A DNA stretch of 64,000 nt, from contig OZ316891.1 in NCBI GenBank assembly GCA_973895155.1, forward strand, positions 30,325,112 through 30,389,111, written 5' to 3'. The position numbers and the translations under genes were made by a program. Below the pieces are notes generated by a model, which was not told the DNA's origin, searched no databases, and was given only the letters and a program-made list of their open reading frames with translations. This document shows, in pieces, positions 1-64,000 of this stretch; positions within the stretch are counted from its first letter, which is position 1, and every line of letters begins with the position of its first letter. The DNA comes from Marsupella aquatica. Lineage: Eukaryota > Plantae > Marchantiophyta.

Positions 1-69
1 AGAGAGTAAACAATAATAATTGAACCACAACTACATACAGAGTAGGCATTTTCAGCGATGGAATTAAAA

Positions 70-3000
70 TTAGAGGTAACCTGGGTTTCCGAAGGGATTT
101 CCAAATGGATTGTTTGGTTGCTGTGGCTGGCCAGGAACACCTGGCGGAAGAGCTTGAGGATATTGAGGAACGCCAGGAGGAGGCCCAAAAGGGGTGGCAA
201 ATGGATTAGCAACAGGAGGGCCAGCATACGGTGGTTGCATCATCATTTGCTGTTGCGTCATATGTGCCATCTGGACATTGGGTGGAGGTGCTACCCTGTG
301 AGAAGCCATGAATGGGTCATGATGGACAAAGCCACCATCAAAAGGATTGGGTGCCCCTACTGGGAGAGAGTTATAGCTATTGGGAGCCTGCCCATATGTT
401 GTGGGACGCCGTGTCATGCCATCATCGTAAAGAGCATCAAGCAAAAGATTATCCCATCCACCAGCCTGCAAAACAGTCTCGATTCTCAGAACAAACAACT
501 TCCAAATCTCTAAGTGAATTAAGCAACACGGTCCGATGGTATAACATATCCAGATATGTTGTTTCCAACCAGCTACACCCCCCTGTTACTGACAGACCTA
601 GGTTGACCTCTTCTCCTGCAATAAACAGATTCTGCAATACTAAATTGTACCTACTTCAAGCCGAAGTGAATCATAATGCTGTAAGTTAGCTTGTGCGTTG
701 GAATTGGAGCCGTGTAGTAAACAACACTCTACGGCATTCACCAGAGAACTTCTATGGAAACCTCGATCAATAAGATAGTGAGGAAAGTGTATTAACAACG
801 TAAATGAGGTAGCGTCATGTCATACCAGTTTGCTGCCGGCAGCAGTGCTGCCATTGCTGCTTGGGGTTGTGACGAGAGCAAGTTCCCAGCCGGTAGCGCT
901 TCCGTCAAAGCCACCATTTGTACCATGTGAGCCTCCAGTTCCATTTGTAGATGGGCCTGAACGGTTACAAAACGTCTTACTCTCAGATGCAAGTTACTTC
1001 CAGCTCAAGATGAGGCTAGTCCGTAAGAGATGGGAAAAGCATGAGAATTCTTCCTTTCCACAAAAAAATGTTTCATCCTCAGTGGGAAGATATAAAGTAC
1101 AAGTATTCCTCTAGCTACCTGCAGGAACAATAGCCAGAGCCAGCGCATTCTGGTCTTCGAGATGACTGGGACTTGGTAGCGCGTCACCTAAGCCCTGCAG
1201 TAAAGACAGTTCAATCGTAATTATCTGATTTGACATGCAACAACTTTGACTATCGAAAAGGTGTTCCCGGAAAAAACGAAGTGGATGGTTCAGGATAATC
1301 ATGGTCAGAAAATACATACCAGGAGATCAGTTTCAACCTCTGGTGGTGGAGGTGGAGGTAGAACCTCCTTTGCTACCGGTTCTGGTGCAGCTCGAGGCGA
1401 TGCATCCTGTTGCTCCGGTTCTTCAAATTCAGGCGTAGGAGAAACAGGTCGTATACGTGTCGGCTCTGGATAATACTCCTGTGGCAAACAACATATTGAT
1501 ATGAAACCAATGTGCTCTCCATGGAAGCAATCAATATAATAACTACGAAGACAAACATGATCTATCTTCTTAAGGATACTTGAATGAACCCAGAGATCAT
1601 ATGCAGAAACTATGATCAATAGTGTAGAGGCACGTCAAGGTGAAAACACAGTTGTGAATCAGCCATGACGAGTCCCATTTAGAAAAACATATTGGGCCTT
1701 ATTCTCCTGATTTGCAATCAAGAGTTTTAGACGATCAGCTTGACCATGCACTGCAGTGATAATATGTCACCACTGACTTGATCAGATATGGACAAGTCCG
1801 GGGCACACCATTATACAATACTGTACAATGTCGTTCTGCCACCAGTCTCTGCAATTACAATGGTAATCACAAAACCATAGCTCATCCGGGAAGCTCTTCA
1901 CAACTGGCCCAGATCAAGTTGGCCGTGTCTTCCCTAAGCGGACAAGAGATCTTAAATTAACAGAGTTGCGACCTACAATTGCCTTAATGGGGCCATCGGA
2001 CACTCGTGGAGCCTCCTTCACATACTGCTCCATGGTGGAAAGGAATGACTGTGGAGGCTGCAATACAGGCAAAGTAAGAGTCAACATTCTTTCTCGCAGC
2101 CGGTTGATTTTGATTTGCCTACACACTTTTCTTGACAAAAGTGGGACAGAACAATCTCCATAAGCCGTCATCAGTTGCTAGATTAACAATTATGGACAAC
2201 ATTACCACCTGATGCTGAATTTCAAAACGATTTCCATGCTCTTTTCACGATAATGTGCAAGGAGGGGTAATGAATTGGGAAAATAACTTTTACGGGGACC
2301 TTGGAAGCAATCCATACATTTACAACTGAGTAATAAAAAGAATATTACTGAAGTATTGACAACCAGAAACTGCAACGTTGTACTTACTGTTCATCCTAGG
2401 TACTTCGAAAAAACGACCTCAATGGATGCTAGATGCCAAACGGAGTCTAAATGTTCTGTCCAAAGATTAGGTTTGAGAAGAGAAAAGTAACTCCCCTACC
2501 TGCTCAAGAGTTGGAAACTGGAAGCTGCGAGCTAACTCAAGGGTCTTGCAGACCTCATAAAATTCAGATAGTCTTTCAGCCTGTCAGAAGGGCCAAAACA
2601 CCATCATTGATTTTGTTCACAATTTGTCATCTCTCCAAGATCATAAAGCAGGATGGATCCTGTTTAGCACCGTTACCAAGCTCCTCGACTTGGTCATGCA
2701 CTACACGGCTATATTGATTTATTGCTCTACTGCTATCACACTGAAGAGACCACGACAGTCACTTGACCAGCGTAGCACCCAAGATGGAGATGCAGACAAA
2801 TCCTCAGTTTCTGACGATGGAACGCACCTGTTGCCCTGCTTTCTTGTAGATATCCAAAGCTTTAATTGCATCATGACGTTGCATCTCAAAAAACTGCGGT
2901 CCAAAATTCATTATCAGAGCACTTCAAGACGGTGGCCCACATGTGGGCAAGAACAGGCATAATTCATTTTCACCCCAGGCAAGAGATCAAGAGAATAAAA

Positions 3001-5383
3001 TGACAACCTTATCCACCAAATTGATGATGCCATCGTTTATTGCACGGTAAAGCTTGAAACTCTCCTTCAGGACCTGTACAATTTAGCAAAACGAGTCATC
3101 ATAATGACGTTGCGATCACTCTTGACCCACCCTAATCAAGCGTTCATCGGTAAAAACAGAGGCCAAAACAAGGTTCACGTAGGAGAAGATTTGAAAGAAT
3201 TGGCAGCACCTACCAATCCTAATGCAGCTTGAATACAGTAATTGCCGACAGCTGCTCCTTCAGGCTGTAGACAATTGCGATGTTAGCAGACTAAGAAAAC
3301 ACACCGCAAATATTCACTAACACAATTCAGACGAAAAGCGTCTCAATGGGAGTAGGACGCAACTCCAAGCAATGATGGAAGGCAAACTTGAGTATCCCTA
3401 ACAAACAGCTTGAAGTCATAAGAATACAGCCGAGGTTTGGTGTAAGGGATTAAAGCGCAAAAATGTTCCCACCTGACAATCCATGAGGCGACGCAACAAT
3501 TGCTGTAAGGCAGGAAGATGCTCCAACAATTCGAGGGTATCCAGTTCTCTTGTCCTACTATGCCCCTGTCATGCCAAATTTTAAATTAACCTAATATGAA
3601 AGTCGCAATTATGGACAGTAGCTTGATGCATGCAGAACATGAAGTGTGGTCAGGTGTTTAAACTTACCGATGAACGCTCTGTCTCCACATCGTATTTCAG
3701 TACACGAAACGACTCCAGACGCTCCTCCAGAAACAGCGCATAAGTCCGGACCCACGCAGAGTAGTCCCAAGCTGGATGCAAGAACAGTTTAAAAAATGAA
3801 ATTCAACTCGAGAACGATAAGATTACACAAAATCATCCTCAACCAGAACAAAAGAAACGTTGTTTACCATTTGGACTCGAATCATCCTTGAAGTTAGACA
3901 TATTCAGAAGATGACCCCTGCTGCGAGAATAATTGATCAGTTCCTCGCGAAAAGTGGGATCTCCTTCCCTTAAGGTGCGGTGAATTACCATCATTGACTT
4001 TAGCGCGACCTGAAGAGGGCAACCATGACCAAGACGACATTAGGTTAATAGCACTGATCAAGCAAAAAGGTTCAGTGAAAATTCCGTATTCGGAACTGGG
4101 CGTACAGTCCATCAAACCACAAATCTACCGGGTACCGTGGTCAACGGTAGCACTCAGACAAACAGCTCGCTGACTGAGTTCAGAAAGGAGTGGTGCACAA
4201 GCCTTTTCCCATCTTTCTGCAGTGCTCTGCGCTTTTTTGTTACTGACCAGGAGAATCGGCAAAAAGCAAAACATAATGACTGGAGGTTGAACCCTCCGAA
4301 ATCTATTAGGAACTCGTCTAGCCAACTTCGGAATTGCCATTTCATGCGATTCCCAATCGAGCCCAGCTGCTGATCTTGAGACCACAACTCGTGAATATCC
4401 ACCAATTCATCATTCCAGAATGCTAAACAGGCTAAGAGAAGGCGAGAGGGGGCTTGGCATAGCTTACAGTCCAATTATGAGTTTTCGCTATCCGCCTGGC
4501 CAGGGCGTGTATGCAGTACGCAACATCTGCACGGGGTCTTGATGCTGCTGTAGCCGCAAATATGGCTGTTGTAGATGCAAACAACACAAGCATTAGAATT
4601 TCGATATCTCCTGATTCATTACTGGGATCTACAATCCTGAAAAAATCTATACTCCAGTAGATCTAATATTGGAGGGGGAGGGGGGTCGGTCAGAAATGCC
4701 GGACTCCACGATCAAACTTCGACGAGCAGAATAACCCGCGAGGTGTGTTGCCCCGATCGTCAACTTCTTCTAAAAACCTGATCGACATAGTGTTATGCGC
4801 CGTGAAACCTTCTAGCCAAAACGATCTGAACTTCCGAGGTGTGGCCAAATAATGCATGTGTGGACATATTGAGGCAAGAATCATCCATGTAAATCAGATC
4901 CCGTGCTGAATCGGATCCACCGACAACGGATAAGTCGCCATACTCACTTCGGACATGTTTTTCTTTTGGAGGGCATTCGACATGATTTGTTGCCTTAACG
5001 ACAGCAATGTCCAAATCCTGCCACAGCGAGGGCTCATATTAGGAGATAATCGTCTTGTGCAACGAATGTTTGCACTCGACGAACTACGAAAAATCGGTAA
5101 AATCAGCCCGACAGTGTGTATTCCTTCACATCTGGCCTTTCTGTACAGCTCAACTTACATGTACAAGGACAATCTCCCAACACTCAAAACACTTTCATTC
5201 CAGAAACTCAGACAAATGGATACTCTGACGAAAACTACCGGCATAACCAAAACCCTAAGACGGAAGAAAGCAGGCATTTCGAACCTTATAGTCGCTGTTA
5301 ACTTTCGCCAATCCAACTTTCGTGGAGTCCTTAATCGCTCCGAGTGCTTTCCTGAGGCTCTGCTGCGTCGATCCCCCTGCCAT
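70..5383 (-). CDS. ANTH/AP180 (PICALM-like) clathrin assembly protein, multi-exon
   Basis: Exon 1 (5383-5285) reads [33 protein letters not shown]. Exon 2 (5017-4948) reads [23 protein letters not shown]. Later exons give [69 protein letters not shown] and [18 protein letters not shown]. The last exon has LLLDALYDD and NPF repeats and stops at TAA 72-70. GT-AG junctions. Confidence 0.95.
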
Positions 5384-6581
5384 GCCGACCTACACGGTCC
5401 ACAAGAAGGGACAGCAGTCACTCTTCCTTCGGAACCTCGTCCGTCTGCGATCCTTGCCGGATCACCAAGCCCGCGCTGGCATCTCTACGGTTCGACTCCC
5501 ATCATCGCTACAAACCCTAACACCACCATGTTCCTGTCAATCGAACCCAATATTCCGCTTCGAATCGCTCGCTCGCTCGCTCGCTCGATCGATCGATTGA
5601 CCGATCCAAAAACTCTCCACCCGATCGACTTCTCCGCCTACCTGCCTCCACCTACCAAATCGATCGAGAGCTCTCCGATTCACTCCACCACAACTCCTTT
5701 CCCCTGCTACTCCCTTATCGATTGCCTGCTCACCTGTTTCTCCGTCTCTCTCTCTCTCTCTCTCTCTTCGTTCAACCTCCAACCCCCGGATTTCGACTAG
5801 GTACTCCCTTCAGATCTACCGCGCGAGGACAATCCAGTCCGTGCCTTCGCCCGACCGACGACCACTCGTTCCCTGCCTGCCTACCTTTCCACCAGAAGGA
5901 AGAAGCGTGCGAAATCGCAGCATCCTTCGATTCCCCCCCCCCCGACCAAAACGAAGCCAAACCTCGAGACCCCTCTCTCTCTCTCTCGCTATCTCTCTCT
6001 GTGTCGACTTCGACTCGAGAGTCGAAGAGCGGGGCTGGGGCCACAAGGAGGAAAAGAGCCGGAGGAACGGAGCCGGAGCCACAAGGGGGGCAGGGGCGGG
6101 GCCAGGAGGGGCCGGCGGGGCTGACTGCCGGGCGTCGTTCTGCTCTGTCATTTCCAGCGCACGGACTTCCGACGTGGCGTCATGTGCTTGGTGGATGTAG
6201 ACTAATTGAAAAAAAAGGCGTGTCAGGTTGGCCCAATCAGTGGGGTTCCCCTCTAGTGGAGGCTCTTCATATCCCCGGCCCCCGTCGTCCAGGGCCTTGG
6301 CTGCTTGATGACGGAGTGAGTTCAATTCAGTTGCCTTGACCACTGACCGGCCCCCTGTAAGGTACCGGGTGGATTCGAAGATTCTTCCATTATGTGCCGT
6401 GGATCTGCCCCATCGGAGAAATTCAGGACGAAAGACAACTTCGAGGCTCATAATGAGTCTCCTGTACCTTTTCACCACCCGTTGCCCGCATCTTCTTCTC
6501 CTCGTTCATATTTTTTCTAAGTGTAAATAGAAGGTGAATGATCCCCACTTTTGGGTGGGGTGATTGACAAAAGTCGCACAT

Positions 6582-6656
6582 TGCCACTAGCAGGATTCGA
6601 ACCGGGAACCTGCCCCGTGCCAGTGAGCTCCCTCGACCACGAGGACTAGGGGCAGC
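6582..6656 (-). other. Degenerate tRNA-like sequence (pseudo-tRNA or SINE head)
   Basis: Minus strand has an A-box-like TAGTCCTCGTGG and a perfect B-box GGTTCGAATCC at tRNA spacing. The stems are mismatched. Confidence 0.45.
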
Positions 6657-9600
6657 TAGTATCCAAAACGACTCACCCCAGGTATTTATCCTTATTCAAA
6701 CGTCCGTAATACTGGGCAGCGGGCAGCATGGTACAGGGCTAATCAATGATAATCTCATTAATTAGCCTCGATCTTGAGGTTCGTCTCTAATATCGGAGAA
6801 CTTGTTCGCCAATTTATTGTCGGTACCACGAAATTACAGGGGCACCCACCTCCTGAGTCTTGCTTCTGGGCACCAAAAATGGACAATTTATGAAGTTATC
6901 CTCAAAAGTTACCAAATCTAGGAAAGTGTTCTTAAAGGCACTGGTCTGACTCGAGAATCTGACTTCAATTCTGTGCCATGAATCCACCCGATGGACAATT
7001 CCTTTCAGCCAATTGAGTAGGGCGTCTCAAATTTCTTTGTTTTGCCTCCGGTCTCAGTTTAGGGAGTTTTCCTGGAAAAAAATGGCAGTCAAGGAAAAAC
7101 TTGTCTGCACAAGCATTGTCAAAAACCTAAATTGGTACGTGCTTTCAGGCCAAACTCCCACTCGTGGTAATCGTTCACCACCCTCACCATGGCCAATTCT
7201 GAAGAGCACTGGCATGAATGGAGTCCTAACATCAAATTTGTCCGCCAGTTTTTCTGGCGGACAAGGTGGGTGCCATGAAATTACCAAGGCACCCACCTCC
7301 TGCCCCTTGTCCAAAACCAAAGTGGACAACTATCCACAGAAGTTACCAAATTTATCAATGTTTGAAAAATTACAAAATTATCTGCCCCCTATTTTTCCAA
7401 TAGCAAGTGTTCATTAGGACATTTTTTGTAAGGTTTTCTCTTTTTTAGCGAGGTGGCGAATGTCACCTTGCATGAAGGAGAGATGCTAAGAATGTTCTGA
7501 TCTAATGTTCTGACCGTTAGATCTCCCTAGAGTTAGGGATAGTTGTCAGATCTGGCTAATAGGGTCTGTGCCTAGGTGGGAGCCATTACAAAAAGCCTCA
7601 CAATTTTTCTGAAAAGTGGCAAAAACTTTTTAGTGAAGTGGAATTTGGCAATTTCGTGCGCCAGAAAGTCTTGTAGTTCACTACCCTGACCATCGCCATT
7701 TGAAAGCAAAACCAAAGTAAGTACCATCTTGGTTTTTCCCCTTTGTGAAATCAATAGGGTTGTCTTAAATTTGCTCTTTCATTTTTCTCAGTCAGCCGCT
7801 GTAGGAAATATCTATTTGCAACCCTGACTAAAACCCATCTTTTGGGTAAATTTTACCCAAGAGGTTAGAGACGGGTCACAACACCTGCTTGAGGGTTAAC
7901 TCAACATCTGAAGAGTGACAACTATTCTCGAAGGGCACCAACACATTTGTGCCAACTTATTTCCAGTGCGAAGCACCGGAGTATTGACCACTGAGTTAGT
8001 GCTGGTAACATTTTTTGGGACCACAGATTTCTAACCTGTGACCTGGCCTGCAGCATTCCCCTCATGGAAAACCTCCACAGAACAGCTGGTTTGAGATACC
8101 CTTGTAAAGAAACAAGGGACACTTGTATCACCGTCCTGACCATGGCCCTTTGAAAGCAATTAAAGCAAAAACATGTACCCATTATGTTTTGTTCTTTTGT
8201 GAGTCAACATAGAACGACAGACAACTGTTGTCTTGTTGTGAGAAACAAGAAACGTTGGACACATCTTGGCTCCATAGAACAATCAATCATATTTTTGTTA
8301 ACTTTAAATGTTAGGGAAGTTTGGGTGATTTTGAAAATTATGAGGACAATTTGGTGAATTTCACATAGCTATCAATCTGAGGATTTGTTTGTAAACTTTA
8401 AACCTTGATTTGTAAGGATAATCTGCCAAATTTCATGACTAGAAAATACAACTTAGAAGTACTTAAGAGAGCAATGGCACAACAATTTGTCTTTACAAAC
8501 AAAGGAGACTGGGCACACCTGCACTCAATCAGAGAGGTATTTCTTGGTAAATTTTAGATTTTAAGGAATTATGGGCTATTTAGAGGATTTTTGGGGGTGA
8601 TTTATAGGCAAAGTGAGGGCTCTACACAAACAATAGTGTTGTCTCTCAATGGTGTGTAGGGAGAAACAAAAAGTGTGAATGGAAATTGTGGGGTGAAATG
8701 TCCTCTACAGGAGAAGCTGTCAGGCGAAGCAAATGTCCAAATGAAAGTTATTTACATACACTTTGCATCATAAATGACACAAAATCCACTTTCCACCTAC
8801 CCATGCCCTGAGTAACATACGATCGTTTCTAAAGTACGTGCCTTCCATGATTTTCCCCTTTGAATTTTCAGTCCATTCTTGGAGGAAAGTATGTCAAGAT
8901 TTGGATCACCTCTTTAGTAGGACTCTCCTTTACTTTTCTCACATGCTTCAAGAATATTAAGGTCCTATTTCTAGAGCATTAATATGGTGAATAAAAGCCC
9001 CTCAAAACACCAAGCATCCCACAACATCTTGTAAACAGGAAGTTATTATATACTTAATGCCCATTTCACAATATTTCTATTTGTATTTTCAGGGCATTGT
9101 GGAGCATAATGCCCCTGTCAAGATCTGGGTCATCTCTTTAGTAAATTTCTACTCAATTTTTACTAATCAAAGTCTTGGATCCTACTTTTGGATCATTATA
9201 GGTAATAATAACCCCTCAAACTTGAGCTGAAACTCTCAATTTTGGAGACCTTATATCCCAGAATGTTTCCCACACAGGACTTTACTGTTTTCTAATTTTT
9301 TTGGAACTAAATGTTCATTATCCACCAGGAAGACATCCCACAATATGCCTTGTAAATAAAATATTAATATACAGTAAGAATTAAATATAAATATCGCTCT
9401 TATTATCCGGAAGATATTCCATACTCCCCTGTCAACAGGAATTTATTATATACTAAAAAATTCAATAAATAAATAATTATGTTATCCATATTGCCCGGGA
9501 GAGAAGTGGCATGACGCGCAGCACTCCCGGGGCCCCGTCGGACATCTTATTGTTGTCCTGAGCTTAGCCCCAAATAATCTGCTCGAAGACCTCGCTTCCT

Positions 9601-9835
9601 GGCCGCTATTATGACGGCATCAGTCAGGCGGATATGCTTTGCCAAATCCGGGCGGGTGAAGCGGCCCGTGATTTGCCCCGGGGAATATTACCGCTGTCCT
9701 CCAAAATGGCAGCCCCGCCAACAATAATAATAATATAACTGCGTCAGTGTACTCAAAAACTGGACAATACTGTACTCGAATTCACCGAAGTACCGAACTG
9801 TCCTGTAGACCGTGCGTTCGTACCGCCTGCTTCTG

Positions 9836-9892
9836 GGGTCAATCCATCCAACCAGGGTCAATCCATCCAACCAGGGTCAGTCCATCCAACCA
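9836..9892 (+). repeat. 3 x 19-bp tandem repeat GGGTCAATCCATCCAACCA, with an inverted copy at 10711-10731
   Basis: Direct reading of the sequence. Confidence 0.85.
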
Positions 9893-9985
9893 GGGACCCT
9901 CGTTTCGTCCCATAGCAGACTGGCGGTGCCTGGGTCTGTGGAGGGCTTAATTCAATAGGGGAATTATTGGGAACTATATTTGTTA

Positions 9986-10417
9986 GGGCGTCTCAAACCT
10001 TGGGTATTTGCTTGTGGTCGTATGAAGTTTCTAGAAAAAAATGGCAAACACAAAAATCAGTGACTGGACTGTCAAAAATCCTGCAGCTCAAAGTTTGGGA
10101 TCTCATTGTTGTGACAATGACAGCCATCTGGCAAACACCTATCAACATTGCTGATGCATATTCTACCTTGTCTACAACTCACTACCATCACCCTCACAAT
10201 GGGCTATGTTCCAATCCCATCAGAATATGATTTAGACGGCTTCCAGAACTCTCGTTTATTATAATGGCGACACAAACCATTAAGTCCGCAAAAAAATTGT
10301 AGGCCAGAAAGTATCTGTTTCAATCTGCGGTCACAAGTTTTTTGTGTTCATCACTTTAGTTCACGGAAAACTACCTTGACCGTGACCAGAGGCAAAACTC
10401 AGAGGTTTGAGAGGCCC
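9986..10417. mobile_element. MITE-like TIR element
   Basis: Termini GGGCGTCTCAAACCT and AGGTTTGAGAGGCCC, flanked by TA on both sides. No convincing ORF. Confidence 0.6.
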
Positions 10418-10423
10418 TATGAA

Positions 10424-10678
10424 GGGGTCTCAAATATGATTTGCAGGCAATCTCAAGACAGTACATACATGGCCAGAAATGTGCAGCCCTCATAGAGCCT
10501 AGCCAGCACACTTGCGTTCTGGGATTTTACTATTCTCGGCTGGCCGGTCCCCCCACAATATCCTGGCTGTTACTCTACCCCCAAATTATGAACTCAGAAA
10601 ATCTAGGCATGAGTCAAACTCACCAGCAGGCCAAATTATAAATTCACAAATAGCAAAAGATCCAAAATTTGAGACCCC
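10424..10678. mobile_element. Second MITE-like element of a related TIR family
   Basis: 12-bp perfect TIR GGGGTCTCAAAT ... ATTTGAGACCCC. Confidence 0.55.
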
Positions 10679-12793
10679 CGGTTACAGCCCTTTACATGTT
10701 TTGCCTTAAACCCTGGTTGGATGGATTGACCATGGTCAGGTGACGGTGGCAGATTGGCGGTGCTATCCGTCTCGATTCTCGAGTCTGTTATCCAGATTCT
10801 GCTCTGTCGTGAGAGGTTTCGAGGAAGTCAACAGAAAAACCCTGTCGTAATTTATATTATCTAGACCAATTCGATTCCGGGCTTTTCGTTCCGGTTGATC
10901 AGTCTTGCAAGTGAGTATTTCAACACACGACTGTAGTGACTGTAGTGAAGGAAGGAATGTTTTTTCTGTAGAAGTGGTTTGTTTTGATCGGAGCATTTGG
11001 GAATTGTGGGAAGCAGCAAAGCGCATCAATGGTGTTTGGGTCGTTGATCTGAATATGTTTACCGAGATTTCCCATCTGTGGGTTCCCTCCTTACTTGTGT
11101 AATTACTCTGCTTTTTTTGGAAAATTGCATGGAATTGCTTGTCTGTCATCGATCCGCTCTGTCCAATTCGGTGGCTTCTTTTCCGTGCTTTTGATGGTTT
11201 GCCAGATTGATGAAGCCAACTTTTGGCTCTTTACGAGATTTCCAGCTTTCATCTGTCACCTTTCACCTTTTTCCATCGTGCTTTCTGAGATCTGAGTCAA
11301 TGTTTCTCAACGACTTTTGCTGGTGGGCCATAACCTAAAACAGATTAAAAAATTATAGAATAGAGCCAGGGAGGGAAACGGAGAAAATGTGTGTGTGATC
11401 CAAGCATGGGGGAGGAAGGATGTTCCAGAACAGTCTGCGACAGGAAGGATCGAGGACAGTAACAAGCTACGCTGGAAGAGTCTGTTTGTGCTTTCAGCAC
11501 GTGAGGATCGAGTGCGTTACAGTGATTTTGATCAAAGGACAAATATGAACATACAACAAAAGGAAAATAACCCAAACAAAGGTCTGTCATGTGAGGTTCT
11601 GTTTGAAATACAGGAATTCAGGTCTGGGAAGGTGCTGTAGCAGTAACAGCTTGAAACTGCCAGGGAGGGTTTGTGTGCCAGCTGATTTTTAGTTTATTCA
11701 GTTCTCATGGCATCTCTGCCGTAGCTTTCAATCCAAGAGTGCTTTCCATTGTCAAGCACTATTTGATAGTAGTTTGCTCTAATATGAGTGGGCTTGTAAA
11801 TTATTTTCCAGATCTGATCTCATATTTGCAGCTATTCGTATCTACTCTACGCACTGGCTGTGGCCCAGCATGGATATGATCCACATTTTCTATAGCAAAT
11901 CCCATCTCAATTGTAGATACTAGCTGTGACCCAGCACGGTTACGAATGCATGACAAAGTCCCATTCAGGTAAAAGAAAATTCTGCGACGATGATCAAAGT
12001 TGTTTTAAGTGTAGTAAATCTTGACCTTTGATTTGAAAATAATTGGTCAATTTTGATTTCTCTTTCTCGTTGTCTTTTCGCATTTCTTGTCAACATAAGA
12101 TGAAGGCCATATTTTGATGTTTCTTCGTCATATGCCCTTGCTATTTTGCGTTGCTAACCATCTGTGTCTACACACTACAGTATCCAATCCCGCGATCGTC
12201 TGTTAACGAATTGACAGCTAGGCAGGAAGAAACCCTGGTCAATCGTTGACAATTTGTTTTGTCGTCACCCTTCGATCAGCCAAAAACACCTCCCTGCCCG
12301 CCTGAGCTAATCGTGCCCGGCAGGGGCATTGGGCTCGTTTCCCTACAGCACAGTAAGGTCCTTGAAATTAGACATTACGGTACAGTAAGATACCTTCACT
12401 ACTACGAAGTCCATTCCTGAGTTCGGACAACAGTCCTTTCATTAATTGATAAAATCGCCAAGATTACCATGATGATGCCGACGACATTTAAGCGAGATCT
12501 TGCTTAGCAATTCGTGATAATTTGTGTGATAAGCACAATACCAGATTGCAAACCAAACACATTGGCAACTGACGCTTATCAACTTCCCAAACCTTGAGCA
12601 TTGTAGTTGGTAGACATCAGAGTGCTCAATTAACTCCTCTTGGCTGCACTAGCTTCCTGATCGATGATTGCTGGTATGATATTAGTCTCGTCCAATGTTC
12701 GTTGGAAACAAACAATGGTTGAGGCAGATTTGAACGATGTGCAAATGTACAACCATTACAGAGAATGGAAGTATAGAATTGAATTGGAGAGAT

Positions 12794-12864
12794 GAGGAGA
12801 GGAGAGGAGAGGAGAGGAGAGGAGAGGAGAGGAGAGGAGAGGAGAGGAGAGGAGAGGAGAGGAG
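12794..12864 (+). repeat. (GAGGA)n pentanucleotide microsatellite
   Basis: Direct reading. Confidence 0.95.
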
Positions 12865-15800
12865 ACGTCCACTGTCCTGTCCCTAGCGCGCAATCGATCT
12901 CTCGCCCCATTCTTGCTCTTCATCTTCTCATAGGTCTATCGAACGAATACACTTCATCTTGTTCTGCTCATACATAGTGTTTTTCCGAGCGGATCACCTC
13001 ACATAGATCATCAGATTGTGGATCTCCGTTGCATTAAACTATGGGAATGCTTCATGATCGAAAGCACCCCTCTCCCTGATCTTCCCTGATTTGAGTTGAT
13101 CTAGTTTCGAGCAATGGAGTTCCAAGTGAGACTGAAGGCATGATTGCTTCAGGTTGACCAGATCTGGAGATAAAGTGGCATGGTTGAAACAATGCACTAA
13201 TAAAACATGTTTTTCAAATTCTACTTCCAGGTGTAAACACCACCACAACTAAATTGAGTTCAGACATTGCATCTCAAACATCCCAAATTGAACTCCTCGA
13301 TTTTAATGACCGGAAGAATTCCTACATCCAAATTTGAGGGACTGTAGACTAGAGAATATCTTCATCAGACGTCATTCCTTGTGTTCAATGCTCGAGGAAG
13401 CAGACCTCTGGCAAGGACAGACCAGAATGGTGCAGCCATGACCTTGTACAAATAGCATTGAATGGAAGACCTTGGCGTTAAGTTAAATGGTCTGTCTAAA
13501 TTCCGTCTTTAATTCTTGTTGTGCTCTACCGCCCGAGCTTGAATTAATCTTCTAGACGTGGCCCCAAGTCTTGCGCTTTTGTCCCTATGCCTGCTTTGCA
13601 GTGTGTGCATGATATAACCCAAAGTAAAGGTCTTGTATCGTTGAGGATTGCTCTCATCAATGAGCAGTTCCCCATCATATTCAAGAAACAAACAACTAAA
13701 CGACGGTGTATTCGTTTGTTGACCACCGCGGTACAACGCACTCCTGCATTAGCGTTGGTTTATGCAACCCGTAGCATGATATGAGCAAACTTTCCCAGTC
13801 AGTTTGCATACGATGACCACACAGACAGACCCGGAGCGAGTGGCATAAATCAAAAGCCTGGACATGTGTTTGATTTCTAAGGAGAATCCAAACCCAACGA
13901 GTTGATGAATGGATCCATCACAAACATTTCGTATACCGTGCTATTATGACCGTACCTCTTTTTAAACAAATTCAGGAGATAGTGTTGGAACTTCTGAACG
14001 GACTACTACGATTAAGCCAGATTTCTGTAGCTAACGATTAGTTATGTTCCTCTTAAGACTGGCAGACGGATAAAGAATCATTTATCTTCTCTCCTGTTCC
14101 CATCCCTGTGTCAAAAAAAATAAAATTCACCCGGCTGTAGTTTATGATACAAAAATGCACAGCGCATTGATTCCAGCTTCAGATGTTCCTGCAATGGTCT
14201 CATTTCCCATGGGTGCTGAAAACTCCTCTCGTGGGGGCAAGCAGCCCGTTTAAAAGGGTTCGAATCTATCGAACAACTCATGAGGGAGTCGATATCTAGC
14301 ATGAGTCCGGATCTGAGAAAGAGTCGGTTTCTTTGAGTCCCAAATACGCCGATGAGTAGATCAAGTTTTCTTCGCCTCGAACTTTTCAAAGCAATGAACG
14401 ACCCAAAGAAACAACAGGCAGAAAGTGGAAAGAGGAAAGACCAAGGCGATAGAAACAAGAGAAGGCATCTGATCGACGAAGGCTAGGTGCACACGTAACG
14501 AACTAAACATAAAAACCTATGCAGAACTGGCTACGAAAAGTACCTTCACTAGATTTAGTTTTTAGCCTAAGGATCTCTGATGCAAGATTCTTCGCAAGGA
14601 CAAGACGCTCCCCCCAGAATGTTAACACAGCCTGGTAGTCTTGTACACTGTTAGATAAATTGGAGTTAGGTTCAATGAATGCCTTTCGAGGGCAAACAGG
14701 ACCTCAGTGACATGATCGCCAAAGACCTTTCTTCTCAAGAACTTAACATGGAATTCAACTCACCGTAGCTCAAGACTTGACATCCCAAGAGTTGTCAAGG
14801 AGCAACTATCACGCCTGATACCATAGCTCTCCTTCATTCTTCAACTAAGATATTCCCTCTTTTGTAGAGGACAGATGGGAACATGTTTGCGTCAATTATT
14901 CACGGCAATGGCACAAAAGACGGAACGTCTTCAACGGGTAGAGACTTGCATGCAAAGGAAAGTCCTCACTATGCTGACAACAAGGGCCCTTCATGAGCCT
15001 GATACGAATCCATTGACCATCTTTTTCTAGTTGTTATCGTCCAACTTTGTCGTGCAGCAATGATATTAAAGACAATTCTAGAGTAGTCTAATGAGGCACC
15101 ACAATTACTCACACAGGTGGCGCGAGCTTTTACTTGTTGAAATTACTTTGAAACTTTTTGAACTAAATTTTGAGGTCAGGAAGAGTAACTTCAGCCCTAG
15201 GTTTCTATATCAAGGGACAACAATGGCAGCTTGCCGCAGAACAGGATGGGTTGTTGAGTTGGACCAAAACCTTCAATGCCAGTCTGCCATCTCTTCTCGA
15301 AACCAGTTACAATCATAAATTTAGATCGCTTGTTCTGGCTGTAGTTTGTCAATGCTAAAGTAACTGCGCAGCTCATTCTGGAGGTATTGGATGGTAATGA
15401 CTGCAATCTAATTTCTGGTGAGTAGACAGGTCAGGGGAGCTGCGTTTGAATCCATACTGCTGCCATGTAGGCCAACTTTGTGCATGCCAACTGACCACCG
15501 ACAAAATTTTGTTTCTTCTCAGCGGTCCTGCAGAGCTTGGTACATCAGTCCATTGGAGGCCCATCAATTGGGACGGGTGTCAGGACTTGATCAAATCCCA
15601 CTCGTGTAGCTGAGATTCGCTGAATTGAGCACACTGCTTACAGTCTGTAGCAGACTGTATGGATTGCCAAGTAGAGTCAGTAGCCCAACAGATACCAAAG
15701 AACTATTTTGCAGCCCAATAATTGTACCTACATCTGCTATTTGAAGGGATCTTTTCTGTTCCATGTATCACGAGAAAGCTGAGCAATTGCTTAGTAGCTT

Positions 15801-16188
15801 CAGTAGATGGTGAGCTTTTACACAAATTAGGATTGTCCCACTCGTTTGTCTGAGTCTACTCTAGCGTCCACCTCCTGGGTGGATAATCTGGATAATCTGG
15901 CCTCCTTACCAATGGACCCTAGAATCCAACGCATGGTGAAGTGTATAGTCTTCATGAATGCGTCGCGATTCTTTGGAAGCACTTGACATACCGTAACGTT
16001 GAGCAAAATATTTGGACAGTTTCGTGTTCATGCAAATGTAGAGAAAGGACTTGGTGGGGCTACCCTTTCAATAACTGATAGAGGACTCATCAATAAGGAA
16101 GGGGCTGCCCTTTCAACTCCTGCACATTTGCAATCTCGTTGTTGCCCCAATCACTATTTCGGTGCAATTGAGAGCTTGTGGAGACAAA

Positions 16189-16887
16189 CTATATGATTTT
16201 GCCACGTATTTGAGACGGATAATCAGCCGACGGTACTTCTTGCTTAGCTGCTGCTCCTGTAGAAGATTGGCCCTTGTTAACAGATCTTTCCTGCATTTCC
16301 GCATTTGTCATCGATCTATCCTCAGCATCCTTTGTCATCACTTCTAGCCTTGAGAGGTTCTCTGGTAAAGAGTACCTCCTTTCAGACCCATTTCCTAGGG
16401 TTGCAGATTCCGAGGAGGACGATGAGGAAGACCTTCCACTAACACCATCTTTGACCGCTTGTGAGATCATCACGAGGCTTGAGCCTCTTCCTCTTAGCTT
16501 CCTGGGGACGGCTGCGGATTCTGCCTGTTCGTGCTGCTGCGAAGTCGATGCTGTTGTGCTCTCTCTCTGCCGAGTTATCGATGGCAGCAGCGCTCTACCG
16601 TTTTGAAGGCCACCTTCGTAACCATAACTACTTGTCCACCATTTACCATAGCCTTTCCCAGGGGGTGCTTTGGAGCTGAGCCCACCCTCCCATTTGAGAA
16701 TGGAACTCTGGGGTTGTGTTCGGGGATCAGAATCTCCCGAGAAACAGCCTGCGTGATAGAACAACCTGATCTTGCGACCGTCTCGTACATAAATGGGAGT
16801 GTTGACGTAGATTGTGCCTCGGCATTCCCGACATGTATGGCCTGTGTGATTCGCTACGCCCGAAGAGACAGTCCAGTAATCTCCCAT
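16189..16887 (-). CDS. Intronless protein with an N-terminal PARP-type zinc-finger-like domain (CxxC...HxxC) and a Ser-rich disordered tail
   Basis: From ATG 16887: MGDYWTVSSGVANHTGHTCRECRGTIYVNTPIYVRDGRKIRLFYHAGCFSGDSDPRTQ, an open frame of about 232 aa. Confidence 0.65.
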   Translation of the reverse strand: MGDYWTVSSGVANHTGHTCRECRGTIYVNTPIYVRDGRKIRLFYHAGCFSGDSDPRTQPQSSILKWEGGLSSKAPPGKGYGKWWTSSYGYEGGLQNGRALLPSITRQRESTTASTSQQHEQAESAAVPRKLRGRGSSLVMISQAVKDGVSGRSSSSSSSESATLGNGSERRYSLPENLSRLEVMTKDAEDRSMTNAEMQERSVNKGQSSTGAAAKQEVPSADYPSQIRGKII

Positions 16888-18221
16888 GATGGCATGATAG
16901 ATTGATTCGAGGCCTCCAATGAGAAGTTGCTTATGAAGATGCTCAAACAAAGGCCCTCCCAGTCACTCATTCGATTAAAATGAACCACATCATTGTCCAA
17001 TAAATCTGCTATGGAAGTGCATTGGAGCATTTCGGAGACAGTTCGGGGAAGAAGGAATAAATTTGTAGTCCACCGTGACCTAAAGCTGACATGGGACGAA
17101 ATTGTACGATTCTACTAGAACATTTGGATCTTCACTGCTACCCAAAATGGGCTATAGGACCTAGTGTAAGATGACTACGAGGCGGTAGAAAATGATTGAA
17201 TGACTCGTAGTCCATTGGGGTCAAACTGGGACCAAAATCTGGCAATGATTGTTGGGAGATCAAGTATGAGGCAATGATATGTCAGTACATTGGGACCTGA
17301 ATCGTCCATTGGATCAATCAATTCAAGAGAAAGATGTCACAGACTAAAAAATTGTGAGCAACGAGTATAGAATGTGGACAGGAGTGTGGGAGACTCAGTA
17401 GACATCAGAAGTATAATCTTTGGATTGGACTACATGTCTAATTATGAACTGACAAGCTGAATCTAAAACAATTTGCCTAACGAATGAATCACCTCACAAA
17501 TGACACAAATGACGTAGTGGCCCTAGCTGCGCCAGAGGGGATTTAATGACTATCTCCCAACGTTGGCGATTGAAAGTTCCAACGAAAGATGTCCGGTCAA
17601 AGACTAGTCAATTTTGAACATTGTCGCCAACACCTCGCTTCATTTGCGCCACTCTGTGCAAATAAAGCAGAGGTGTCGAAGAAGATGTAATAACAGACCA
17701 CAAGCATGAAAAGAACACATATGAGCCAGAGGAGTAGTATTCTTAGGTTTTCGAAAGCGAAGAGAGTTTGACGAGAATGTACCTCAAAGCAGTTAGTCCG
17801 CAAGTTCACACGCAACCCCTCCAATTGTCCTGGAAAAGCCCAAATTGAATACGGCTCTAGGGTCCTCATTTGGGGCCATTTTCAGACCTGATTTCTCTGT
17901 TGTATCCTGTGATGGATTTGGAGTGACGCACCTGTTCAAACGAGAAATTCGGAGATTGCTGAAGTTCATGCCTTTCCTTCCCTTCCCGCCGTCAGACTCG
18001 CGCCCCTGAGCTCATCTGACTCAACCTTTCACAATTTGTTTCGGAGTTGATGGATTCATCACCCTCACCCAGTCCTTTTGCCTCTCTCCTATTGAATTGT
18101 TCCGCCCACCACTGAATTTGCCGACAAAAGGAGACGGACAGATAGATTGTGAGGTTTGATCGAGCAATCTACTTTGTCCGCTGCAACAGAGCACCCAGCC
18201 AGCCAAAAACAACACTGAAAC

Positions 18222-20640
18222 ATGGCGGACGAGACCGATGACGATGATCTGTCGCAAATGGACGGGGAGACAGATGCGGGTGACGGGACTGAAGCCGGAA
18301 CGGAAGGAGATGAAGGATTCGAGGGGCTCGAGAAGGTTTACATCTAATCCGATACCGCCGCCATTGCTGTATCGCTAAACATGGCAAATTAATTAAAATC
18401 TTGCAGCTGTTGGTGCATTGTGAGTTCATGGTCTCGAGTTGCTGGCCTTGTTTGACGAGTGGAACTTCATTCAACTCCAGATGGACATGAATTCTCCCCA
18501 ATATACAGGAGGGATCTCAATCCAGTGGATCAATCTTAAGAACACTGACCAATTCACAAGTGCATTGCATCATTGTCTTCTTTGTCTTCAAGCTAAGGAT
18601 TCTCATGGAACTTGCTCTAGAGCACTGAATGCTGTGTTGACACAGGGAGTTGTGGTCAACCATGATTGGGAATAGTAAAGCAGACTAGTCGATCGTACCA
18701 CAATTATACAAACCATTGTTTTCATGCATAGGGTAGGAGCATGATGCCAATTGTAAGCTTTCATCCTTAGACAGTTTTGTAACTTCAGCGCTTGGCCCAG
18801 TTTATTAGTTTCCCTCTTAGCATCTATCGACAATTGGTCTCTAGAGGATGCAATTGCATTGAATCGTACACGGATGATCGGTTTTGTTCTTCCGAATTAT
18901 CGTTTTCTGCAGTGGGTTTGTGCTACCTCTATTGACTGAATCTTATGGACTTAGTCTTTTGAAGTGTATAGGTTTCCTTGTGGAATCTATCTGCAGTTAG
19001 TTATGGTTAGCTCTAATGGATTGCATTGCACCGACTCGCTACTAGGTTATTGGTTCCGTCTTGGAATATAAGTACATATTGAATTGGTAGTGTCAGCTCG
19101 AGAGGATTGCACTGTACTGACCCTTTTGCAGTTTATTAGTTTGCTCTGGGGATCCGATTTGCAGCTACGAAGTTCCAGTTGTAAGAGGATTACAGCGTTG
19201 GACACCTAACCGAGTACCTTAATTGTTGGGTCTTCCTGTGTTGAAGTTCATTTCCCGTAAGTATTAAGGAAACTGATGATTGTCTGTTGGCACGCTGCCG
19301 TGATCTTGCACATGGAATGGTAGAAAGAAGCCCCGCCCCCACCTCCAACAGAGCTCCACAATTCCGTCCTGTTCATGGCCAAATACTTGGACCAAAAGCT
19401 GGACAAACTGTTTGCGGCAACAGAGAAGATCAACACGGACATGGCCGAGATGGAGAAGCGGATCATGACCACATTCGAAAACACTATGAAGATAGAGCAT
19501 GATGCCGTTTTCTTGAAGATCATTGCGATCGAGAATTTGTTGGATGCGCAGGGGAAAATGATTCGCGACGGAGACAAAAAGTCTTCGCAACAGGCGAATC
19601 AGCTGGATGAGTTGCAGAACCAAGTGGGGATTATTTCCTTTAGATTGCACTGACTGACCTGACCCATCCTTCTAGTCAAGGCACCATTCTCATCTCTCTT
19701 TGATTTTCCTCCTAGCTAGTCCATCATCGTCCAGTTGATTTGTCGTGCATTCCGCACTCGATTACATCCTCACTGGGTTGAAGGCATCCAATCATCTCAA
19801 AAAGTCCGACACTGCCTCCTCAACCACCTCTCGATCCCTCATTTCAGTTGATCCGTACTCAATTCTATCTGAGTCTGAAATTATTTTGGGTCACTACGAT
19901 GTAATCATGTCAGGTCTCTCCGTATTCTTGTAGTGAAGGCAACAAATCCATCTAGGAGCTAGCTTCAATCTCTATCTAGGCTTCACGAAATTCGAGCTCT
20001 AATTCAATTCCCTGAGCCACAAGCTCTGCTGAGGCTGAGTCTAGGTCCAGTTCCACTGAATTCATGGATGTAAACGCTCGGCGATGATGCATTTCACCAT
20101 TGATACTCTTTCGTCGAAATGTTGATCTAGAAATAATAAGAATCCTGAACAAGAAATGAGTGGAGAGCAAAGAAAAGCATTGAAACCTTGAGGTCACTCT
20201 CAAACTGTCTCTCCAAATTGTATGTGGGATGTGATAGGAGGGAACCGAAAGTGGATCCGAGACCCAAGCAGGCACCGAGGATGGAACGGAGTCGGAGGCG
20301 GGCACCGAATCAGAGGCTGGGGGAGAAACCACGGATGGGGAGGAAACAGAAGGAGAGGAGGAAGCAGAAGAAGAGGAGTGAAGAATGACAGTAGAACAAC
20401 AACCCACTTACAATAGCTACAGCGAAGATCGATAGCTTGGCTGAGGACTGAGAGTCATGAAATTGCACTCAAGTCCACAGCAATTGCAGAGCAAGAAAAT
20501 GTGCAACAGTTATCGATCCCAGTTTTCAGATGATCCTGAGGAATTAGAGGAATTGAATAAGTTGATAGAATGCTCTCCAGTCTTCAATGTTTGCTCAGAA
20601 AGAGAATGCAAATCAATTCCAATAGATGTCTACCAGGGCT
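18222..20640 (+). pseudogene. Probable decayed multi-exon gene with acidic and coiled-coil segments, function unknown
   Basis: ATG 18222 opens MADETDDDDLSQMDGETDAGDGTEAGTEG. There is a coiled-coil ORF at 19375-19653 preceded in frame by a TAG, and an acidic GTE-repeat stretch near 20240-20380 with in-frame stops. Confidence 0.3.
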
Positions 20641-23519
20641 AGTGACAGATTCAAATCCCACCTTTCATTAGTGGGAAGTACAAGAAAAGACCAGGGCTCT
20701 GCACATAGATTTGTTCCTGCAAGAGATTGGTAGACTATGGCAGCGATCCCCTACAGTGAGTTCCATTGCAATTTGAAATCAAAACTGTGATAGGATATAC
20801 GTCTAAGACAACTTCACATTAATCCCCATCCCCCAAGTTTCTCAGCTTCTGTTTTGTTGATAGACCAACTGACCAATGGACATTTTTGTGAATAATCAAA
20901 AGGAAGCCTGGCCTTTCCTTTCTCAATCTGAGTCTCTCAAGGCCATATAGTGGACACAAACATATAGCCATTTGTTTTTCTCAAAATCTGGTGTTTTCAG
21001 ATTGCGTTCGCTGGCTTTGTGCTTTCCAAGTTGTTCCACTACTCCCTGAGGTATTTGTCATGGTGTAAAGAATAAGGATCTCTCCAGCTGTGGCCTGTAT
21101 TCCCAGGGCTACAATTAATTATTGTATGGATACATGCAAAATACCACAAGCAAATACCACTTTCCACTGCTTGTCTTGTGTATCCCAAACACTCTTCAGT
21201 CAGGCACCATATTGACATGAGCAAATGCCAGAACGAGTATCTATAGGGTCATCTGGTCATATCCATATTGTAAATAAATGTTTATAATCACTCCAAGTAT
21301 TACAATAAACTCCACAGCTCAAGAGCAGAAAGCCAAAAGAGCAAATCTAAAAGCCAAGCTTCAACTAAACTGAAGTAGGAATTAGAGGCACCATCAAAGT
21401 GGGCCTGAGAGAATTGGAGTTGTAACAAGAAACCCTACTCTACCCTAAATACTGGTATAGCTTTAGGGTAAGCCACATATGAGAATTACCAAGATGCTTG
21501 AATGGTAAATGCATGCACCCTCTAAATTGTGAATGAATTTTGCTGGTAAACAAAGGCCAAACTAATTGACATGGGTGGAAAGGGGCAACTTCCAACAGAA
21601 AAGACTACACAAGTATGTAGAAAGTAGTCAAAATTTTGGATGAATAGACCTAAATGCCTCTAGTGCAAAGGGCTAACACAAATCCCCCAGATACCCAACT
21701 GTATCTAATTCTCTTTGAGCTGAGTACAAGCTAGGTTGTTGGTGTTGTGTTGTGTTGCATGCCCTCAAATATGAGCAGTTGTATCAATTATAGCCCCCCA
21801 AAATTGAGTAGGGTCCACATCTGCATTTACTTAGGTCCACTATTTGCCATGTAGGATCAATAAACACCATACTTAATGCACCCAAGTTATTGCAAAGCCA
21901 ATTGCAACCTTTCCACTCATTATATGGTCCAGCCTTACCATGGAGGGAATAAAAGGAACCAATGGCCCTCAAGTCTCCTGAAGTCACTCTTAGAGCTAGG
22001 TTCCATGGGGCTGGGAATAAGGAGTACGGATGCTGTCAGAATTTTTAAGCCAATAAGATTGCAGTTTTTCCAGGGACTGAGGGTTGTACAAATACTGTAT
22101 CAAGGAGTGTGATTTTCCCTCACACTCCCTGTTAAACTTCAGGGGTACCCCCTGCCCCTGTATAAAAACAGTCTAGGGCATTCTCATTGGCTCCTAAGTC
22201 AAAATTCATACATTTGAAATACTATTTGAAATACTATGTACACCTTGGTATATGGTGTATTTGGGCCCCAGGGGATGTCAGAGGGAGTGAACGTACTCCC
22301 TACCCCTGGCCCATGGAACCTGGCCCTTATTCACAGAAACTGGGGCCTTTGGGGGGGGGGGGGGGGCGGGGAGCAGAGATTGCCACCACTTCTGAGAACT
22401 ATTGTCTTCCCCAAAACATAGTGCCATGATGCTCTATTCAAATAGTGCATGTGGCACTCTATTTCAATATGGCACCCGCACCTTTGACAATCTGTTTTAA
22501 TTTTTTATGTGCACAGTCAAATATTGGCTTTGTGTTCCAATAATGGCATTTTCATAGGATTAGTAAATGTGCTCTTTGTAGAACTGTTTAGGGTCAAAAC
22601 TCAAACACAATGCCCCACACACTATTTGTTGTGTTTGAATTCAAATGTCTTTTTGGTCACTGAACCAAACAGTTTCCATTTTTTAACACATTGCCATGGC
22701 CTCCTGTTCTTAGGGGGAAGAAGGTAGTTCCATGAAATCATCAGTTTATTCTTTTGGAGGTCAAGATTTATCAACTTCCACCTCATTGAAAAGTCTTCAT
22801 TCCTGTGGACAAAAATTCACAGGCAGCTCTATGAGCAGGTTTTTTAGTGGCTTGCCTAATTCCACCTCCCCAAAAAAACCTTCTAATTTTCTGGCCAGTT
22901 TGGTGAAACAGTAAAAACCTTAAAAACTAAGCTGCTCTCTATGTCTTGGATTAGCCAATATCTCACCTAGCCACTCCTTCATTAGCCCGAATCAGAGAGT
23001 ATCCCTAAATCTAAAACGATCTAATGGTCGAAATCAATCTTAAAATTAGAAAAGAAAATCTGGTGAGTATCTACCCCTATACAAAAGCTGACATTTACCA
23101 GCTTGGAAAAACAATTACCCTAAGAATAATCCTCATCATCACCCGGGGCAGCCAATGGCTGTCGCCATAGATGCTACGTGTCCCAGTGTCCCACACCTTT
23201 AGCAAACAGATTCATATAAAAAAAAGTACTTAGTAAACAACAAAAGCAGTGGCGGCTCTTCTTGTCGCGAAATGACTGGCGGCAGGATCTTCGAGGATCT
23301 ACTGTACTACCGGTATGTACAGTATGATATACCGTAATTAGTTATGGCAAAAACGGCGCTGTGGAATGTCGGGAGAGGTCGGTAACCCCGTGACGTGGCC
23401 ATAGTTACCACGTTTGGAATCTACAGTAAGTTGCATTAGCAATTACCGCTATTATTAGGCGAACAACAGAATTTCGAAGTCCCATGGACCACAAGGTTGG
23501 GTTTTGAGACTCCCGTGGA

Positions 23520-23950
23520 TCACAATTTCCAAAATATGAGTTTAATGGTAATAATTTAATACTTTAATTAATTAAATTTTAGTCGGGGGAAAGTGCTGGA
23601 AGCGTAGGTGAGTTATACTTCCACAAAAGTGAAAGACTATTTTGGCCATTTTGGTTAAAATTTTCATAATAAAATGAGGAGGGGATTCCATGACATCTAA
23701 TAAAAAAACCTTTGAGCTTATAGGTGCAAATCTAAAACTTATTTTTAAACTCACAGGGCATCAGTTATGGGGCCCAGACGGACCACTAAAATGTGTTCCA
23801 TAAAGTTCCCTCACAATTTCCAAATTTTGAATTTAATTATAGTAATTTATAATTTATATATTTTTTAGTTTGGGGGAAATGCTAGAGCATTAGGTAAGCT
23901 GTACTTCCATCCAAGTGATTGTTTGAGCCATTGTACTTGAATTTTTCACA
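23520..23950 (+). repeat. Diverged direct duplication (about 290-bp spacing), AT-rich, probably TE-derived
   Basis: TCACAATTTCCAAA...TTAGT..GGGGGAAA..GCT..A...TAGGT..G..TACTTCCA appears at about 23520 and about 23811. Confidence 0.55.
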
Positions 23951-24199
23951 ACGAGGAGAGGTCAAATGAAGGTTTAGGGTTTGGGGTAAATTCTATTAGA
24001 TGTGTTGAATATTTGGCCCTTGTGCCCAGAATTATTTAATACTCATAATCATAAGTGATTCAGCCCAAACTCCCATGGGCCAACTAAAAGTGGTCCAGGA
24101 GAGCACGCTCCATCCTGGCTTCTCGTGAAGAAAATCTGCCCTTTCGCATTGATTTGCGCACATTGAGTGGAGATGGAAGCTATGGTCGACAATCAGGTT

Positions 24200-24510
24200 C
24201 GTGGAAAGTGAAGCCCACGACTAGTTCTTCTTTTGCTTTTGTCTTGAAAACACTGCAGTGAAATGCATGGCGAGCAAGGTACGTGGAAGGTGAGACACAC
24301 GAGTTGTTCTTCTTTTGCGCTGTCTTGAAAGGCTGCATTGAATTACATGAAGAGAACGGTTCATTGGAAGGTGAGGTCTCCGAGTTCGTCTTCTTTACCT
24401 TTGTCTTGAAAAGCTGCATTGAATCATTGAATTACATGAAGAGAACGGTGCTTTGGAAGGTGATGTCCACGAGTTGTGCGTCTTTTTCTTTTGAAAGACT
24501 GCTTTACATG
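24200..24510 (+). repeat. Degenerate tandem repeat, about 4 units of 80-90 bp
   Basis: Recurring TGGAAGGTGA...CGAGTT..TTCTTT...TGTCTTGAAA.GCTGCATTGAAT. Confidence 0.7.
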
Positions 24511-25631
24511 TAGAGAAACAGCATGCATTGGAGGTAGCTCGTAAGCTGCTCGCTAAGGGATGAATCCCGGAAAGTGGAATTTCTCTAGTGCTTGTTTGGG
24601 ATTTTGAGTAGCCTTGTTGTGAAGGACTTAATATGGACGATCGTTGAGACTGAATGTGGGCCCTGCTCTGTGGAATGATCGTCAGATTTGGAGAATCTCA
24701 GTGAATCCGAATTTTCAGTGTGGTTGGTTGGACATTCTCTTTCATCGACAGCTGAGTAGGCAGACAGTGGCGTCTCTGTGTGTGTTCACGTTCGCAAACG
24801 TGTTGTGATAATCGACCGATGGAATGTTGGTGGCGCTCGGCGTGTAATTGAGCGGTCAGTTTGTTCGTTCTGCGGCTCATTCTGTCTAGAAGATCGCAGC
24901 GCTCCTGTAAGATTTGCAGTCTGTCTGCAGGTAGACGACTCCTCTGCAATCATTTAATTCCTTGACTAGCTCGGCAACTCCTCCCTTCACTTTCATTCCG
25001 ATTCCTGGACAATAATCCCTACGAGTCGTAAGAAAGTTGTGGACAGGTCACTGCAGGGATGGAGAGAACTCAGGGAAGTACAGCACGGATGCATAGCGGT
25101 CAGGCTCCTTGTGTTTCAATCTGTCTGGCTTTCCAACTTGACAAACAATCATGAGACTTGATGAGCAGTCGCCTCTGCCAAGACTCCCATGCTGCACCAC
25201 ATCATACATCACACCTCCACGCTTCACGTCACCACACTTGTAGGCGTCTTAACTAGGGGGGCCAGATCAGCGGAGCGGACGGTCTACGTGGAACGAAGCA
25301 TCCGAACTTCGGTGGCGGCCACACTTTTGGTCAGAAGGGCGGCGCAGGTCGAGGAGCAGGTTAGCAACTCCTCCGGTGTGACGGAGAGAGTAGTCCCACA
25401 GTGGGATACCAAGGATTTTTGAAACTTCGACTGCACTGACGGAAGGTTTGATCCCCGAGCACCAGCCGGCTGTCTACCTGTAGTAACCTTCTTAGAAAAC
25501 TTCTCATGACGCACAGTGAACGTGGACATCCAATTCGGTGGTTAAAGCTCTCCAAAGTGAACGGCGAGACAGACCTGTTCTTTAGAACATAAAACTAGAA
25601 AATCTCGGTCCCTTCGTTTGTACGAACTGAA

Positions 25632-28600
25632 ATGGTGTTGGCGGAGACCGTAGCTGTTAACATGCCTTCAGTCAGAGAAGAAGGGAACGGGATTTCAATA
25701 GAGTCAGAGGTCTCGATAGCCAACGGTCATTCGATGCCGCTAGTGACGAAGAATTCGGTGCCAACGACGACGACGAAGGCCAATGGATATGGGGTCAGTG
25801 CCCCAGTGTTGCTGCAGCAGCAGCAGGACAGTGTACGGGTTGTTGACCTTCGGTCAGACACAATCACCAAGCCGACACCGGCAATGCGCGCAGCAATGGC
25901 CAAAGCTCTAGTTGGCGACGATGTGGTAGGCGAGGATCCGACTGCGAACGAACTGCAGGCGGTTGCCGCTAAACTGTTCGGCAAAGACGCGGCGCTCTTC
26001 GTTCCTTCAGGCACCATGGGGAATCTCATCGCCGTTCTCGTCCATTGCGAAGTATGTATGCAACGTTCCTAATTCTTAACTGGTGTGATCATATTACCCT
26101 TTCGACGGTGGTCTTTGATGAGAACCAAATCAATGCTTCGTGATTTAAGAAACATAGATATCCGAGCTGTGTCATATGCTGGCGACTGTTTTCGATTTTC
26201 ATTAGCTTCGATTGTCATCACCTTGCAATAATTCAGCTCGGGAATCATTCCAGACTTCTCAGAGACTCTGTCAATCCTCCAAAAGCGGACTGGGCTTTAG
26301 AACTGCTCCCATCATGTGAAAACTCTTTCCGTCTAGTTTGCGAGGACTTATTTTCTCGGAAGTTCTCTCGATTTTATTTAATGTCTGTCTTGCATTGTTT
26401 AAGTTTTTCCATCCTTTGTTTATTGGGTGGTGAGCTTTTCATGAGTTACGTGGTATTGAATCCGACATAGAAAAATCCATGATTTGCCGCCTAGAATCCG
26501 ACAGCTGAATTGGGTGGTGAGGAATAAGTTTCAAAAACTAGCACCGCGACAGTGAATTCGGGTTCGTATGCGGAAGAATGATACGATTGCGTGTAATGTG
26601 ATGAATCCTTACAGACCCGTAAGTGTCTCATCGTTCTGATCATCGATGTGGTGTAGGAATTATAAGGTTTTATGTTCTGTATGAATCTTTCTGGCCAGGT
26701 TCGAGGAAGCGAGGTAATCCTCGGTTCGGAGTGCCACATTGTAAATTATGAGCAAGGGGGTATAGCCACTCTTGGGGGTGTACATTCTAAAGTTGTCAAG
26801 AACAAGGAAGATGGTACAATTGACCTGGGTGAATTGGAGGCCGCCGTTAAACCGCACGATGTTCATTTCGCAACCATTCGTCTGGTTTGCTTGGAGAACA
26901 CCCATAATAGGTGACTACGCGACAAGCTGATTTTTTCCGTTTAAGTTCTGTTCTTGTAGCACCGAAATTAACAAATTGTGTGTGTGGGGGGCGGGGCATC
27001 AGCAATATCACTTATTTGCAATTTGTTCTATCGTAAAGTAATCGTTTTAGGGCACTCTTCTAATCTTGTCTTCACTCGTATACAACAACGCTTACAACTC
27101 TTAATAAGATTGAAGATTTGAGAGAATAGAATGTTATAGCCCTTGGGATTAGTCCAATCTGACTATCAGATGATGGCAACAGATGCGGAGGAAGGGTTCT
27201 TACCGCTGAATACACGGACAAAGTTGGAGAGTTCGCAAAATATCATGGCATCAAGCTTCACATAGATGGGGCTCGTATATTCAATGCTGCTACGGTTAGT
27301 TTTAACGTCCTTGGTTCAGCTTGTACTTCATTTATCTCAAGAATTGTGCATAGTTTAAACAGATTTAAGCAGTCCAATATAGTAGTTGCTTTTAGACACG
27401 GAAAAGTTTGTGCGTGAATCTTACATTCTCCTTCACTCTTTAGGCACTTGGAGTTCCAGTTGAGAGGTTGGTGCGATCAGCTGATTCTGTGTCGGTGAGA
27501 ATTCCGCGCACTTTCATACTTGCCCCACTAATCTGCAACTTTCCTTCGCGCGACTGTGCTTTATGCTTCACAGCTTCGTATTCTTAGGTCTTTGAAGAGT
27601 TTCTTTCCCATGGGCATAATTATTTTGAAGTGTTTTAAGCTAATGTCTACGGGAAACCTGTTTGTGGCCAATGTAGTGTTAAATTTGCTACAGGATCCTG
27701 AAGCATGCCGTTCACGCTTCTTGAGCGCTCTAAATACGGTCTTTGCGCTACCCGAGTTGCTAGAAACCGTTCATTAGATGCTCGATACGGAAAAAGTCTG
27801 AACGGAAGTCATGACGTAGTCTTGTTTGTGTCGGGAAGATGACTTATTTCATTTCCTATCGCTGCTTTCAGGTATGCCTTTCGAAAGGTTTAGGCGCTCC
27901 TGTTGGGAGTGTGCTCGTTGGTTCTCATGAGTTTATCGCAAAGGTTTGTCACCAACCATTTATACCTCGTATGCCTGCGGTCGTCAGATTATAAGGTTCT
28001 ATATTGCAGATCGTTAAACACCATAGGTGAATTCCAGATTGTAACTTTGGCGCGATTTTATCATTCGGCGGAGCACAGTTTCTTACAAAATTCACGCGGA
28101 GGACATTCTTGGAATTTGAAGCTTTGATTCAGATCTTTCGGAAATGAAGCCAGCAGAAGATTGAAGCAGTATGTCGATGAAATGCATCGTCACATTATGA
28201 GAAGAAATTCGCTATTGACGCCTTCCTGAAGTATTTCTTAATTGCAGGCAACGAGAGTGAGGAAAGCATTGGGTGGTGGTATGCGGCAAATTGGAGTGTT
28301 ATGTGCCTCAGGCTTGATCTCATTGAACGACATGTCGAAGAGATTACAGGAAGATCATCGAAGTGCCCGAACTCTGGCAGGTTTGCTTCATAGCCATTCT
28401 CTAGAAGGTTAGAGCGGAATTGAACAATGAGTTCAAGGCCTTGTGAAAGTTAACATAGTTGATGCCAAATCAGCTAGAAGTCGTGAGCTGGTAAAGTTAT
28501 TTCGTGCTACCATTACTGGATTTCAAATGCTTTTGCGCAAAAGGCAGTCTCTCATATGAGGATAGACTAGAGTAGCCCTTCTTGCTTCTTACAAGCAGCT

Positions 28601-29635
28601 TCAGTTCTAATGAACCTTTGCCAATCGCAGAAGGATTGAGTAAAATTGGTGCGCTTCAAGTGGATGTTGAGGCGGTTGAATCAAACATTGTAAGCTGTTC
28701 ATTTCTTTCACGGCTTCAAGCAGTTTTACAGCAATGCTGTGGTAAACAACTCTGTATGTTGTTTTTTCGCATAAGACACTGTCAGATGACAGTCGCCCAC
28801 TTAGGATAATGCATGATGGAATTGTTGTCCACGTATCTACTTATCATGCTAACAATTACAGAGCCTGTTTGCAGGTGTTTGTTAAGATCTCTTCCCGATC
28901 TCTCCTCAGAGCAGAGGAGATTTGCGATAGTTTGAAAGGAATGGGCATTCTTTGTTGGCCATTCGAAAACACCTCGTACTGATCTCAAACTTCTTGTCCT
29001 ACACTCTCCAATATGAACGCTTATTGTACTAGTCTCCTCTGACCTGATGATGAACCTCAGCATTTGTTAGTGATGACGCTAAACTTTACTCTTTGTGTGA
29101 TAGGATTCGACTGGTCACCAGCTATCATATAACCGAAGATGACGTGGACTACGCAATTTCCTGTTTTCAGGTAACTATATTATCTCTCTCCGGCAACTGT
29201 ACAACTCTTTTCAGCAAGATGTTCGGTTTGAGTTCGTCGCAACTGTCACTTTCACTGGAAGACTGTCCTGCTACAGGAGAGTCACTGCTGTGTCCTAAAA
29301 TTCATAATACGTTGAAGGTGGTAAACTGTAAACGGCAAATGCCATTACCTCCACGAGTAATTGCTTCGAAGCTAATTTCAAAGCACACGTCATATCCAGG
29401 GGTCATAAAAATGGAAATTATGGTTCTGGTGTAGCTCAGCAGATTCCTACCTCATAGTTTGACCGTTTTAAAGATTTATGTCATTGCACTTTGCCCTATA
29501 CACAAGCATGTCTAAAATGTGTTCCTGGCTGGAAAAACTTTTGTGAGATTAGCAGTGAATTAGGAAGCTTGCAAATCGACTCATATGTTTATGTGTTCTT
29601 CCATGCAGAAGCTCTTGTTGAGCAACGCAGTGTAA
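25632..29635 (+). CDS. THA: Low-specificity L-threonine aldolase (PLP-dependent, THA1/THA2-like), about 10 exons
   Basis: Exon 1 (25632-26051) has [12 protein letters not shown]...VGDDV.GEDPT...[14 protein letters not shown]. Exon 2 (26699-26910) has LVCLENTHN. Then [10 protein letters not shown] (about 27260), the PLP-lysine motif [12 protein letters not shown] (about 27872), [12 protein letters not shown] (about 28260) and [10 protein letters not shown] (about 29104). The putative last exon 29609-29635 reads KLLLSNAV*. Confidence 0.93.
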
Positions 29636-31582
29636 GAACAGCATGAACAGCATGCAACTTTGCAGTGTGGGGCGAAAGCTCTTTCAAATGCTGCAACTTC
29701 CAAGCCGTTGAATTGGGCAGTACCTTTGGTTTACTGAACCGCTCCTGGATCCTTTTACGTAATCCAGGTGCCGGATAGAATGATGCACGGAGGCTCATTT
29801 TAAAAGGGAACCTCGCAGAATGCAGTGATCGGTACTGTACATAGGAGTAGAATTCACCGATGATTGAAATGCATTGTTTTAGGCTTATCATCCTTCGGTT
29901 TGTTGACTGGTTGTAATGTGCATAGGGCTTCAAAATCATATTCATTTTGTTTGAATCTTTGTCTTGTGCTCTGGACTAGCTCAGAGATTGTTCTCTAAGA
30001 GCAAAGATTTAAACGGGATGGGGGAAGACTTTCGTTAACAAATCTCGACCAGATGAGTACAATTATGGTGATGTAAACCGAGTTTCTTGTGTTTCTCAAC
30101 ACCAGTTACGGGAGGAATCTTTTCAATTTTGCTGTTCGTAATTAAGTTTCCATAACCCTCCGTTCTAGAAACCAGGTCCTCCGTTACACTAAACACAACG
30201 TACGTGAGTGAGCATGAGAAGCATTCTATTTCTGATGTTATGGCGCCTGGAGTCACGCAATTTAGGAAGCTCCAAAACCCACGCTAGTCTCCCACTGCCT
30301 CCCGAGTCTGGCTTGCCTCCAAATCGCGGTCTACTGTAGCTTAATCGTAGGTCGTTTCGGTAGGTTTCTCCTCACACTTAATTTGCATAATTATCTTTAC
30401 TAACACTATTGAGTAGCTCTTTCGTGTCAGGTAAAGCCCTCCGCGGAAGGAGGTCTAATGAATGCTTTGAGCTCCCACGGTCTATCATATGGGTGAACTC
30501 CAAGACGAAGTGCTGTACAATGCTTGTGTCCTACCGAATTTACAATTGAAATCTCACATTCCATACATCATGTATTGAATGTGTGGTTTCAATTGTGAAT
30601 TCAATCTTGCACTCGTAACTTACTTTCTCCTGTCATGAGTAACGTGAACGACCTTCCCCATTCGCTACAAGACCCGTGACAGAACTTTAAACTGTAACAG
30701 CGCTCATTATACATCCATTTTTGCCACATCTGTTCTTGACAAAATCTTCAATTTACAACTCACAAATCAGGAGAACCCCAACATTTAGCCTCAAGTTCAA
30801 ATCCTGGCTGGAAGGTAATTCCAATCCAAGGTCGTCGTAACTCGAAGATTCTGGCAAGTTCTTGGAAATTGTAAGCCAATATACAATGTAAAAGCATAAA
30901 CTCAACAATGAAATTCGTCTTCTGCTTTGAGAGAAGAACTTAATATACACTACCGACCATGCCCAAGCATTCGCCGTCTTGCCTCGCCTTTCCCTCGTGA
31001 CAATGTTAATTTTCACCAAAATCAGTTTCCTTGCAGACTATTGACCCAGAAGTGCGGTCCTAGAGGTTTCCTTGCCCTACATCCATCCATGCTTTCCATT
31101 TCCTCTGAGAAATCCGCAGAACAAAATCTGCTGTCAACCCTCGCTTGGTCTGACCTGGTCTGCTCTGCTTTACCCTCTCCTTCCGAACGCCACTACTGTG
31201 CTGCCTACACTCATATCAGTAATCCAATGGCCAATTGAATTGTTCCTGTCTGCCACCATGTCGTTAATATCAAATTTGAGATTTTTGCAATCATCCCATG
31301 CGCATCCTAAGTGTTGCGGATCAGTTGAATACTTGATTGTTGCTTGCTTCACTCCATGGGCAGAATCCGGATTACCTCGCTCTCCTCTTTACAACCCTGA
31401 TGCTCAACTTGCTACTACTACTACTCTCGTACTCCTGGCCCAGTGGGACATTCAATTATATGCGCCTACCACCTGTTCGAGAGCTACAATGACCTGAGTA
31501 CTGCAATAGCATTGCTGGCCCAGCGGAGCATCGATTCAATTGCCCATCATGACCTTTTCGAGAGCTGCTTCACGGAATCGTA

Positions 31583-32551
31583 CTAGTAACCGAGTGGAGC
31601 ACCGCCGACGGTCTGGAAGGACTCGTGCAAATGCCTTAACATGTTCTGATCTCTGGCCCAGTCTGAAGGCCCGGCTTTGACAAAATGGGCATACAGTTTG
31701 TTCTTAGCACAGGTGACAGAAACGAGAACATTGGCAACAGGGCTCTGAATCTCATAATCATAATACTGTTGCCCACTCGAATCTTTTCGATCAGTAGATT
31801 TAATGTTCCCATCTGCATAGGCAATTATATCCTGCAAGACCGGGTCCGAGAGAGCCAAATTGTCGAGCACCTTGTCGATCGGGGCCAGCGCCCTGAGGCC
31901 AGCGAGGTAGGTGACATAAACCTTCTCTTCCTTGTGTCTAGGGTTGTCGAACTCTGCATCCGTTCCGTTCGTGCCCTTCTCAATTTTGGTGATGGTCTTC
32001 TCCTTCCAACCTTCTGGGTACTCGAAGATGTACTCTGCGGTAGTCTGTTTGTTGCTGTTGCCGCCATAGCCCCCATAGCTGGAGGCGCTGGCTGCTGTGC
32101 CATAGTAGGGCTTGAATTCCGTCCCCACATCTGCAGCTGCGGGTCCTGCGGATGAGAAAGTGAGGAAGAGGAGGAGAGCTGCTCCGATGATGCCAGCTGC
32201 AATCCCCTCCAGTTTTTCCCCTTCTCTTCCCAGAGAGCAATCCTCCAAGTAAGTCAGAATCGAGAGCATAGATTTCTCTCGGAGCCATCCGATCACGCCA
32301 GCTGTGTCGTTCGCGACTGCAGATTCTCCTCCTTGCCATCGTCCTCCTGCTGCTGCTCCTGCTGAAGTGCCTGTTCCATTCCTGGGGCCAGCTGCAGCTC
32401 TACATATTTGCAACCCAGCCAGGACTCTCATTCGATGGTCGAATCCCAAATTCAAGCGCCCATTGTTCACACCCGGACAAATCCTGCTTCTAGTACTGGG
32501 AGGTGGGGGTGCGGTCGCTGCCAGCACGGTACTCGCCATTGCCATGGCCAT
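31583..32551 (-). CDS. Thylakoid lumenal 19 kDa protein (TL19, PsbP/Mog1-like fold) with bipartite transit peptide, intronless
   Basis: YYGTAASASSYGGYGGNS...AEYIFEYPEGWKE...EKGTNGTD...VTCAKNKLYAHFV matches the plant TL19 family. An Ala/Ser-rich transit peptide is followed by a hydrophobic stretch ending in an AxA-type cleavage site. Confidence 0.9.
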   Translation of the reverse strand: MAMAMASTVLAATAPPPPSTRSRICPGVNNGRLNLGFDHRMRVLAGLQICRAAAGPRNGTGTSAGAAAGGRWQGGESAVANDTAGVIGWLREKSMLSILTYLEDCSLGREGEKLEGIAAGIIGAALLLFLTFSSAGPAAADVGTEFKPYYGTAASASSYGGYGGNSNKQTTAEYIFEYPEGWKEKTITKIEKGTNGTDAEFDNPRHKEEKVYVTYLAGLRALAPIDKVLDNLALSDPVLQDIIAYADGNIKSTDRKDSSGQQYYDYEIQSPVANVLVSVTCAKNKLYAHFVKAGPSDWARDQNMLRHLHESFQTVGGAPLGY

Positions 32552-32744
32552 TGCTAAGCGACCTTTGCCAAAGCTCTATTCCAGAAATTGATCTTTCCCG
32601 CCCACCCCAACAAGAAGCCTGTGGTCCGCCCTCTCCAGTCCAGCCCAATCAACTACTATAGCTCCACCATCTCCGAATGAACACTATCTCTGCAGCAGCT
32701 TCACCTGGCAGATGAAAGAGCGTTCAATCTGACTGCCTCCTCCT

Positions 32745-32746
<2 letters not shown>

Positions 32747-32805
<59 letters not shown>
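32747..32805 (+). repeat. (CT)n microsatellite upstream of the TL19-like gene
   Basis: Direct reading. Confidence 0.97.
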
Positions 32806-32808
<3 letters not shown>

Positions 32809-33264
32809 GAATAGGTACCAGCAATGAGCTCTGTGGGAAAAAATTCGATTCCTCGATTTGATCTTTTCCAACTGCGGGCATGCACAGAGATCAGACTACA
32901 ATCATCTCAATTGGGGTTCTTCAAGTTTGCAACTCTATCAGTTCGTCACTACCTCTCTGGAACCAATCTTTCCCAATCCATCTGAAGTCTGGAGTTGCGC
33001 TTTTTTAATCCAATCTCTCCCTGTGGAGTCTAGTCAGAGCGTAGCAATCCCGTTATCCTGCCCAACCAGTTACTGGCCTTGTGCACGGGAAACTGGAGAG
33101 CTTTCAATCCAATCAGTCATCCGGATCCCTGTCCGAGCCATCCGCTGGCCGATCAGGGCAGCCTTACGGTACTGTTCTACGATTGACACCTTTGCAGTGT
33201 AATCCTTCCAAGCTCCCAGTCACACACACTGCCTACTGGAGTCCTCTCGACTAAGAGCATCTCG

Positions 33265-34295
33265 AACCTATTGGGTTTTTGTTATTGTAGGGGGGTAGAA
33301 AATGCCAGAAATTAGGTTCAACCCGGGTTTTGTTATTATAAGAGCCTCTCCAAGGGTTACTGGGTTGGTCTACTCTTGCTATGTTGACCACAATGCCAGA
33401 ATCCAGGTAAACCTGGGGTTTTGTTATTATAAGAGCCTGTCAACCTATTGGGTTTTTGTTATTGTAGGGGGGTAGAAAATACCAGAAATCAGGTTCAACC
33501 CGGGTTTTGTTATTATAAGAGCCTCTCCAAGGGTTACTGGGTTGGTCTACTCTTGCTATGTTGACCACAATGCCAGAATCCAGGTAAACCTGGGGTTTTG
33601 TTATTATAAGAGCCTCTCAACCTATTGGGTTTTTGTTATTGTAGGGGGGTAGAAAACACCAGAAATCAGGTTCAACCCGGGTTTTGTTATTATAAGAGCC
33701 TCTCCAAGGGTTACTGGGTTGGTCTACTCTTGCTATGTTGACCACAATACCAGAGTACAGGTAAACCCGGGGTTTTAGTATTACAAAGAGCCTCTCCAAG
33801 GGTTACTGGGTTGGTCTACTCTTGCTGAGTTGACCACAATGCCAGAATCCAGGTAAACCCGCGGTTTTGTTATTATAAGAGCCTCTCCAACCTATGAGAG
33901 ATATGCTTAGTAGACCTCCTTCTGGAAAAAGTTTGCTTAATCAACCCCCTCCATACTTTTCCCCAATCTGGACCGTTGGTGGACCTTTTGATCTCAGATC
34001 TGGACAGTTGATAAACCTCAGGGGGTAAATCAAGTAACAAGTTTCACTTTGGGGGTCTATCAAGCAAATACCTCCCAACCTATTGGGTTTTTGTTATTGT
34101 AGGGGGGTAGAAAATGCCAGAAATCAGGTTCAACCCGGGTTTTGTTATTATAGGAGCCTCTCCAAGGGTTACTGGGTTGGTCTACTCTTGCTATGTTGAC
34201 CAGAATACCAGAATACAGGTCAACCCAGGGTTTTGTTATTACAACGAGCCTCTCCAAGGGTTACTGGGTTGGTCTACTCTTGCTATGTTGACCAA
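33265..34295 (+). repeat. 177-bp tandem repeat array (3 full units plus partial units)
   Basis: Units start with AACCTATTGGGTTTTTG at 33265, 33442, 33619 and 34077. Confidence 0.92.
33896..34074. mobile_element. Mutator-like MITE inserted in the 177-bp array
   Basis: 9-bp TSD CCAACCTAT (33887-33895 and 34075-34083). Imperfect TIRs GAGAGATATGCTTAGTAGACC / GGTCTATCAAGCAAATACCTC. Confidence 0.75.
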
Positions 34296-34410
34296 ACCCA
34301 GTAATATTGAACAAAAAAGGCAATCCCAATGGGTTACGGGGAACACTATTCACCATTCAGTTGTGAGCTTACATGGTTTTTGGTTAAATACTGGATCTGT
34401 ATATGAGGTG

Positions 34411-34826
34411 CTGTATAGCGCATTGACTGAACACATGATTTCTTTCTGGGTTCTCATCTAATCACTAGTATCCAGCAGTGCCTAAGTATGCCAGAAGGTA
34501 CTAAAAACCCAGTAATCATAGGGCTTGCATTTTGACATATCATCCTTGCCATATACAATATACTTAAACAACAACAACTTAGTTTTTACGTTGTATTTAA
34601 TATATACAGTAACAAAATAGTCTGTATAGCGCATTGACTAAACACATGATTCATTTTTGGGTTCTCACCTAATCACTAGTATCCAGCAGTGCCTAAGTAT
34701 GCCTGAAGGTACTAAAACCCAGTAACCATAGGGCTTGCATTTTGACATATCATCCTTGCCATATACAATATACTTAAAAAACAACAACTTTTTACGTTGT
34801 ATTTAATATAGACAGTAACAAAATAG
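34411..34826 (+). repeat. About 210-bp direct tandem duplication
   Basis: CTGTATAGCGCATTGACT...TTTTACGTTGTATTTAATATA appears at 34411 and 34622. Confidence 0.9.
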
Positions 34827-37800
34827 TGTACACCATTGAAGATGCTCTAAGGGGGTTTTGACCAACCTAGTAAAGAAATTGCAAGAAATCAAGTCCAACC
34901 CACTCACCCAAAAGCTATCCAGGTTACAGGAACTGGGTCTTTTTGTTACTAGATCTGTTTGTTGAAGAGATTCTACCGCAGCTAACTTTCCATTTGGGTG
35001 TTTTTGGGTTTTCAAATCTATGATCGTCACCTGCTGATACGCGCTATTTAGTGAAATTATCCGGTCAAGGTTGGGGTTGCTTTCATTGAACTAAAAATAG
35101 GACATTGTCAAACTGGGTATCTACTGTACCCACTAAGCAAATCCCTGTTGGGCTGGAGATGCTCTAAGTAAACTGGGAAAGGGACCAATTTACTGAAAAA
35201 AGGGCCAAACAAGTACAAAGGGCAAAAGATGTAAGAGAGGACAAACATCAAAGGACCAAAGATGTAAGAGAGGGCAAATGCAAAACCCCCAAATGAAGAA
35301 GGTAAGAAATAATGTGACAATTTGATGTTCACATTCATTGTAGGAACAGTAAGTCTCCAAGTGGACCTAGATGTACTCTTAGTAGGGCAGCCTTGGTTGA
35401 GGAGTAGTAGTTCCCACTGGTAGAGGTACACAAGGAATCACTTGGGCTTGAGCATGCTGTATGATCACCAAAATCCACCAATTAAAGTTTGTCATAAAAT
35501 AGTGATGGTCCTTTGGAGCCATTCAGTCCATGAATGTCTCGAACTGTCTATTGAAGGAACTCATCAAATTGATGATGGAGTCATCAAAATATCTTGATAG
35601 CAAACGGGAATATGTTCGCTAATGACCCCCCCTACTGAATGTTTCTTATCTTTTGTCATTGCCACTCAACATGCTGCCCTTGCCTGTTATGCACACTATT
35701 TGATGGTGTTCTGCCAGGCACAAAGGGCTCACTACCACAACATCAACCAAGGTATGTTTGCCATCTCAGACCATGGTAAGACCAGCCCCTCACCTGTAGG
35801 GTGGAGGACTGGGAAAAACAAGCACCACATCCCACCTTACTTGTACCAACATCTGGGAGAGGACTGAGCAATAGTGTCCTTCATGTCATCATAAACTTAC
35901 AACTATGCTCTCTCCACCTATTCTGAGAGATATACTTAGTGGACCTCTTGACAAACTTTTTTATCTAAGTGATGCCCTAAGTGATGGACCAAAATATGCA
36001 TATTCTCTCCCAGTGGACCCACTTTTTCATATTCTCTCCTAGTGGACCTCTGGGCCCACTCTGTAGAGCCATGTTCTTGCAAGTGCTCTACCACACAGTT
36101 TGGGCTTACCATGTACTGTAGTTGTATCATTTTTTCTGGTCCTGTGTACTTACTGCAAAGGATAACTGTGCAGTCCATGGAGTACCCAAGCTCCGTAGCC
36201 GTTGGCTGCATTGGAGCATAGAAGTGTCGTAGCACTCCGGGCTTCAGGCTTCTTGAATGCATTCTGGCCCTTGTATTCAAACTACAAAGGAAGTGGTTCA
36301 TGGTAGCATTGGAGCATGCAAGCATTGTTGCGCCCCAGCTTCCCAACTTGGTTGTATTAAACCACATTTTATGCATACAATGTGCATATTGTTATACAAA
36401 TTGCAAAGGAATTTTGAAATTCAAATATGCCCACCGTATATGAAATTTTCTGGGAACCTGTTTTGTTCCAGGCATTGTGTTTAGGTTAATTTGATCAATG
36501 TTTTCTTGTGTTAGTTGTTCTTGTTGTTTGTGCTCATGTAGATTGATTTCAGTTGATGATCTGCAGATATCATCTACATAATTATGCAAAGGCCGAAATA
36601 TACCTTGCATATGTAGGTAGGTATGTTGAGATCATGATTTCATACGTGTACTATATATGAGTAATTAGAATTTTGTGTGCAAGGGATAGTTATGTCTTAG
36701 TTTGTGGTGGCTTGAAAGACCATCTCTCGATGTTGAGCCTTTCAAGCAAAGCTCTGGCAGCTATGGTGTGGCTTGCCAGATGTTGTGTGTATGATGCGGA
36801 TTCCTTGAAGCACAAGGTGCATTTGGCTTGACTTATGGATGTGATTGCATTGGACGGGATCGTGGGTGCATCATTGGTACAGATTGTTGTTTGATTGTGA
36901 GCTGATTATGTGGGTTTTGTGCATGTGGGGACATGACTTCCACTTGCATTCCATTCTCTTTTTTGTTTGTGATGTTTGTGTGCCCATGATTGGATGTGTT
37001 TTGACAATTGATGTGTATGCACACAACAATTGTGTGATGGTTTGCTTGCCCAGCACAAATGAGAGTGTGATGATGTCACAGGTTCACTTGTTTAAGGGTT
37101 TTGGGTATGTGTTTGTATTACTGGACCATTAGTACGATATGTTTGTGTCATATTTTGTTAAGCAAGGAGCAGTGACTATCTTGCCTACAAGGAACTACTA
37201 CTTGTCAGAAATTTGGTTCATATGATACTATAAAAATGTTCTTCACTTTAAAGTTGAAAGTTGTATTGTTGCAATGTACCAACAGTTGGCCTCACTATGC
37301 TTTTTTACTGCTTCTAGAGTATAAGAAGGCTGCAAAATAATTTATGTACTGTAAGACTCTTAAGTAAAAATGGATCTCTTGACCTACTCCTGTACTTATA
37401 CAAAAAGTAGTGCTTTAGGAGCATCACAATCTGACTGGCCTTCAAATATGTGTGTCCAAACCCTGCCTGCGTTCACCAGAGATGACTCTCCTTTAACTTG
37501 ATTACTGGAACTTGAACATGATGCCACAACATCATCTTCCAGACACAAAATTGCATTCTCAAACACAGCATCGTCATCTTGCAAAATCAAATGAAACTTG
37601 AACACAACACCCATGACACTCTATTTGAATAAAGCACCCTATGGTTCATTATCCCAATACAGCGCCCCTGTGTTTGGGGGACGAGCAGCTATCACACTAG
37701 CTACATCAATTTAAAATTAAAAAACAAGCACAAATAGGATTTGCAACACTTTTGAGTGACATTTGAGTGAGAGCAATCAAGGAAATAGTCTCTGAAAGGT

Positions 37801-38115
37801 CCAGCAGTGCTCTTGGTAAAACTCGGTACCCATTGTACTGTACTCACTTTAAACCCATGGCGGGCTAATGTCAGTCCAGCTAAGATGATTTTCATCTTTG
37901 GGGCTCGTGAATAAGGAGGCACGTCCCAAACTAAGCTCTATCCCAAATCTTTTTAATCCAACTGATTTTCCGAGGAATTGCACATCATGCTCAGAATACA
38001 GAATGTTGTAGGCTAAATTGTTTTCATCAATCCATTTCATGACCAGCCCAATTATGACAGGCTTGACCACGAAAGTTGTCTATTCTAACATCAGTCTTAT
38101 TTATGTGACGCCATT

Positions 38116-38216
38116 TGACTTTACAGTCACTCATATGTCAACGTAAGACACTAAAGCATTGCCGCGATATGACTTTACAGTCACTTATATGTCAACATAA
38201 GACACTAAAGCATTGC
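38116..38216 (+). repeat. Short direct duplication (about 54-bp unit x2)
   Basis: TGACTTTACAGTCACT.ATATGTCAAC.TAAGACACTAAAGCATTGC occurs twice. Confidence 0.85.
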
Positions 38217-39595
38217 ATGCAAGAATCGTAAACAAGTGCTGGTTTCCAATCTATCTACATATGCAAGGTAGAATTTGGAGGGGACCTCGCAATAAATCAG
38301 TACTCTGAAAGATGTATGTATCTTGGAAATTGTCTGAGGACCATGGAAGTGGTCAAGTTCACCGCTACATGTGACATACTAGTTCAAAGCCAACCCCTCA
38401 TGGAAAAGCATTTCAAGCCTCCAACCTCGACCAATACATGCATCCCACGGCATGCTGGTTGCGCTATGAAGTAAATACAAAGGAGAATACCGGCAATGTG
38501 AATAATGTACCCATTACACTTATATTTCCCCAAAAAACATCACACAGGCTAAATCGGGAACTTTTCCAAAATCACCCTCCAGCTTTTGGGCATAGAAATC
38601 AGTAGTGTATGAGAGCATTAGTCTATGAAGGCAAGCAAAACGAACATGCATAAGACGAAATGGAACAGCTGAAGGATTTGGAGAGAAGAATATAAAAAGG
38701 ATTGGTTTATCATTACACATCTGGTCGCATATGTAAATCCACTCAATAGACAACAGAACTGACTATTTCATCAAAGAAAACTACTGGCACACAGTGCTTA
38801 TTCTACAAATTGTGCAGGCCCCAAACGTCTTTGCAAGGTCATCGGCACAGAAAAAGTCTACTCACACGATGCTAATAACAAACAATGTGTAGACCATAGA
38901 TTGAGGTCGGGCCCTTTCCGGACAGATATTCCTGTCTTCCAATATTGAGTGCTCCCACTCTGATACCTGGTTTAAATAGTCTACAAAGACGACAGAAATT
39001 GTGTCTTAAGATCGTTTAAAAGTTTTTTTTGACTGGAGGCTCAAGGCTTGAGCGTCGATCCACATACATGTTATGAGAGCTAAATGTGGACTGCCCACGA
39101 ATGTCACAACGTTTGCTCGCCTTACCGAGCAACGATTCCAATTCCAAAACATATAGAGTCTCGTTCCTAAGCCCCCACAACCTCTTCCATGCATTGACTT
39201 ATAGCCGCGGCTGTTGCAAATGAACTAACCACAAAAAATACCTACAAGGCCCGGTCAGAACCTCGTGTCCTTCTTCCGACTGCCTGTGGAACTCTTCCTT
39301 TAAAAGATACCTCCTCTATGGTAGATCACCATACCCTGCTCATGTGCTGCACCTTAAATATATAAAGGACAAAGTACTTCACGTAAAAATTTGGGACATA
39401 AGACTCACGTAACTTGCGTGTCAGGGGATAACCTGTAATGAAGTGATCAATTCAGAAGAGCAACCACCTCAGGATATCCACGAGAAGCACTGGAGCCAAA
39501 ACACTTGAATAAACGTGGACAGCCATGTTCTATCCTGCTCATCTTCAGCTCTGTGCATGTGTTGAATCCTTCAGGCTAGAATGATCGCCGTCCAT

Positions 39596-42500
39596 TTATG
39601 TTGCTCCAGTGTAATAAGAAGGCAATGTTCCACCCCCTGCGCCTGTAGGCAGTCCAGCCTGCTGTTGTTGTTGCTGTGCTTGAAATGCTGACGCATATTG
39701 AGCGTACTGAGCAGGGTTGTACTGTGGAGCAGCTGTAGCATATGGTGTTGAGGCAGAAAGAGCAGCATAAGTAGGCTGTGTAGTGTAGGCGGCAAGTCCC
39801 GCATTGTAAGGGGAGAAGCCTAGAGCAGGCGCCTGTGGAGCCTGAACCTGTGGCCTTGGATATGCGGCGAGGTTGGGGTTTGCACTTGCATAGCCGGTTT
39901 GCACCTGTGAGCCGACCTGGACTTGTAAAGCGGAAGCTTGGGCTTGTGCTTTCTCTTTTTGGCCTTCTGCTGCAAGCTTGACGATCACATGCCTTCCCTG
40001 GAGATCGGACAGATTAAGTGTCAAGGCCCACATACAGACAATTACCGTCAAAAAGGCTAGCCTTCACACAACCCACTTGTTCATTGATCGTGCTTGGATA
40101 TCGCAGAGAAGTTTTGACCAGGATGCTAATGGAAATGACCAGATAAACTCGATGTCAGAATGATGAGAGAAACACCAGTAGCACATATAGTCCACTTGTG
40201 CTGCAGCGCTCATCATCATCAGCTGGTGCACAGTGTCATGACCAGGATAGAGAAGATTTGAAACAAACTTACTTCAATATTCTTATTTGGATCATCCATG
40301 GCGCGCTTTGCTGACTCTAGCGTCTTAAATGTGACGAAGGCAAATCCTCTGCAACCGGCATAAAGCAAGTAAGCATCAGAATCTATTCCATCATGACAGG
40401 TGGCGACGTCTTCAGACATGAAAAGACGTCGAAGTGAAACAGATTTCCACTACAACCATGCTAGCAAAATAGACGCCAACATCTACTTACCAACACGAAA
40501 AGCTCACTTACCGAACTGCCAAATCCTATGACTGCAATTTCCAAGACAGTACATTCACAAGAAACTGTCCTTGCATCGCCAATCAATTACCTTGACTTGT
40601 TGGTATTCTTGTCATAGGCGACTGCACCTTCTTCTATCTCTCCATATTGAGAGAAAATGTTCAAAAGAGTATCACTGGACGTCTCAAAAGATAATCCACC
40701 TATGTACAGCTTTCTCTGGGCCTGATCAGTAGCGACAGTTGTGCTGCCGCTTGATGCCAAGTTACACACTGTGATACGGCCCTGGTGGACAATGCAGATC
40801 AAACTTGTATTGAGTACAAATTTCACCCACAAATTCTCTTCCTTAACATAGTACGATTGCCATATTCCCAAAATACTCGTGTATACAAGCCACATTTACC
40901 CCTTATTTAACAAAGCTTTGTTTAAGTTTGCTGCTTACGAACTACTTTGCCTACTTGCCAATACCATATCTGAAGGGACACTGGGACTCACATCAATATT
41001 CTTGCTCGGTTCTTTCAGAGCACGCTGGGCCGAGTCCATGTGCTTAAATGTGATAAACCCAAAACCTCTGGATTTTCCTGAAGCCTTGTCAGTGATAACC
41101 GCGCCTTCCTCAATCTCTCCATACTGTTCAAAGGCCTGACCACGAGACAAGGACACAGCACACAAGGCACAACTCTAATATTAGGCATAACTCCAAGAAA
41201 ATTTGTCAGAGACAACTTACTCCTGCTAAACCCTGCTCACCCTATTGTCCAGCGTCACAACAACACCGCACCTTGGATATAGCACCTGACTCCAGAGAAT
41301 CTTACATTGGTAGGGTAGCACGAGTCCCACAACACTGCAAACCGGTTCATAAGACCGAGGGAAACCAGGAACGTACACAACATTCAACAGGAAGTCGGTG
41401 TCTGAGCGACAATTAACAGCAATCATACCAGGAATACCCTGATAGGACCAAGTCATAAAGTCAAAATCAGGTTCCGTTCAGACGATGATCCATTGGACCA
41501 CTCGCCCTCACATTTCCTCTGGCCCTAATTAATTACCTTTCCCGAGAAAACGCGAGAAAATGAAAATGAGTTCTTCTTGAGGGGCCTCGTTGACGGTGAA
41601 TCGTGAGGATAAGGTAAATTCTAGGGAAGCATAACTTGTGCAGAAGTACTTTCATTATCTTTGAGACCTGAGGGAGATATGAGGGTAAGGATCCAAAGGA
41701 ATCTAGCCCTCAACCTGGCAAGATTCTGGCCAATGAAAGAAAGGTCTGTTTATCTCCGCTATCTTCTCAAAAAAAATCAACACACAATCAGGCAGGCAAT
41801 CCATGGACTCACTTCACGCAGAGCCTGTGAAGAAGTCTCCCAAGCCAGGCCACGCACAAACAGCTTCCGATGAGCAGGGTCCTTGCTTGCAACATCTCTT
41901 ATATCATCAGCAACCGCAGAAAATTGAGAAGCTCTGCAGAATACCAGCCAACATCCAACCACGCGCATCCCCAGTCAATCCAGTCATAACCGCCAAAGGT
42001 TCAGGACCAATCAAGCATTCGTCTATCAGCTTCCACAATAACAGAAATGAAGGCAAGCAATAAAATCAATGAGTCAGCCATATTTGCTGGACGGAGCAGG
42101 GCACACATGCAGGCATTTACACAAATCAACTGCACACATACAGGATGATTAGTTCCCACGCTGTCCATCTTCTTCAGATATCTGGAAGATTATCGATGGA
42201 CATACCTCGATTTAAATAGGAAGATACTGAAACAAACTACATGTTAATGAAGATGGAAGAGTTTAGCCCTCATCAAGTGAATCGTCTGGTTCATGGTGAG
42301 GGTACCCAAACTACAGTCCATTACTGCGGAGTCTGCAAGATCTGCATCAATGTGAACGTGGACAGCGAAACAACCTCAATTCCCTCAGATTTGGGTTTTA
42401 ACCAAAGCTGAACTCAGAGCTGAGGCCACTCTTTCCAAGTTACAGCATTGCAAAACCCCTAGAACACAGGGCAGCTGGGCAAACCCTCCCAAAACACAGT

Positions 42501-43487
42501 TACGGCTACAACTAGCAGCAAACGTTAAGGCATTTGAATCTCTAGACATACCTAGACATCACATGATATCCTGCACGACCTTTAGAAGTTTGTCACGTGA
42601 CCCCAGTTTGTCCAACCGCATTCTCTGTTATATTTGATTGCTCGGCCGATCCTGAAGGAAAATTTGCAGGTTGTTCTCTCAATCAGAGCCGTGGCTTTTC
42701 CAAATGCCCTTCCCTTTGTTATTTCTTTTTGTTATATACTAACAGATAGCTCCCTCACATAGATTGCAGATTAGACCCAATTGAAGGTATGGACTCGAAT
42801 AAGGGTTTCCCACAAGTCGAAGGCAGGCCACAGTGAAAGCAGAGCTATAAGAAGGAATCTGAACACTTGTGTAGGCTGGACAAATGAGATCCTCTTCACA
42901 ACCGAGCTGATCACCAGCTCAGCATTTCTTTCCGCCCAACCTTCAATGAGAAGGTAACGAAATATATCACGATTGACATAGGCCACAGGTTCAGGTTTCC
43001 AGATACGAAAGAAGAAAAAAATATAAGAGAAACCTCCAGCATTACACAGATGAATGGAGGGGAGGGAGCAGGAGGCCACCAATAAACGATGTCAGGGATG
43101 CTTTCCAAAATTTTAAGTGAAAAATCAAAGGCAGCTCACCATCCTCGGAAAAGAGCACCGTACATTTCCGAACACTATGTAACCAAGAGATCTTACAGGG
43201 AAGTGGGAGTAATGCGGGAAATAGAACAAATTTTATGACGACTTAAGAGGATGCATGAACAGAAGGATGGGTGGATACATGGATGGATGCATGGATGCTA
43301 AAACTTACGCATCGGCAAGAAGCGCGATGAGCTGCTCCTTGTTGAGAGGCTCCAGCAACTTCTTCAGCTCCTCCGGAGTCAGAATTATGGAAGACCCGTT
43401 GCTGCTCTCGTTGAGCCTCCTCTTCTTGCTCTCGTCTCCGCCCACCACGTCCACCTTGTGCTCACCTGCTCCAGTACTTCCCTCCAT
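39596..43487 (-). CDS. UBA2: UBP1-associated protein 2 (UBA2-like) two-RRM RNA-binding protein, 6 exons
   Basis: Exon 1 has [23 protein letters not shown]1 reads [48 protein letters not shown]2 reads [22 protein letters not shown]. The tail is Ala/Gln/Tyr-rich and stops at 39598-39596. Confidence 0.92.
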
Positions 43488-44049
43488 TCCCTTCTTCTCC
43501 TTTCCTTCTCTTTGCTCTCCTTTGCTCGCTCAGTCTCCTCTCCACTCCTCTCCTCTCTTCTCCTCTCCTCTCCGCTTCTCACCTCTGCGCCTACAACAGT
43601 GGCAACCTAGCTAGCTGAGATTACAGAGAGGGCGTTGGCAGAAGAGCAGATTGGAGGCGAAGGGAGGAGTAATAGAGGCAGAGAAAGAAAGAAAGCTCAG
43701 CAATATAGCAATAGCAGCGCCGGATTGGAATGTGGAAAACTCAGGTGGTGGGGGTGGTACTGCGTCGAATGCACGGGAGTCCATGAAATCAAGTCATGGG
43801 GAGATAGTACAAAATAGGATTGCGAATGCTGGGTCGGAGGGAGAGCTTCTGAAAAACGAATCGGGCCGGGGTGATGGTGATGGTGAAGGCGATCGATCAC
43901 AGGTGGGTGGAATTGTGCAAAGCACGGCTGAAGCTGATGAGCCCACAAAATGGCAGCTGAAGAGTACAGGAGAGGAGAGAATACTCGGAAGAGACGAGGA
44001 GAGGAAAAATGCTCGAGGAAGAGAGTGAGCTGCAAAGTGAGTTCGGACT

Positions 44050-44929
44050 CACTCATGCTGACTACAGTGAGCAGTTCGAACTCTCATGCTCTCGAGTTCG
44101 GACCCGAGAGCATGACAGAGTACAGTGTGCTGTCCAGTTCGAACCCGAGAGCATGAGAGAGTCCAGTGTGCTGTCCAGTTCGAACTCTCATGCTTTCTAG
44201 CTCGAACCCGAGAGCATGAGAAAGTACAGAGTGTTGTCCAGTTTGAACTCTCATGCTTTCGAGTTCGGACCCGGAGCATGAGAGAATACAGTGTGCTATC
44301 CAGTTCGAACTTGAGAGCATGAGAGAGTCCAGTGCGCTGTCCAGTTTGAACTCTCATGCTTTCAAGCTCAAACCCGAGAGCATGAGAAAGTACCAAGTGC
44401 TGTCCAGTTTGAACTCTCATGCTCTCGAGTTCGGACCCAAGAGCATGAGAGAGTCCAGTGTGATGTCCAGTTCAAACTCTCATGCTTTCTAGTTTGAACC
44501 TGAGAGCATGAGAGAGTCCAGTGTGCTGTCCAGTTCGAACTCTCATGCTTTTTAGTTCGAACCCAAGAGTATGAGAAAGTACCGAGCAATGTCCAGTTCG
44601 AACTCTCATGATCTCAAGTTCGAACCCGAGAGCATGAGAGAGTCCAGTGTGATGTCCAGTTCAAACTCTCATGCTTTCTAGTTCAAACCCAAGAGCATGA
44701 GAGAGTATGGTGTGCTGTCCAGTTTGAACTCTCATGCTTTCAGTTCAAACCCACAAGCATGAGGGAGTACAGTGTGCTTTCAAGTTCGAACCCAAGAGCA
44801 TGAGAGAGTACAGTGTGCTGTCCAGTTCAAACTATCATGCTTTCAAGTTCAAAACCCAAGTGCATGAAAGAGCCCATAGCGCTTTCCATTTGAACTCTCA
44901 TGCTTTGAAGTTCAAACCCAAGAGCAAGA
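44050..44929. repeat. 63-bp palindromic satellite, block 1 (with 40-bp variant units)
   Basis: Unit CCAGTTYGAACTCTCATGCTCTCGAGTTCGGACCCGAGAGCATGAGAGAGTCCAGTGTGCTGT, with period 63 (44341, 44404, 44467). Confidence 0.93.
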
Positions 44930-45272
44930 TGTTGAGCATAGACGACAATCGCAACAATAAGCACATAACACATCCAATGCGCAAGTAGTCAACACAAGAG
45001 ATATGTGGTTCACCTCCTCGAGGCTACGTCCACGTGAACACACAAGAGAGCTTTACTAAACTCTAAGCTCGTCGGCTATACCAAGTCTCCACAGTGTAAG
45101 CTCTCTTCATCTCTCAAGTGGCTCAGTAACAATGAGCCTAAGTTCCACTTATCCAAGAAAACACAGTTTAGTATATAGTGTGCATCCTAGTTAACCTAAC
45201 CACGTCTCCGACTAAAGTTAGCCTAACTATGGTTACATGTCGAAACCCTAGACCTTGAGTAAATACCTAACA
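44930..45272. mobile_element. Solo LTR (343 bp) inserted in the satellite
   Basis: TGTT...AACA termini and a perfect 5-bp TSD CAAGA (44925-44929 and 45273-45277). Confidence 0.85.
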
Positions 45273-45944
45273 CAAGAGAGAGTATAGTGTGCTGTCCAGA
45301 TTAAACTCTTGAGGGTAAAGTGTATGGTCTACACTCTTCAGTGCAATTAGTCTTGGTAACACAATTTGTTTAGCCTAAAGTTTTTGAGTTTACTGTTCAA
45401 TAAACATTACCACACCACTGTTAATCATGGATTAACACTAACAGTGAGCTCATTAGGTAGTAGTAGTATAACAATAATTCACTTTATGCATAACACTATT
45501 TGAAGAGCTATGGTAATACTAATTCAACTCATGTATAACACTCTTTGGAGATTTTGCTTGGAGGCCACATTTCAAAAAGGACCACTTCATTCAAGCAACA
45601 GTCAAGAGAGTTCCAGTTCACAGAAAGATACAAAAGACATTGTTCCCTCACCTCTAAAAGTTAGGGAACAGATCCTGTTTCATGCACCCTTGATCACTAG
45701 AAAAAGAAAAGTTAGAGCTCGTGAAGAGAGCCTCTACAGGACTACACTACTTGCCAATGAATGTCAACACATATAAGGAGTAAGACTTGACAAATGTGAA
45801 TTCCAAACCAGAATACTCTAAGTAGCCCAAAATTTCACCACAACTAGTGTTATTTTCTATTGAAACCACTCTTAAATTAGAGTCACCAACATTAATTAGG
45901 GACAAACACCAATTCCAAGACTAATTATGGTGAGCAGTTGAGTT

Positions 45945-46240
45945 TGCACTTTCATGCTTTCAAGTTCAAACAACAAGGCATGAGAGAGTATGCTATATTG
46001 TAGCTCAAACTCTCATGCTCACAAGTTTGAGTCTGGGAGCATGATAGAGAGAGAGAGTATAGTGTGCTGTCTAGTTCAAACTCTCAGGCTCTCAAGTTTG
46101 AGCCCGAGAGCATGAGACAGTGTTCTGTTTAGTTTGAACTCTCATGCTCTCGATCATGAGCCTGAGAATGAGAGAGGACAGTGTGCTGTCTAGTTTGGAC
46201 TCTCATGCTCTCAAGTTCAAACCTGAGAGTATGAAAGAGT
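45945..46240. repeat. 63-bp palindromic satellite, block 2 (more diverged)
   Basis: Same CTCTCATGCTCTC...GAGAGCATGAGA units as block 1. Confidence 0.85.
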
Positions 46241-46322
46241 GTGTTATTGACCTACTCTAGTTTGAACAAACTCAAAGAGCCCCGTTTGAAGTGACAGGCA
46301 ACTTGCCGAGTTGTCGGCACGT

Positions 46323-46721
46323 CAACTCATCACTTGACGGGTGGAAATCGATCCTTATGTCGGATATTCCCTGTTATTCCCCAGCCCGGCCCTCCCCGTC
46401 CCTGTCCCTTACCTTGCCCTGCCCTGCCCCGGACCCGGCCTGACCTGGGTCCGTGGTTGAGTCCGTGGAAGGGCCAGGTCCGGGAGTACCCGGTTGGAAC
46501 TGACAGAAAGGCCAGGTTGGGCTGGTTGGGTACGGGGAGGTTGGGTATGGGGAGGCCGGCAGGGCCAACCCGGACCGGGTGGAGTAAACAGGGCCGGGCC
46601 AGGTCGGGCCGTGCCAGGAGTGATGTCAGGAGCTGCAAGGAAGGGCCGGCTCGGGCCTGGCCAGAACAGGAAGGGACGGGAAGTCAAGATCGGGCAGCCC
46701 GGACGTTCCGGGTGATGAGTT
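46323..46721. mobile_element. GC-rich foldback/TIR element
   Basis: Inverted ends CAACTCATCAC and GTGATGAGTTG. The left half is C-rich and the right half G-rich, with GGGCCGG motifs. Confidence 0.45.
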
Positions 46722-47178
46722 GTTGGTTGACAGACTCTAAAGCCTCTATTTGTTGGGCAAGTCCAAACCGGGTCAAAGAGGTTGTTTGCATGGCTTGAGT
46801 CTTAGGGGTGCCTAGAAATCCTTTCAACTCATGATCAGACTCACAGTATGTGATAATGCTTTCTTGGCAATCATGCTTTTGCACTGGCAATCTCACCAAG
46901 TGATAATTGATTTTGAGTCTGCATGGTTATCATGACAATCATATAATATTGTAACTTTAGTGTATCAAAAACATGTAAGTCACCAAATGCAGAAATATAC
47001 ACACTGAAATGTATATATATGCAATGGAGGTGTAAACATCTATAAAGGCATGATAGAAACAAGTCTACTGATATCTGAATGTAACCCAGTGGGATGCCAA
47101 GATTGGTCTGTTGCATCTAATAAATTATCGTCTAATTCCAAGTACAGTGAGAGACGAGCTATCTGAGGTGCTTTGCCT

Positions 47179-47890
47179 TGTCGTGACATATAGTATCATA
47201 ACCATAGTGTATCGAAAACATACAAGTCACTGGCAATGCATATGTGCAAGCTGCTAGCAACCAACATGCATAGAAAAGTCCAATCACATTCACAAGTGCC
47301 AAGAAAAAGCAAATGAAGTGGTATGTACATAGTGGAGGTGTAAACCTTTGTATATAAAAGGCGTAAGAGAAACAATCGTACTAAAATTGAATTGAAAACC
47401 GGCGGGATGCCAAGATCGGCCGGGAGCATCTAACGAATCACTGTGTGAATCCCGTGTACGGAACTGACGAGCACTGTCTGAGCTCTATCAACAGCAATTC
47501 AAGAAGAACTGAAAACCGACAAAGAGAAATACACCCTAAATAGATCAAGTCAAGGCGTCACACTAACAAGCACGTTTTGCTTCAAGAACGGCCCAGACTT
47601 GCTACAAGAACATGACACTAACTCAAGTAGTACACTAGCCCTAACTACATACCTAGCGGGCATGCGAGGGACATGCCGATGTGCACAAGCGACACTGTCC
47701 CTCGGCATGACAGCTATCGTGACATATAGTATCATAGCCATAGTGTATCGAAAACATACAAGTCACTGGCAATGCATATGTGCAAGCTGCTAGCAACCAA
47801 CATGCATAGAAAAAGTCCAATCACATTCACAAGTGCCAAGAAAAAGCAAATGAAGTGGTATGTACGTAGTGGAGGTGTAAACCTCTGTAT
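47179..47890 (-). repeat. 3' repeat block B1-gc-A2-B2 of the retroelement
   Basis: 47179-47352 is near-identical to 47715-47890, and 47353-47712 is near-identical to 52926-53284. Confidence 0.92.
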
Positions 47891-47929
47891 CCCCCCCAGA
47901 CCACAGCCAAAAGGAGGGCTGAAGAAAAT

Positions 47930-50900
47930 TCAGGTAGCACGTGGAGCACAGGAAGGGCAAAACCATAACCCTTCTGGCACCTGGGTAAGTTCAGGCCAAA
48001 GGCAGGAAAGATGGTACCCTCCATTGCAATTGTCACACAACAGCATCTGGTCAGCATCATCAATTCGCAAACACACTTTGCAAGGGTAGTCCACAGGTGG
48101 AATCCAGGTAGAAGTCACAATGGTGGGATCCAGGTTAGGCAGATGACAAGGGGCGCAATTCTTGGCATTGTCAGCAATTGTGCGCCCATCTGCCCCTTGT
48201 AACTCTAGCACTCCAGACGATCGAATAGCTTTAACCCTGAGAATAGTATGACTGGTAGAGGTGTCCAGGGTGTCGTTAGCTTGCCGCTGCAAGTACATGA
48301 AATCTCCCACATCAAACTTCCTGACCTTGGGCTGAAAAGTGCCCCCTCGTGTGTGTGCATAACGCAATGTGTCCCTATGATGTGCAATGGCCAAATTCTC
48401 CATGGCCATGGGCATAACCCTCCTGAATAGGGCAGCCCTCTCAGAGATCACATCAGACCAAGTCACAGCTGAATCCAAGTCCACCACCTGAAGCATGTGA
48501 GCAGCAATAGCAGAAGGTGGAACTAGGTGACGACCAAACAACAAGAAGCAAGGAGAAAAGTTAGACAATGACGCATGTCTGGACATCCTATACCCCATGG
48601 CAATGTAGGGTAAGGCCAGGTCCCAATCCTCCTTGTTTTTGGTGAGGCAGATCTTCCGGAGGCCCTTCTTGCATGTCTGAACCATGCGCTCTGCCAAGCC
48701 ATCTGCATGTGGGTGATCTCGTGATGTCCGGCGATGATCAATGAGGGCCTGATCAAGCAGCTCCTGGAACTCTCCTCTAAACTCTGAGCCCTGGTCAGTG
48801 AGACATTCTGCACAAGCTCCAAGCGGCTGAGAACTTGTTGCAGGAATGCTTGGCTGGTGCTACGGGAGGTCTTATCCGGCAATGCCACAAGTTCTATCCA
48901 CTTGGAGAAATGCTCTATCATGATCATGATGTAGAGATTACCCCGAGACGTGAGGGGTAATTCTCCAGCCAAATCACATGACCAGCGATAAAACATGCCC
49001 TGAATAGGGAGTGGATGAAGTGTGGGTTGCCGAGATGTGAAAGAAGTCCTCACCCTATCACACTGTTCACACCGGGCAATAACATCTCGAACCTGGCCAT
49101 GCATGCCTCTCCAATGATAATGAGGGACCAAGAGGCTGTAAGTCCTCTTAACGCCAAAATGACCAAGCTCAGAATGTACCTGACGGATAAGGCCAACCCT
49201 CTCATGAATGGGTGGAACCACCACTGCCCTGTCTGGCAAGCAACGCACGAGATGATCTCCCTTCCACAAGTAACGCTTGGACCTTTGCTTAATTCGGTCT
49301 CTCTGGGTTGCAGTAACATGTATGGGGTACTCCCCATGCTGCAAAAATCTCAGAGTGTCGCTGTCCTCCCATATGTCCACCACGGGTTGGTCAACAACGT
49401 AGCATGGCAGCAAAGCAAGATAGGTAGATGCATGAAATGTAGGCAGGATGGAAACCTGGTCAAAATCCTGCCGCGCATCTGAGGAATCATCAGAGGCAAT
49501 CAAAGGGCTGCGGGACATAGTGTCAGCATTTTGATGTGTCACACCAGGCCTATGAATTACCTCAAAATCATACTCCTGGAGTATGAGCGCCCAACGAGCA
49601 AGCTTGCCAGTAAGCTTGTCGTTGGTCATCAACCACTTCAAGGGCTGGTGGTTTGTGTAGAGAACAAACCTGGTCCCATAGAGGTAGGGCCTGTAATGTA
49701 TGACAGCCCACACAACAGCAAGGCATTCACCCTCATAAGAAGAATAATGACTCTCTGCCTGATTGTTGCTCCTGGATGCATATGCAATGACGTACTCTTT
49801 ACCTTCCTCATCATGTTGGCCCAGAATGGCACCAATCCCAAGGGCACTCCAATCTGTGTGTAGCACAAAGACCTTGCTGAAACTAGGTCTTCTCAGCACC
49901 GGGTATTCTAAGAGCTTCTCCTTCAAAGTGGCAAATGCTGCCTCAGCATCTGTACTCCATGTCCAAGTCACATTCTTTTCAACAAAGCATACAATGGGTG
50001 TGCAATGGTACTGAAATCTTTGATGTAGATCCGGTAGTAATTGCACAACCCAATAAAGCTCCTAAGAGTGTGAACATCAGTAGGAGTGGACATTTCCAAG
50101 ATGGATACCACCTTGGCCCAGTGAGCCATAGTTCCATTTGGAAGAATGCGATGCCCAAGATATACTACTGATCTGACAGCAAATTCACACTCTTGGGGTG
50201 TATCTTTAGGTTCACCTTCTTAAGCCTCATGAATAGCTCCTCAAGGTCAAGTAGATGCTGGTCAAATCCTTTGTTGTGGACCAACACATCATCAATGTAG
50301 CATTTCAGAAACTCAGCACCTTGAAGAACCTAGTCCATGACTCTTTGAAAGAATATGGGCGCATTCTTCAAGCCAAATGGCATCACCAACCACTCCCATA
50401 GTTGGTTACTACCATTGAAAGTTGTTTTCTTGCGATCCTTTGCAAGCAGCAAAATTTGGTTGAAGCCTTGCCTTAGATCCACAAGAGTGAAGATGTCTGA
50501 GTCTCCAATACTGTCAAATAGCTCCTCTGGCCGCTGCCAGGTTCAATGGCCTGTAGTCCCCACACATGCGCTTCTCTGTCCACAATCCACTGGAATCCTT
50601 CTTTGCTGGCATCATTGTAGCTGCTGCAAAATCTGATGTAGATGGCTGAATAAGACCAGCTTCGTAGAGCTCTTGGCACCTCTCATCCACCAGCTGCCAC
50701 TCATGCTTACTCAAACGGTGTCTCCGCCTAAAGATAGGTGTTTCATCAGCCAACTCAATGGAGAACTGCATAGTCTTGCACTTACCCAAGTCCTTCATAG
50801 AGAAAGCAAACACGTTCTCATGCTTGAGGAGCAAATTCAGCAGCTGGTCCTTCTGTCTTTTACTCAGGTGGTTGCCCATGATGAATGTGTAGTTGGCAAC

Positions 50901-51500
50901 ACTAGGAATAGGACCTGATGTACTCATGCTTGAAGAGCCAGAAGTGCCAGCCTCTCCACTATCCAGGCTACTAGCATGTTGTTGATAAGGTGATGAGGCC
51001 TCTCCAAGGCTTGTTGTACTTGTTGCTCTGGTCTGATCCACACCATGAAACTCAGAAATAATGTCAGCCACATTACAAGGGACCTCCTCCCCCCCAACAC
51101 TTGGACTGAAGCGGTGAGTGTTGAATAGAGGTAAGTGCACCTGGTCTGGATGCCATGTAGCAGCACCATGGAGTGGTAGGGCTGGAAGTCCTGATGCTGG
51201 ATGAATGTACATCTGAAAAAGGATGCAAGTGACCAGAAGCCAAGTGAGAGCATTGAGATCCATTACCCTGCCAAGTAAAGCATTCCTGGCCAGCCTAGTG
51301 ATTTTGGTGTGACCTGTAGTACCGGGTTGGAAGCCCATAGCCCGTTCTCTCTCCTCAGGACTAGGTTCATCCCATGTACCGGTAGAATGTCGATAAACTA
51401 GGCCAGGACCATCACCCTGAAAAGCATGGGCACCTAGAAAGGACACAAATGTAGGCCAAGCAGCACGGGGCTGTCCAATGGTATTAGCTAGATTGACTGT
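47930..51500 (-). pseudogene. Gypsy pol pseudogene: C5-DNA-methyltransferase C-terminus, reverse transcriptase, RNase H, DDE integrase, PHD finger
   Basis: RT has RMCGDYRPLN, MPFGLKNAP and YIDD (50299-50288). RH has LHTDWSALGIGAIL...YEGECLAVVWAV. The integrase zinc finger is H..GH...CEQC and the core is WSCDL...EHFSKW...TDQGSEF...AERMVQT. The PHD finger lies at 48082-47948. Several frameshifts and stops are present. Confidence 0.93.
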
Positions 51501-52925
51501 CTGATGAATATGCCGGGCCCTCAGCTTTATGCAGATGACACGTGGCGGCAGCAAAGAAATCCGGAAAAATGGGCCCTTAAAAACGTAAACCTGGGCCCCC
51601 CCTTAAGTGTATACATCGGCCCTTTTAAATGTATAAACATGGGGCCTGGTTAAGTGTATACATCGGCCCCGATGTGGACCTAGAAACTGACGGAAGGCAC
51701 GCGTCGACGGGGAAGAAAAATCAGGTGGGGACCGGCAGCCGAGCGAGTGTGTATACATCGGCGTGAAGGCCAGGAAGAAAAAGGGGCCGGAAGCAGTCGC
51801 GGCCGGAAAGAAATCGCATGTGGCAGGATCGGGGGTTCAGTAAATGCAGGCACTGACAATCCGGTGGCGAATGGAGAAGCGGAGAAACGGGCTCCTTTAA
51901 TGGGCTCGAGCCCTGCATAGGGCTTCACTCCCCCTCTCCTTATGAGCTCCCAAAGAGGTGGGGGCTACGAGCTCCCCCTCCCCTCTTAAATTCTTCATAG
52001 GGCCTCGTGCCCTCTCCTTCGCATGCTTGTGGCAGGGCTTCTCCAGGACTCCCAAAAATTTACTCCTCCCCACTTAATGCTACCTAGGGCTTGGTGCTCT
52101 CTCTCTCATTGTCGCTCCTCCTCCTCCTTTAGTGCTGCCTAGGGCCTTGAGCCCTCCTTTCGCTTCCCCCTCCCCCCTTAATACTGCTGGATGGGCTTTG
52201 TGAGTCTGTGCCCTACAGGAGGACTCCCGAGAGAGGGAGTTGAATGTACTCCCCCTCCCCCTTTAATGCAGCATAGGGCCTCGTGCCCTCTCCTGGCACT
52301 CGCCCCCTTACTCTCCGTGGCTTGTGCTTGGCTCCCCCTCCTTTCCTCGCGCTTATGCTCCTGCTCGGCTCCCCCTCTCCTCGCACTTAATTAAATGCTG
52401 GCAGAAATGAGAGGGCACGATGCCCTATGCGCAGCCTGCCTCATGCGAGTTGTCGACAGCAAGGCGAAGGAAAGAAAAATAGCTAGAAAAGGGAGGCGCA
52501 CAGAAAAACGACGGCCGGTGAGGAGAGAAAGGAAAACCTCGGGAGTGGGTAACATGGGCGTGCGGCCCTATGTGCGTGGTCGCCCCCTCGGCCATGTGCA
52601 TACACAAAGGTGCGGCCTCCGGCTGCCAGGCGGCAAGAAAAGAAGGATCAAGAGAAGGGGCAAAAAGCCCCCCTGAAAATGCAAAACCTCCCGGAAAGTG
52701 AGAAGCGCTCCCCTCGTCTCCTCTTGGGTGTACTCCGCTGGTCCGCAAATTTAAGTGTATACACATAAGTGATGTGTATACAAAGAAAAATCTAACTCTA
52801 ACTCCATCACTAGATTTTTCTTCAAAGAAATTGCACTGTTGTCGACGGAAAGTGTTGACCGTCGCGAGCAATTGAGAAACACAACGTTTCTGATCTTCTT
52901 CCCTTCACTCAACAGTTCTTCTTGA

Positions 52926-53284
52926 ATAAAAGGTGTAAGAGAAACAATCGTACTGAAATCGAATCAAAAACCGGCGGGATGCCAAGATCGGCCGGGAGCA
53001 TCTAACGAATCACTGTGTGAATCCCGTGTACGGAACTGACGAGCACTGTCTGAGCTCTGTCAACAGCGATTCAAGAAGAACTGAAAACCGACAAAGAGAA
53101 ACACACCCTAAATAGATCAAGTCAAGGCGTCACACTAACAAGCACGTTTTGCTTCAAGAACGGCCCAGACTTGCTACAAGAACATGACACTAACTCAAGT
53201 AGTACACTAGCCCTAACTACATACCTAGCGGGCATGCGAGGGACATGCCGATGTGCACAAGCGGCACTGTCCCTCGGCATGACA
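52926..53284 (-). repeat. 5' repeat A1 of the retroelement, containing a putative promoter
   Basis: Near-identical to 47353-47712. TATTTAG on the minus strand at 53114-53108. Confidence 0.9.
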
Positions 53285-54889
53285 ACCTCGACCACTAATC
53301 AAGAAAAGCTCTTGAAATGAAAGAAGTTGTGCCCTGAGTATGATAAGCATGTCACAGTACTAGGATCACACATTTGAAAAAAAAGACATTTACACATGTT
53401 TTGCGCAACACTTGTTAGGAATTGACATGGTGTTTTTAATTGTAATTAGTTTGGCTTTACCAGGGTTTGTTAACCCTAGATTAGTTCTCTGATTAGTTTA
53501 GGATAAGAGGCACTCATTTAGGCTCAAAAATCTTAGTTGCCCTTGGGATGTTTAGGTTGGAGGAAGAACATTATTCTTCACACGTACCCCTTCATTCGAT
53601 GAATCCTTCAAGAGTTTCTCCATCATGGTGTTGTGTCACAATAGTGATTGAGATTGACTGCTCTCTCATGTTCCACTTATTTGGTGCCTAGTCCAAGCCG
53701 TCCAGTTTCTTACAACACTATCTATGTAAATTGCTATTATTAGGATCTACATCTACTATTGTGAAAATTTGCTATCTACATTTTGTAGCAATGTCAGTGC
53801 AAAATGCTTAGCATAAAGTAGGGATAGTCATGGTATGACAATGTTGCAATTGATTGCTTCACTGCAAGGAGTTTGCAAAACGTGTTAAAGTTGTGAAATA
53901 GGCTGGATGGTAAATATTGTGAAGTAGCATGGGAGAAAATGGAATGGAACAAAGGAGTTCCACAAATTGACCTAAAATTTGTAATGAATACTATAATTCT
54001 GGTTAGATCTGGCCAAAATATTTAGTGAAATTTGTGGTCAAAATAGTTATAGAGTTCTAAACTGAGATAGGTAATCCAGGCTGTGCTAATTAAGATAAGT
54101 ATTAAGTTGCACAAATACACAGCATTTGAATGCTTAGACTTCAAGTGCAAACCTTGCCCCTTAGGCATCAACTATAAAAGATTGTAAGCACGACATGCAA
54201 TTTGAAATGTGTATTTTGATACTATTTGAATTTTTTAAAAATAACATAAGAAGTAACAGAATGTAATCCTAATATACCCCTAAACCCCAAATTGTATTCC
54301 TTATTATATAGATTTTATAAAGCTAAATAGGCCATTTAAATTTCAAACTGTAATAATTATTGAATATCTTCTGTTAGATATAGAGGAAGATATAGAATGT
54401 CAAAATTAGTTGCTCAAAAATAATTATTAAATATCTTCTGTTAGATATCGAGAAAGATATAGAATTTGCTCAAAAACTTTCAGAATATTATTGAGAACTA
54501 CAAATTTCCAAAGATGACATACTTTCCAATGAACCTAACATCTTCAAGTTTAGTTGAGACCAACAAATTTCCAAAGAGAGTTTTCTTGTCACATTTCAGG
54601 CATCAGTGTCACATTTCAGGCATAGGTGTGATATGTACCATGTTAGCAGAAATTAGTTTGTGGACCCCCATCTGTTTTGAATTGAATGAGATTGAAAAGT
54701 AGATAGATATTGATATAAATAAATTATGTGTTAAAAATTAGATAGTTATTGATATAGATAAATGTGTTATACAATATTGATATGTGTTGGACAATGGGTA
54801 TCTTTATTGGGACTAGTCAATTTGTTTTTGCATGGCACACCATAGTGTTCTGAAAAATAAAATTATGTACTACATCATGGAAACAACTG

Positions 54890-57800
54890 TCACATCACGT
54901 TGAATTTCCGCTTGGATGTAGTGGATTCTTCCATTGTTGTTTGGGCAGGGACGTTGGATAGCAGCCCCTGGTTGCTACTCCTCCTCAGTCTGTCGATCAG
55001 GGACTGAGATTGTTGATGTGTCAGCCCTACCAGCATATCAAGTGGCATCTTGAAATCATGCCTCAATGTGGTCAGTTGCTCTAAACGAGCTCCCTTTGTG
55101 ACCTGGATGTACTCAAGCATCCCGTCCTTGTAAGTGAGCTGGTCTTCCTCAAAAGGAAATGCCATGTACCTAAGAATCTCCTTCATGACATCTGCATTTA
55201 TTTTCAACACGGAGTTAGTGCTTAATGTGCACATGAGATGGTTTAATTCATTTTTTGGGGGGGTTTTCTCTTTGTGCTTACCAGTCGCTGGTTTATCTCC
55301 ACAATGGTCGTAGAAGTCGGCCTTGAACACTTTCCTCTCTTCGATTGTTTTTGACAGTTCTCTCCTGTTGATCCCGTTTAGCATCTCAGTTGTCTCGATT
55401 CCGAGACCGTTGCCGAAAGAAATTTGTTTAGCCGTTACCTCCAAGTTCTCTGTCTTGAAGTCATCCGATGGCAGCTCTCTGATGATCATCCTTGCCATTT
55501 CTACGGCTGTCATGGGTTGCACAGGAAAGATGTGAACAATCTCTTAGAACAATAGTGCCCGTCAATGTTAATGAATCTTGCAACTTTTGTATCATCATTT
55601 CATTATCGCTTGCATCAACAAGGTGAAGTATAAAGTGGACACTCTTTACCTGAACTGATGTCGGAGTAGCGTTTGTCAGATTGCTATTTGCGCCTGTCAT
55701 TGTTTCTCGTGGTTGTTGTGATGCCTTGGCTGCCTTGTTGCCTTGGTGGTCGACATCTGCTTGTTGAACATGACGAATGGATAAGTGGAACACTTTGAAG
55801 TCCGACGGCGTAAGATCTCCAACAATGCGCATGAATGCTCTATTTGTGATCATACTCAACATAACGTACACCAGGCCCGGTGTGAATGCACTGTTTATTT
55901 CTAGCACGACCTTGCCCGCTATTGTGCAACCTTGGCTTTTGTGACCTGTTATGGCGTATCCCAACATGAGTGGGAAAGTGGATTTGCGATGGGTTTGCTT
56001 TCCCGAGATGAACTTCTTCTCATGAACCGTGCGATTGATCTTTACGAGGCAGTGGTTGGAAGACATTCTCACAAAAATCGACATTTTGCCTTCGGCTTCT
56101 ATAGTGATTTTCTCCACAATTTTGCCGTTGCCGTTCACGGCCTGCTTGGAGAGGTCGATGTTGTGTGTTAGAATCACCTTGCATCCAATTGTAACGTTTG
56201 TCAGTGTGTGGAAGGAGGGATCTTGTATCCAAGGTTGGGTGGATTCGTCTGAAGGGGCATTGGTGAGTATTGGGACGGACACGATCTCTTGGCGGGGAAA
56301 ATATCTCTGTAATGCACGTTCGTTGTAGTTGTCGACTGTTTCTCTATGTGTGCATATCACGGTCATCAAGGCGTCTATGAAATCATGGAATCTTGTTTGG
56401 ACACGTAACATCGTCCCAGGCACGCATCGATCGATTCTTGGGTAGGGAGGTTTGTGCGGGTGTTGTTAAGGAACTCCATGAACTCCCTGTCTGTGGTCTG
56501 TTTGAGCACAGTGCTGAGGTGAAATTTCTGCATGGTCTCAAAATATGGCGACGACGAGAGGTGGCACGACCTGCATATGTCATTGGTGTGGTGGGTGCAA
56601 ACTGGAGGCAATTGGCACATGTCTCCGACCAGGATGATCATCTTATTTTGGAACGGGTTGGATGAGCAATGCTCGTCTTGGAGTGTCTTGTGTAGTCTTG
56701 TGGAGACGCAACGCAGCAGTTTGGGTGTCAACATGCTCGCCTCATCTATGATGAACACATCATTGTTCCTCAAGAGGTGGTATTGGGGACTGGTGATGTG
56801 CAGAGGTCTGAGCTCTCAGTGTATTGGAATGCTGAACAAGGAATGCATTGTCACCACGTCGACATGAAGGTTTATGGCAGCCACGCCCGTGGTGGCATAC
56901 CTCTTCACCTTCCTCCCTTTCGATGTCAAGTATTTGTTAATGTACGAGATGAAGAAAGTCTTGCCGAATCCCGGATTTCCATCGATCATGAACAGATCGC
57001 TCTTGACATCCTTGAGGGTCTCAAACACTTTGATTTGCTCCGAAGTCAAGTTGACGGTCGGGAGAGTTTTGTCGTTGAGCACCGGGCCGATCGGTTCCTC
57101 TACAGCGATGGTGGGGACCGCTTGGAATGTGGTCGAGTCGTTGAAAATTTGGTGGGGAAGCTTTTCATTCAGCTCCTATAGCAGGTGGGATGTGTGGTGG
57201 GTGGAGTAGAGGTGCGATGCGCAATACTCAAGCACCAACTTGTGTATGTTGTCGACGTTGGTTATCAACTTGCGGTGTATGCACTCGTGCAAGTAACTCC
57301 ACGTCTCGCTTATGGGCCTGAGGAGAATCTTGCCTTCTGCACGGAATCTCATGACCTTCAGGAGGTAGTTGTAGAAGAAGCCGTTCATCTTGTATACTAG
57401 ATGATACTCCAAAAATTGCACGAGCCGATCCATCGGATACACAAAATTGTCTTGCAAATCCCTACCGACGTAGTCTTTGGTGTTGTTTTTCTTATTGGTT
57501 AGGACCTCGTGGTTGGTGAAGTAGTCGTAGAAAGACATTGCAAACATGTCCTCGGGCCTCTATGCGTAGAGTCTGGTGGGATGCAAACATATCCCCGAGG
57601 ACTTTCGGTAGATGGCGGACCTCAATTCCAGAGGCGACGAGTCCATGAAGGCCACTGTCTCTGAGCGATGGATGATGTTGATTTTGAGGCATGTCAAGGC
57701 CGCCTCCGCGGCGCACACGCTCCGAGATAGGACGGCTCCGCTGACGAGCTTGAGTTGGACTTTAGACAATTCCACGAGTCCTAGAGTGCGCGCATCGTTC

Positions 57801-58100
57801 GCATTAAGCTGGAGTGATCCTAGGGGCTCGCATTTGATCGCGTACTTGAGCAAATAGAATGACCAGGCCGCGTTTGTGACGCGTTGCAAGTTCATGTGGG
57901 CGCCCCACAACAGCAACACGAGCAGGTGGTATGGCACAACGTTTCAGTGGTGGTCGCTTGGCGTGTGGTACCTCCATTTCCCCGTGGTGGGGTTGATGGC
58001 CGCATCTTTGTTGAGGTGAGTTTCTTGGGGGAAACCCAACTTGCAGTACTTGAGATGTGTGCGTCAAAAGAAATCAAAATCCATCCATCTTGAACTGGAC
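54890..58100 (-). mobile_element. Decayed Helitron (Helitron2/Helentron-like) Rep C-terminus plus Pif1 helicase
   Basis: Rep: CKLGFP...NVVPYH..LLLWGAHMNLQ...YLLKY. Pif1 motifs: GNPGFGKT, IIDEASML, LVGDMCQLPPV, FPLMLGYAITGHKSQG, GLVYVMLS. The coding region is split by stops and frameshifts. Confidence 0.88.
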
Positions 58101-58102
58101 AA

Positions 58103-58311
58103 CCGCTATTACAATGAGCCCAAGCCTCCAGTGATTGAGACATTAATCCTGGCAACAATGCTCGGCAGCGCACGACATTTGGTGAACACCCATAAACTCA
58201 CAACTATCCGTTATTACAATGAAGCCCAAGCCTCCAATGATTGAGACATTAATCCGGGCAACAACGCTTGGCGGCGCACGACATTTGGTGAACACCCATA
58301 AACTCACAACT
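58103..58311 (+). repeat. 105-bp tandem duplication at the broken 5' edge of the Helitron ORF
   Basis: CCG.TATTACAATGA.GCCCAAGCCTCCA...CCCATAAACTCACAACT starts at 58103 and 58208. Confidence 0.9.
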
Positions 58312-59490
58312 GTCCATTTCAAGTAGATGAGATTTTTCGATCTGACTTAGGATCTCTCTCCATGTCGAGAAGTATAGGTGGAAAGTGTTCCTAGTATAAC
58401 AAATCTTTTAGTAACCATTCATAAAAGTACATGTATTAGATTTGACAACTTAGTACTACAAATCCAGGGCCAGACTTTCCAGACCTTGAACAATCATTGT
58501 AATGTAGTGAGTTATGCCCATTCAATCGATACATATATTCAATGGTAAGAGAGTATGGTCTGATCGATTTTTCTCGTTTGTTTCATGGTTGTCTTTCTTC
58601 TCGAGCAATTCAAGCTATTGTAGTTTTTTTCAGTCCAAGAAATTGAATCATCCATAAATTCTCATTAATTAATTAATATTATTGGTTATTATTTATTGGT
58701 TACGGACCATAAAGAGGATGGGCAATAGGTTGTTCGGGGTTAAAAAATGGTTATGAATCTATGATTTATTAAACATTTTGTTACCTAGAGTAAATTAATT
58801 ATTATTTTTTATATCAAAATTTATGATATAATATCATCAATTTTACCAAAATCATACCACAAACATGAATGTTGAAATAAATTTTGTTTTGTAAACCAAT
58901 ATGTACCTGTTTGCGACATATCTCGATGATGTGGCGCACTATGGTGCCAAGAAATTTGGAAAGGACCTCTAGTGGGGTTCGTAAAGAGGGTTATGCTGCA
59001 ATCCATCCCAGTTGCTAAAATCTGTCTCAGCTTTTAGGCAAATGTGGAGGTCCATGGTAGCTTCAGATTCATCGTACTTGTGGGAAATCAATCCCATAAT
59101 TTGTTGATTTGTAAGCTTTGAGAACTAACGTCAAGAGATCTTCTTAAAAATAACGAAACACACCATCCCTCTCGGAATTCTGAACCTAGTTGTCGGGCTA
59201 TCACCATCTTGATATTTGTACACATGACCGCCGTAACAAAAACTGCAAAACGAGCACTTGGTGATACCTCACTCACCTAAGCTTACCAGCACTAATTTCT
59301 ACTTCAATTTAGTGTCTGGATCTGCGTTTGTTAGAGCTCACTCACCTGTGTGCATTCTCACCAATGGATACAAATCGACTCACCTGAATTTCGGCTTCTC
59401 GCAAGAAGGTTTGATTCTGGGACTCCTATCGACAACAGTATACAGGATCACAATCTGAGATTTTGTTATAGTAATTTGTGAGGGCTACCA

Positions 59491-62400
59491 CTACACCCAT
59501 GCTTGCCATCCAGTCCATATTCGTCCAAGGAGGTTTGGATCTATGGCCTGATCAATGAGGCAATCCACCTGTTCCTGAACTGACCGGCATTTCTCCCCGG
59601 TGATGCGGGCTCGGACATTCCGACTAGGGCTGCCCCGCACTATGGCTTCAAGCGCAGGCAAGTAAGGCTTGTTGGCATGTAAGGAGGATTGAAGTTCAGC
59701 AATTGTAATAGCAGCTGGGTTCCAGAGCTCAAGCTTTCTCTGAGCATTCGAGACCTTCAGCTCAACATACTGTTGCTCAAGGTTTGCCTCCATTTCATCA
59801 GACCCACTTTGCTTCTCTCGAATGCTGTTTGTCTTCATGGCCTCATTTTTCCAATCCACCAAAGGCTCCTTAACGAAAACGTCCATCACTGCAGAGATTA
59901 TGTCTCTACTTTGATGTAGTGCAGATAATGTGTGCACCATATCAGTTCGCAGCAGTCCAAGGGCATCCAGAGGGAGAAGAAAGTTGGTCAGCTGATTGGT
60001 GAGTCGGAACGGTATAAGTTCTGGGATAGGCAGAAGTATAACGCCAGTCCCAAAGCTGTAACCAAAATCAATCGGGACCAGTGACCCACTTTGCATGTCA
60101 ACTAGACAGTTGGCAAGATGACGGTCCCCAACTCCAGCAATATATCCACATATGCTTACAACCGACAGACTTTTGGCAAACTGTGACCTTAAGGCCAGAT
60201 ACGATTCTGCGCTCGTAGCCCATCTTGCCACTCCTGCCCTGAACGTGTCCCAAGGAAGTTGGGACTGAATCCCGGTCAACATTTGATTGATTTCATCAAA
60301 ACCTGCTTTCTTGTAGAGGTTTGTGAAGCTCTCAAGTAGACTCTTTGACGCCCCCCCCCTTCTTTGTACCCAATCCTGGTGTAGGGCCCTCAACTTTAGA
60401 AGGAATCCCGTGGCTGCATCCTTTCCTTCCTGAGCTAATTGAGGAAGCTTGGAAATGAGCCCATCCTTCACGACATCCTCTAAAACACAAGTGTTCTCCA
60501 CAAACTGTAGCAGCCCACAAGATTTCGAGACGGGAACTACAGCGTAAGTTCTTATGGATAAACCTCGGTGAGACGCCGCAGAATTTCTCTGGAGAATGCT
60601 GTTCATAACTTCAAACAGCTGCTCAATCCTTTGATCCAGTCGAATGTCCTCCCCACCCTTTACCACAAACTTGTACTCCTTCTCGTCCGACCCTCTCATA
60701 GTTAAAACTTTTGGTCGTTGTTTCGAACCGAGGGAGATAAGAGTCTGATCAAGTCCCACCAATTTCACATGTGAAAGATGGTTGGGCTCATGAAAACCAT
60801 TGTACTGGCCAGGTATTTCAATTGTGAATTTTGCATCGGATCCACTGGACTCACTCCGAGAGGAAAACGTGCCACTTTCTTGTCGACTGATCGGTGCAGA
60901 TGATGATTGGTCAAACTTAGCCATCCATTTAGATAGATGTGCAAGACTCATAACACCAGTTTGTAGACTTTGTATGGCCTTCTGTAAGTTTGCCATCAAA
61001 TCTTTTACTGCGGCCATGAATCCCTTCTCGTCCATGTGAAGTAGCTTGTGCCCATCATCTCCAAGTGCCTTCTTCACCCGTTTCGACCAATCACGAGCAA
61101 ACTTGCAATTATATTCTCCAGCCTGCCGCGAAGTTTGACACATGCCATCCACGTCAAGGCAGTCTTCCACAAGATCTGCGAACACAGCCTTGGCCATCTC
61201 GCTGTTTGAGGCTGCCAAATAGTTGTTTATTTGAGAAAGTCCATCTCTCAGACGTTGCTCTGGAAAGGTCAGATCTTCCAGAGCTCTGACAAACCCTTGC
61301 ATGTAATCATTCTTCAAAAGTTTTGCCAGCATGAGGGTTCTTTTCTGCCCAACCTGTCCAAAGTCTTTCTCACTCACATGAAACGGAAAATACAGAGAAT
61401 GAGGGTGGAGTCTTGCAATTTCCTCCAGCAGTCTCACAAATAATTTGCCCTCTTCTTGATCCATCACAGCAAGCATTTGGGGTATCCAAGGAATGAATAC
61501 CCAGCTCGGGACTTGTTTGACCTGGTTTGGAAATTCTGGATGTGTTTCAGGATACTGACCAACAAGAGACAAAATCCTCGCAACTCCATGCTGTGCCCGT
61601 AGTGAAGCGTCTAATGTGGCTGCTTTCATCATGTGCTTGACTATCAGTGGAGGGTAAATGGACGCTGGTGGAAGTCCCATAGTGAAGTCTCCTTTCGTAA
61701 TCCCAGCTCTCACATCATTGTTGCACTCTTCATTCTTTGTAGATTTGAGTAGCTCATCACAAAATTGCCCAAACTTGAGAGAAGTTTTTGCTAACCGTCG
61801 TAATGTTCTGGGATCAACAGAAGATTCGTTACCGACACTCTGATTTGTGAAAACCTCTGAATAAGCCGTGTAAGCTGCCCCGAGCAGGGATAAGCACTCC
61901 TTCACGGCGGATGGATTTGGGTCTGTATTAGGCAAGCAACCTAATGTACTCCAAGCAAGCTGGACGGAGGCATTTGCTTCAAGCAATTTGAAACTCATCC
62001 AAATCCTTGAATCTTCCTCAACCCCTGGCTTTCGAGCACTGGATTTGATATAACTTAGAACCTGCACCCCAAACAGAACCAAGAATGGTTCACAACTTCA
62101 GCGATGAAATCTGTAGATATGTAATATCATTAAATCATTTTCTAGCATTGTTCACTGTGTGAACCAAGAAAGCACTGTCAAACTCACATAGTCGATATTA
62201 CCCCAGTTCTACACGACGCGAAGTCGGCACGCAGTTCATGCTGGTTAAGAGTTAGACATCAAAAGGAAGTACCAACCTCATTGAGCATTCGAGGGGCTTT
62301 GCCAGCTTGTACGTTCTGGATACGACTCGCTTTAAGTAATTGGAGCTTCACAAGACCCTTTGTAGACTCGTAGTCTAACTTAACTTGGTTTTGAGACCCT

Positions 62401-63542
62401 TGTCTAGCTGCAATGTACTCCTCCATATACTTCTGCAAATTTAGACACAGTCAAACTCCAGTTTTCGTTCCCTACTTGGCAATTGAGACATCTTCCGCAT
62501 ACAGTCTAAACAGAAAAACGTTTCATAATGTGCACAGCTTGACGGAACAAACCTCAGCGACGCTGTATGCACCCTGCTTTATGTGACTGCTAGCTGCTTG
62601 ACGGAAGATGTGGGCCCTCTCTTCGTCAAGCTTAGAGGCAAATGTTGTCTTGACATCATCTTTCGAGTTTAACTGCTTGTTGACCAGGCCTTGAAATTTA
62701 TGGAAGAAAACCAGTCGATTTTGTACGATGTCTTCCCATACTTCCACATCGTCGTCTCTTGATGAAGGCCAACGATTTCTCCACTCTTGCAATTTCCTAT
62801 TGCAAGAACACAACATCCAGTTTGTACAAGAACAGTTCATATTAATAATTCGGGACGAGAGAGTCCACATCTGCTCAAAGTCCAATTAAATCGTATCCTA
62901 ATAAATTGAAGTACTTCAAGAGTAGAAATACTAATCAACCGAAACGGACTTGTGCTGTGTTTTGACGTTTTATTTTAGTACGAGGAGAAAACCATATTTG
63001 AGAGAGGAATATTCGAATGTCACTGCTATACAACCTCGGAATTTCCGCCAATTGTCGACTAGCCATAATGTCAGTAAATTCGTCCAATTCAGCCATCTTT
63101 TGGAGCTTTTGCAATTGTCGTCGCCTGGCTCCAACTGCCAGAGGGTGGAGCGCTGACCACTGCTTTCTGAAATGCCTGTAACAGTTTGAGAGGAGAAATC
63201 GAGAACGGTCCAGCTGGTCATTCACCACTGCCAATTGTGCCAGCTGTGAACCATAATGCTTCATAAGAACATCTCTCTTACCAGGCTCCTCCAAAGAAGA
63301 TTGGATGAAATCTGTTGCCATAGAACGATAGGTGGCCACTTTGACAGTCCCTCGCATAAACAAACCCAGATACGGCTCTTTCAAATTTGGATCCCAGAGC
63401 CTTCTGAGATCTGGATCTGACGATTCGTCTTCATCTTTTACCTGCTCCACTGTGTCTGCTAATATCAGATCCCACCTATTCAAGTCTGCTAGGCACACTA
63501 AGCGTTGATTATACCAGATGTCTTGCTCTATTTTAGAGACCC
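59491..63542 (-). CDS. PRKDC: DNA-dependent protein kinase catalytic subunit (DNA-PKcs), 3' exons (FAT, PI3K-like kinase, FATC); gene continues upstream
   Basis: Last exon (62061-59491) has GSDEKEYKFVVKGGEDIRLDQRIEQLF, GVGDRHLAN, IDFGYSFG, PELIPFRLT and the FATC end QVDCLIDQAIDPNLLGRIWTGWQAWV*. Further exons lie at 62432-62277, about 62796-62553 and about 63542-63034. Confidence 0.93.
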
Positions 63543-64000
63543 CTGCAAAATTATCGTCCATGAGCAAACAAGAATCAGTGAGCTATCTATGAAGAAGCTA
63601 ATCAGTTGATCAATGTAGCACCAGAAGGAAACAAGTCTATCAGCATTTCCTGCAACAGTGCACCACAAGTAACCCCGCCCAATATCCACAGGTGCATGTC
63701 CTCCTTGAAAAGCGACGGGCTAGATTCCCCGAAACCATAGCCAATTTCCACTAATTCCCGAAGATTACCGTTGTTGTGCTCTAATGATAATTAAAAGCTG
63801 AGGGTTTAATCTAGGGGAATAGCAAGGCAAGAAGCCGAGGTTGTTATACTGGGAAAGTGCGTCCGAACAGGATCAAACAGAGAACGGGATAATTCCAACA
63901 TTTCGCAGAAAATGTCCATGACAAACAAACCCCAAACCCAACTCCTAAACTCCCCGTGGGGGGCGGGGGAGTTGTTGCTGCTATCTAGGCAGCTTCCACA

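Follow-up and report, generated by a model that had tools for sequence, protein, structure and literature searches.

The retrotransposon described here, which lies in a 64,000-nucleotide window of Marsupella aquatica (contig OZ316891.1), has the proteins of a Ty3/Gypsy element, but the structure of its inserted copies does not fit that group. On the minus (coding) strand it reads A1-internal-B1-gc-A2-B2 (53284..47179; Table 1). We believe, with a probability of roughly 0.6, that inserted copies of this kind are a circular permutation of the reverse-transcription product, which would arise if integrase cuts a palindrome within the upstream LTR after the cDNA ends have been joined. The circle, the cDNA, the transcript and the cleavage in this model would all be steps read back from inserted copies.

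Structure of the inserted copy

The split layout had been put forward in a sequence-only reading of this DNA, and repeat alignments, an empty site and relatives all bear it out. A1 and A2 are identical at 350 of 359 bases (97.5%; E 7e-175), and B1 and B2 share 97.7% identity over 174 bases (E 2e-80). The repeats stand where they had been placed, apart from the A2/B2 boundary, which falls at 47354/47353, one base away. On the coding strand, the 5' terminus is TGTCATG and the 3' terminus GTCACGACA, the B1/A2 junction is CACGATA-GC-TGTCATG, a G7 tract occupies 47897-47891, and the element is bordered by AGGT (53288-53285) and AGGC (47178-47175), a near-perfect 4-bp target site duplication (TSD) with one mismatch. 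TG...CA termini and a 4-bp TSD are present in the window copy and in its relatives, in keeping with Ty3/Gypsy elements, whose TSDs measure 4-6 bp. The motifs first quoted for the termini (TGTCGTG, CATGACA), the flanks (GCCT/ACCT) and the A2/B2 fusion (CCTTTGTAT joined to ATAAAAGG) do occur, but they are plus-strand sequences and not, as had been written, minus-strand ones. A2+B2 alone resembles an ordinary TG...CA LTR, and an old, diverged relic of an A end plus B adjoins the element.

Contigs of run X2 cross both outer junctions with zero differences (46743-47231 and 53258-53700), and runs X3 and X4, from a second organism, contain the empty site, in which 47175 is joined to 53286, the shorter of the two sides measuring 255 letters. 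The empty allele therefore carries the 4-mer once and lacks the entire 6.1-kb unit. Together, these contigs rule out an assembly artefact, and since the empty site is without everything from A1 to B2, we also rejected the reading of a pol piece captured by a TRIM or by tandem LTR-like repeats. As none of the listed contigs runs from one end of the element to the other, the internal order of the window copy rests on the assembly and on relatives.

Table 1. Features of the element in the window, listed 5' to 3' on the coding strand.
Feature	Position	Strand	Basis or remark
TSD, 5' copy AGGT	53285..53288	-	one C>T relative to the 3' copy, CHG context; 4-mer single at the empty site
Repeat A1, element 5' end, begins TGTCATG	52926..53284	-	97.5% to A2; relatives share the terminus
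TATA-like box TATTTAG	53108..53114	-	sequence; starts 31 nt ahead of the putative self-primer
Predicted transcript start and 13-nt self-primer	53071..53083	-	complementary at every base to the 13 nt that follow A1
Putative self-priming PBS, directly past A1, not tRNA-type TGG	52913..52925	-	complementarity, MFE fold, relatives
Low-copy repeat-rich stretch	51614..52783	-	limits approximate; summed contig depth ~3- to 100-fold below pol bins
C5 cytosine methyltransferase, C-terminal remnant	51200..51488	-	aligns just past the PF00145 match in P0125, P0143 and P0168
Reverse transcriptase, broken	49975..50690	-	73-87% identity to P0121, in pieces
RNase H	49570..49959	-	PF17917 E 4.6e-37, PF17919 E 4.3e-32
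Integrase, HHCC zinc finger and DDE core	48152..49212	-	PF17921 E 5.8e-14, PF00665 E 2.6e-6; C-terminal limit approximate
PHD finger, integrase end	47948..48082	-	PF00628 E 3.5e-11
Polypurine tract, GGTCT then G7, directly ahead of B1	47891..47902	-	repeat alignment and pattern in relatives
Repeat B1, ends in the right-end terminal motif (TA; B2 has CA)	47715..47890	-	A/B repeat alignment
GC spacer, 2 nt, centre of the CA-GC-TG palindrome	47713..47714	-	2 nt in 26/26 independent relatives, scored by eye
Repeat A2	47354..47712	-	A/B repeat alignment
Repeat B2, joined to the A2 end, ends GTCACGACA at the element 3' end	47179..47353	-	junction contig, run X2
TSD, 3' copy AGGC	47175..47178	-	flank comparison; empty site

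Coding region

The window copy is a dead, internally deleted member of a green-plant Ty3/Gypsy lineage. Its identity as an element with a DDE integrase, claimed from the start, is upheld by the pol order reverse transcriptase (RT), RNase H (RH), integrase (INT), by the HHCC finger and DDE core of the integrase, and by relative P0121, whose best solved-structure match is the Ty3 Gag-Pol (E 1e-94). The catalytic residues are D 48975, D 48796 and E 48691, with 34 residues between the second D and the E, a D-X34-E spacing found in the window copy and the four relatives inspected. The integrase is frameshifted near 48820, and the RT, which has lost a short internal piece near 50535, is further broken by an in-frame stop and by frameshifts near 49975 and 50190.

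Full-length relatives measure 8.6-10.5 kb and hold, in place of 51614..52783, about 5 kb that include the protease and the front of the methyltransferase. Two ORFs within 51614..52783 gave no match in a Pfam search, and the methyltransferase remnant searched alone gave no Pfam match and no meaningful PDB match. In relatives, PF00145 lies above cut-off ahead of the RT in four of the full-length loci scanned and also in P0125, P0143, P0168, P0203 and P0227, and protease is found upstream (weak in full-length loci; P0168, P0207); the domain order of the lineage is protease-DNMT-RT-RH-DDE integrase-PHD. The window copy has no gag, and the full-length relatives, which are decayed, gave no gag match in their ORF fragments; PF03732 occurs in clade member P0207. 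The deadness of the copy, its missing gag and protease, its C5 DNA methyltransferase tail and its PHD finger had previously gone unremarked. No tyrosine recombinase was found in 55 ORF fragments (at least 90 aa) of the full elements L037, L047 and L053, nor among the domains listed for 120 long relatives.

Related insertions

Relatives are present in liverworts, Klebsormidium, Closterium and chlorophytes. The population counts given here come from a related family with 66-80% amino-acid identity and not from the window's own genome; by blastn the window A and B repeats find no match in these relatives, and the termini, palindrome and polypurine tract (PPT) are nonetheless identical. Among 16 insertions with both ends, 13 read A-internal-B-(2 nt)-A-B and three A-internal-B. 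The two copies of the 4-bp TSD match exactly in 8/16 and in at least three of four letters in 13/16, against 1 and 23, respectively, of 240 mismatched control pairs, and none of the 16 has an exact TSD of 3, 5 or 6 bp. As had been anticipated, independent insertions of the related family share the split layout with 4-bp TSDs at TG/CA ends. Paired identical LTRs abutting the site of primer binding (PBS) and the PPT were seen in none of the 16, nor at any of 20 5' ends, and no relative has A+B at both ends. The mirror layout, A-B-gc-A-internal-B, is likewise missing, B standing in front at 0/20 independent 5' ends (0/13, p 2e-4).

The two internal joints differ. The length of the A2/B2 joint is altered in 13/25 insertions and that of the B1/A2 spacer in 0/26 (Fisher p 1e-5). 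By a strict pattern, A2/B2 is unchanged in 11/25, compared with 15/17 for A1/PBS (p 0.004) and 37/39 for PPT/B1 (p 7e-6). A variable A2/B2 joint set against an invariant CA-gc-TG suggests that A2/B2 is remade in each cycle, and slippage at the AT-rich A/B joint may contribute indels. Rare bases are shared within an element (A1/A2 14.7 versus about 6; B1/B2 5.4 versus 2.2-2.8) with zero class-specific columns, which argues that the A pair and the B pair are each recopied from one template. A nearest-neighbour test gave a modest result, the element's own copy being best in 9/22 cases for B and 5/12 for A. Junction types look scattered, changing 21 times on a poorly resolved tree (6/35 inner branches starred), compared with 21.5 when shuffled.

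The sites expected to prime reverse transcription lie at the inner ends of the repeats. The PPT motif with its G/ATACA boundary was found by pattern search in 37/39 relatives, and the TATA-like box stands 31-37 nt upstream of the self-primer in 17/17. In the window the self-primer pairs at 13/13 nt, a length reached by none of 150 control 25-mers (best control 7), and the MFE fold pairs 53071..53083 with the site after A1. Pairing with at most two mismatches in 12 nt recurs in 16/17 relatives, and between the window family and the related family the self-primer and PBS show paired changes on both sides. With a PPT at the start of B and a self-priming site at the end of A, reverse transcription would give an LTR of the form B-gc-A, just as first proposed.

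Proposed model

Based on these observations, we propose the following model. Transcription would start about 30 nt past the A1 TATA-like box and extend at least into A2. Minus-strand synthesis would then be primed, as in Tf1, by the first 12-13 nt of the transcript, which would pair with the bases just past A1, a complementarity that is plain from the sequence. U5 would end at the end of A1 and U3 would start past the PPT, so that by standard LTR reverse transcription each cDNA LTR would be B-gc-A and the predicted self-primed, PPT-primed cDNA would read B-gc-A, internal region, B-gc-A. A1 would thus correspond to the LTR's 3' portion, with R, U5 and the end of U3, B1 to the start of U3, and the 3' end of A2 to the true cDNA end. 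To judge from the indels, the free ends (A end and B start) would be joined imprecisely in each cycle, most simply as a 2-LTR circle. A staggered cut of the putative integrase substrate CA-GC-TG, each strand being nicked after its CA, would leave two CA-3'OH ends with 2-nt 5' overhangs, which are the usual substrate for strand transfer, and insertion would give the 4-bp duplication. A-internal-B copies could derive from 1-LTR circles or double cuts, with B1-B2 recombination as an alternative source.

The sequence-only reading held that cutting a 2-LTR circle gives exactly the layout seen, and this claim is not supported as it stands: a symmetric circle has two equal CA-gc-TG sites and predicts the mirror layout equally often, and since that layout was not found, the cut must favour the upstream junction. 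Among inserted copies, the layout produced by upstream cutting is the only one found of those expected from either cut. This preference may reflect the plus-strand strong-stop junction becoming double-stranded early, with the downstream junction completed last. In a stronger form, to which we give slightly better than even odds, this old lineage has moved its att sites from the cDNA ends to a pre-joined CA-GC-TG in mid-LTR, and every integration would require an end-joined 2-LTR circle, of which only the upstream junction is cut.

The circle itself fared less clearly than the LTR structure: A2/B2 does look like a fresh end-join, but it would look alike whether joining came before integration, after it, or through a jump of the RT. 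It is conceivable, if unlikely, that there is no circle, that integrase inserts linear cDNA through the upstream CA-GC-TG, and that host end-joining closes the break between the A2 end and the B start, giving the same product with an equally imprecise joint. In insertion L038/L042/L045, A2 stops exactly at the cDNA end and is followed by foreign DNA, with no B2 within 8.5 kb, and in L027 the first ~150 nt of B2 are missing; joining after integration accounts for these two cases no less well. However, such damage affects only 2/25 joints while 11/25 are exact, later deletion could explain both cases, and the missing mirror layout is explained no better. Somewhat less probable again is that the RT makes the A/B joint, its plus strand jumping from the A end to the other cDNA end, blunt or AT-clamped, and recopying B before integrase cuts the over-length product. 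The AT-clamped jump relies on the clamp activity of RT. A directional jump could account for the asymmetry, 4/25 joints miss exactly the shared AT, single extra bases occur, and the Tf1 RT is known to add non-templated bases and leave primer copies at cDNA ends (PMC11042837). Nevertheless, microhomology end-joining yields the identical 2-nt loss, and the larger deletions (L027, L052) resemble resection.

We see only a slim chance for a PAT/Ngaro-like cycle, in which an A1-to-B2 transcript would give single-stranded cDNA, B1-gc-A2 would template end repair and circularisation, and the DDE integrase would replace the recombinase. Such a cycle would explain the single layout directly, and PAT and Ngaro have the same A1-B1-A2-B2 arrangement (PMC4157794), but it predicts an inherited, templated A2/B2, which is in fact the most variable joint, and it has no need for a PPT fixed at the B1 start or a self-priming site at the A1 end, both of which are kept in the two families even though their repeats do not align. 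Finally, a one-off event (a single rearrangement of an ordinary LTR element with A+B, a pol fragment in a tandem A+B repeat, or a mis-assembly) would suit the LTR-like A2+B2 and the adjoining relic, but it is already refuted, short of paired LTRs turning up in the window's own family, by an empty site without the whole unit, by 13 independent relatives with the layout and their own TSDs, and by the lack of any relative with A+B at both ends. The three outcomes named beforehand as telling against the layout, namely ordinary LTRs in other copies, a tandem repeat or TRIM with pol, and an assembly artefact, all failed to appear.

Comparison with known systems

The layout is already known in a Gypsy element from one figure legend. 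KnitGypsy-Dnmt3 of Klebsormidium nitens, a streptophyte Gypsy-DNMT3 (de Mendoza et al., 2018, PMC5890265; also mentioned in bioRxiv 10.64898/2026.05.21.726589), shares with the window lineage its Gypsy domains, DIRS-type A-coding-B-A-B repeats and a C5 methyltransferase in the Pol ORF (PMC5890265, Fig. 4c legend). As far as the layout goes, the earlier remark that no described DDE-integrase element was known to replicate in this way is therefore not supported as worded. The text examined there, with that legend, gives no termini, TSD, priming or mechanism, and its main text no PHD finger; unlike in KnitGypsy-Dnmt3, most of the methyltransferase is gone from the window copy. With RT-RH-DDE integrase-PHD, a DNMT remnant and no recombinase, the element probably belongs to the Gypsy-DNMT3 lineage. 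Its RH-INT clade (SH-aLRT 100) contains DNMT-bearing polyproteins and three K. nitens proteins, the latter not labelled as the elements of PMC5890265.

Tf1/Sushi and Tcn1 resemble the window lineage in lacking a tRNA site, in the complementarity of the transcript's 5' bases to the sequence just past U5 and in their RT-RH-INT order, but they have paired LTRs, ends that are the integrase substrates, and chromodomains (PMC6317226, PMC11042837). The window lineage has a PHD finger instead of a chromodomain and groups separately in the tree from the two chromodomain-bearing members, neither of them a named Tf1 or Tcn1. PAT, TOC, Kangaroo and Ngaro have the A1-B1-A2-B2 order, with outer ends that recur head-to-tail internally (PMC4157794). 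In contrast, the window lineage has a DDE integrase, TG/CA ends, a 4-bp TSD, a PPT and a PBS, and no tyrosine recombinase was found; the layout shared with tyrosine-recombinase elements is convergent.

In IS3, IS30, IS21 and IS256 minicircles, a DDE enzyme integrates from an abutted left/right-end junction, as proposed here, but these are bacterial DNA transposons whose junction is built from the donor by transposase and not by reverse transcription (PMC3299598). The proposed cut has a precedent in foamy virus integrase, which cleaves each strand of the LTR-LTR palindrome after CA and leaves 5' overhangs of 2 nt (PMC1180852); HIV-1 integrase likewise cuts the two strands of a TG/CA palindrome, and the result is processed ends of the kind we propose (PMC4372172). 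The retroviral palindrome comes from ligation of cDNA ends, a side route (PMC1180852, PMC4372172). In the window lineage, by contrast, the palindrome is LTR-encoded, would be copied exactly in each cycle and appears to be the sole route, and ligated cDNA ends would not be att sites.

Significance

LTR retroelements are taught to integrate from linear cDNA, with both ends as integrase substrates and circles as dead ends. Whether LTR-LTR junctions can serve as true precursors is a long-standing dispute (PMC1180852, PMC4372172). In the present case the only products left by an entire lineage are those of cutting an internal junction, which makes the precursor question directly testable with short oligonucleotides and eccDNA data. 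Split direct repeats alone do not mark a tyrosine-recombinase element, and paired-LTR tools, for example the LTR-FINDER survey behind REXdb (PMC6317226), would miss such elements or call A2+B2 a solo LTR. The ends made by reverse transcription, normally tied to those used by integrase, are uncoupled from them, and ragged cDNA ends may thereby cease to matter to a self-priming element. If the stronger form of our model is true, the DDE integrase of this lineage would never use the ends made by reverse transcription, and the lineage would be a retroelement built on a route through circular precursors, one that retroviruses take at most as a side path, having converged on the structure of PAT/Ngaro and the junction chemistry of IS3-type elements.

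The window element as a single insertion

The element is built as A1-internal-B1-gc-A2-B2, the split direct repeats that the sequence-only reading had described, with A1 and A2 identical at 350 of 359 bases and B1 and B2 sharing 97.7% identity across 174 bases. On the coding strand it starts with TGTCATG and ends with GTCACGACA, and the B1/A2 junction reads CACGATA-GC-TGTCATG; the earlier motifs had been quoted from the plus strand, and one repeat boundary was out by a base. Since contigs of the public sequencing run X2 cover both outer junctions with zero differences, and runs X3 and X4, from another organism, carry an empty site where 47175 adjoins 53286 and the 4-mer occurs a single time, the entire 6.1-kb unit is a single insertion event. 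The flanking sequences are AGGT and AGGC, with one C>T difference in a CHG context. A 3-bp target-site duplication (TSD; CCT plus an extra A) is arithmetically compatible with the empty site; it was rejected, as an exact 3-bp match is seen in 0/16 both-ended insertions of relatives (best 80 of ~840 stretches). Contig depth in X2 was 1330-1690 for single pol contigs versus 15-21 at the two element-junction contigs; read roughly, since depth is no copy number, this would correspond to about a hundred near copies.

An old relic of similar make-up (A end plus B, ~77% identical across 190 aligned bases, its A|B joint showing a 5-nt gap) lies 11 bp off the 3' end of the element and is also present in the empty-site allele.

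Features of the window discussed here
Feature	Position	Strand	Remarks
Element	47179-53284	minus	
A1	53284-52926	minus	
A positions 202-214	53083-53071	minus	complementary to the 13 bases after A1
Methyltransferase remnant	51488-51200	minus	
B1	47890-47715	minus	
A2	47712-47354	minus	
B2	47353-47179	minus	
Relic	47167-46940	minus	
Tandem repeat	24195-24517		~82-bp period
PsbP-domain gene	31583-32575	minus	single ORF; PF01789, E 1e-9
Tandem repeat	33252-34294		~177-bp period
Tandem repeat	34411-34827		~210-bp period
Tandem arrays	44037-44963, 45905-46243		63-bp unit with 38-bp near-palindrome
Two ORFs	54890-56465	minus	no Pfam match
Tandem repeat	58103-58318		~105-bp period
DNA-PKcs, C-terminal exon	59491-62097	minus	E 4e-119 versus solved DNA-PKcs
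DNA-PKcs, probably	62935-63582		

Coding content and lineage

In the window copy RT is broken; RNase H, an HHCC-DDE integrase and, at the C terminus, a PHD finger follow. Because full-length relatives (8.6-10.5 kb, best 80 of ~840 stretches) show, upstream of RT, a weak match to protease and also a C5 methyltransferase, the window copy appears to have lost most of the methyltransferase as well as gag and protease. The remnant is identified solely by its alignment directly downstream of the Pfam methyltransferase match in three related proteins (P0125, P0143 and P0168); queried alone it gave no Pfam match and no meaningful PDB match. Among solved structures, the close relative P0121 best matches Ty3 Gag-Pol (E 1e-94). 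In an RH-INT tree, which lacks 3 of the 42 proteins selected for it and contains no named reference clade, a branch with SH-aLRT 100 separates 26 sequences, the window among them, from 14 other Gypsy matches; the 26 include proteins of liverworts (Calypogeia, Riccia, Marchantia), Klebsormidium, Closterium and Tetraselmis. Judging by such relatives, the host would probably be a plant of bryophyte type. Some relatives of the clade have, in place of the cytosine methyltransferase, an adenine methyltransferase (PF05869; P0200, P0205, P0213) or a thymidylate/nucleoside kinase (PF02223, PF01712; P0222, P0230) in the polyprotein. Searches of three full elements (55 ORF fragments) and of the domain lists for 120 long relatives gave no tyrosine recombinase. 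By its proteins, the window element is Ty3/Gypsy, probably of the Gypsy-DNMT3 lineage, and not PAT/Ngaro, and it does not have paired LTRs. Short non-autonomous derivatives recur in both families: besides the window copy, L002:4311-9521, 5.2 kb long and with repeats 95-97% identical, is missing ~4-5 kb of the 5' internal region.

The layout in a related family

A scan of metagenome contigs gave ~840 matching stretches, the best 80 of which (66-80% identity, 56 groups) were analysed; all population counts describe this related family rather than copies from the window's own family. Duplicates were merged by group and flank, and 16 loci had no repeat in view. Viral contigs gave 38 pattern matches and zero relatives. 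By-eye counting among these best 80 gave 42 independent 3' ends, 24 of them B-A-B and 16 B only, with one B-A running into foreign DNA and one truncated at a contig end. Thirteen of the 16 both-ended insertions are A-internal-B-A-B and three A-internal-B. The 4-bp TSD is exact in 8/16 and agrees in at least three of four letters in 13/16 (240 mismatched control pairs: 1 and 23), L011 and L055 being mismatched and L027, whose TSD is exact under another rule, having been mis-picked by the end-motif rule behind these counts. Exact duplications of 3, 5 or 6 bp are absent from the 16. The split layout with 4-bp TSDs is therefore a property of independent insertions.

In the same 80 stretches blastn found no match to the window A and B repeats, although they share the window element's termini, CA-NN-TG junction and GGTCTG-run|ATACA boundary. 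The short signals (termini, junction, PPT boundary) are thus conserved, the remaining repeat sequence having diverged. Nearly all spacer variants (GT, AC, AT) are of the kind that cytosine deamination of CAGCTG would be expected to produce. The right-end motif at the 3' end of B in this family (e.g. L037:12725-12751) is a 15-bp tandem, of which several copies have lost single units; L002 terminates at the inner copy. Two further loci are irregular: L010:3111-5858 has two B-A-B blocks, one family member being nested in or adjoining another, and L077:3510-3899 is a 5' end with a duplication of the first 100 bp of A.

Predicted ends of the reverse-transcription product

A polypurine tract (PPT) immediately precedes B1 in the window and, by a strict pattern, in 37/39 relatives (best 80 of ~840 stretches). 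No tRNA-type site follows A1; the 13 bases found there are perfectly complementary to A positions 202-214, a length of complementarity reached by 0/150 control 25-mers, and the predicted fold pairs the two segments, with a modest z of -2.25 (6/200 shuffles were equally good). Such pairing is the self-priming signature known from Tf1/Sushi and Tcn1 (PMC6317226), which the window element resembles in this respect. The related family has a different 12-mer, 31-37 nt downstream of a TATA-like box, with the same pairing at no more than two mismatches in 16/17 insertions; between the window and this family, pairing positions 3 and 8 are altered in both partners. A strict run test, which allows no mismatches, was passed in only 5/12 relatives because copies have decayed (both counts from the best 80 of ~840).

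Because the predicted self-primer site follows A1 and the PPT precedes B1, the U5 end would be fixed at the end of A and the U3 start at the start of B, and the cDNA would therefore carry B-gc-A at both ends. This is the LTR that the sequence-only reading had deduced, and both the PPT and the self-priming complementarity point to it. Standard LTR reverse transcription would thus leave the TG/CA att sites in mid-LTR.

The repeats themselves behave as if both pairs were copied from one template every cycle. Among the best 80 of ~840 stretches, the repeat pair within an element shares more rare bases (A, 14.7 versus ~6; B, 5.4 versus 2.2-2.8) and transversions (4.45 versus ~0.8 and 0.9 versus 0.2). 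First and second copies are not distinguished by any column (smallest uncorrected p 0.02). In a weaker nearest-neighbour test, an element's own copy was closest in 9/22 (B) and 5/12 (A).

Proposed integration from an internal junction

The two junctions within the repeats differ in precision (best 80 of ~840 stretches). B1|A2 spacers measure 2 nt in 26/26 cases, and of 25 independent A2|B2 joints 11 are exact, one has a substitution and 13 are changed in length (Fisher p 1e-5). By the strict pattern, which misses L006, unchanged by eye, A1|PBS is unchanged in 15/17 (p 0.004) and PPT|B1 in 37/39 (p 7e-6), against 11/25 for A2|B2. Four joints have lost 1 nt, four a shared AT and two have gained 1 nt; one is ~7-8 nt shorter, in another B2 lacks its first ~150 nt, and in a third B2 is absent altogether. 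A ends and B starts are thus precise where templated and variable when joined, and the joint is likely remade each cycle, although slippage at this AT-rich site may contribute to the indel count. Joint types and B-only forms do not cluster in a tree of 38 copies (21 changes versus a shuffled mean of 21.5), but this tree has little power, good support being limited to 6/35 inner branches.

Summed over three routes by which the ends might be joined, an internal cut at CA-GC-TG is very probable. Cutting after CA on both strands of the palindrome would produce two ends, both with a CA-3'OH and a 5' overhang of 2 nt. Such an end is the normal processed substrate of integrases. We favour the route in which a circle forms first and is then cut internally (probability roughly 0.6). 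The sequence-only reading had proposed a 2-LTR circle cut at this site; the internal cut stands as the very probable cause of the layout, and the symmetric choice of site does not stand. A 2-LTR circle holds two equal palindromes, so a downstream cut would give the mirror layout A-B-gc-A-internal-B, and B stands in front at 0/20 independent 5' ends (0 mirror versus 13 full copies, p 2e-4 under an even split; best 80 of ~840). Because the mirror layout is absent, the cut must favour the upstream junction. Timing could account for this: the upstream junction would lie on plus-strand strong-stop DNA and be double-stranded early, and the downstream one would be completed last and so be disfavoured. 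The bias would also let 1-LTR circles yield the A-internal-B form (16/42 3' ends), a product identical to that of B1-B2 recombination.

The first alternative, that the same internal cut is followed by integration and only then by end joining, is unlikely. In one insertion (seen as L038, L042:12590 and L045:2825) A2 reaches precisely the inferred end of the cDNA and is followed by unrelated DNA, B2 being absent over 8.5 kb; this is a hint in favour of this order. More doubtful still is an RT jump that creates the A|B joint before the same cut; loss of the shared AT fits it, but microhomology joining fits these losses equally. PAT-like templating of the ends is highly improbable.

Other features of the window

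The host retains the end-joining kinase DNA-PKcs, whose proximity to the element is probably chance. The second of the two ORFs without a Pfam match contains a motif, YAITGHKSQG, that may resemble PIF1/Helitron helicases.

Comparison with known systems

Foamy virus integrase cuts its LTR-LTR palindrome after CA on both strands in vitro (PMC1180852). For HIV-1, 2-LTR circles have been put forward as a reserve precursor (PMC4372172), and IS3-type transposases use a junction of abutted ends as their substrate for integration (PMC3299598). KnitGypsy-Dnmt3 has the same repeat layout as the window element and likewise Gypsy domains, its legend (PMC5890265, Fig. 4c) describing a DIRS-element repeat structure; the accessible text of that paper offers no mechanism, and that of bioRxiv 10.64898/2026.05.21.726589 merely names the streptophyte Gypsy-DNMT3 group. 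Open-access PMC and bioRxiv text gave no description of a split or permuted LTR mechanism. Within this literature the layout is in print once (PMC5890265), its mechanism apparently undescribed.

In its working, the window element likely resembles an element that integrates from a junction. Tf1 cDNA ends frequently carry primer copies and non-templated bases (PMC11042837). Because such ends are often ragged, an internal att junction that is copied exactly could be favoured in a self-priming element.

Follow-up and report, generated by a model that had tools for sequence, protein, structure and literature searches.

A DNMT3-like cytosine methyltransferase remnant in the Pol region of a split-repeat Gypsy retrotransposon from a liverwort

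A 64,000-nucleotide stretch of the genome of the liverwort Marsupella aquatica (contig OZ316891.1, positions 30,325,112 to 30,389,111 of the forward strand; hereafter the window) contains a dead, internally deleted Gypsy retrotransposon that keeps the C-terminal third of a DNMT3-like domain, and on balance we think it probable that the family's intact copies methylate the DNA newly made from them. A more far-reaching reading, which we offer tentatively and consider somewhat improbable as a whole, is that the element belongs to an old green-lineage Gypsy clade, ranging from chlorophytes to mosses and liverworts, that would combine an active Glu-Cys DNMT3-like enzyme with tRNA-free priming and with an end-joined two-LTR circle as the obligatory, premethylated substrate of integration.

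The methyltransferase remnant lies at 51201..51493 on the minus strand, with motifs IX-X of a DNMT3-like C5-methyltransferase at 51258-51347 in frame with the reverse transcriptase (RT). As an earlier sequence-only reading had described, the frame (50514-51602, minus strand) is open and continues into the RT N terminus; its first 36 codons are probably leader DNA and represent a chance reading. A search with a 100-residue fragment returned 100 of 191 candidates at E<=0.001, the best of them 80-86% identical, and 12 of these 100 relatives carry a precomputed PF00145 annotation, which together argue that the motif is not a chance resemblance. The PF00145 match that the reading had proposed to look for came from the relatives (12 of 18 chosen for a Pfam rescan), not from the window, where the ORF and the fragment gave none (0/2 at E<=1); the DNMT3-type assignment of the fragment thus goes via its 80-86% identical relatives. 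In relatives at 80-85% identity PF00145 is placed between protease and RT, and in protein P0004 PF00145, RT, and RNase H all fall within one chain.

Comparison with characterized enzymes points to the DNMT3 group. Human DNMT3A was the top solved match in the PDB (E 4e-9) for the intact domain of a related locus (L019), and the second aligned stretch corresponds to the window's motif, i.e., to the C-terminal motifs of DNMT3A. A 40-row family profile matched DNMT3A at E 3e-24, whereas DRM, DNMT2, and HhaI, all non-DNMT3, reached 8e-11 or weaker. The AlphaFold model of the intact domain (pLDDT 90.9) matched DNMT3A/B/C at a TM score of about 0.7, and the ESM Atlas returned PF00145 clusters at 0.96, one of them mostly Streptophyta. 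Since DNMT3 enzymes lead in the PDB search, the profile ranking, and the fold match, we are close to certain that what survives in this segment is the C-terminal third of a cytosine methyltransferase of DNMT3-like type, within a Gypsy Pol. The C5-methyltransferase identity proposed from the motif pattern is therefore upheld, through relatives with PF00145 and with DNMT3A/B as the best match in both sequence and fold.

Motifs I, IV, VI, and VIII are missing from the window copy, but in relatives they precede motifs IX-X in unpermuted order. The sequence-only reading had anticipated catalytic motifs upstream in intact copies, and this held for their presence but not for their wording: the nearest relatives read E-C and E-N-T, not P-C and E-N-V. 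We kept 80 of 517 confirmed loci for analysis; these are related copies, some of them the same insertion, so that the counts given here and below are not independent. Among them, motif IV reads Glu-Cys in 72/79, with the Cys retained in 74/79, motif VI begins Glu-Asn in 71/80, and the domain is unbroken in a single locus (1/80). Glu-Cys is also the commonest form among distant representatives (84/146, against 51 with Pro-Cys; Arg-x-Arg is kept in 142/147) and occurs in Closterium, and it is therefore not a product of decay. Pro-Cys characterizes a sister clade found in Marchantia, Calypogeia, and Sphagnum, whereas the nearest clade has Glu-Cys instead. In a quick tree of 89 columns the window groups with Sphagnum-like copies, apart from a Marchantia-Calypogeia-Riccia clade (support 100), and its own subfamily would accordingly be placed in the Glu-Cys clade.

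Evidence of selection was sought in the same loci. Between the window and the loci, dN is 0.151 in the DNMT tail and 0.155 in RT, with synonymous sites saturated. Within the decayed loci, the linker has a dN/dS of 0.72 and the DNMT tail one of 0.62, and the values are 0.38 in the N-terminal part of the DNMT domain and 0.33 in RT; constraint on the tail is thus weaker than on RT. CpG depletion was considered as a mark of self-methylation and rejected: the observed/expected ratio is 0.28 in pol and 0.16-0.36 in the flanks of four related loci, which are equally depleted.

The catalytic residues and the purifying selection are consistent with self-methylation in intact copies, and on these sequence grounds we lean slightly toward the view that intact members methylate their own cDNA by catalysis. 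Less likely, in our judgment, is that the domain is retained for a noncatalytic or off-target role, whether binding DNA or RNA in the particle, acting with the PHD finger as a tether for the integration complex, or methylating the target site or RNA and not the cDNA. That the nearest clade has Glu and not Pro ahead of its catalytic Cys would fit such a role, as would the unspecific CpG depletion and the related domain of the alga Klebsormidium, which gave no methylation in yeast, a result its authors called inconclusive (PMC5890265). Set against this, the Cys, Glu-Asn, and Arg-x-Arg residues are kept across about 150 clusters less than 50% identical, with Glu-Cys the prevailing form, as expected of catalysis rather than of binding alone, and related DNMT3 domains borne by DIRS elements methylate CG (PMC5890265).

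The element that carries the remnant spans 6.1 kb (47179..53284, minus strand, as are all its parts), begins with TG and ends with CA, and has a broken pol. It is flanked by a 4-bp target-site duplication, the 5' copy of which (53285..53288) differs at one position from the 3' copy (47175..47178), and a contig of the empty site (run X1, record 1) joins 47175 to 53286. At the 5' end lies repeat A1 (52926..53284, 359 bp, starting with TG), the inferred site of promoter, R, and U5, with a TATA-like box (53109..53114) that precedes the predicted start of the transcript by 31 nt; at this distance a clear TATA box is found in related loci. The predicted transcript 5' end, which would double as a 13-nt self-primer (53071..53083), is complementary to a primer-binding site of the self-priming type directly behind A1 (52913..52925). 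A noncoding segment with internal repeats (51494..52912) separates this site from the methyltransferase remnant. Downstream follow RT and RNase H (49570..50900, in which the frame shifts near 50532, 50195, and 50000 and meets a stop codon near 50330), then an integrase (H2C2 and core) with a C-terminal PHD finger (47930..49215, with a frameshift near 48800), and a G-run polypurine tract (47891..47897).

The 3' end is more complex. The polypurine tract abuts repeat B1 (47715..47890, 176 bp), which extends to the decayed CA of an internal attachment site; at this CA-NN-TG junction (47710..47717) termini stand back to back with a 2-nt spacer, and the CA is now TA. Repeat A2 (47354..47712) follows, its end joined exactly to the start of repeat B2 (47179..47353, 175 bp), which ends in CA. 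A1 and A2 are 97.5% identical and B1 and B2 97.7%. The order RT-RNase H-integrase with a DDE integrase is that of Ty3/Gypsy elements, and further hallmarks of the group are present (TG...CA termini, target duplication, primer site, and polypurine tract). Two complete direct LTRs at the ends are absent, the repeats being split as A...B-A-B, and no tyrosine recombinase was found among the Pfam matches of the element's frames, which include an rve integrase. The second Asp and the Glu of the DDE integrase are usually spaced by 35 residues; in the window (48740-48850) and in L019 (13361-14515) the spacing is 34, as checked in both copies. Just outside the element's 3' end, 47025-47120 matches 47333-47433 at 74% and appears from its sequence to be what is left of a repeat junction of this family, older and diverged, next to where the element inserted.

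Homology to relatives ends at 51493/51494. Contigs from three of four sequencing runs diverge from the window exactly at 51493, and their letters beyond this point encode the residues that precede it in intact relatives. The distance from primer site to breakpoint is 4770 bp in L019 versus 1432 bp in the window, and therefore about 3.3 kb is missing upstream of 51493. The internal deletion that the sequence-only reading had postulated is thus real, although its breakpoint is at 51493/51494 and not near 51520; the reported absence of catalytic motifs, gag, and protease also stands, as nothing upstream of 51493 matches motifs I-VIII, protease, or gag, and 51494-52912 itself gave no gag or protease match. 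On position and length only, 51494-52912 is likely the element's own leader, with a foreign insertion as the alternative: leaders in 24 loci measure 0.3-1.5 kb, and the window segment with its primer site measures 1432 bp. In a nucleotide search, 51495-53400 and the window's repeats had no match in the 80 loci, and contig depth across 51494-52912 is much lower than across pol. CpG is kept (observed/expected about 1) in the leaders of the 24 loci and in window 52926-53284, the coding parts standing at about 0.3. Within the repeat pairs, 14 of 535 positions have diverged, in most cases by C-to-T or G-to-A; therefore, the insertion is young, and it was probably methylated by the host.

The split repeats recur among the relatives. 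The window's layout, A-coding-B-A-B (A, 359 bp; B, 175 bp), is present with both ends in 10 of the 80 loci, and A-coding-B only in 7, two of which are the same insertion. Target duplications of 4 bp were assessed in 14 related loci after exclusion of one whose end was unclear, and proved exact in 9, with one mismatch in 3, and absent in 2. The border between the G-run polypurine tract and B1 is intact in 20/20 loci, and A ends at a conserved site in 34/35. One locus (L070, 4451-10344) holds two family members tail to tail, each with a B-A-B end.

Several observations suggest that priming does not involve a tRNA. In the window, A positions 202-214 pair perfectly (13/13) with the 13 nt that follow A1, a complementarity of 13 nt that is reached in only 2 of 20000 shuffles, and equivalent pairing of at least 11/12 nt occurs in 26/35 loci. 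Both sides of the duplex have changed at two positions between the window and the loci. The primer duplex is the minimum-energy fold in 5/5 loci tested; in the window's 5' RNA it lies 9.3 kcal/mol above the minimum-energy fold. With the transcript start being a prediction, the family very probably self-primes as Tf1 does.

These features led us to consider how A-coding-B-A-B copies could be made. The RNA would start inside A1, and its first 12-13 nt, paired with the primer site, would start minus-strand synthesis in the manner of Tf1, with the plus strand beginning at the polypurine tract. The linear product would then carry a true LTR of the form B-NN-A at each end and lack TG...CA termini, the integrase attachment sites being inside the LTR. 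Both ends would be joined into a circle, which integrase would open at the upstream CA-NN-TG to give A-coding-B-A-B, and the methyltransferase, packaged within Pol, would act on the DNA copy ahead of its insertion, with CG, the target of DNMT3-type enzymes, as the most likely site. The joint between A2 and B2 is the end of the primer site joined exactly to the end of the polypurine tract; among 20 loci, three of them near-identical, it is exact in 12, shows a small loss in 5, and is touched by a large deletion in 3. We infer from this joint, which has the makeup of two linear ends joined and is imprecise in 8/20, that a circle was formed and that integrase cuts inside the LTR. In addition, in 8/9 segments A1 resembles A2, and B1 resembles B2, more closely within a copy than from one copy to another. 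A symmetric two-site circle should also yield A-B-A-coding-B, and the occurrence of this arrangement in 0/32 loci counts against the route. Weighing these points, we regard integration from an end-joined circle as an evenly balanced possibility. For retroviruses and ordinary LTR elements an end-joined two-LTR circle leads nowhere, and by the textbook rule the DDE integrase of an LTR element works on the ends of linear DNA; the circle route, if true, would be an exception to that rule.

The methyltransferase may have been read correctly and the split repeats nonetheless rebuilt in the manner proposed for PAT and Ngaro elements, with RNA running from A1 into B2 and recopying from the internal B1-A2 junction confined to the extreme ends, without end joining. 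Against this model, whole repeats are homogenized within copies, the end of A coincides with the primer site, and the start of B coincides with the polypurine tract. Deletions touching the A2/B2 joint in those 8 loci are likewise at odds with it, as is the presence of a DDE integrase and target duplications in place of a tyrosine recombinase. The model has real merits: the A1-B1-A2-B2 layout is that of PAT elements (PMC4157794), the missing A-B-A-coding-B arrangement is accounted for, and A-coding-B copies could arise by recombination between B1 and B2. We nevertheless judge it unlikely, while still a serious competitor of the circle route.

The fusion itself is widespread. Named relatives come from Sphagnum (five species names), Marchantia, Riccia, Calypogeia, Closterium, and Scenedesmus, and the gene models of Marchantia polymorpha include family members. 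Among relatives the Pol order is protease-DNMT-RT-RNase H-integrase-PHD, the protease upstream of the domain being a weak match in L019 (E 0.0014) that is also found in P0097. Many independent moss, liverwort, and algal proteins show the DNMT domain fused to Pol without interruption or intron, and the domain sits in the same place in 80/80 kept loci, in agreement with the proposed fusion to Pol. That a host DNMT3 piece was captured accidentally by one decayed copy, or placed there by a nested insertion, is accordingly extremely improbable: the missing Pfam match of the window fragment alone would suit it, but the repeated in-frame architecture refutes it.

A full-library search gave 245 clusters at E<=1e-30. 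In 150 rows examined, the domain follows RT/RNase H in 50, precedes RT in 4, and has no RT in the same record in 96. The methyltransferase domain occupies two positions in Pol across the family, and it either moved within Pol or was gained twice. In P0324, P0292, P0297, and other algal-type relatives (one named Scenedesmus), which have the same PHD finger, it lies after RNase H and ahead of integrase. Closterium proteins cluster with L019 by RT (support 99). A recent transfer between mosses and liverworts is unsupported, synonymous sites being saturated (lowest dS, 1.06), and a viral source was likewise rejected, with 1 of 123 pattern matches in viral contigs confirmed, partial and at 35%.

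The land-plant host that the sequence-only reading had assumed is borne out by a neighboring gene for an intronless PsbP-family thylakoid protein (31583-32575, minus strand), which is 84% identical to its counterpart in Calypogeia fissa and 54-59% to those in Riccia and Marchantia, so that a leafy liverwort is probable. Elsewhere in the window are a host exon of the beta-eliminating lyase family (25599-26072, plus strand) and a long final exon with PI3/PI4-kinase and FATC domains by Pfam (59491-62097, minus strand), which we take to resemble the end-joining kinase DNA-PKcs. A broken Helitron-like element (54890-57943, minus strand) contains PIF1 helicase pieces at 56375-57175, and the frames upstream of these presumably represent a Rep domain. 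Tandem arrays comprise repeats of about 63 bp with internal palindromic words (44037-44963 and 45905-46240), of 86-92 bp (33259-34294), and of 81-89 bp (24195-24513). A 257-codon frame (16189-16962, minus strand) shows a CxxC...HxxC pattern and no Pfam match.

A Gypsy element with DNMT3 was known before from one alga, with a domain of no demonstrated activity (PMC5890265). The same design in Marchantia polymorpha gene models brings it into a tractable plant with methylation mutants, where the question of why a transposon carries a silencing enzyme becomes testable. Split repeats would defeat annotation based on two LTRs, which may explain why the family was overlooked. Bryophyte DNMT counts can also be inflated by gene models of the family. 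The literature searched, with subscription journals and Repbase reports outside its coverage, yielded no land-plant member and no description of priming or integration for the family. In the text available, the 96-genome table of PMC5890265 includes Physcomitrella and Selaginella and has no Marchantia match, PMC12344493 and bioRxiv 10.64898/2026.05.21.726589 term KnitGypsy-Dnmt3 streptophyte only, and PMC6453930, PMC8557442, PMC11244446, and PMC4157794 add no land-plant case.

Among characterized systems, Tf1/Sushi and the plant element Tcn1 resemble what is predicted for the liverwort family in that the transcript 5' end is complementary to the primer site and no tRNA primer is used, a signature described for Tf1 (PMC7175516) and predicted for Tcn1 (PMC6317226). 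However, these elements have ordinary LTRs, and Tcn1 is a chromovirus, whereas the liverwort family carries a PHD finger in place of a chromodomain, along with split repeats and a methyltransferase. The animal enzymes DNMT3A/3B/3C share the motif order I-X, the fold, and the wording of motifs VIII and IX-X, but the family's domain is about 21% identical to them, lacks PWWP and ADD domains, is part of a polyprotein, and has Glu-Cys in motif IV. SymbioDIRS-Dnmt3, for which de novo CG methylation has been demonstrated in yeast, likewise combines DNMT3 in a Pol polyprotein with A-coding-B-A-B repeats (PMC5890265); it differs in its DIRS RT and tyrosine recombinase, where the liverwort element has a Gypsy RT, a DDE integrase, a PHD finger, and a 4-bp duplication. 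The closest counterpart is KnitGypsy-Dnmt3 of Klebsormidium nitens (de Mendoza et al. 2018, PMC5890265), deemed there an acquisition in the Klebsormidium lineage, which has A-coding-B-A-B (DIRS-like) repeats, Gypsy domains, an intronless DNMT3-type domain inside Pol, and purifying selection on that domain. In our case the host is a land plant and the nearest clade has Glu-Cys in motif IV, and the likeness to KnitGypsy is drawn from its published description. The liverwort element is a land-plant variant of this described DNMT3-Gypsy design.
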